Assembly (NCBI GenBank): GCA_002104905.1 | Contig: MCFE01000813.1 | Coordinates: 1-33,771, forward strand | From: Basidiobolus meristosporus CBS 931.73 | Taxonomy: Eukaryota > Fungi > Basidiobolomycota | Length of the DNA: 33,771 bases | Direction: 5' to 3' | Shown: one piece after another, positions 1-33,771 of the stretch | Position numbering within the stretch: the first letter of the stretch is position 1 | How the letters are laid out: every line of letters starts with the position of its first letter | Position numbers and translations under genes: made by a program | The notes under the pieces: generated by a model | The model's input: the letters and a program-made list of their open reading frames with translations, nothing else | Database searches by the model: none | Told to the model about the DNA's origin: nothing

Positions 1-10
1 AGAATTTCAT
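1..10 (-). CDS. Possible 5' end of another secreted-protein gene (ATG AAA TTC T = MKF...) running off the left edge
   Basis: The minus strand reads CCAACCAACA-ATGAAATTCT. This resembles the AACA-ATGAAATTCTC start of the 3102 locus. A TATA-like CATAAATA lies at 44-51 (minus strand). Only 3 codons are visible. Confidence 0.3.
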
Positions 11-1711
11 TGTTGGTTGGGTAACTGATTTGATTGTGGCTCATATTTATGCGGCAAGGTTCCAACTATCCACGTATCTGTCCAGTGCAAATATGGAGCA
101 ACCTTCCATTGTGACTTCCCCCAATAGCAACCGTTTCCCAAGAGCGGATTCACTTTATCCATTTACGCCCGAAGTAAATGCCGCACTCCCAGCGGTATGC
201 GGCCACTGGCACTTATATGGAGTGTACCTCAAGGCATTCTATTCCTGATTTCCATTCTAGTCATCCAATTAGCATGGTTGACTCCGTTGATTCACTCGGA
301 GAAAAAATGGGCATTCCCGGAAAATCAATGGTACCTTACCAAATCTGTCACTTCTGATCATCTACACGATCGACTTGATCACCCAAACCAAAGCTGACAT
401 AGGAGATTGTTTCCTCCACCCTGATTGGTGCATTGGAGGATAAACAACCCGGTGAATGCAAAGAGCCTCGGCATCCCTGCTGGTTGGTTAGCCACTAGTG
501 TTTATAGCTCGAAGCAAGATCAAGAGTAATCTTATTTGACGCGCCCATCGATAGTTAACAGTGCTTCATGTATTATTTTTTGGCTTATCTTTTCATCAGC
601 AGATTACTTCCCAAGAATGTATCGAGACAAAACATAGGAATATGAGCCCCATACCTTGGCAGATATCAATGCTCAATTTTAAGGTCAAGGGCATCCTGGT
701 TGGTTCATCCCAAGGACCGAGCACAATCCTAGGAAAAAACTTTCCTATCGTGCTGATGTCTAAACTGCCAATGAATCTTAGTTGGCGTGCTTCCTTTCTC
801 AGCTGTTGTAAGCTTGAGTAGATACGCTTTATATCAGGAGCGTCCAGTTTGATATTATTGATTATACGATGACGGCTCCCTGATATACTGTCAACTTATT
901 TCGACTATGTAGCCTTTGTATTAGGCTGAAAATTTGGGACATATGGGGTGTAAATGCTGTACCATATCATATTCCGCGTCTGGGTCGAACATATTCTGTA
1001 GTAGGAGCAAACTAGGCTTATCTGACTCTAGCTCGGGGATATCGCCCACGGATGGCATGAGGAAATTCCCCGCCTGGATCGAACGAAAGTTGGGATGGGA
1101 CTAAATTTGGCTAATCAGTCACTTGTTCTGGGATATCACTCCTAAAGAAGGATTTTTTGGGACTGCATGTTCTCAACCGCGGATCACTTGGCATGAAAAT
1201 CGGAGGACCTGTCCGAATAATCAGTCGGCGTCGAAACCGGAGATTTCGGGATTCATGTTACTTGAGATGACTTTGCTATTGTATTGGGATCAATTTTGCC
1301 CAACTCGGGATACTTTTATTGTTGCCAACTCATAGAACGACGGGTCCAGCAATATATGAAACACAACCCTAGTGATAGTTCATCCCATTATTGCTGCGAG
1401 TTCGCGCTTGAGTTGCAAGGTTGCAACCGAACCACTTACGTAAACCATTTTACCTTGATGTATTGGTGGCATCCGTGTGAAATGGCCCGACAATCTTTGT
1501 CCTAACTGCCACCTTATGACGGGCTAAGAATTTGCCCGGAGCTCATACAGTCTAGAGCGTGTTAGTAAGTGGACGATATCATAGGATTTTATCCGAAATA
1601 TCTCGTGTTCATATGCCATCTACTACGTACCCAGCCTAGAATTTTCTGCGTGTACCTCTACTTAAACACGCATTTTCCAACTTGTGAAACATGCCAAATC
1701 TCCAACGTGGC

Positions 1712-2190
1712 TTGAAACTTTAAATTGGGTCTCTTTGCATTCGTGTTATCAGTCGAAGCTAATGCGATGTAACCAAAAAGGTACCAGAAATGTACGCATA
1801 CCGGCCAATACTTGGACTTTATGATGCTGATGATAGTTACGGTGATTATCGGGAGATTTGTCTTGTAGACGCTTAATGCTGTATCAAGCTTGGCTGCACG
1901 GTGAGTGTTCTCATAATCATGAATCGTCTGGATTCCTCGGATTGACATCCACGGTAGATGTTGCTCAAAATTACCTTGATACTTGGCATAGTATACTGCT
2001 GAACGATGCCAATCATATGGCAGCAATTACTGTTAAGTCGTTCGCTTCTCGACACACACTAAGTTCTATCCATCCAGATAAACATTTGGCCTACGAAAGC
2101 GAGATTATCGCTATTGGCTCGCCGACATACGACGTATTGCGCGAGAAGCTTAATTATAAATATTCTATTGGGAATGATAGCGCCCATTAG
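1712..2190 (+). pseudogene. Possible decayed ADP-ribosyltransferase (enterotoxin A/pierisin-like, R-S-E class) remnant
   Basis: Frame 2 gives a broken hydrophobic leader, then KVPEMYAYRP (1790-1804 = MYAYR). After a shift to frame 1 near 1870 it reads LYQAWLHG...SGFLGLTSTVDVAQNY...LSSIHPDKHLAYESEIIAIGSPTYDVL, with ExE at 2095-2103. The order resembles LT-A LYR...GYVSTS...HPYEQEVSALGGIPY. Stops and a frameshift are present. Confidence 0.3.
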
Positions 2191-3101
2191 TAGCCAATAC
2201 CGTGGATAATATATTACGCTAGCGAATAATGCGCATCGACAAGAACTGCTCGTTTGCTTCAGACGGAAAGAAATGCAAATCCGACAGTTCTGTCAGGTTC
2301 CTCTTACTTCTAACTGATTGTAACGACAAAGCGAGGAGATGTTTTCGACGGGATCAACCTGCTCTTATGCTCCTGCATCTCGAATAATCATTTTAACCTG
2401 AATAGGCTTGTTCCGTTGGATAGTGCCATTCATTTTTGTGACATGCTACAGACCATGGCAGCTAGATTTAGAGTGCCATGGGGATTGAGTACCAAATGCA
2501 TGTCTTCAGTCTTTCTGTGCTCTTACACATCATATGCAACATTTATCCCAAAAAAAAGGTCAAAAAGTGGATTTTCTCCAGCACAGTGGGTGAAACACAG
2601 GGGCTACTTTGCATGAAGATGTAGAACTACATTTCACAGTCTGTGGCCAAGTATAGGTCTGCTATGCCTCTCTGGCACACTATGGCACTATTTGGCACTC
2701 ATGGCTCAATGCGGCACTATCCAATGGATCAAGTCTAATAACTCCGGGATGGTTTTCGAGGCAAATCATAGGAGCCGCGCCTTGTGATTTGTTTATGGGA
2801 ATGGCAAAAGCTATTGTTGATTTTTCTTTGCTACTAGCAAGGAAACGTTCATGCCGTACAAATTTCGGTAAAATAAATGTAAAATATAAGGCGATCCTTT
2901 TCCAAATTCACCGTTCTCTTCGGAAAGATGGATTGTAAACTCAACCCTGATAAGTATTTCTGTCGGGTGAAGTCATGATGGAAGGCTACCCCGTATTGGA
3001 GCTGTACTGCCGACGAAAGGCGCCAGATCTCCGGAAAAAGAAAAGTAGCGCGAAGTTAGAGGTCTATGTGGATTACCATACCGTGTATGAGCATATTAAC
3101 A

Positions 3102-3983
3102 ATGAAATTCTCAACATCCATCTCCGCTGGCCTAACTCTTGCTGCCGCTGTTTCGGCCTTGCCATTGAGCCTTCTCCAGCAGTAATGCCAAGAAGGGCAA
3201 AACACCGCTCTGAAGTGTCTCGATGAGCGTCAATCTGATGTGATGTACAGATGTGTCGATGGAAAGGTCGTCGACTATGCTTGTCCAGGGGAGCAAGTGT
3301 GCGTGATGTTCACAATGTGGGGATCCACCAGTGCAGCATGTGCCGAAAGACCCCCAGTCCCGGTAAACACAGCTAAGGCATCAACCCATACCAAGGTAGC
3401 CTCCACTAAGGCTGCGCCAACCACTACCCACGTTGAGACCACCGCCTCCCAGGTGGAGTCGACCACTGTGCACGTTGTTCCTACTACCACCCAAGCCAAG
3501 TCCACCACCACATCTGTGGCCCAAACTTCCACTCATGTCAAGCCCGTTTCCACCAAAGCCGAAGCCACTTCGACCACTGTTTCTGCTCGCGCAACCCCCA
3601 GTGCCACCCCCAAGCCAGCTGTCCACGCCCCTTGTGAATGCAGCCCCATTGACGAATCATCCCCCGTATACATGAACGATTTCCTCATTGCCTTCCAGAA
3701 TAATGGGTACTTCTGGGATGTTGCCTCGCGCAGCCAGGAGTCCGAGCATCGCTTTGAGTACAAGGGTCTGAATGCGGAGGGACAGAACTTCACCGCCATC
3801 ACCACCATTCAGCCTAACGAGCCAGTCGAGGGAGGACTCTCTGTGAGTGGTAAGCTTTATGAGTGCTTCAAGAACTCGGAGAAGACACCTGGCTGGAACA
3901 GCAACGCCCTCATTGCACCCAAGTGCTCACTGTATACTGATAACAAGCTCATTGCTAGCATGGAGCTCACCCCTAGCCAGTAA
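3102..3983 (+). pseudogene. Long-form 6-Cys (CBM19-like) module + S/T/P linker + unknown C-terminal domain, with in-frame nonsense codon
   Basis: ATG at 3102 (MKFSTSISAGLTLAAAVSALPLSLLQQ*CQEGQNTALKC...) is in frame with ORF 3240..3983. A single TAA at 3183-3185 (codon 28) sits where two subtype-A paralogs have TAC (QYC). Collinear with 18511..19248. No TATA box at the usual position. Confidence 0.85.
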
Positions 3984-4769
3984 AGCCTCGGCATTGTAGA
4001 ATAGTCCCCAAGTATATAGAACTGGAGTTTTCCAAGATATCAAGGCATCATCATGTTTGATACAGATATTTAGTAAAAAGCGAAATAGATCAAGCCAACA
4101 CAAGTCTCTTCATATGATTTTTATCTATTGAGCCAGCAATCGTAAATTTATGATTTCTTCTAGTAGAACATATGGGTTGTCGCGATGGCAGTAGTGGCGT
4201 GCCCATTTGGCTGAAATTACACAAATTTCTGAATAAAGGAGCTGGTCCTAAGCGGTGGCATTGGAAATATTGTAGACAGTCTTCCTTACATTTCTCAAGC
4301 TACATTCTTTGCTTGGCACTAAGTAGGTATACATACACAGTATACCTCATAGGGTGATAGGAAATATTCCGTTTCCGAACTCACCCTAGTTTATACACAC
4401 TCGGCCCATCTCATGGCCCGACAAAGAGCGAAGTATGGGATGTAGATTGCCCAGCTATCCAAACTAATCATGTGGGACGAATCCAAATGCTATATCCCTA
4501 CTGAGGCCAAGGAATAAAGCATGACTGCTCGTCCCAAAAACATCCACAAAGCCACTTCTAGCAGTATGGCAAAACAACCGCTTACGCGCCAACGATCCAT
4601 TGAAAAATATTATAGTCACCAACGATCCTCGGAAATGGCCGGTCCAACCGGACGGATTAGCAGTTAATGAATGCATATGTTCTGCACCAATACTGTTGCT
4701 TCCCATTCGTGATCATATTAGCCGGCAAGGATCTAAGACAATGAAGGCTCTATCGCTAATAATGTACCG

Positions 4770-4824
4770 AATCCCATTATGGTGATCACAAATATCTAAT
4801 ATCCGCGTTGCTATTTTGAGCCAT
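4770..4824. repeat. ~55-bp non-coding duplicated block, copy 1
   Basis: AATCCCATTATGGTGATCACAAATATCTAATATCCGCGTTGCTATTTTGAGCCAT; near-identical to 9205-9259. Confidence 0.9.
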
Positions 4825-5280
4825 TAATTCGGGGATTAACAAGAGGTGACGACTGATATTCTCAGATTCGAAATCAGAGATTTTTGTCGAGTTATTCGCA
4901 TAGAATCTGATGAGTCCCACGGAGCCATCACCAACATTTTTTTTTACGAATCCCGGAGCTGTTTTAGGCAAGTTAGTACGTGTCTACTATTCGTATCTCG
5001 GTGCAACAGTTTCGCATCCGTTCCGTACGTGTGCTCGGATACACTATCCATCTTAATGTCCTTTTTCAAGAGCATCCTTGGGATTTGCCTCTCTTCATTT
5101 GGCCGCCTCCTTAAAAAGCGATCCTTGGATTTGACGGCCCTTCACTCCGCCTGTGCTGTTTGGTCTTGGAAGTTCTAGATGCAGGAATCGGAATATCTAA
5201 ATGCGGATGTTCATATTTAGGCTGGAGATTGTTGACCATCGATTGATGGATGAGGAACGTGTGAAGAGTATATAATGCTA

Positions 5281-5288
5281 TATAAAAG
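5281..5288 (+). promoter_or_regulatory. TATA box
   Basis: TATAAAAG, 48 nt before ATG 5329. Confidence 0.65.
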
Positions 5289-5328
5289 ACCCAACAAGCC
5301 ATTGATATCTGTCATTACGCAACAAACA

Positions 5329-5607
5329 ATGAAGTTCTCAACATCCGTTTCCGCTGGCTTGTTTCTTGCCACTACCGCCCTGGCCTTACCATTCGAAAAC
5401 TTTCCGCAGTACTGCCAGGAGAACCTAGATACTGCTCTTCAATGCCTTTACGAGCATCATTCTGGGGTAATGTTCAAGTGTTCTGGTGGAAAAGTGCTTG
5501 ATTACTCATGCCCCGACGATGAAGTATGCGTGATGTTTACCGTTGGGTCATCTACTACCGCCGCATGCACCGAAAGATCTCCAGCACCAATGACTAGTGG
5601 CAACTGA
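5329..5607 (+). CDS. Small secreted 6-Cys protein, subtype A (92 aa), CBM19-like module
   Basis: The true start is the second Met of ORF 5275..5607 (AACAAACA-ATG). It has a 19-aa signal (…TALA/LP) and C-x9-C-x11-C-x9-C-x5-C-x12-C. AATAAA at 5748-5753. Confidence 0.92.
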   Translation: MKFSTSVSAGLFLATTALALPFENFPQYCQENLDTALQCLYEHHSGVMFKCSGGKVLDYSCPDDEVCVMFTVGSSTTAACTERSPAPMTSGN

Positions 5608-7909
5608 CTTAATACTCCATGGCATATTCCGATGGTCTGTCACGGCCAAACTTTGTACATACACCACCGGCATATACAATTATTATTTGCTAGAGTAAGA
5701 ATATTATCCCTTCATTGCTAATGAAATAGATATTTACAACCTAAAACAATAAACGAACTCAACCACTTTATCTTAAAACCCTCACCTTGGATAGATTTGC
5801 TAGGGAAATGCCATGGCAATTGTGGTCGTCGACTAAGATTGCTGTTTATTTTCTTTACGCTTGACAGACTCAGAGATGTAGTCACCACTCACAATCCCAT
5901 ATGATGGAAGCCCCGTTGTAGAACTTCACTTTTGTACACCTTTGATGGATGCGTTAGGCACAGTTCTTGAACACTTTATGGTGATCTCCAGATATCTTCC
6001 AGGGTGTGGTAATCTATAGTCCTATGAATGAGAGAGGACTCTACTCTTACAAGTATTCTACGCAGTATTTCGTAAACCCGTGCACTTTTCTGGAAATACA
6101 ATTTAACCATGCCAGTGTGTTTACATAGAGTCACCGGTAGCCACTCGTAGCAGGTACAAATGGACACAGTTTTTTTCATTTGCTAAATATACGAAAAGCA
6201 GGATATCGTTTTATCACCTACCCACTCACCCTTGATTAAAGCACAGTAGATGGCATATGGATTTACAGGTCTTTCCAACCCATTGGCCCAAGTAATTCAT
6301 GGTATCTTATTGGCACATCCGTGATATATGGCACCATGTTTGCCAAGACTCCATATCGGAGGAAGAGGGCACACCTAATCTACAATATTAAGGGTGCTTC
6401 GAAGATTTGTCATATGGTCATGGGTTCAAATATCTTCAAAAAAGAATGCAGGAATACCTATAACGCTCTAAGATATAGTTTCCATGTAGGGAAGAGCGAT
6501 AAGCGAGATAGGGGTATTTTTTTCACGAGATTTTGCACGGCTCAAACGCCCAAGTGCATTTGACGTGTTTTTTCAGTCTGCGTTTACCATCTTCAGAAAG
6601 CGAGCGGTTGTCTCTGAAGCCTAAGAGATAGACCATAAATAAGTAGGCTAGCGATTAGTGGTGGATGTACAGCATAACCACTCATTGAGACAAATAAGCA
6701 GAGAAATACCAACGCCCGAATCACGCTAGTCCTGATAAGGATCCACCGATTTTGGTTAAATTGCTGTAGCTTTGGTCATTTTGTTTACCATGCTTGTATC
6801 GTCCACCCCAAATTTCTCTGAATTTACTTCGCAACTAGATGCTCACACCCGACGTACTATTCAGCTAAATCTAGCGCGTTGATCACAGTTTCTATAGATA
6901 AACCAGAATGCGCATAGTGTATGGCAACATCGGATACATGCCATGTATGTGTTCTGGTGGGGTGTGTATCAAGTGAATCTGGTTATTCCTAAAGAAATGC
7001 TGATAAGGTTTGATTGGGATCAGCATTGTGAGGCATTTTAGCTGCGCCGGATTTTTGTGATCACGATTATGCTCAGAAAAATTAGTACTGATACTCCCCC
7101 ATAAATGGATCAAATACCCCCTCATATTATTCACTATTAATGTGTAATCGAAATGCACAATAAATGAATGCAAAAGATCATTTCCTGCATGGCGCATTTG
7201 TTGCCAAGGAGCTACCACGATAATCAGTTAATAGCGGTCCAACCAGAATAGGTGGCATCGATATCCATCTATAGGAATCTCACGAAGATTTTGTGATGTT
7301 CCGCTTTGCCATACTGGGCTATATAATTTGGGGAATGTCGAGTGATCTTGTCTATTTTGATCTTTCGGCGGGACAATCTGATTCTCGAGATTTCTCTGGA
7401 GAAGAACCCCCCACAGAAGAGACTATACTATTCATAGAAATACTGCAGATTTCGGGTCTTTTTCCTAGTATGGGTACTGGCGGCTTTTTTTCATCCCCTT
7501 ATGTAGTATTATTGCATTAATAATTGTCTCAACGAGTGAGCAGCTGTCTCAGGTAGTTGAAAGATACACCATAAATGTCCCCAACTTGGAGTTGGTGACC
7601 GCATTGAGCGGACTAATATATTTGGAATGCAAACAAGGAAACACCGGTGCCGATAAGGTTCCAATGCCTTTCAACTAGTTGCTGCAGCATTGATCGTCGT
7701 TTCAGCCTATGCTTTGATTGGGATATTGGGTGAATCAACACCCCCAAATTTAACCTAGTTAATGTGGTCAGGATTTGGCAACAAGGACTGAGTTCATTGT
7801 GAAGGGAGGGGACCTAAACAACCCTGCGAAGATTGCGACTATTGCGTTCGTTGATTTCCCGACACCAATGGGAGTTGACCTACCGTAGGTGGAAGGCTAA
7901 ATTTAGGGA

Positions 7910-7939
7910 GATGATTGCATCGATCATTATCTTGAAACC
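7910..7939 (+). promoter_or_regulatory. Conserved ~30-bp GAT-rich upstream element (copy before 8179)
   Basis: GATGATTGCATCGATCATTATCTTGAAACC. Confidence 0.55.
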
Positions 7940-8130
7940 ACATTTGCTACGGAAGAACCAGTATGCACACATACGGTAAGACAGCGTAATGCCAGAGTAG
8001 AGCATTCCTAGGAGACGGTTCCATTTGTGTTGTTCTCCCATATTATCAATTATAGGTATCGAATGTTATCTGATGACCGTACAGAGCATTGAGTTGGTGA
8101 GGAAAGAAATGGTATTTTGGAATGAAAATG

Positions 8131-8138
8131 TATAAATA
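8131..8138 (+). promoter_or_regulatory. TATA box
   Basis: TATAAATA, 48 nt before ATG 8179. Confidence 0.65.
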
Positions 8139-8178
8139 TCCTGCGAGCATAACCATATCTGATACCATTCAACAAACA

Positions 8179-8472
8179 ATGAAGTTCGCAACATCCATTT
8201 CCGCTAGCTTGATTCTTGCCACTACCATCCTAGCCATGCCATTCGAAAACTTTCCGCAGTTCTGCCAGGAGAACCTAGATACTGCTCTTCATTGCATCTA
8301 TGAGCGTCACTCTGGGGTAATGTTCAAATGTTCTGGTGGAAAAGTGCTTGACTACTCATGCCCCGATGATGAAGTATGCGTGATGTTCACCGTTGGGTCA
8401 TCTACTACCGCCGCATGCACCGAAAGATCTCCAGCACCAGCAAGTGCTTATAATTCACTCATTGCTGTATAG
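8179..8472 (+). CDS. Small secreted 6-Cys protein, subtype A (97 aa), CBM19-like module
   Basis: Starts at MKFATS within ORF 8122..8472. The core is nearly identical to 5329, with a 5-aa C-terminal extension. AATAAA at 8590-8595. Confidence 0.92.
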   Translation: MKFATSISASLILATTILAMPFENFPQFCQENLDTALHCIYERHSGVMFKCSGGKVLDYSCPDDEVCVMFTVGSSTTAACTERSPAPASAYNSLIAV

Positions 8473-8505
8473 CATACTCCGCTGCTTACTAATGGACAAA
8501 CCCTG

Positions 8506-8519
8506 TATATATATATATA
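8506..8519. repeat. (TA)7 microsatellite in the 3' UTR of 8179
   Basis: TATATATATATATA; the homologous position in the 5329 3' UTR is TACATACACC. Confidence 0.9.
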
Positions 8520-8733
8520 ACTAATATCTTCTACAACGCGAGTATCTTCCCTTCGTTGCTAATGTCATCGACGTTTAACAATCTTACACAATAAATCAAT
8601 ACTATCATATCATCTTGCCAAGATCCTCTTTTTGGGTATATCTGCTGGAGAAGTGCTATGGTTATTGTGACTCGAAAACCAAAGTATTTATACATCTCAT
8701 AATACCTTGCTTGTACTTAATAGATGTGTGCAT

Positions 8734-8848
8734 CCAGGAGAGTCTGGGTACTGCTCTGCAATACCTCGATGTATATCACTGTGCCTTCAACCCTCCGGTG
8801 CTAGAAGCATTGTTCATATCTCGACGACAAGATGAACACAGCATATGC
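8734..8848 (+). pseudogene. Decayed internal remnant of the 6-Cys gene family (tenth copy)
   Basis: 8734-8783 matches the 5329 CDS at 36 of 50 nt by manual alignment. It translates QESLGTALQYLDVYH versus QENLDTALQCLYEHH. Weaker similarity continues to ~8848. No signal peptide; Cys lost. Confidence 0.65.
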
Positions 8849-9204
8849 TGTAATAACCTCTGTATTAGTGGGCTGATAACGGATACTTCAGTAATGGCCA
8901 TTCATTTAGATACACCCATTGCAAGCAAACTATTCATTGCTAAATATGTACCAAATCAGAGCCAATCTATCAATTTCTTGTATGAGTACACGAATTCTTG
9001 CGGCAGCATGTATGACAAGATAATAGTACAAACACTTAGGGAAAATCAGGGAAATCATGAATCATCGACATTTGCTACATTTTATTACCACGGAACGCGT
9101 ATAATCCGCGGCAATTCCCTTGTTTTCCATTCATGTGTATTTTAAAATGAATTACCTGGTAAAGATCTACGATATGAAAGCTGTGTCGTGCAAATATTGG
9201 ATCA

Positions 9205-9259
9205 AATCCCATTATGGTGACCACAAATATCTAATATCCGCGTTGCCATTCTGAGCCAT
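9205..9259. repeat. ~55-bp non-coding duplicated block, copy 2
   Basis: AATCCCATTATGGTGACCACAAATATCTAATATCCGCGTTGCCATTCTGAGCCAT. Confidence 0.9.
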
Positions 9260-10201
9260 AGAATTTGAGAAATGTTTGCCCCACTTTCTGCTGCGGTAAG
9301 GTCACTCGAGATTTTCTACGGAGCGATTTCACGAGGAAACAGAAGAGCATGTACTCACCGGAAGATTGTTTCTTTATTAGTAATAAAGGATGCATAGCCA
9401 AGATAAGCAACATGTTTGTTGTTTTTTCCACATTCACCACACAGTCGCTTTCAATAACAGATTGCATTTTTGTGCTGGATTGGAACGTATTCCATATGTA
9501 GTCACTGTTGGGTTACTGCACTCTTATCTACAATAATAGTACTCCAAGGTGCTTGTCCACCTTCCAAAAGATTTCAAGCAGTAGGCTCATGATTGGGCAT
9601 TTTTCATGGGCTTTTTCTGAGCTCAGAGATTACGGGCTAGTCAGCAAACTGTGAAATACTATTGACCTCGATCTTTTTTCCAAGCGCTCTTTCTTCAACA
9701 TACCCCATTGTATGTAACCTCCTATCAGGAAATGGCTGCTCAACTTAATTGAAGGAAGCGTATGTTTGGAGATTCTAATGATCTGGACCCACTATGGATG
9801 GAAATAAGCTTTGATAAAGACATTAACTTCATCAGACAACCGGCTTTTCACAAGCATCTTGTATTCAACATATCTCCAGTTGCTACTCTACTCGCCAATC
9901 AAGATGGAGCATTTGATACTGATCGGAGAGAACACCGGTACTGGCTGTGGCATCAATTGTTATCTGGACATCGTTTCTCTGATGGTTGCAAAGCGTAGTA
10001 TGGTTCTCCGTATTAGGCCTATTCTATTCACCGGACAGCATGGCTAATGCCGATCGTGGTGAAACCTTTGGAAATAATGGCATTGATGGATACATTCAAC
10101 CTTCTCTCATATTGGTGTCACCACCGGGTAAAGTTGACTTAAAAATCTCACCAACCAATCGGGTTGAAAAGTGCATATTTCCCAGAATCGAATTTAATGC
10201 T

Positions 10202-10231
10202 GATGATCGCATCGGTGGTGATCTCGATGCG
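10202..10231 (+). promoter_or_regulatory. Degenerate copy of the GAT-rich upstream element (before 10625)
   Basis: GATGATCGCATCGGTGGTGATCTCGATGCG; same offset (~420 nt) as the copies before 12206 and 16610. Confidence 0.4.
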
Positions 10232-10552
10232 GTATGGAAGACATGTGGATCATGGTGGTACATATACGGTTTCCTGGTATGCAGCTCCGAGTGAATCCAG
10301 CACAGAAGTCTATTATGGTCGAGATACCAATATTATTTTCGACCGACTACCCGAAATGAAGTAGTGATGCCGATTTTGGTCGGGGTTTCGCGTTTGCGTA
10401 CTTGACGCCACCACCTATCAAATCCGTTTTTCTACCAGGTAAAATGGACGTGCTCCAGATTTGCCAAGATTTGCAACTGTAATGCAACTGGCGGTCGAGA
10501 GCCATGGCTCACCGGAGTAAGAGATAATTTGCTAATTGTTTGAATTTGAAGG

Positions 10553-10560
10553 TATAAGTA
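10553..10560 (+). promoter_or_regulatory. TATA-like box
   Basis: TATAAGTA, 72 nt before ATG 10625. Confidence 0.5.
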
Positions 10561-10624
10561 TCTTACGCTACTCCCATCAAGATTCAATAAGCTATCACTA
10601 GCATACCTGACAACACTACAAACA

Positions 10625-10903
10625 ATGAAGTTCACCACATCGATCTCCGCTGGCTTGATTTTCGCCACCACCATTCTGGCCCTACCATTCGAAAACTTTC
10701 CACAGTACTGCCAGGAGAACCAGGACACTTCTCTCCAATGCCTCTATGAGCATCACTCCGGTGTAATGTTCAAGTGTTCCGGTGGAGAGGTGCTTGACTT
10801 TTCATGCCCTGGCGATCAAGTGTGTGTTATGTATACCGTTGGCTCATCTACTACCGCAGCATGTGGCGAAAGGTCCCTGGCTCCAGCAAACTCTGGCAAT
10901 TAG
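10625..10903 (+). CDS. Small secreted 6-Cys protein, subtype A (92 aa), CBM19-like module
   Basis: MKFTTSISAGLIFATTILALPFENFPQYC...; same Cys spacing. ACAATAAA with AATAAA at 11047-11052. Confidence 0.93.
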   Translation: MKFTTSISAGLIFATTILALPFENFPQYCQENQDTSLQCLYEHHSGVMFKCSGGEVLDFSCPGDQVCVMYTVGSSTTAACGERSLAPANSGN

Positions 10904-11792
10904 ATCGCCTCTTGAATTGCCAGCAATGGCCAAACATTGTAAATACACCTATAATATGCACAACTAAGTTGTAGTCATCACTTGATATTTGATGTCAGCG
11001 AATCAGCCAATATTGATATTACATGTAATATGTTACAGTCATGAACAATAAATGCGCATTAACCCATCAATTTCATGAGAATTTCACCCACGGGACCGTG
11101 GAATTTCCAAAATACAAGCATTTTCAATCACAGTACACTTGGCCCAGGAAATTTGGGGACATAGCGTCTATCACCGATAAAAAGGATTTGCAATGTCCAT
11201 TCATATGTAAAGGTCGATACCGGTGATACCAGTACATGAAGGAAAGATTGGCTTCAACTCTCTCCCCCACTGGCTAAGAGGGTGCTGTAACATTCGGATC
11301 CATTTGTGGGAAGCAGATTAGTGTGATATCGACATTCTGTGTGTAAGATGATGATGCTCGATCCTGTGCCCATTGACTAAATGTTCAACCGCGAAGCGTC
11401 AATATACATCACTGAAATCGTCATATGGCAGGATTTCCATTTCCTTTTTGATTTGGTCTCCTCCTCATCAAGAGATGATATTCCATATACGAATTATGCA
11501 CAAAGCCATGGATGGATGGAAATTCACACCATCGAACTATTGGCCATGAATTACTATTCAGGTGCTGATAGAGACTGATTGCTTTGGTCGCTTTACTAAT
11601 CCGGACAGTGGGAGTTTTACCATGCACTGATTATGGCAAGTTTCGTGTATTTTGAGGTTGAGGCATTCATATGATTAATATCATGTCGGCATCTACTGTA
11701 TTGTGTAGTTCATTTACTTTTTCACACGCCAATCAAAATCCACATGGTGGTCATGTTTGAAGAGCCCCAATTCTCAAACCAAATCTAGTGGT

Positions 11793-11822
11793 TCTGATCA
11801 CATCGATCGTTATCTTGATACC
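11793..11822 (+). promoter_or_regulatory. Conserved GAT-rich upstream element (before 12206)
   Basis: TCTGATCACATCGATCGTTATCTTGATACC. Confidence 0.55.
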
Positions 11823-12205
11823 ACAATTAAGCTCGATAAATCAGACTCCTAAAGGTGCTACCGAGGAATTTCATAAATGCCGGGGTCTGCAATGTGTTCA
11901 TTGGATTTGCAAGAGATTCCCTTAGGCCGAAGAGCATTGCCCGTCCGCCCAGAACAAAACATTAACACCGACCACAATGGAACATTTGTCCATGAAGCCA
12001 GTTCATCTCAGTTTAGTGCAGTTGTTGGGTAAAGCCACCACATATGATCCTGTCAAATTAGTAAAGAGTTGGAAATACGCTATTATCGACAACCAAGGGC
12101 CCTAAACGGTTAGAGAAATGAACGATTTGTTGATGTTGGGAACATGGAGGTACAAATACCATACAACACCGCTAACAACCACCATCAAACAACCCACAAC
12201 AAACA

Positions 12206-12480
12206 ATGAAGTTCGCTACCTCCTTGGCCGGCTTGACCCTTACTACTTCCGCCCTTGCCTTGCTCTGGACGAATGGTGCGCAGGAAAGCCAGACACCGCT
12301 CTTCAGTGCGTCGATGAGTATCACTCTGGGGTAATGTGGAGATGCCAAGGTGGAAAGATGGTGGACTACTCCTGTTTCGAAGACCAAGTGTGTGTGAAGT
12401 TCACATGGCAATCGGTTACCAGTGCCACATGTGCTCAACTCCCTTCCACTCCCAGTGGTGAAGGATCTGGCTCCAACTAA
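12206..12480 (+). pseudogene. Subtype B 6-Cys gene with 1-nt deletion frameshift
   Basis: ATG at 12206. TTGCTCTGGAC here versus TTGCCTCTGGAC in the 13394 paralog: one C is missing at ~12263, giving a stop at 12332-12334 after 42 codons. The rest of the module is intact in ORF 12118..12480. The TATA box is altered to TACAAATA (12151-12158). Confidence 0.85.
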
Positions 12481-13044
12481 TAGCAAACTGGTTGGTGCTA
12501 TCAATGTAGATACAGATAAAAATACGCAACAAATCAATATTCAGATCGATCGTTGATGATCTTTGCACAGTGTGTGTGGACGAGAACAGCATAGTCCTTT
12601 AGATGATCTTCGAGTATCTTTTGGAGTACGCTGAACCATAGGTACTGGTATGTTAAAATATAAAAACTATCTGGTGACTGGTGACTTATAGATCAGGGTT
12701 TCCGTCTAGTATGAGACATGTGGGAACCGTAGAACATGTCTCAAGTTGACTAGACAGTACTGTTATCTTGCGTAGCGGCAAGCGTGGTCGTCAGCTATGT
12801 TACACCAATTTTGTGCCAGGTATACAATATTGAAGCAATGGAGGAGTAGTAAGAAATCTGTGACACCAGTTTCAATGGAATCTTTACTCCCTCAGCTCAC
12901 CCAAAGTTCTACACCTTCAGGCCAAGCTGTGGCTGTTCAGCGAATGATAGATCGATAAAGATGCTTTGGTCGACGGGATCTGCAATTGTTGTGGCCCACT
13001 AAGGCATCGCAAATCTTGCAAATAGCTTTCCAATGAGAGTTTAT

Positions 13045-13074
13045 CCGAGTCTCTTAGATCGCTATCTTGATACC
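13045..13074 (+). promoter_or_regulatory. Conserved GAT-rich upstream element, 3' half conserved (before 13394)
   Basis: CCGAGTCTCTTAGATCGCTATCTTGATACC. Confidence 0.55.
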
Positions 13075-13338
13075 GCATGGAATGAATATTTTGGTGGAAT
13101 AGAGCTGGTGTATGATTTTTCTGGAACACCCCTCTGCGGATATTCATAAAAGCCATGGCTAGGAAAATGACTATTTGATATCCCAAATGGTACCTGTGTC
13201 AGCAATGCTAATGCCAGTAATGACCATCTATCCAGAACTATTAACACCAATAGGATTTGAAACCACACCTGTTAATTCTAGCCGAGACTTCACATCACTG
13301 TAGAAACGAATGAGTCATTGATACTGGGAGCACGAAGG

Positions 13339-13346
13339 TATAAATA
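13339..13346 (+). promoter_or_regulatory. TATA box
   Basis: TATAAATA, 55 nt before ATG 13394. Confidence 0.7.
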
Positions 13347-13393
13347 CCGTACAACACCGTCAGCAACCACCATCAAACAACCCACAACAAACA

Positions 13394-13672
13394 ATGAAGT
13401 TCGCTACCTCCTTCTTCGCCGGCCTGACCCTTGCTGCCTCGGCTCTTGCCTTGCCTCTGGACAAATGGTGTGCAGGAAAGCCAGACACCGCTCTTCAGTG
13501 TATTGATGAGTATCACTCCGGCGTAATGTGGAGATGTCAAGGCGGAAAGATGGTGGACTACTCCTGCTTCGAAAACCAAGTGTGTGTGATGTTCACCTGG
13601 CAATCGGTTACCAGCGCCTCGTGCTTTGAACTCCCTCCCACCCCCAGTGATGAAGACTCTGATTCAAACTAG
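13394..13672 (+). CDS. Small secreted 6-Cys protein, subtype B (92 aa, three Trp), CBM19-like module
   Basis: Signal peptide MKFATSFFAGLTLAASALA; same Cys spacing; acidic tail. AATAAA at 13722-13727. Confidence 0.94.
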   Translation: MKFATSFFAGLTLAASALALPLDKWCAGKPDTALQCIDEYHSGVMWRCQGGKMVDYSCFENQVCVMFTWQSVTSASCFELPPTPSDEDSDSN

Positions 13673-14909
13673 GAGTAGCTCTGTTCGTTGCTACCAATGT
13701 AGATATATAGCATCAGTGCACAATAAATGTAATTCAAACATGATCTCTCTCGTGGTGCTCACCAAAAACCATGCTTTGTTGGCCGGAGGAAGCGGTAGTA
13801 GTGACTTGACAAATGACTATATATGTCTCGCCGGATGGGTACAGTTGATCCGTCAGTTTAATAGATTTCTCACTGGGTACAAAGCCACAGCTAGGCATTA
13901 GCCAGGGGTACATACCAGAACGGTTGATGATCACATGCCCGAATTCATGGTGGTTGTATCAAGTTTCACAGCCAGTAGATTGGTTACACTTGCTTAAGGC
14001 ATGTTGACAGCTTATCAACACTAGCATTACCTGAAAGTCATCATCCATGCAATCACTGCCAATTGAAGTGTTTGCCATTAACATCACAAAATCTAAGTGT
14101 CAGCCACACAAAGTGCATATGATCCGCATAACTTCATGGCGATTGGCAAATGATGGCCATGTTGTCGATACATTCCAAATAAAGGCACACTAATATTCCA
14201 GGTATTTGGCTTCCTAGACAGATTTCCAATTATGGTTCGTCAGTGCGGTCTGCTTGGGTTCAAGTATAGCTATGAAGGATATATCTTCATTAATAATGTT
14301 TGTTGACCCCATTGCAATAATGTTGAGTTTAAATGAACCACCTAGCAGGAGCTCCTGAAATATTCCATTTTTCAACCCACCCACAATTTCATACATCAAG
14401 GCCGGCATTTGCCTGGAAGACAGTGGGGGATGAACTGAGGCGGTTACAGTCTTACTTGACTCAGGAATCCGCGTTGTTCGTGCCCCCACTAACTCAATGC
14501 AAATCCCCCAGCCAGTAAGCCAATGTGAGTTTATCCGTTATAGCATAAAGCACCATATTGTTGCCGTATTTGGTGGTAGCTTAGGGTGGCACACGTATGA
14601 TTAAGTGGCACGATGGTAGTGTAAAGTGTTTCTGGAACGCCGAGGATATTCACAGCAGTCAGGGCTAGAATCATGCTTATTCGATTATCCAAACAGCAAT
14701 TAGGATGCCCATTTCAAGATCAAGTCTGATCGACCGCGCTGGCCAAAGCATCATTACCAATCGAGTTGAAGCGTCCTATATGCGTTACTTCAATCATCAT
14801 TGAGGGCTGTGCTAATTGGCAAGAATTTGAAATCCTACCCGCTAATGCTGGTCGAGAACACCATACCATTGTAGGAACAAATGAGTCATTGATACTGGGA
14901 ACATGGAGG

Positions 14910-14917
14910 TATAAATA
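14910..14917 (+). promoter_or_regulatory. TATA box
   Basis: TATAAATA, 55 nt before ATG 14965. Confidence 0.7.
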
Positions 14918-14964
14918 CCATACAACACCGCTAACAACTACCATCAAACAACCCACAACAAACA

Positions 14965-15243
14965 ATGAAGTTCGCTACCTCCTTCTTCGCCGGCCTGACC
15001 CTTGCTGCCTCCGCTCTTGCCTTGCCTTTGGACGAATGGTGCGCAGGAAAGCCAGACACCGCTCTTCAGTGCGTCGATGAGTATCACTCTGGGGTAATGT
15101 GGAGATGTCAAGGCGGAAAGATGGTGGACTACTCTTGCTTCGAAGACCAAGTGTGTGTGAAGTTCACATGGCAATCGGTTACCAGTGCCGCATGTGCTCA
15201 GCTCCCACCCACTCCCAGCGGTGATAACTCCGGCTCAAACTAG
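14965..15243 (+). CDS. Small secreted 6-Cys protein, subtype B (92 aa)
   Basis: Differs from 16610 by one residue (GDNSGSN vs GDDSGSN). AATAAA at 15293-15298. Confidence 0.94.
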   Translation: MKFATSFFAGLTLAASALALPLDEWCAGKPDTALQCVDEYHSGVMWRCQGGKMVDYSCFEDQVCVKFTWQSVTSAACAQLPPTPSGDNSGSN

Positions 15244-16188
15244 AAGCAGCTTTACCCATTGCTACACATGTAGATATATAGTATCAGTGCACAATAAATG
15301 AAATCCACGCAGCATTTTTGAACTGCTAATCTGGGATTTACTGATTCAGAATTGATGAGAGCAGGCTTTTGACTGTACCGGCAACGGAAAACGAAAGATT
15401 AAGAAATCCGTAATAACAAGATGCATGAGATATCCCATATAAACTACCCGGATAGTGTACTGAGCTTGCATCATATACGAGTGGTAGCGACCCTTTTTGA
15501 TCCGAGAATTTTACGAGACATTAGCAATATTATTCTAGCAAAAAACACTCAATCAACGAAATTTCCCGCCACATGTTTCACATTTAAAAAAGATGTTCTG
15601 AACAATTTCCTTTGGCAGTTGCTCCTGGGGCACAATATCTTCATTACCAATGCAGGTAACCAGAGTAGATATCAATCTAGGTAGCATCGTCCGGAAAGTA
15701 TCATCGAGTGAATCATTGCCAAAGAGGCGTGCATTGCGTGCATTGCAAGAGCTAGCGCAAGCCACTCGAAATGCCAAACCAAACCTAGCCCATAGCAATT
15801 GGTTACCGGCACCGTATGGATCATGGTCATGTTATTAATGGAGCCTAAATTAGGTGGCATTTCGTCTCTCGGATATTGCGTATTCACCGGGCTGTGCAAT
15901 TTGGGTGGGTTCATGCATGGCCTTGTTGATCTATTGTGATTCCGATATTGTGCACCAATGTCAGGATTGGCAGTATATCCCGCAAGTGGCATTAATACCC
16001 ATAGAATCTTCCATCCTCTGATCACTGTTGTTTTCACACACTCAGGCCAACTTTCTGTCCTTGAAAAGCTACAGATTCCATGTGGATGGCTGGGTCATTC
16101 TAGTCCGTCATTCAAACGCTATTTTTGGATCCTGTGAGCCACTAAAGCATCGTAAATCTCACAGAAAGCTCACCAAGAAGAATCCTTC

Positions 16189-16218
16189 CGTGATTGCGTC
16201 GATCGCTATCTTGATACC
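16189..16218 (+). promoter_or_regulatory. Conserved GAT-rich upstream element (before 16610)
   Basis: CGTGATTGCGTCGATCGCTATCTTGATACC. Confidence 0.55.
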
Positions 16219-16554
16219 GCATTTGTTGTATATTCGGGTGAAATAATGCTGGTGGATGGCATTCTTGGAACACCAGCACGCGGATATTTCTAAAAGCCAT
16301 AGTCAGGAAAATGCTTATTAGATATTCCAAATAGCAACTGTGTCAGAAATCCCAATGTTAACATTGATAGCACTCAGTTCTGTAGTTCACAGAATAAATT
16401 CCAACCTCTTCTAGGCCGATACTTCTATTGGGCAAAGCCATCTTCAACGGTTGGGCTATATTGGTGAGAATTTGAGACTCTGCCCACTGATGCTGGTCGA
16501 GAGCACCATACCATTGTAGGAACAAATGAGTCATTGATACTGGGAACATGGAGG

Positions 16555-16562
16555 TATAAATA
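16555..16562 (+). promoter_or_regulatory. TATA box
   Basis: TATAAATA, 55 nt before ATG 16610. Confidence 0.7.
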
Positions 16563-16609
16563 CCATACAACACCGCTAACAACTACCATCAAACAACCCA
16601 CAACAAACA

Positions 16610-16888
16610 ATGAAGTTCGCTACCTCCTTCTTCGCCGGCCTGACCCTTGCTGCCTCCGCTCTTGCCTTGCCTTTGGACGAATGGTGCGCAGGAAAGCCAG
16701 ACACCGCTCTTCAGTGCGTCGATGAGTATCACTCTGGGGTAATGTGGAGATGCCAAGGTGGAAAGATGGTGGACTACTCCTGTTTCGAAGACCAAGTGTG
16801 TGTGAAGTTCACATGGCAATCGGTTACCAGTGCCGCATGTGCTCAGCTCCCACCCACTCCCAGCGGTGATGACTCCGGTTCAAACTAA
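16610..16888 (+). CDS. Small secreted 6-Cys protein, subtype B (92 aa)
   Basis: Signal peptide + 6-Cys module. AATAAA at 16938-16943. Confidence 0.94.
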   Translation: MKFATSFFAGLTLAASALALPLDEWCAGKPDTALQCVDEYHSGVMWRCQGGKMVDYSCFEDQVCVKFTWQSVTSAACAQLPPTPSGDDSGSN

Positions 16889-17998
16889 AAGTAGCTTTGA
16901 CCGCTGCTACCAATGTAAGTACATAGCATAAACGCACAATAAACGAAATCCATAAAACATTCTTGCACTGCTCATCTGGGATTTGCTAGTAGTGAACGTC
17001 ATTAACCGATAAGGGATTTGATAATGAGCAGTGATGGAGATAGGTATTCCATTTTAATATTCTTGAGGTAATCCCCAATATCCTCTGTACTCTTTTCGAA
17101 TGATGTGAATCACCTGATAGAAAGCATAGGGACTTAACGGGAGTAAAGCTCCATTGTTGAATTCTTTGCTCAACTCATATACAGAGATTTAATGATAAGC
17201 GACTCGGTATGTATTGAGTATCAATCCGGCATTGGCAAAATTTACGAATCCAACCCTCTTCGGAGGAATAGTTCAACATGTTTGATATCGGTCAGATAAG
17301 CCTACAGTAGTGCATCACACAAACCAAGCAGTAAATTCAACCTAAACCATTGGCATCGAAATCACATTTGAAACATCATTCCGTGGGATTCAAGGGGTTG
17401 ACCTCGGTAGAAAACGGCATATTGTATGTGAGTGCGATATCGGCCGGATTGTTTGAGGGATGTCGTTCACTGGCCGATCAACAGTAGGTACCGAATTGAG
17501 CCTCGCTATACGCCACCCGTCTTTCTAATTCTCCCCACCATATTTGGTCTCAGAAAAAAAGCCCACCAAGATAAACCATAAATGAATCGGGTGAGGTTAA
17601 TGAATATCGACGATTACGCGTCGATATGATCTGGCCATTGACCAAGAATGGGAACAAGCAAGACAGTGCCACTCTCTTTACCATACTTGGACTGATAACG
17701 CTATACTTTGTACTCATTGCTGTCGCTTTGGTCGATTTACTAACCGGGCCAGTCCAAGCTTTGCTATAGTGATGCCACCTGATCATTCACCACGAAACCT
17801 GCCGTGTTTCATGCAGCCGACATTTCTCGAAGCATTCACTTCTCCTAGCCCAACACCTAGCTATGTGCAGGGATGATATCTAACGGTGTGCGTTGGCTCC
17901 ACAGGAAAAGATACCAACCAACCGGGTGTAAATCTTCTCTCTTCACCCAGGATCCAGGTTGGTTGAAGGAAAAAATCATTTATGCCAAATCTTGAGTC

Positions 17999-18028
17999 GA
18001 TGATCTCATCGATCGCTATCTTGATGCC
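17999..18028 (+). promoter_or_regulatory. Conserved GAT-rich upstream element (before 18511)
   Basis: GATGATCTCATCGATCGCTATCTTGATGCC; includes the inverted repeat CGATGA-TC-TCATCG at 17998-18011. Confidence 0.55.
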
Positions 18029-18433
18029 CTACGCGTTTGGTGCAGATGAACCGCCGAGACTCGTATATGGTGAAGTAGTATAATGGCGGTGTATGTTTTC
18101 CCCGGGACGCTGCATCAAAGATATTCGAGGCTGGGAAGTGATATGCTTATTGGGATCCCAAAATGGTAACCCTGACGGAAATGCCATCAATAACATTGAC
18201 CGACTGCCCAGATCCAAGTTTCCATGCCAATCGTAACGGAACGACCGGAAATGTGGTACCCTTTCTGGCATTGATGGATTCCAGTTCCCCTTCGATTGGC
18301 GTTTTAATTGGACAAAGCCACGTTTAAAAATCGCGCTAAATTTGGGAGAATTTGGAACTATACAGTTGCTGTTTGTCGAGAGCACTAGTTTACTGAAGAA
18401 AGTAATGATTTGCTGATGGTTTAGGGCACAACG

Positions 18434-18441
18434 TATATATA
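18434..18441 (+). promoter_or_regulatory. TATA box
   Basis: TATATATA, 77 nt before ATG 18511. Confidence 0.55.
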
Positions 18442-18510
18442 CCTCGCATGGCTACCGATTGCCACCAACAGAATCTTATTCGCAGACCATACTAGCAACA
18501 AGATATCACT

Positions 18511-19248
18511 ATGAAATTTACCACCTCCATTTCCGCTTGTTTGACATTCGCTGCTGTTGCTTTGGCCTTGCCACATCAAAACCTTCAGAACCATTGCCAG
18601 GAAATGCAAAATACCGCCCTTCATTGCCTTGAGGAACGTCAATCTGGCTTGATGTACAGATGCACCGGTGGAAAGGTGGTTGATTATACTTGTCCAGGAG
18701 ACCAAGTTTGTGTGATGTTTACATTCGGGTCGTCTACTAGTGCAGCTTGCGCGGACAGACCTCCGGAGTCAGTGAACAAGTCTGAACACTCATCTTCATC
18801 ATCGGTATACACCAACTCTACTTCCGTGGCTGCGCCAACCTCTATTCATACCCAATCCCTCCCTCGTGCCACCCCCAAGCCAACTGTTCATTCACCATGT
18901 GAATGCACTCCTGTTGAGCCATCATCTGTCACATACATGAACGATTTCCTCATTGCCTATCAAAATCAAGGATATTTCTGGGATGTTGCCGCACGCAACC
19001 CTGACTCTGTTCATCGCTTCGAGTACGAAGGAGTTAACGCCGAGGGAGAGAGCTTCACAGCTGCCACCATCATTCAACCAAAGGAGTATATTGAGGGAGA
19101 TCTTCCCATGGGTGCCAAACTTTATGACTGCTTCAAGAAGTCAGAGCTTGTACCCAGCTGGAATAGTGATGCTGTCATCGCCTCGAAGTGCTCTCTGTAT
19201 GATGACAATAAGCTCATTGCCAGCATGGAATTTACCGCCAGTCAGTAA
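18511..19248 (+). CDS. Long-form secreted protein (245 aa): 6-Cys CBM19-like module + S/T/P linker + unknown ~120-aa 4-Cys domain
   Basis: Signal peptide, same Cys spacing and a Ser/Thr-rich linker. The C-terminal domain (HSPCEC...MNDFLIAYQNQGYFWDVA...KCSLYDDNKLIASMEFTASQ) is collinear with the 3102 locus. Confidence 0.93.
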   Translation: MKFTTSISACLTFAAVALALPHQNLQNHCQEMQNTALHCLEERQSGLMYRCTGGKVVDYTCPGDQVCVMFTFGSSTSAACADRPPESVNKSEHSSSSSVYTNSTSVAAPTSIHTQSLPRATPKPTVHSPCECTPVEPSSVTYMNDFLIAYQNQGYFWDVAARNPDSVHRFEYEGVNAEGESFTAATIIQPKEYIEGDLPMGAKLYDCFKKSELVPSWNSDAVIASKCSLYDDNKLIASMEFTASQ

Positions 19249-21924
19249 ATCCCAAAGTGTAAAATATTTCCCGAGTATATAGAAGGGGTATTGGCTGAAA
19301 CGGCGCAACCCCTCTTTCTAAGTAATAATGTGTATAAGAAATCATAATAAATGCCAACTACCTCAAAAACCCAGTTTATCATCTATTTACGTGTTGCGGT
19401 GGTAAAACGAGTTCGTATTGCAATACGCATGGAACAAAATTTCCACTGCTGCGATGCAAAGATGGGTATTTCAAGTGACTAGGGGGCATGTATTCAAATG
19501 AACATTCAATGATCGAAAGGTCACCAATATCGGCACATTCAACATTGTAAGTATTCAAGTGTAACAACTATTTGATATGATTCGATTTGACTGCATGTAC
19601 ACAATACAAAGGGTCAGATCAATATACCATTAATGAGATAATGTGCTCTCATGATGGCCAAAAGGACCGCAACCGTTACATAGCCATTCGAAATTCATCT
19701 GCAGTCCATTAGCTCGTTCGCTTGGACAAATCCCAAAAAATTTATTCCTTAAATCAGCAGATTTCACTTTCCTGATTCTCTACTAATATTGGGCAAGGTC
19801 ACTAGAGTAATAGAAAATACCCAGGCGGTATATACTCGCAAGTAAGTTGAATTGGCAACTTGGGTGTTTGGAGCAATTAGAAATGTGGTCCTTCACATAT
19901 GTATTGGTGTATTGAGGGGAGATGAGCTATTTGTACTTCCAGAAATTCATAAAAAATATTAACATGCACTGACACTCTAGCAAATTACCCATAGTATAAT
20001 TCATTACCAATGAAGAATTAGGACCAATTCCATTATTTGCGGTAACAAAGAAATTTATGAAACTTCCAAAGACACTTGGTTTTAGAGCAATGAGGGTAGA
20101 CTGCTACTTGATCCAATCCTAAAGTGGATCAAATTCATCTACTAAACCCCATCACAATGTTCACCGGATACTGAGAATGGGCCACCAGTTGGGAGGACCA
20201 GGCGCAGATTTGGAATCGAAACAAATGTTAGCCCAATCCCTGGGATAAGTCGGGTATTCCGATGATACAACCCATCAGCAACGTTACTTCCCATCCAATC
20301 AGATCCACTATTCACCGGTAGGATTTCGTGAATGGCTTCATTGCCCTTTGATGTGGTAGGGTATGGTCAGTGGTTGATCACTTCGTGTATGAATCATTCC
20401 GGCTGACACCACCATTGGACAGACGGTCTGGCTGGTATCGACTACATGTTGTATACCGAGAATACACTATCAACGATTGGATCCTCCTCATGTAGGTTTC
20501 ATGAGTAGCCAATCGCATATGGTAATTACCTTTTGGCGTCCATCTCCGATCCCTCAGTACCTCGCATCACGATTAATTCAAACCAACCGCATCAGCGGGG
20601 TTGACCCAAAACGAGGTGATCGATTTCCTTTTGACCTTTTAGAATACCTTGGTACATACTCATGAAACCGGCGGCAACCCAAGTTGAGTCCCCCATGAAA
20701 CTTCGCTGGACCATATTACGCACCGCTCCACAGACTCCGCCGCGCAGCCATTGTATCGTAGACATCCGAGAGGTGACCAAACCGGCGTCTGGACTCGATT
20801 GTTCTCGAGAGAATTGAGAGGGAGGTAGCTCTCTGATCGCATATCCTGCTGGCAACGTCCATCAAACCACCATTAAACCCACCCCACGCCTTACAAACCA
20901 GACCCCTTATCAACCGTGCTCACGAGTATGCACCCAAGTACCCGTGAAAAGAGAGAAACAAGTATGGTAAATCACCTACCAGCATCCGGAGGATTTGGGC
21001 ATTCCTTAGTGGATTTAAACGAAGTACTGATCGATCCAGTAGTGTTGATTCCATGGAATATTTCTACCGCGTTGAACGTGTGTAACTCTCACCTGCCTAT
21101 CAGAGATATCACCCAGCAAGCTTGCACAAAACACGTTGGTTCGGGCAATGCATGGGCAATTGGTGGACATCCAAGTTAATTCCACATAAGGAAGGAATGG
21201 TGGATTCATGCGTCAAGATCGTCTGCTCGCTGTACTGGTGGAGATCTGAGATAGGGTTGGGTTGGGGTGGTGATGCTTTATGCTTCGTGGTTAGCCTATT
21301 ATGTATAACCATCCGTAAGGGCCGCCCGGATTATTTCCTATGCAAGCGCCGCTCTGATTGCTGTCTTTCGAAAGGAACTTGGCTATTGCGTCCAAACAGT
21401 TGTACCTGTAGCCTGTCTACCAGAATGGCAGCCATAAGATCATTAATCTGACTATTGAGGGAGAGCCTAGTACCATATTTGGCTCAACCCAGATTCCGCG
21501 CTGCATCCTGCTTTGATTGGGTCATATTAGGGTAGGTGAGAACATGGTAGAAAGAAGGCCTTCTACTTCCGTTACTCTTCAGTGGAGCGCACTTTGCGGA
21601 TCAAGTTACCACATCACTCGGGATGTGCGAACTTGCCTACTTAACGAGGTCCTCTCGCCAACAACGAGATCCGTTTAGCGGGCAACATAAGTAGTGGGCG
21701 GAGATTGATATTCTCTTGGGTAATTGGGCACGCTAATCATGATCTCCAGCGGATTCATCAAGAATGGGAGCCACGGTGGTTGTTGAAACGAACACGCGGT
21801 TCAAATAAGAGAATATAGTGTTTCCAAACATGATTTATTTCCAGCTTTTTCTTACCAGAAGTGAAAGATCTACTAAATGAAATGCCCGATAGGTTTGCAT
21901 CCAGTGCTACGCTATTGAAGTGAT

Positions 21925-22524
21925 TTATCCTTGCAACTGGCAGGAAGTGACGCTGATATCAACGTGGTCTAGTCTAGAACCGAAGGTACGGGCGATTTGT
22001 TCGTAGTACTTCTTGTCTCCGACAAGAAGATCGATGTGGTTGTTTCCGAAGCTCCATCCCTTGTCATCAACACGGACACATCCGTTGTGAGTGGATCCGT
22101 TGGGCATCTTCAATCCCTTCAATTGGTTGACCATAACCTTGCTACCATATGGAAGATCGTTGGCTGAGATACTGATGAATGGCTTGAGAGAGTTACTTCT
22201 AGAGCCAAGGCCGTAAGGGTAACGCTTCTGATCAAGCGTCATGAAGCAGCTATAGCCGCTACCGCAGCCGCACGCAAGGTTGACGACCTTTCCGTTGTTC
22301 AAACGGGCAGTGCCCTCCATGCGAGCTGCCTCAGCAAACGATCTGGAGACCTTGGCAATGGTCTGTCCGGAGCAGGTACGGAGGTCGATACTCTTGGATC
22401 CAGAGTGGTCGCCCTCTTTAGCGATCCAGTAGAAAGTCATCTTCACCCTTTTGGCCATGACGGCAGTTTGGAAAAGGGTAACGTAGAGGAGGGTAATCAA
22501 GAGAAGTTTGTTGAGTACTTGCAT
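21925..22524 (-). CDS. Secreted 3D-domain (MltA-like double-psi beta-barrel) protein, 199 aa, copy 1
   Basis: ATG at 22524 (the ORF track starts 2 codons earlier at a TTG). Signal peptide, N-terminal TFYW strand and VDDKGWSFGNNHIDLLVG, matching the 3D motif D-x-G-x8-D. Six Cys. TATA at 22574-22581 (minus). Confidence 0.85.
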   Translation of the reverse strand: MQVLNKLLLITLLYVTLFQTAVMAKRVKMTFYWIAKEGDHSGSKSIDLRTCSGQTIAKVSRSFAEAARMEGTARLNNGKVVNLACGCGSGYSCFMTLDQKRYPYGLGSRSNSLKPFISISANDLPYGSKVMVNQLKGLKMPNGSTHNGCVRVDDKGWSFGNNHIDLLVGDKKYYEQIARTFGSRLDHVDISVTSCQLQG

Positions 22525-22684
22525 GGTCAAGTCGGCTATGGAGCAGATAGAGCATTAGCGACTCATGCTTATCTTTTTATATCCTCTCTCTACGGTCGAA
22601 GTTGAGCTCGTAGCAACAAAGATCTGATATCCATTTCGCTCGTTCCAGTCTTGAATCATACTATAAGGGGTTCCCTTATTCTTT

Positions 22685-22705
22685 GAGTCGGTCACCTACT
22701 ATATT
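22685..22705. promoter_or_regulatory. 21-bp non-coding motif shared upstream of both 3D genes, copy 1
   Basis: GAGTCGGTCACCTACTATATT; 20/21 identical to 24988-25008. Confidence 0.5.
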
Positions 22706-24278
22706 CATCCTATCTCAGATACCAGCAGGAAAGGCTACCGTTTAGATCGAATTGGTCGCACAAAAACCATGCTTGTGTATTAACCTAAGGCAGCTTCTAG
22801 CAAATGCCAAACGAGAGGGATAAGATTGACTATATATTTGGGATTCTTCTTTTTTCTTTGACATTAGAGGACGTCCTTGTGTTGACCGGTTTATGATTGG
22901 TGAAAAGTGTGGTAAATATCGGAGCGTTCCTTGAAACGCGCAATGGGGTCCTAATTGGGCAGCCACTAAATGCTTAACGTAAAGAGCCTCCGAGCTTTCA
23001 CTCATTTTAGGAAATTGATTCTACCGGGCCTCGTATTAGACATTGAACTTAGGGAAAGCTGTGGTTTGGCCATAGAACTGTAAATGAGATACAGGCGGCG
23101 ATTGCTATAATTCTCCATCGATGCCAAAGATATCCCAAATGCGGCATAGGTCAGCCCGTCTGAGAACCATCAAATGCTCAATAGCAATTGCTTTCACAAC
23201 CAATTCGATAATCTTGCATTACCTTAGTCAAAGTATCAGAGGTGGTACATAGCATCGATCACTCCGCATGATCCAAATCAATAACCTTGCAGGAGTGGAG
23301 CCATGTTCCAAATGACCCAATAGGTCATCACCATCCGTAAATCTTGCATGAGATTGTCACTACACTACCTTGGCTGAAATCTCCTTGGGTAACGGGCAGC
23401 CGTTGGTCACACGGGTGCAAATCACAGCATTCTCCAGGGATATATCGATGTTTGTACCACGTAATGCACGCTGTGTGACATCGTAAAGATACCCCCCTTG
23501 TTCTCACTTGCCTAATTTTCCGGTTCGTGCCCTCCTCATAGATTTTTCTTTGGAATGCGATTAGCGGTTTCCCATGGTTCCCGAGTTGATCTATACGATT
23601 ATATCATCGGAACCACATATTACTCCATTATCCAATGCACAGTCTTCACTCTTGCCACATCGATGCGATAATTATCAAGTATATCTCAGTGATCGTGAAC
23701 TACTGAGTACTAGACAGACTACTTAATCAAGTTATTAGTGGGATGATCAAATAAGCTACTACACCAGGACTGCGATAGTTTTTCTTTTGTCCAATCTAAA
23801 TGGCAAACACATAAATGATTTGATTGGCCAATTTCATACTACGACACCAAGTCGACGCATCCAAAGAAATCGGGATTGATAATTGCTAAACAACAGAGGA
23901 ATGTTCCACCTCTTCATCTGCATCTCAGGATTGGCAGCCAGATTTCCTCAAACCTTGGTTGAGATCAGACGCACAATGCAGGCGCATAGATAGTCATCGC
24001 TATTTGCCGACAGTCGGAGGTCATTCTCGAAGCATTATTAATTGGGAGCAGTATAAGTGCGCTTCAGTGGAGTTGCCATCGCCTCGCCCAACCCAAATAT
24101 ATATGGAAAGGGATAGGAGGACACAATTTATCAAGACAACTATAGTACATATCGGGGAGTGAGGTGGTGATTCTTATGAGCATAGACAGACGTTTATTGA
24201 TACTGTTTTCCGGTTAGAAGCTCCAGTTCAACTGAAGATACATCCAGTGTAGTGGTAGTGTTGTGCCCATGTAAAATC

Positions 24279-24878
24279 TTACCCTTGTAGCTTGCAAGAG
24301 GAGATGGAGATATCGACATATCTAAGCTTAGACCCGTAGTTGCGTGAGATTTGGTCGTAATACTTCTTGTCACCAACTAACAGATCAATGTGATTGTTGC
24401 CAAAGCTCCAGCCTTTATCGTCCACGCGAACACATCCATTGTGGGTGATGCCGTTGGGCATTTTCAATCCTTTCAATTGGTTCACCATAACCTTGCTACC
24501 ATATGGAAGATCGTTGGCTGAGATACTGATGAATGGCTTAAGTGCGTTGCTTCGGGAACCTAAACCAAATGGATACCGTTTGGGATCGAGTTCCATAAAG
24601 CAGTTGTAGCCGCTACCGCAGCTGCAAGCTAGGTTCACGATCTTTCCGTTATTCAGACGTGCAGTGCCTTCCATACGGGCTGCGTTGGCAAAGGACTTTG
24701 AAACCTTGGCGATGTTCTTTCCAGAGCAGGTGCGAAGATTGACATTCTTGGATCCAGAGTGATCGCTCTCCTTGGCGACCCAGTAGTAGGTCATCTTCAC
24801 CCTTTTTGCCATGACCGCTGTCTGGAAAAGGGTGATGTAAAGGAGAGTAATCAGGAGAAGCTTGTTGAGTACTTGCAT
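24279..24878 (-). CDS. Secreted 3D-domain (MltA-like) protein, 199 aa, copy 2
   Basis: About 85% identical to copy 1 (29 differences by manual count), same length and motifs. TATA at 24917-24925 (minus). Confidence 0.87.
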   Translation of the reverse strand: MQVLNKLLLITLLYITLFQTAVMAKRVKMTYYWVAKESDHSGSKNVNLRTCSGKNIAKVSKSFANAARMEGTARLNNGKIVNLACSCGSGYNCFMELDPKRYPFGLGSRSNALKPFISISANDLPYGSKVMVNQLKGLKMPNGITHNGCVRVDDKGWSFGNNHIDLLVGDKKYYDQISRNYGSKLRYVDISISSCKLQG

Positions 24879-24987
24879 GTTGAAGTGGATGGAGAGTAGT
24901 TATTCATTGACGCTGCTTATATATACTTTTGCTATGAAGCCTCCAGCCTTTTGAACATCGCTAGCACTTGAATCTGCCTTCCCCTTC

Positions 24988-25008
24988 GAGTCGGTCACCT
25001 TCTATATT
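24988..25008. promoter_or_regulatory. 21-bp shared upstream motif, copy 2
   Basis: GAGTCGGTCACCTTCTATATT. Confidence 0.5.
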
Positions 25009-27942
25009 GATCACAAAGTGGATGTTGACAGAAAGCGTTGCACAACGCTCCCATTTGGGCTGAATAGATGAATGCCATGGAGCCAGGGAGGTGAAAGGCT
25101 TGCCATTTACATAGCATAACCACGATTCGACTGACTCACAGATTGTTATTATTCAAAAACGCAGAAACTTCCTTCGAATTGCCTCGGATCCATGATTGGC
25201 CAGGCTCGAGATAAGAATTTAAAGTTTGGAACTCTCCGAACCAGTGTTTGTTTTAGGAAACAATCGATCCACCTAGCCATCATATATTGATAATTCACCA
25301 ACAGGCATAATCATGATTATATAGTTGAACTCATCAAAGGATGTTGATAATAGAGAGACCCTGTTGATAGTGCGTTCTACAGTTACCCAGTATGCCTCAT
25401 ACCTTTGCTATTGAGAAGTTCTAGCATCTGTATCACAACTTTGAAATGACTTAAAACACCGTAATACGGGGTCAACAACAAGTCGGATGGCACAGGTTCT
25501 TGCAACATCATAAATAGAGTTACTTGACGTTAACTGTTTCTGGATACCGTAATTGCTACCGTCGTTAATTGTTATTGGTGCGGTGGAGGCTAAGCTCGTA
25601 CTGTAGTTTTCATTTCGTGTCAATCTATGTAGAACTCACAGTTCTTTTAGTGAACAGGATTAACAATCGTTAGTTAGTCGTGGCGGTCATTATCTTATCG
25701 TCGTCGAAAACTTATTTCGAATGGTCTGACAAATGCATGTAGAACAGTCTGTGTGTAATATGCAAGTAATATGTTAGTGTCAATAGCTGACGAGGGTACC
25801 AAATGTTTGTTGTCACTGAAAATCCACTCTTGATGCCTTTCTTGGGCAAGTTTCAGCCCATCTTGTCTCCGGCTGGGCTAACACACAATCGAGTCATTCC
25901 TATTAATCATTCACAAAGTATTCTGAAGTGCCAGTAGAGAATCTCTCTATAAAGGGACAACATAGTGAATATATGATAGTCGGAGATTCCTAACGATATA
26001 GAAATTGTGTGAATGATGTGTGCCTACTTATCAATAGCAAATTGTGAAGGTTCTGGAGACGCTGAGTTTGCGGTAGCTATATGGATAACTACAATGATGC
26101 TATGGTAATGCAAATACCAGGGAGTAGCGTATGGTACATAGGAGATCAACTGATATAGGCATCAATACCGTGATTGCTCTTTGACCTGGGCTCTCATAGT
26201 GAAATACCCATTGCGCTGTATATAGGAGTTAAGCATTCCAAGTTAGTGCTCCAATCGCATCAAATTCCGATAAACATTTGAAAATGTGAGAATAAAGTAG
26301 TTTTATCATAAGCTGGAGTATTTCGGGGTGAAAATTAATCACTACAACCGACTTCAAATCCCAGAATCTACCAGAGACCTCAGTTAATTTTTAACCATTT
26401 GACCATGCAGAAATCTCAACGAATGGCTTAAAATGAGACATATCCTCGTCATCCTATAGAAAGTGGCCAGTAGTACCAAATTGCTCCAGTATTTTGGTTT
26501 GACATCGAGTCAATATCTTTAAAATTGAGCGTGGATACATCTTTTATCAATTCTTTACAGTACACATATTAACGCGACTATATGTGCCAGAGACCCTAAA
26601 TTTATGCATACTTGTCACCGAAGCTTCATTACATATTTCTTGAGTTAACTTCATGAGGCTCTACCAGCATGTGTATACTCCACTGCTGCCAAATAAATAT
26701 ACAGTCGGTTATTTTCTTAACTTCATGTTATCCATCCTTCTGTGAAATTGATGCTTATAATTTTTACTCATTTCATAACATTATTATCTACATGCTCGAA
26801 GTGGTGGTAGCCATATGTTGATAACTTGAAATCAGAAGAAACTAGTAGCATTCACTTAGTGGCTCATTGAGCTTAAAATATACACTTAAACTTCGAGTGA
26901 TGTTTGCTGTTTTAAGAATCAGAGTGGTTTAGAATAATCCCAAAAAGCTAGTAGTAATACTCGAGTCCTCACGGACATGTTGTAGCTTCTATTTATTGTG
27001 AGAATACTGGAGATATCAAAAGGGTGAGCTATTGTATTCTGGAGAGTATTGGATATGGCTAGAAGAATTAGAACAGTTGCATAAAATTCACTTTATGTTT
27101 ATTGAGCTCATATAGGGTGTTCATAAGGTGTATAATATTCAGTCAGGTAATGTAAAGAATGTTGTAAGGAAGGCTCCGGAAAGCCACAAATTTAGGGGCG
27201 CATGGTCAAGTTTGAACAATAATCCAGACGTCTAACAATAGAATTTCACCAAATCCCTGCCAGGAGATCGGGAAACCATTGTCAATTCTTGGTCGTATAT
27301 CAAGCTGGTCTACGAGGAATGAACGCAATAACGAACTGTATTATTGGACTGTCCGCCAGTTTATGGCTTGTTGATGCGGTTGCAATGATATATATATATT
27401 GATGATCACTAAGACGTCAACCAAATTTACAGGATGAAGTGTCTTGCTCTATGGAAGGAAATAGCAGCAAATGAAGCCATCAAGCTAGGAGAGCCACACT
27501 TTGCCGGGATAAAATCGGGATGGTTACATTTATTTCTGCTGCGCTGTAAGAGAAATATTTAATCGAGGATGCATTGAATAAAGTAAAGTTGCCGCATTTA
27601 GCTAGTGTTTTGTATAGTTTCACGCAGTCTCGTTCTGCGAAAAGATTTGGAGAAGAGTGTGAAACGTTCAGTATCCTATTTTGATATCGCCGTAGCGCAT
27701 CGGGGTGAGCCTTTGTGGCTTATAATTAACCGCCAAACATGAACAAGTTCAAGTATGAAGAATGGTTTGCACCAGAATTGCTTTGTTATGTGCCAATTCT
27801 TTAAATCTCACTCCAAATCTTGGTGTTGGTTGCATATATTGTTATAATTCACTTTTCCACTACCAACTTGACGCGATCAACGAGTATGGAGTTTGAAATG
27901 ATGATTTATTATGTACGGCTGATAGATATTGATTTGAAGTGA

Positions 27943-28761
27943 TCACAACTTACGGTTCATCTCGGAGGCGAGCCGATCCATGGCACAATTATCATATTGC
28001 AACCAAACCCCATCGGAATAATTGCAGCTTTCAGGCCAAGGATCACTACCGCCAACTGACAAGAAAATGGCGTTACCTTCACCAGCAAGTCCAGATCCCC
28101 AGCAATAACCGCTCCCAGTCTGCGTAACTTTACCACCCCAGTTTGGATAGCAGAAGTCTCCACCGGCAATGCGATAGCACTGCCGTCCAAAGATTCCTGT
28201 ACGGGTTTGTGACGGATCTTCCCACATGTCATCAATACGCTGGTGGATACCACCACCATTCCACATGTTGTATGACCCGAAGTTTTTCCCAGTAATGTTC
28301 GCCATGAATTGCCATTGATTCTCAATCAGAATCGTGGCTTTGAATACAGTATCTTGGCCCAGGTGAATTGCATCGACGCGCAGCCTGTAACGTTGCCCCG
28401 GTTGCCAATCGATGTCCATAATAGCCTGCTTACCAGACTTTTCTGTGGAGTTCTGGTAGATGACGTTTCGGCCAACGCCTGCAATTTCTGCCTTTTGAGA
28501 TTCTCCCAGATCGAAGAGAGAGAAGGTTGCCAATCTCTTGGAGTCACTGTAGGCTTGTAAGCCAAAGTAGCCATCTTCAAATCCTACAACACTCCAAAGC
28601 CCGGGCGCTCCATCGTTCCCTGAGGGAACTTCGATATCAGACTCAAAGCTGGTTATCGGACCAAAATTCCAGCCTGGCAATGAGTTTTCAAGATTCATAC
28701 TCATCCCATGGGCCACAGAGGATAGTACTGGCAGTAACACTAGCGGAAGTATCGTTTTCAT
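27943..28761 (-). CDS. Secreted DUF3472-like protein (272 aa)
   Basis: The probable start is MKTILPLVLLPVLSSVAHG (ATG 28761), inside the TTG-started ORF. TATA at 28805-28813. Motifs DGYFGLQ, FSLF, WQPGQRYRL, WQFMANI and RTGIFGRQ resemble my recollection of DUF3472 (GYxGxQ, FSVW, WxxGxxY, R.A.Y.NQ). Confidence 0.75.
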   Translation of the reverse strand: MKTILPLVLLPVLSSVAHGMSMNLENSLPGWNFGPITSFESDIEVPSGNDGAPGLWSVVGFEDGYFGLQAYSDSKRLATFSLFDLGESQKAEIAGVGRNVIYQNSTEKSGKQAIMDIDWQPGQRYRLRVDAIHLGQDTVFKATILIENQWQFMANITGKNFGSYNMWNGGGIHQRIDDMWEDPSQTRTGIFGRQCYRIAGGDFCYPNWGGKVTQTGSGYCWGSGLAGEGNAIFLSVGGSDPWPESCNYSDGVWLQYDNCAMDRLASEMNRKL

Positions 28762-29149
28762 CTGTGATATTGCGAAGAATACTGGTAGAGGTACTGAACA
28801 CTGATTATATATAGTTTTTGCACAAGTACCAATGTAGCGATTCCTTATCTTGGTTCGATACCGAGAGAACCGAGGCTTTCTGCCGCTAGTAGACAAAATC
28901 TGTCACAGTTAGATGGCAAAATCTTTTATCGAAAAACAGCTTACTCAAAACAATCCCCGGAAAAGCCAATGCAGGGCTCACCAAATGATTGTTATCTAGA
29001 GATAATGTTCCTAAAAAGGTGGACCCTGCGGTATTAATCTCTAAGTTTCCATTTAGAAGTGAACACAGGCTGTTTTCTTTTCCATCGGAGGGGATTTTCT
29101 CACTTATAAAGTCGGTAACATTGTTGGCCTACAGCATTACATTCTCATC
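28762..29149. promoter_or_regulatory. 388-bp bidirectional promoter region
   Basis: Two outward-facing TATA boxes: 28805-28813 (minus) and TATAAAG at 29105-29111 (plus), each about 45 nt from its ATG. Confidence 0.6.
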
Positions 29150-30127
29150 ATGAGGCTCGCATCGTTCCTGACAGCGACGGTTTCAGCATTCTTCCTTTGT
29201 GCCAGGTATATTGATGCCTTGGACGTTTCCCTGAGTGGTCCTATTGGGGGTTCCATTACCGGATTTCTGACATCGATTGAAATTCCAGTGGGCTACGATG
29301 GAGTTAATACGTACTTTTGTGGGGCTGCTTGGTGGTTAGGCTACTTTGGTTTGCAAAGAGTCGCCGAAAATGATCATAACACCATTTTTACGGTGTGGAA
29401 CATTGGAAACCATACCGCCAAGATTGTCGAGGCTCATCCTGACGCTCACTTTGTGAGGTGCGAGAAAGATTGTGCTGAGGGCGCAGCTTCGCAAATCACT
29501 GTTCATGGCGACTTCTGGAAACCCGGCGTGAAGTATTGGTTGAAGGTGGAGATAAATCGGGAAGGGAGAGATGTTATGTACATTTCCTCCATATACAAGG
29601 ACAATGAGTGGCAGTTGGTTGGTAAGATTCTAGGCCCTGATTATGCTGAGCTCATGTCCGAACCGGCCAATTACTTTTATCAATTTATTGAAGACTTTAG
29701 TAATGGCATGAGTCCCGAAAGTTTGAAAGTTCCCAGACGCGTGATATATGGCGATCAGTATTACCGAGTTGAAGGTACGGAGAAATGGGGGCCTATTACA
29801 TATATCTCTCCTGATACCTCACGTCATGCGCAGCGTTTGTATGACGACTTCAATTACTCGGCAAATATGACCAAGGCTGGAAATGCCTATGTCCTATCTC
29901 TTGATGGTTACCTGCCAAAGGGTGAATATGACCGTACATATATTCCACCGTTCAGCTACATTGCCAGCAATATCACACTACCTTCGTTTTTGGGCATCGA
30001 GACTGTTGAGTATCCGGCTCCATCCTATCTCAGCAAGAGCTATCATACCGTTAATATAGGCGGAATTATACATGCTGCGTCGGAAGAAACTTGCGAGAGA
30101 CCAGTTTTGCCACCTGCTTATGCTTAA
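29150..30127 (+). CDS. Secreted DUF3472-like protein (325 aa), distant paralog of 27943..28761
   Basis: Signal peptide, motifs LGYFGLQ, IFTVWN, WKPGVKYWL, WQLVGKI, QFIEDF and RRVIYGDQ, and several NxS/T sequons. Confidence 0.85.
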   Translation: MRLASFLTATVSAFFLCARYIDALDVSLSGPIGGSITGFLTSIEIPVGYDGVNTYFCGAAWWLGYFGLQRVAENDHNTIFTVWNIGNHTAKIVEAHPDAHFVRCEKDCAEGAASQITVHGDFWKPGVKYWLKVEINREGRDVMYISSIYKDNEWQLVGKILGPDYAELMSEPANYFYQFIEDFSNGMSPESLKVPRRVIYGDQYYRVEGTEKWGPITYISPDTSRHAQRLYDDFNYSANMTKAGNAYVLSLDGYLPKGEYDRTYIPPFSYIASNITLPSFLGIETVEYPAPSYLSKSYHTVNIGGIIHAASEETCERPVLPPAYA

Positions 30128-31243
30128 ATGTAGGTCGTTACTCGTTGTTAATAAAGAGACTTTGTGTAAATGATTCAATATGTATCGTATGATTGTTGCT
30201 CTTTATTGGTAAACAGCTTAGCGCAGCCTAAGACGGTTTCTCAGGATTCCCGCTGCTTGCTGGTAAAGAATTTCATGGTATTGTACCCATCTGCGGTCCT
30301 CTCCAACCTGATATCTACACAAGCATCTGGTATCTACGCGTGGTCCTCTGCAAATCGAGATCATCATCCCTTTTTTAGAGAGGTGAGTAAACTATCATTC
30401 TTTCAGCCATTGGCTGATTGCAGGGCCATCTGAAGCTTAATACAGGCCAGATTAGCCGTTTCAAGTTTGCCAACTAAAATAGCTGCAAACCATGTAAAGA
30501 TGGGACTAGATTGAGATCGGTGGTATCACGATGCAGTAAGTGCCGGGTACTAGGGTACGACATCAATACGGCTATTCTCGGAATTTTGCTGCCGCATGAT
30601 TTTTTGTCATTGCAGTCTATATGCATGTAGGAAATCCAACAACCTGGCGTATCATCATAGCGAATTGATTTTTTTCACTGGTGAAATGACTAACATTGCA
30701 AATCTGGATTTTCCAGAGATGATCTGGATACGCCTCAAGATAGAGATGTGCGTCTGGTTCGATCAACTTTTGGAAGCTATTGGTTATCTTGTAGCTGATT
30801 GATCTATGGTCCTGATCAGGTGAAGTCAACTTCTCTAGCACATCGACTGTGCCGCTCCCAACAAATCAGACTTGTTCCAGTCAACACTAGCAGAAAGGAC
30901 GGTTACTTTTAGGTTACTTTTCCATATATTAAGGCATAAAGTAACTAAAGCTAAGCGACAGCAATATGTATCGGGATAAGCGAGGTCAGCTTGCTACAAA
31001 GAATCATTGATATGTGAAACGATTGCTAACCCTAACTAAACTTGTTGTTAATTAAATAATATTTAAGAACAAGGTAAGTTCCAGGATTTGGATAAGCTCA
31101 GTATGCATTGAGCATTCTTTACTGCAGCATCTTAGTGGCACTATCAGCTCAGCAGATTATGGCAACTGGCTATACAGAACTGAACCTTACCAATAATACA
31201 TCTACTGATGGAGGAAGCAGCAAACAACAAAGCAATGGCCTGA

Positions 31244-31698
31244 GGGGGGGGGAGACAGTCACCAACAGGTGAAATCTTTTTTCAGTTGAAACAAAGAAGC
31301 CAGTGCTACTGTTGTAACTTTGATACAAGAGTGTGTAGCTGAGGGGAATTTGTAGGTAAGTTAGTATGGAGAGTTGATAGTTCTTCAGTGCTCAAGACAC
31401 TGCTCAGTGGGAAGGAGGGTAGCAACAGGGGTAAGAATGATTTGTGAATAAAATTGATGAGAGGAATATGGTAAGGATTGATATTCATCACAAAGGGAGT
31501 GTGCTGCCTCAAATGTTGCTGCCAAAGGTCTGTCAAGTACTTCAGGGAGGCCAGCTTGGGTTTTTCAGACTGCAGAATATAATGAGCAAACTTCTTGACT
31601 TTAGGATCTCCAAGTATAGTTCTCAAGCAGGAGCCAGGTGTAGTTTGGTATGTTCTCTTCCATGCCTTAATCAGTGGGTTGTTGCAGTGGTGAAGTCT
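31244..31698 (-). mobile_element. 3'-terminal fragment of the LINE-like element (about 455 bp)
   Basis: Roughly 90% identical to 32418-32871. Includes the last ~130 codons of the RT ORF, a ~60-nt 3' UTR and a terminal C9 run. Homology stops at ...GTGAAGTCT (31698). Confidence 0.9.
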
Positions 31699-32320
31699 AG
31701 GCCCAGTGCGCTGTGAGCGGGGTGATGCCAACACCGGACAAGTGACCACCGCATGACTGGTACTGCCACAACCATCACCACCAAGACAAGACTAGACTAG
31801 ACTAGACGAAGGGAGAGGAGTCAAGTGCAGCGAGAGCGAAAAAGACGTGTCAAGGCGCTGTAGCCAAGTGAGTTAGTGAGGGCGCTGCGCACAAGCAGGG
31901 CGCACCCAGCGACAAGTTTGACTCGTGTCTGGGAGCAGAAATCGACCACCGGAGAGATAACCATAAGGGGTTATGGAAAAATTTTGCACCAACGGAAGAC
32001 GAGATTTGCGCGCGGGCCCCGACCACGGCGAAAGATGATTTGCCAACCCTAACCAGCGCGACGCAATGCAGCGGGAACGGTAGCAGCACTACGTCTAGGA
32101 AGCAGACCTTTTGCACCGGACGGGGGCCAAGCTACAGACAGCGCAGCAAAAAGCACCCGCCACGACACAACACAACACACCAAAGGCAGCAGTCGCAAAA
32201 AAAGAGCAGACACACGCACACAGGCAGAAGCAAAAAGGGTTGTGGAATGGAGCAATAAGGAAGAAAACATCAGCACCTAGTATTCCCACGTGGTCCCCCA
32301 CCGTAGTACTGACTAGGCCA
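31699..32320. other. GC- and CpG-rich segment fused to the LINE fragment; possible element 5' UTR/promoter
   Basis: About 39 CpG in ~600 bp by my count, abutting CpG-free LINE sequence. No convincing ORF. Confidence 0.5.
31789..31807. repeat. (AGACT)3-AGAC tandem repeat
   Basis: AGACTAGACTAGACTAGAC. Confidence 0.9.
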
Positions 32321-32417
32321 TTACCAGTTTGACTTTGGAGATCGGACGGGATCCGGTATTTTCTGGTATGTATGGCCGATGCTCGAGAGTGTTACAGTTA
32401 AGGCCCAAAAATCCTTA

Positions 32418-33771
32418 GGGGGGGAGACAGTCACCAACAGGTGAAATCTTTATTTCAGTTGAAACAAAGAAGCCAGTGCTACTGTTGTAGCTTTGATACA
32501 AGAGTGTGTAGCTGTGGGGAATTTGTAGGTAAGTTAATAAGAAGTGATGATAGTTCTTCAGTGCTCAAGACACTGTTCAGTGGGAAGGGGGGTAGCAAGA
32601 GAGGTAAGAATGACTTGTGAACAACATTAATGAGGGGAATGTGATAAGGATTGATATTCATCATAAAGGGAGTGTGCTGCTGCAGATATTGCTGCCAAAG
32701 GTCTGTCAAGTACTTCAGGTAGGCCAGCTTGGGTTTTTCTGACTGCAGAATATAGTGAGCAAACTTCTTGACTTCAGGATCTCCAAGTATAGTTCTCCAG
32801 CAGGAGTCAGGTGTAGTGTGGTGTGTTCTCTTCCAGGCCTTAATCAGTGGGTTGTTGCAGTTGTGAAGTCTGAGGTATAATCTGGTTCCAAGGTAGAGAA
32901 GTCTGATCTTATAGGGCATAAACCCAAAAGCACCAAGAATAGCATGTCTGTAGGGGCATTCAGGCAAATGAGGCACCAAGGAGGTAATGCACCATACTGC
33001 AAACTTGTCAAGCTTAGTGCAGTCTCTAGAAGTAAGAGAGAGAAGTGGTAAGCCAAATTCCAGGACAGGGAAGACAAACTGCTTGAGTAGAAGGAGGCAG
33101 CTGGGAGCTGAAGTTGTAGGAGGAGTAACAGCCAGTAGCTTGTGGAGTGCCTGTCTTGCCAGGATAATTCTCTTCTTCAGGTGTGCTCCAGAGTCTAGTC
33201 CAGTAGGAAGGAAAGGAAAGCCAAGATATGTAGCAGAAACCTGAGCAGGTAGAGTGGAGTTCTCCAAGTTGATGGGAGAGCCCAAAGGTACTGTCTTTGC
33301 AATGGAAAGCTGGAGATTATTCTTCTGCAGATACTGGTGGATGGTCTGGGAGTCTTGTTGCACATTGGAGGAGGATATTCTGATGTCATCAGCAAAGAGA
33401 GTAACCAGGCAGTCAGCTGAGAGTCTTGGGAAATCATTCAGGAAGATGGCAAACAGTATAGGACCAAGCACAGAGCCTTGAACCACTCCATTAGGAACTG
33501 AGAACACAGCTGATTGCTCACTTGGGTGCAGAATTCTTGCTTGTGGATCCAGAAACAGAGACCTGACAAGGAGGGTGAGAGAGGTACTGGAGAAGCATTG
33601 CAACTTGGACCAAAGCAGATTTCTGTCAACTGAATCAAAGGCCTTAGTAATATCAAACAGAACAGAGGGATACTTGCACTGGAGAGAGTGATCTTGGCTA
33701 AGTATTTAGGGCTAGGGTGTAGGTGTTATAGTAAGGGCTAGAAAAAGGTTAGAAGAGCAGGGGGCCTGGGG
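32418..33771 (-). mobile_element. Non-LTR (LINE-like) retrotransposon, RT domain and 3' end; continues past the window edge; disrupted above 33705
   Basis: Stop-free frame from 33705 to 32479 with LFDITKAFDSVDR, GVVQGSVLGPILFAIFLND, LFADDI and YLGF motifs. An in-frame TAA at 33706-33708 and stops in all three frames upstream indicate a defective copy. Ends in a C7 run, with no poly(A). Confidence 0.93.

Follow-up and report, generated by a model that had tools for sequence, protein, structure and literature searches.

The window examined here, 33,771 nt long and comprising an entire scaffold of Basidiobolus meristosporus CBS 931.73, carries between positions 3102 and 19248 a tandem array of genes for small cysteine-rich proteins with secretion-type leaders. 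The array probably belongs to a family of secreted proteins, restricted to this lineage, that bind glycans and are composed of two independent modules, module N, whose model is CBM14/19-like, and module C, whose model resembles the Y3, LDL, Gnk2 and KP4 proteins.

Layout of the array and gene anatomy

Tblastn searches with four family members as queries identified nine paralogous loci, L1–L9, all on the + strand (Table 1). Their start-to-start distances are 1188–2850 nt, and the E-values between members range from 1e-17 to 1e-61. A preliminary description, made from the sequence alone, had reported nine full + strand loci spaced 1.2–2.9 kb, and the searches bear this out. It had also counted a tenth copy. 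The candidate is a possible decayed remnant of about 50 nt, located about 260 nt past L3 and corresponding to the C1-C2 segment of subfamily A genes. In blastn it matches L2 (E = 6e-4), L4 (E = 0.002) and L3 (E = 0.028) in register; because so short a match reaches only E-values of 6e-4 to 0.03, nine loci stand and the tenth copy is doubtful.

The module C-x9-C-x11-C-x9-C-x5-C-x12-C is kept in all nine copies, in each case after a 19-residue signal peptide with a canonical MKF...ALA leader. Seven copies are intact; L1 is broken by an in-frame stop and L5 by a frameshift. Two genes with an N-linker-C arrangement, L1 and L9, flank the array as its end copies, and the seven genes between them encode module N only. 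No copy has an enzyme domain attached. The mature short forms are 73–78 aa in length with a pI of 4.1–4.6 (nine D/E versus four K/R in L7), and all products of the array are acidic (pI 4.1–5.0), which led to the rejection of a cationic defensin-like reading. On all these points, i.e., the invariant cysteine spacing, the number of intact copies, the acidic short forms of about 73 aa with the exact residue count of L7, the unlikeness to cationic defensins and the amplified, secreted-type, enzyme-free character of the family, the preliminary description was accurate.

Table 1. Loci, their parts and upstream elements in the array
Feature	Positions	Strand	Description	Upstream element
L1	3102..3983	+	long form, broken	TATA consensus absent
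L1 signal peptide	3102-3158
L1 in-frame TAA	3183-3185
L1 six-Cys module	3186-3359
L1 linker			Ser/Thr-rich, ~90 aa
L1 C-terminal domain	~3615-3980		alpha/beta
L2	5329..5607	+	short form, subfamily A, intact, 92 aa	TATA-type boxes at -60 and -50
L3	8179..8472	+	short form, subfamily A, intact, 97 aa	TATA box at -48
Possible decayed remnant	8734..8783	+	C1-C2 part of subfamily A copy
L4	10625..10903	+	short form, subfamily A, intact, 92 aa	variant TATAAG box
L5	12206..12480	+	short form, subfamily B, broken; shift at ~12260	TATA consensus absent
L5 signal-peptide part	12206-12262		frame separate from module
L5 module	12259-12480		frame separate from signal-peptide part
L6	13394..13672	+	short form, subfamily B, intact, 92 aa	TATAAATA at -55
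L7	14965..15243	+	short form, subfamily B, intact, 92 aa; protein used for the module N model	TATAAATA at -55
L8	16610..16888	+	short form, subfamily B, intact, 92 aa; one residue differs from L7
L9	18511..19248	+	long form, intact, 245 aa	TATATATA at -77
L9 signal peptide	18511-18567
L9 six-Cys module	18568-18765
L9 linker	18766-18894		Ser/Thr-rich
L9 C-terminal domain	18895-19245		alpha/beta, Y3/LDL/Gnk2/KP4-like in model

The tail following the module in the short forms is only 11–16 residues long. Judging from the sequences, the seven N-only genes look like truncated duplicates, because they end a few residues into the region equivalent to the linker of the long forms. Their stops at the linker position also led us to reject the possibility that they are first exons of longer genes, and tblastn found no C-domain remnant 3' of any of them.

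Pairwise dN/dS values among the copies are 0.05–0.47, which indicates purifying selection. Similarity between the units of the array ends about 160 nt 5' and about 100 nt 3' of each gene. TATA-type boxes are present upstream of every intact copy and are missing before both broken ones.

A diverged sister array is present on another scaffold. The architectures found are N, N-C, N-C-C (P0002) and C-C (P0003 and P0005); modules N and C have been shuffled as independent units. Word-indexed searches for homologues, using L9, L7 and the C-domain alignment as queries, returned Basidiobolus proteins only, or nothing.

Module N and the CBM14/CBM19 fold group

Module N comprises about 60 residues with six invariant cysteines. 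It had been called CBM19-like in the preliminary description; its placement in the CBM14/CBM19 fold group is upheld by the fold of the model and by a weak signal from profiles, whereas membership of CBM19 itself is not shown. The set scanned against Pfam included L1 after its stop, L2–L4, L5 as a 120-aa ORF, L6–L9 and the mature parts. The window proteins gave no match to CBM_19 (PF03427, gathering score 20.1 bits) at E <= 10, so the Pfam comparison that had been proposed for them turned out negative, and no match to CBM_14 (PF01607, gathering score 22.1 bits). No Pfam family exceeded its threshold for any copy, mature part or paralogue scanned. The sole match to either family, sub-threshold in both cases, was paralogue P0002:20-90 (CBM_19, 14.6 bits, E = 0.033, 21 residues; CBM_14, 14.4 bits, E = 0.043). 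P0002 and P0012 bear the automatic UniProt name “CBM family 19 domain-containing”; Pfam CBM_19 does not match P0012 or P0011.

In an exhaustive profile search of 1.84 billion representatives, only two proteins from outside Basidiobolus preceded the noise. Both are CBM_14 repeat proteins (E = 1e-11 and 3e-10), matched through many weak repeats of 6–17 bits apiece. The remaining matches were discarded as FG-GAP, Sushi or other repeat noise; P0015, a candidate giant with CBM19 repeats, proved to be of the FG-GAP type. A profile-profile comparison of the family by hhalign, with ten Pfam-confirmed CBM14 repeats as the partner, gave a probability of 88% over 25 columns only (the C3-C4 core). Sequence-profile searches of the PDB with modules N and C yielded nothing relevant. 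The label “CBM14/19-type” is justified and “CBM19” is not, because the window proteins lack Pfam CBM_19 matches and the outside relatives are CBM14 repeats.

The six cysteines of peritrophin-A domains are separated by a long first gap and then by x5-6, x9-19, x10-14 and x4-14. The gaps of 9, 11, 9, 5 and 12 residues in the nine copies do not correspond to this spacing, and only C1, C3 and C4 of module N align with CBM14 cysteines. The core hairpin “aromatic-x-C-x2-G-x6-C-P” is alignable between the two; in contrast to CBM14, module N has an extra cysteine five residues past the C-P motif and lacks the C-D/N-W-P stretch. Chitin affinity of module N is not assured, since this aromatic stretch, which follows the fifth cysteine of CBM14, is missing and the cysteine spacing differs.

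The alignments used for the AF2 models are shallow, comprising 12 and 8 close paralogues. The model of L7 has a pLDDT of 81–89 across residues 21–80 and displays the CBM14 fold. Its best matches to solved structures are CBM14/peritrophin-A domains, including those of insect peritrophins, with human chitotriosidase CBM14 at the top of the Foldseek PDB results (5hbf and 6so0, probability 0.98 and 0.89). The PDB matches are few, and further ones are Avr4 (6bn0 and 4z4a), tachycitin (1dqc) and mite allergens, including Der p 23, as well as the antifungal protein PAFC and the FOLD-type effectors SIX4, SIX6 and SIX1; no solved CBM19 structure is among them. The AFDB cluster matches are mainly proteins named “chitin-binding type-2” or “CBM family 19”, together with chitinases, one of which is Rhizopus chitinase 1, and the ESM Atlas neighbours include Zoopagomycota GH18+CBM_19 proteins (TM 0.62) and arthropod CBM_14 proteins (TM 0.67). 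Predicted CBM19-bearing proteins, among them fungal GH18 chitinases, are found among the nearest models with TM values of 0.46–0.63 (by query or hit), and CBM14 models score equally. All the fold scores are low.

In the structural comparison suggested earlier, CBM14 structures and the predicted structures of CBM19 modules from fungal chitinases match the model to about the same degree. Since the Pfam thresholds for CBM14 and CBM19 were both missed, module N is, as modelled, a divergent and so far lineage-restricted branch of this fold group. In contrast to the CBM19 of GH18 chitinases and yeast Cts1, it is never joined to a chitinase here.

Module C of the long forms

The C-terminal part of L1 and L9 consists of a Ser/Thr-rich linker and a domain of 115 residues, a feature of the long forms left without analysis in the preliminary description. 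The domain is predicted to form a strand-helix-hairpin-helix-hairpin alpha/beta arrangement. Entries of Y3, LDL, Gnk2/DUF26 and KP4 occupy the top seven places in an unfiltered PDB comparison, and the model has the fold that these proteins share; the matches to KP4 and Zt-KP4 rank below those to the lectins. The predicted fold is common to module C and Y3 of Coprinus comatus (5v6i), LDL of Lyophyllum decastes (4nds), plant Gnk2/DUF26 (4xre and 6grf) and KP4 (1kpt and 8acx), with no sequence similarity to any of them. Pfam gave no match at E <= 1, and the DUF26 motif C-x8-C-x2-C is absent; the domain opens with a C-x-C and has a single pair of invariant cysteines, C84 and C104. Module C would provide a fungal data point for the relation between plant DUF26 domains and fungal lectins.

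Proposed role, alternative readings and expression

Basidiobolus inhabits the gut of insect-fed amphibians and reptiles, where the chitin of fungal walls and arthropods is plentiful. We propose that cleavage of the signal peptide would release acidic N-only proteins of 73 aa, which would coat chitin monovalently, either that of the fungus's own wall or that of arthropods. If it acts as Avr4 does, this coat would mask the chitin or protect it against chitinases. The long forms could bridge chitin to a second glycan via module C, carried on an O-glycosylated stalk, and the pairing of module N with a Y3/LDL/Gnk2-like domain makes them candidate bivalent lectins of the wall or cuticle.

Avr4 of Cladosporium fulvum and Pseudocercospora fuligena is likewise a small, secreted, enzyme-free protein with a single disulfide-rich module of chitin-binding type. 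The Basidiobolus family differs from it in having no detectable sequence similarity, an unlike cysteine spacing, acidic products, amplification to nine or more tandem copies and, in some of these, fusion to a lectin-like domain. Basidiobolus is a gut and dung fungus, whereas the fungi with Avr4 are plant pathogens. Stand-alone chitin-binding effectors, such as Avr4 and LysM proteins, are known mainly from Dikarya plant pathogens; if the proposal is true, this strategy arose independently in an early-diverging animal-gut fungus. Module N is too divergent for the Pfam thresholds, and surveys with a strict cut-off (for example, E < 1e-15 in PMC9391592) would be expected to miss the family.

A rather less likely reading keeps the fold and changes the ligand, with module N binding a different polysaccharide of the wall, for instance beta-1,3-glucan or chitosan, or else a glycoprotein, and serving wall architecture or adhesion instead of chitin coating. 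The ligand could be another wall glycan because the sister-array model P0026 is named automatically in UniRef after a beta-1,3-glucanase binding domain ([quoted passage not shown]); however, current Pfam returns zero hits on P0026. The absence of the aromatic motif past CBM14's fifth cysteine and the failure of PDLP5, whose fold is the one that module C matches, to bind any sugar tested (PMC6368629) are consistent with another ligand, whereas the named structural neighbours of module N are nearly all chitin binders.

The chitin-coating proposal also has a bolder version, which we consider unlikely as a whole. Here, module N would be the founder of a new family of chitin binders within the CBM14/19 fold group, confined to Basidiobolus so far, and the long forms would be chitin-docking bivalent lectins, possibly toxic like Y3 or KP4. 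By competing for these docking sites, the amplified short forms would shield the producer's wall in a chitinase-rich, insect-fed gut.

An antagonistic arsenal seems less probable still. In this case the long forms would act as toxins, KP4-like or of lectin type, that module N directs to the chitin of competitors or prey, similarly to the docking of zymocin on chitin, and the short forms would be either tachycitin-like antimicrobials or competitors keeping the toxin off the producer's wall. Killer toxins are known to dock on chitin (10.1101/2024.10.25.620242), cytotoxicity has been described for Y3, the matches of module C include KP4 and Zt-KP4, and those of module N include tachycitin and PAFC. 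Against this, the products are acidic, which most small antimicrobial proteins are not, KP4 scores below the lectins, and similarity to toxin families was not found in the Pfam, homologue and PDB profile searches. Finally, low fold scores, shallow alignments and the additional matches to SIX4, SIX6 and SIX1 would suit a set of small secreted proteins, rich in cysteine and evolving fast, whose origin is unrelated and whose CBM14/19 likeness is no more than a common small disulfide-rich beta arrangement, a reading we regard as very improbable.

The search listed no RNA runs over 10000–19300, and transcripts from the copies in the window were not demonstrated in any run; their expression is presumed. 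Runs X1 and X2 are uninformative on expression because their depth is even (~60) across intergenic DNA, like that of genomic DNA. Run X3 covers only the genic parts of sister-array copies, at depths of 991 and 115, which hints at expression of the sister copies.

Composition and integrity of the array

The array encodes an amplified and maintained family of secretion-type proteins, in which a CBM14/19-type module with six cysteines (module N) occurs with or without a lectin-fold module (module C). The nine full forward-strand loci of the preliminary description, L1–L9, were all recovered by tblastn with four family members as queries and lie 1188–2850 nt apart, in line with the reported spacing of 1.2–2.9 kb. 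CBS 931.73 is the source strain of every named relative of the array proteins in the database records. All nine copies start with MKF(A/S/T)(T/A)S...ALA; signal peptides were called by reading the sequence, and these starts would form typical signal peptides of 19 residues, the length proposed before. Each copy holds six cysteines (C1–C6) with the described gaps of 9, 11, 9, 5 and 12 kept, and the mature short forms (L2–L8) are small and acidic as claimed (73–78 aa, pI 4.1–4.6). Seven of the nine genes are intact, as first counted, and the fragments of the two broken ones were never merged in any analysis. The suggested tenth remnant is reduced to ~50 nt at 8734–8783, matching the C1–C2 region in register with E values of only 6e-4 to 0.03; judged from sequence, this copy is plausible but weak.

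Coordinates of the array genes, further genes of the window and two related genes (array positions are gene starts)
Feature	Position	Strand	Remarks
L1	3102	+	long form; broken, in-frame TAA at 3183–3185
L2	5329	+	short form
L3	8179	+	short form
L4	10625	+	short form
L5	12206	+	short form; broken, frameshift near 12260, signal part and module in different frames
L6	13394	+	short form
L7	14965	+	short form
L8	16610	+	short form
L9	18511	+	long form
Secreted-type paralogue, 201 aa	21925–22530	-	
Secreted-type paralogue, 199 aa	24279–24878	-	
DUF3472 (Pfam), divergent pair	27943–28896	-	E 2e-20
DUF3472 (Pfam), divergent pair	29150–30127	+	E 1e-39
LINE-type reverse-transcriptase ORF, partial	31306–31749	-	RVT_1, E 1.8e-11 (noted for the two copies)
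LINE-type reverse-transcriptase ORF, partial	32479–33603	-	as above
P0003, tandem 335-aa gene	L001 (another B. meristosporus stretch) 10001–11008		signal peptide, C domain, Ser/Thr linker, second C domain
P0005, tandem 335-aa gene	L001 14159–15166		same layout

Tree and repeat analysis divide the array genes into three well-supported groups: A (L2–L4), B (L5–L8) and the long forms L1 and L9, the first and last genes of the array. The short forms end 11–16 residues past the sixth cysteine, where the long forms go on into a linker with ~40% Ser plus Thr, and hence look like truncated duplicates; tblastn found no remnant of module C 3′ of any short form. Similarity between units runs from ~160 nt 5′ of the gene to ~100 nt 3′ of it, and the remaining spacer DNA does not align between units. 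A TATA[AT]A box precedes the ATG by 48–77 nt in six of the seven intact copies, the seventh (L4) having TATAAG, and the consensus is lost in both broken genes. Pairwise dN/dS was 0.05–0.47 in all comparisons with measurable dS, so purifying selection is preserving the coding sequences. Outside the gene units, two array spacers share a short direct repeat (4717–4824 and 9151–9259; the match is 82% over ~110 nt and rises to 89% in a core of 70 nt).

The six-cysteine module

The module had been described as CBM19-like. The models support its placement in the CBM14/19 fold group; a match to Pfam CBM_19 is not found, and the window copies hit no Pfam family even at E ≤ 10. The N part of P0002, a family member elsewhere in the genome, gives two equal sub-threshold Pfam hits over C3–C5 (CBM_19, 14.6 bits; CBM_14, 14.4 bits). 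UniProt automatically names P0002 and P0012 "CBM family 19 domain-containing" and takes the name of P0026, a sister-array gene model, from a beta-1,3-glucanase binding domain; current Pfam backs none of these names. An exhaustive HMM search with the mature-module alignment against 1.84 billion cluster representatives returned four Basidiobolus clusters first, followed by two Pfam-confirmed CBM_14 repeat proteins (E 1.4e-11 and 2.8e-10, values summed over many weak repeats), and past these only FG-GAP or Sushi noise. Alignment of the family with ten CBM14 repeats from those proteins using hhalign reached 88% probability over 25 columns only, corresponding to the C3–C4 hairpin with its C-P motif.

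The AlphaFold model of L7, built on an alignment of 12 paralogues, has a pLDDT of 81–89 over residues 21–80 and features a short helix and two beta hairpins. Its best solved-structure match in Foldseek is the CBM14 of human chitotriosidase, and its neighbours in AFDB clusters and the ESM Atlas comprise "chitin-binding type-2" and "CBM family 19" proteins, GH18 chitinases of Zoopagomycota and Rhizopus chitinase 1. The absolute scores of these neighbours are all low, as expected for a domain of ~60 residues, but the methods agree strongly. We read the predicted module as a branch that has diverged within the CBM14/19 fold group and lies equally far from CBM14 and CBM19, rather than as an established CBM19.

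The C-terminal domain and the proposed role

The preliminary description noted the long forms and left their C-terminal domain unanalysed. Module C is ~115 residues long, opens with C-x-C and has a single invariant cysteine pair; Pfam, PDB sequence and database searches found no relatives outside Basidiobolus. Its AlphaFold model is of high confidence (pLDDT 87, pTM 0.82), the order of elements being strand, long helix, hairpin, helix, hairpin. Among its best seven matches in 48,161 PDB chains are Gnk2 with mannose (6.6), the alpha-galactosyl lectin LDL of Lyophyllum decastes (6.1), the DUF26 ectodomains PDLP8 (5.9) and PDLP5 (5.6), Zt-KP4 (5.5) and KP4 (4.4). The genome holds N alone, N-C, N-C-C (P0002) and C-C (P0003 and P0005, which lack the six-cysteine module), a shuffling that speaks for independent function of the two modules.

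As proposed, the amplified module is never joined to an enzyme in the array. Stand-alone chitin-binding effectors are already a known kind. The Basidiobolus family differs from them in its own cysteine pattern, below family thresholds, in its tandem amplification and in the fusion of some members to a domain predicted to be Y3/LDL/Gnk2-like, a fusion with no published counterpart met in the literature covered, that of neighbouring topics.

Basidiobolus transits the guts of amphibians and reptiles that eat insects (PMC9391592). The acidic short forms would most likely act as single-module coats on chitin, and the long forms, by way of an O-glycosylated stalk, would link chitin to another glycan. 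Since the gut of insect-eaters is rich in host and bacterial chitinases and in arthropod chitin, shielding of the fungus's own wall (as with Avr4) or attachment to cuticle would, by analogy, be reasonable. That the ligand is another wall glycan seems unlikely. A role as toxin or in antagonism, to which resemblances to KP4, Y3, tachycitin and PAFC would point, is still less probable than a different ligand. A chance resemblance to CBM14/19 is very improbable.

Sister array, expression and neighbouring genes

Window positions 9930–25893 are collinear with 4551–19496 of L003 (the end of scaffold MCFE01000281.1, reversed) at 82–89% identity, spacers included. That scaffold bears one A-type gene, three B-type genes (the window has four) and one L9-like gene, followed by the downstream genes known from the window. 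The relation is that of a diverged segmental duplicate or of a homeologous segment, and not of a near-identical allele.

Genes and spacers are covered evenly, at a depth of ~60, in the sequencing runs X1 and X2, which therefore behave as genomic DNA. Both contain a second L9 version, in which 33 of 33 checked variant letters are those of the sister scaffold. Run X3 belongs to the same study, and its record omits the library kind; its contigs lie only on genic parts and carry only the sister version, with none on spacers, at a depth of 991 for one B-type gene and of 115 for the L9-like one. Such coverage resembles that of a transcriptome; the hint of strong expression which it gives concerns the sister copies and does not extend to those of the window.

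Some public gene models seem faulty: P0026 (L003 10001–12585) merges the beginning of a B-type gene with the L9-like gene across ~2 kb, and P0010 (window 13394–13672) excises the C5–C6 part of L6 as an intron. L2–L4 seem to have no public gene model, and the exact L4 protein is absent from the protein collection.

Downstream of the array, the 201-aa protein of the secreted-type pair has a faint Pfam match only, to a 3D domain (E 0.2), and the pair has a syntenic copy on MCFE01000281.1. At least the forward-strand DUF3472 protein has a signal-type N-terminus. The two LINE-type copies, near-identical in their C-terminal tail, represent retroelement debris at the scaffold end.
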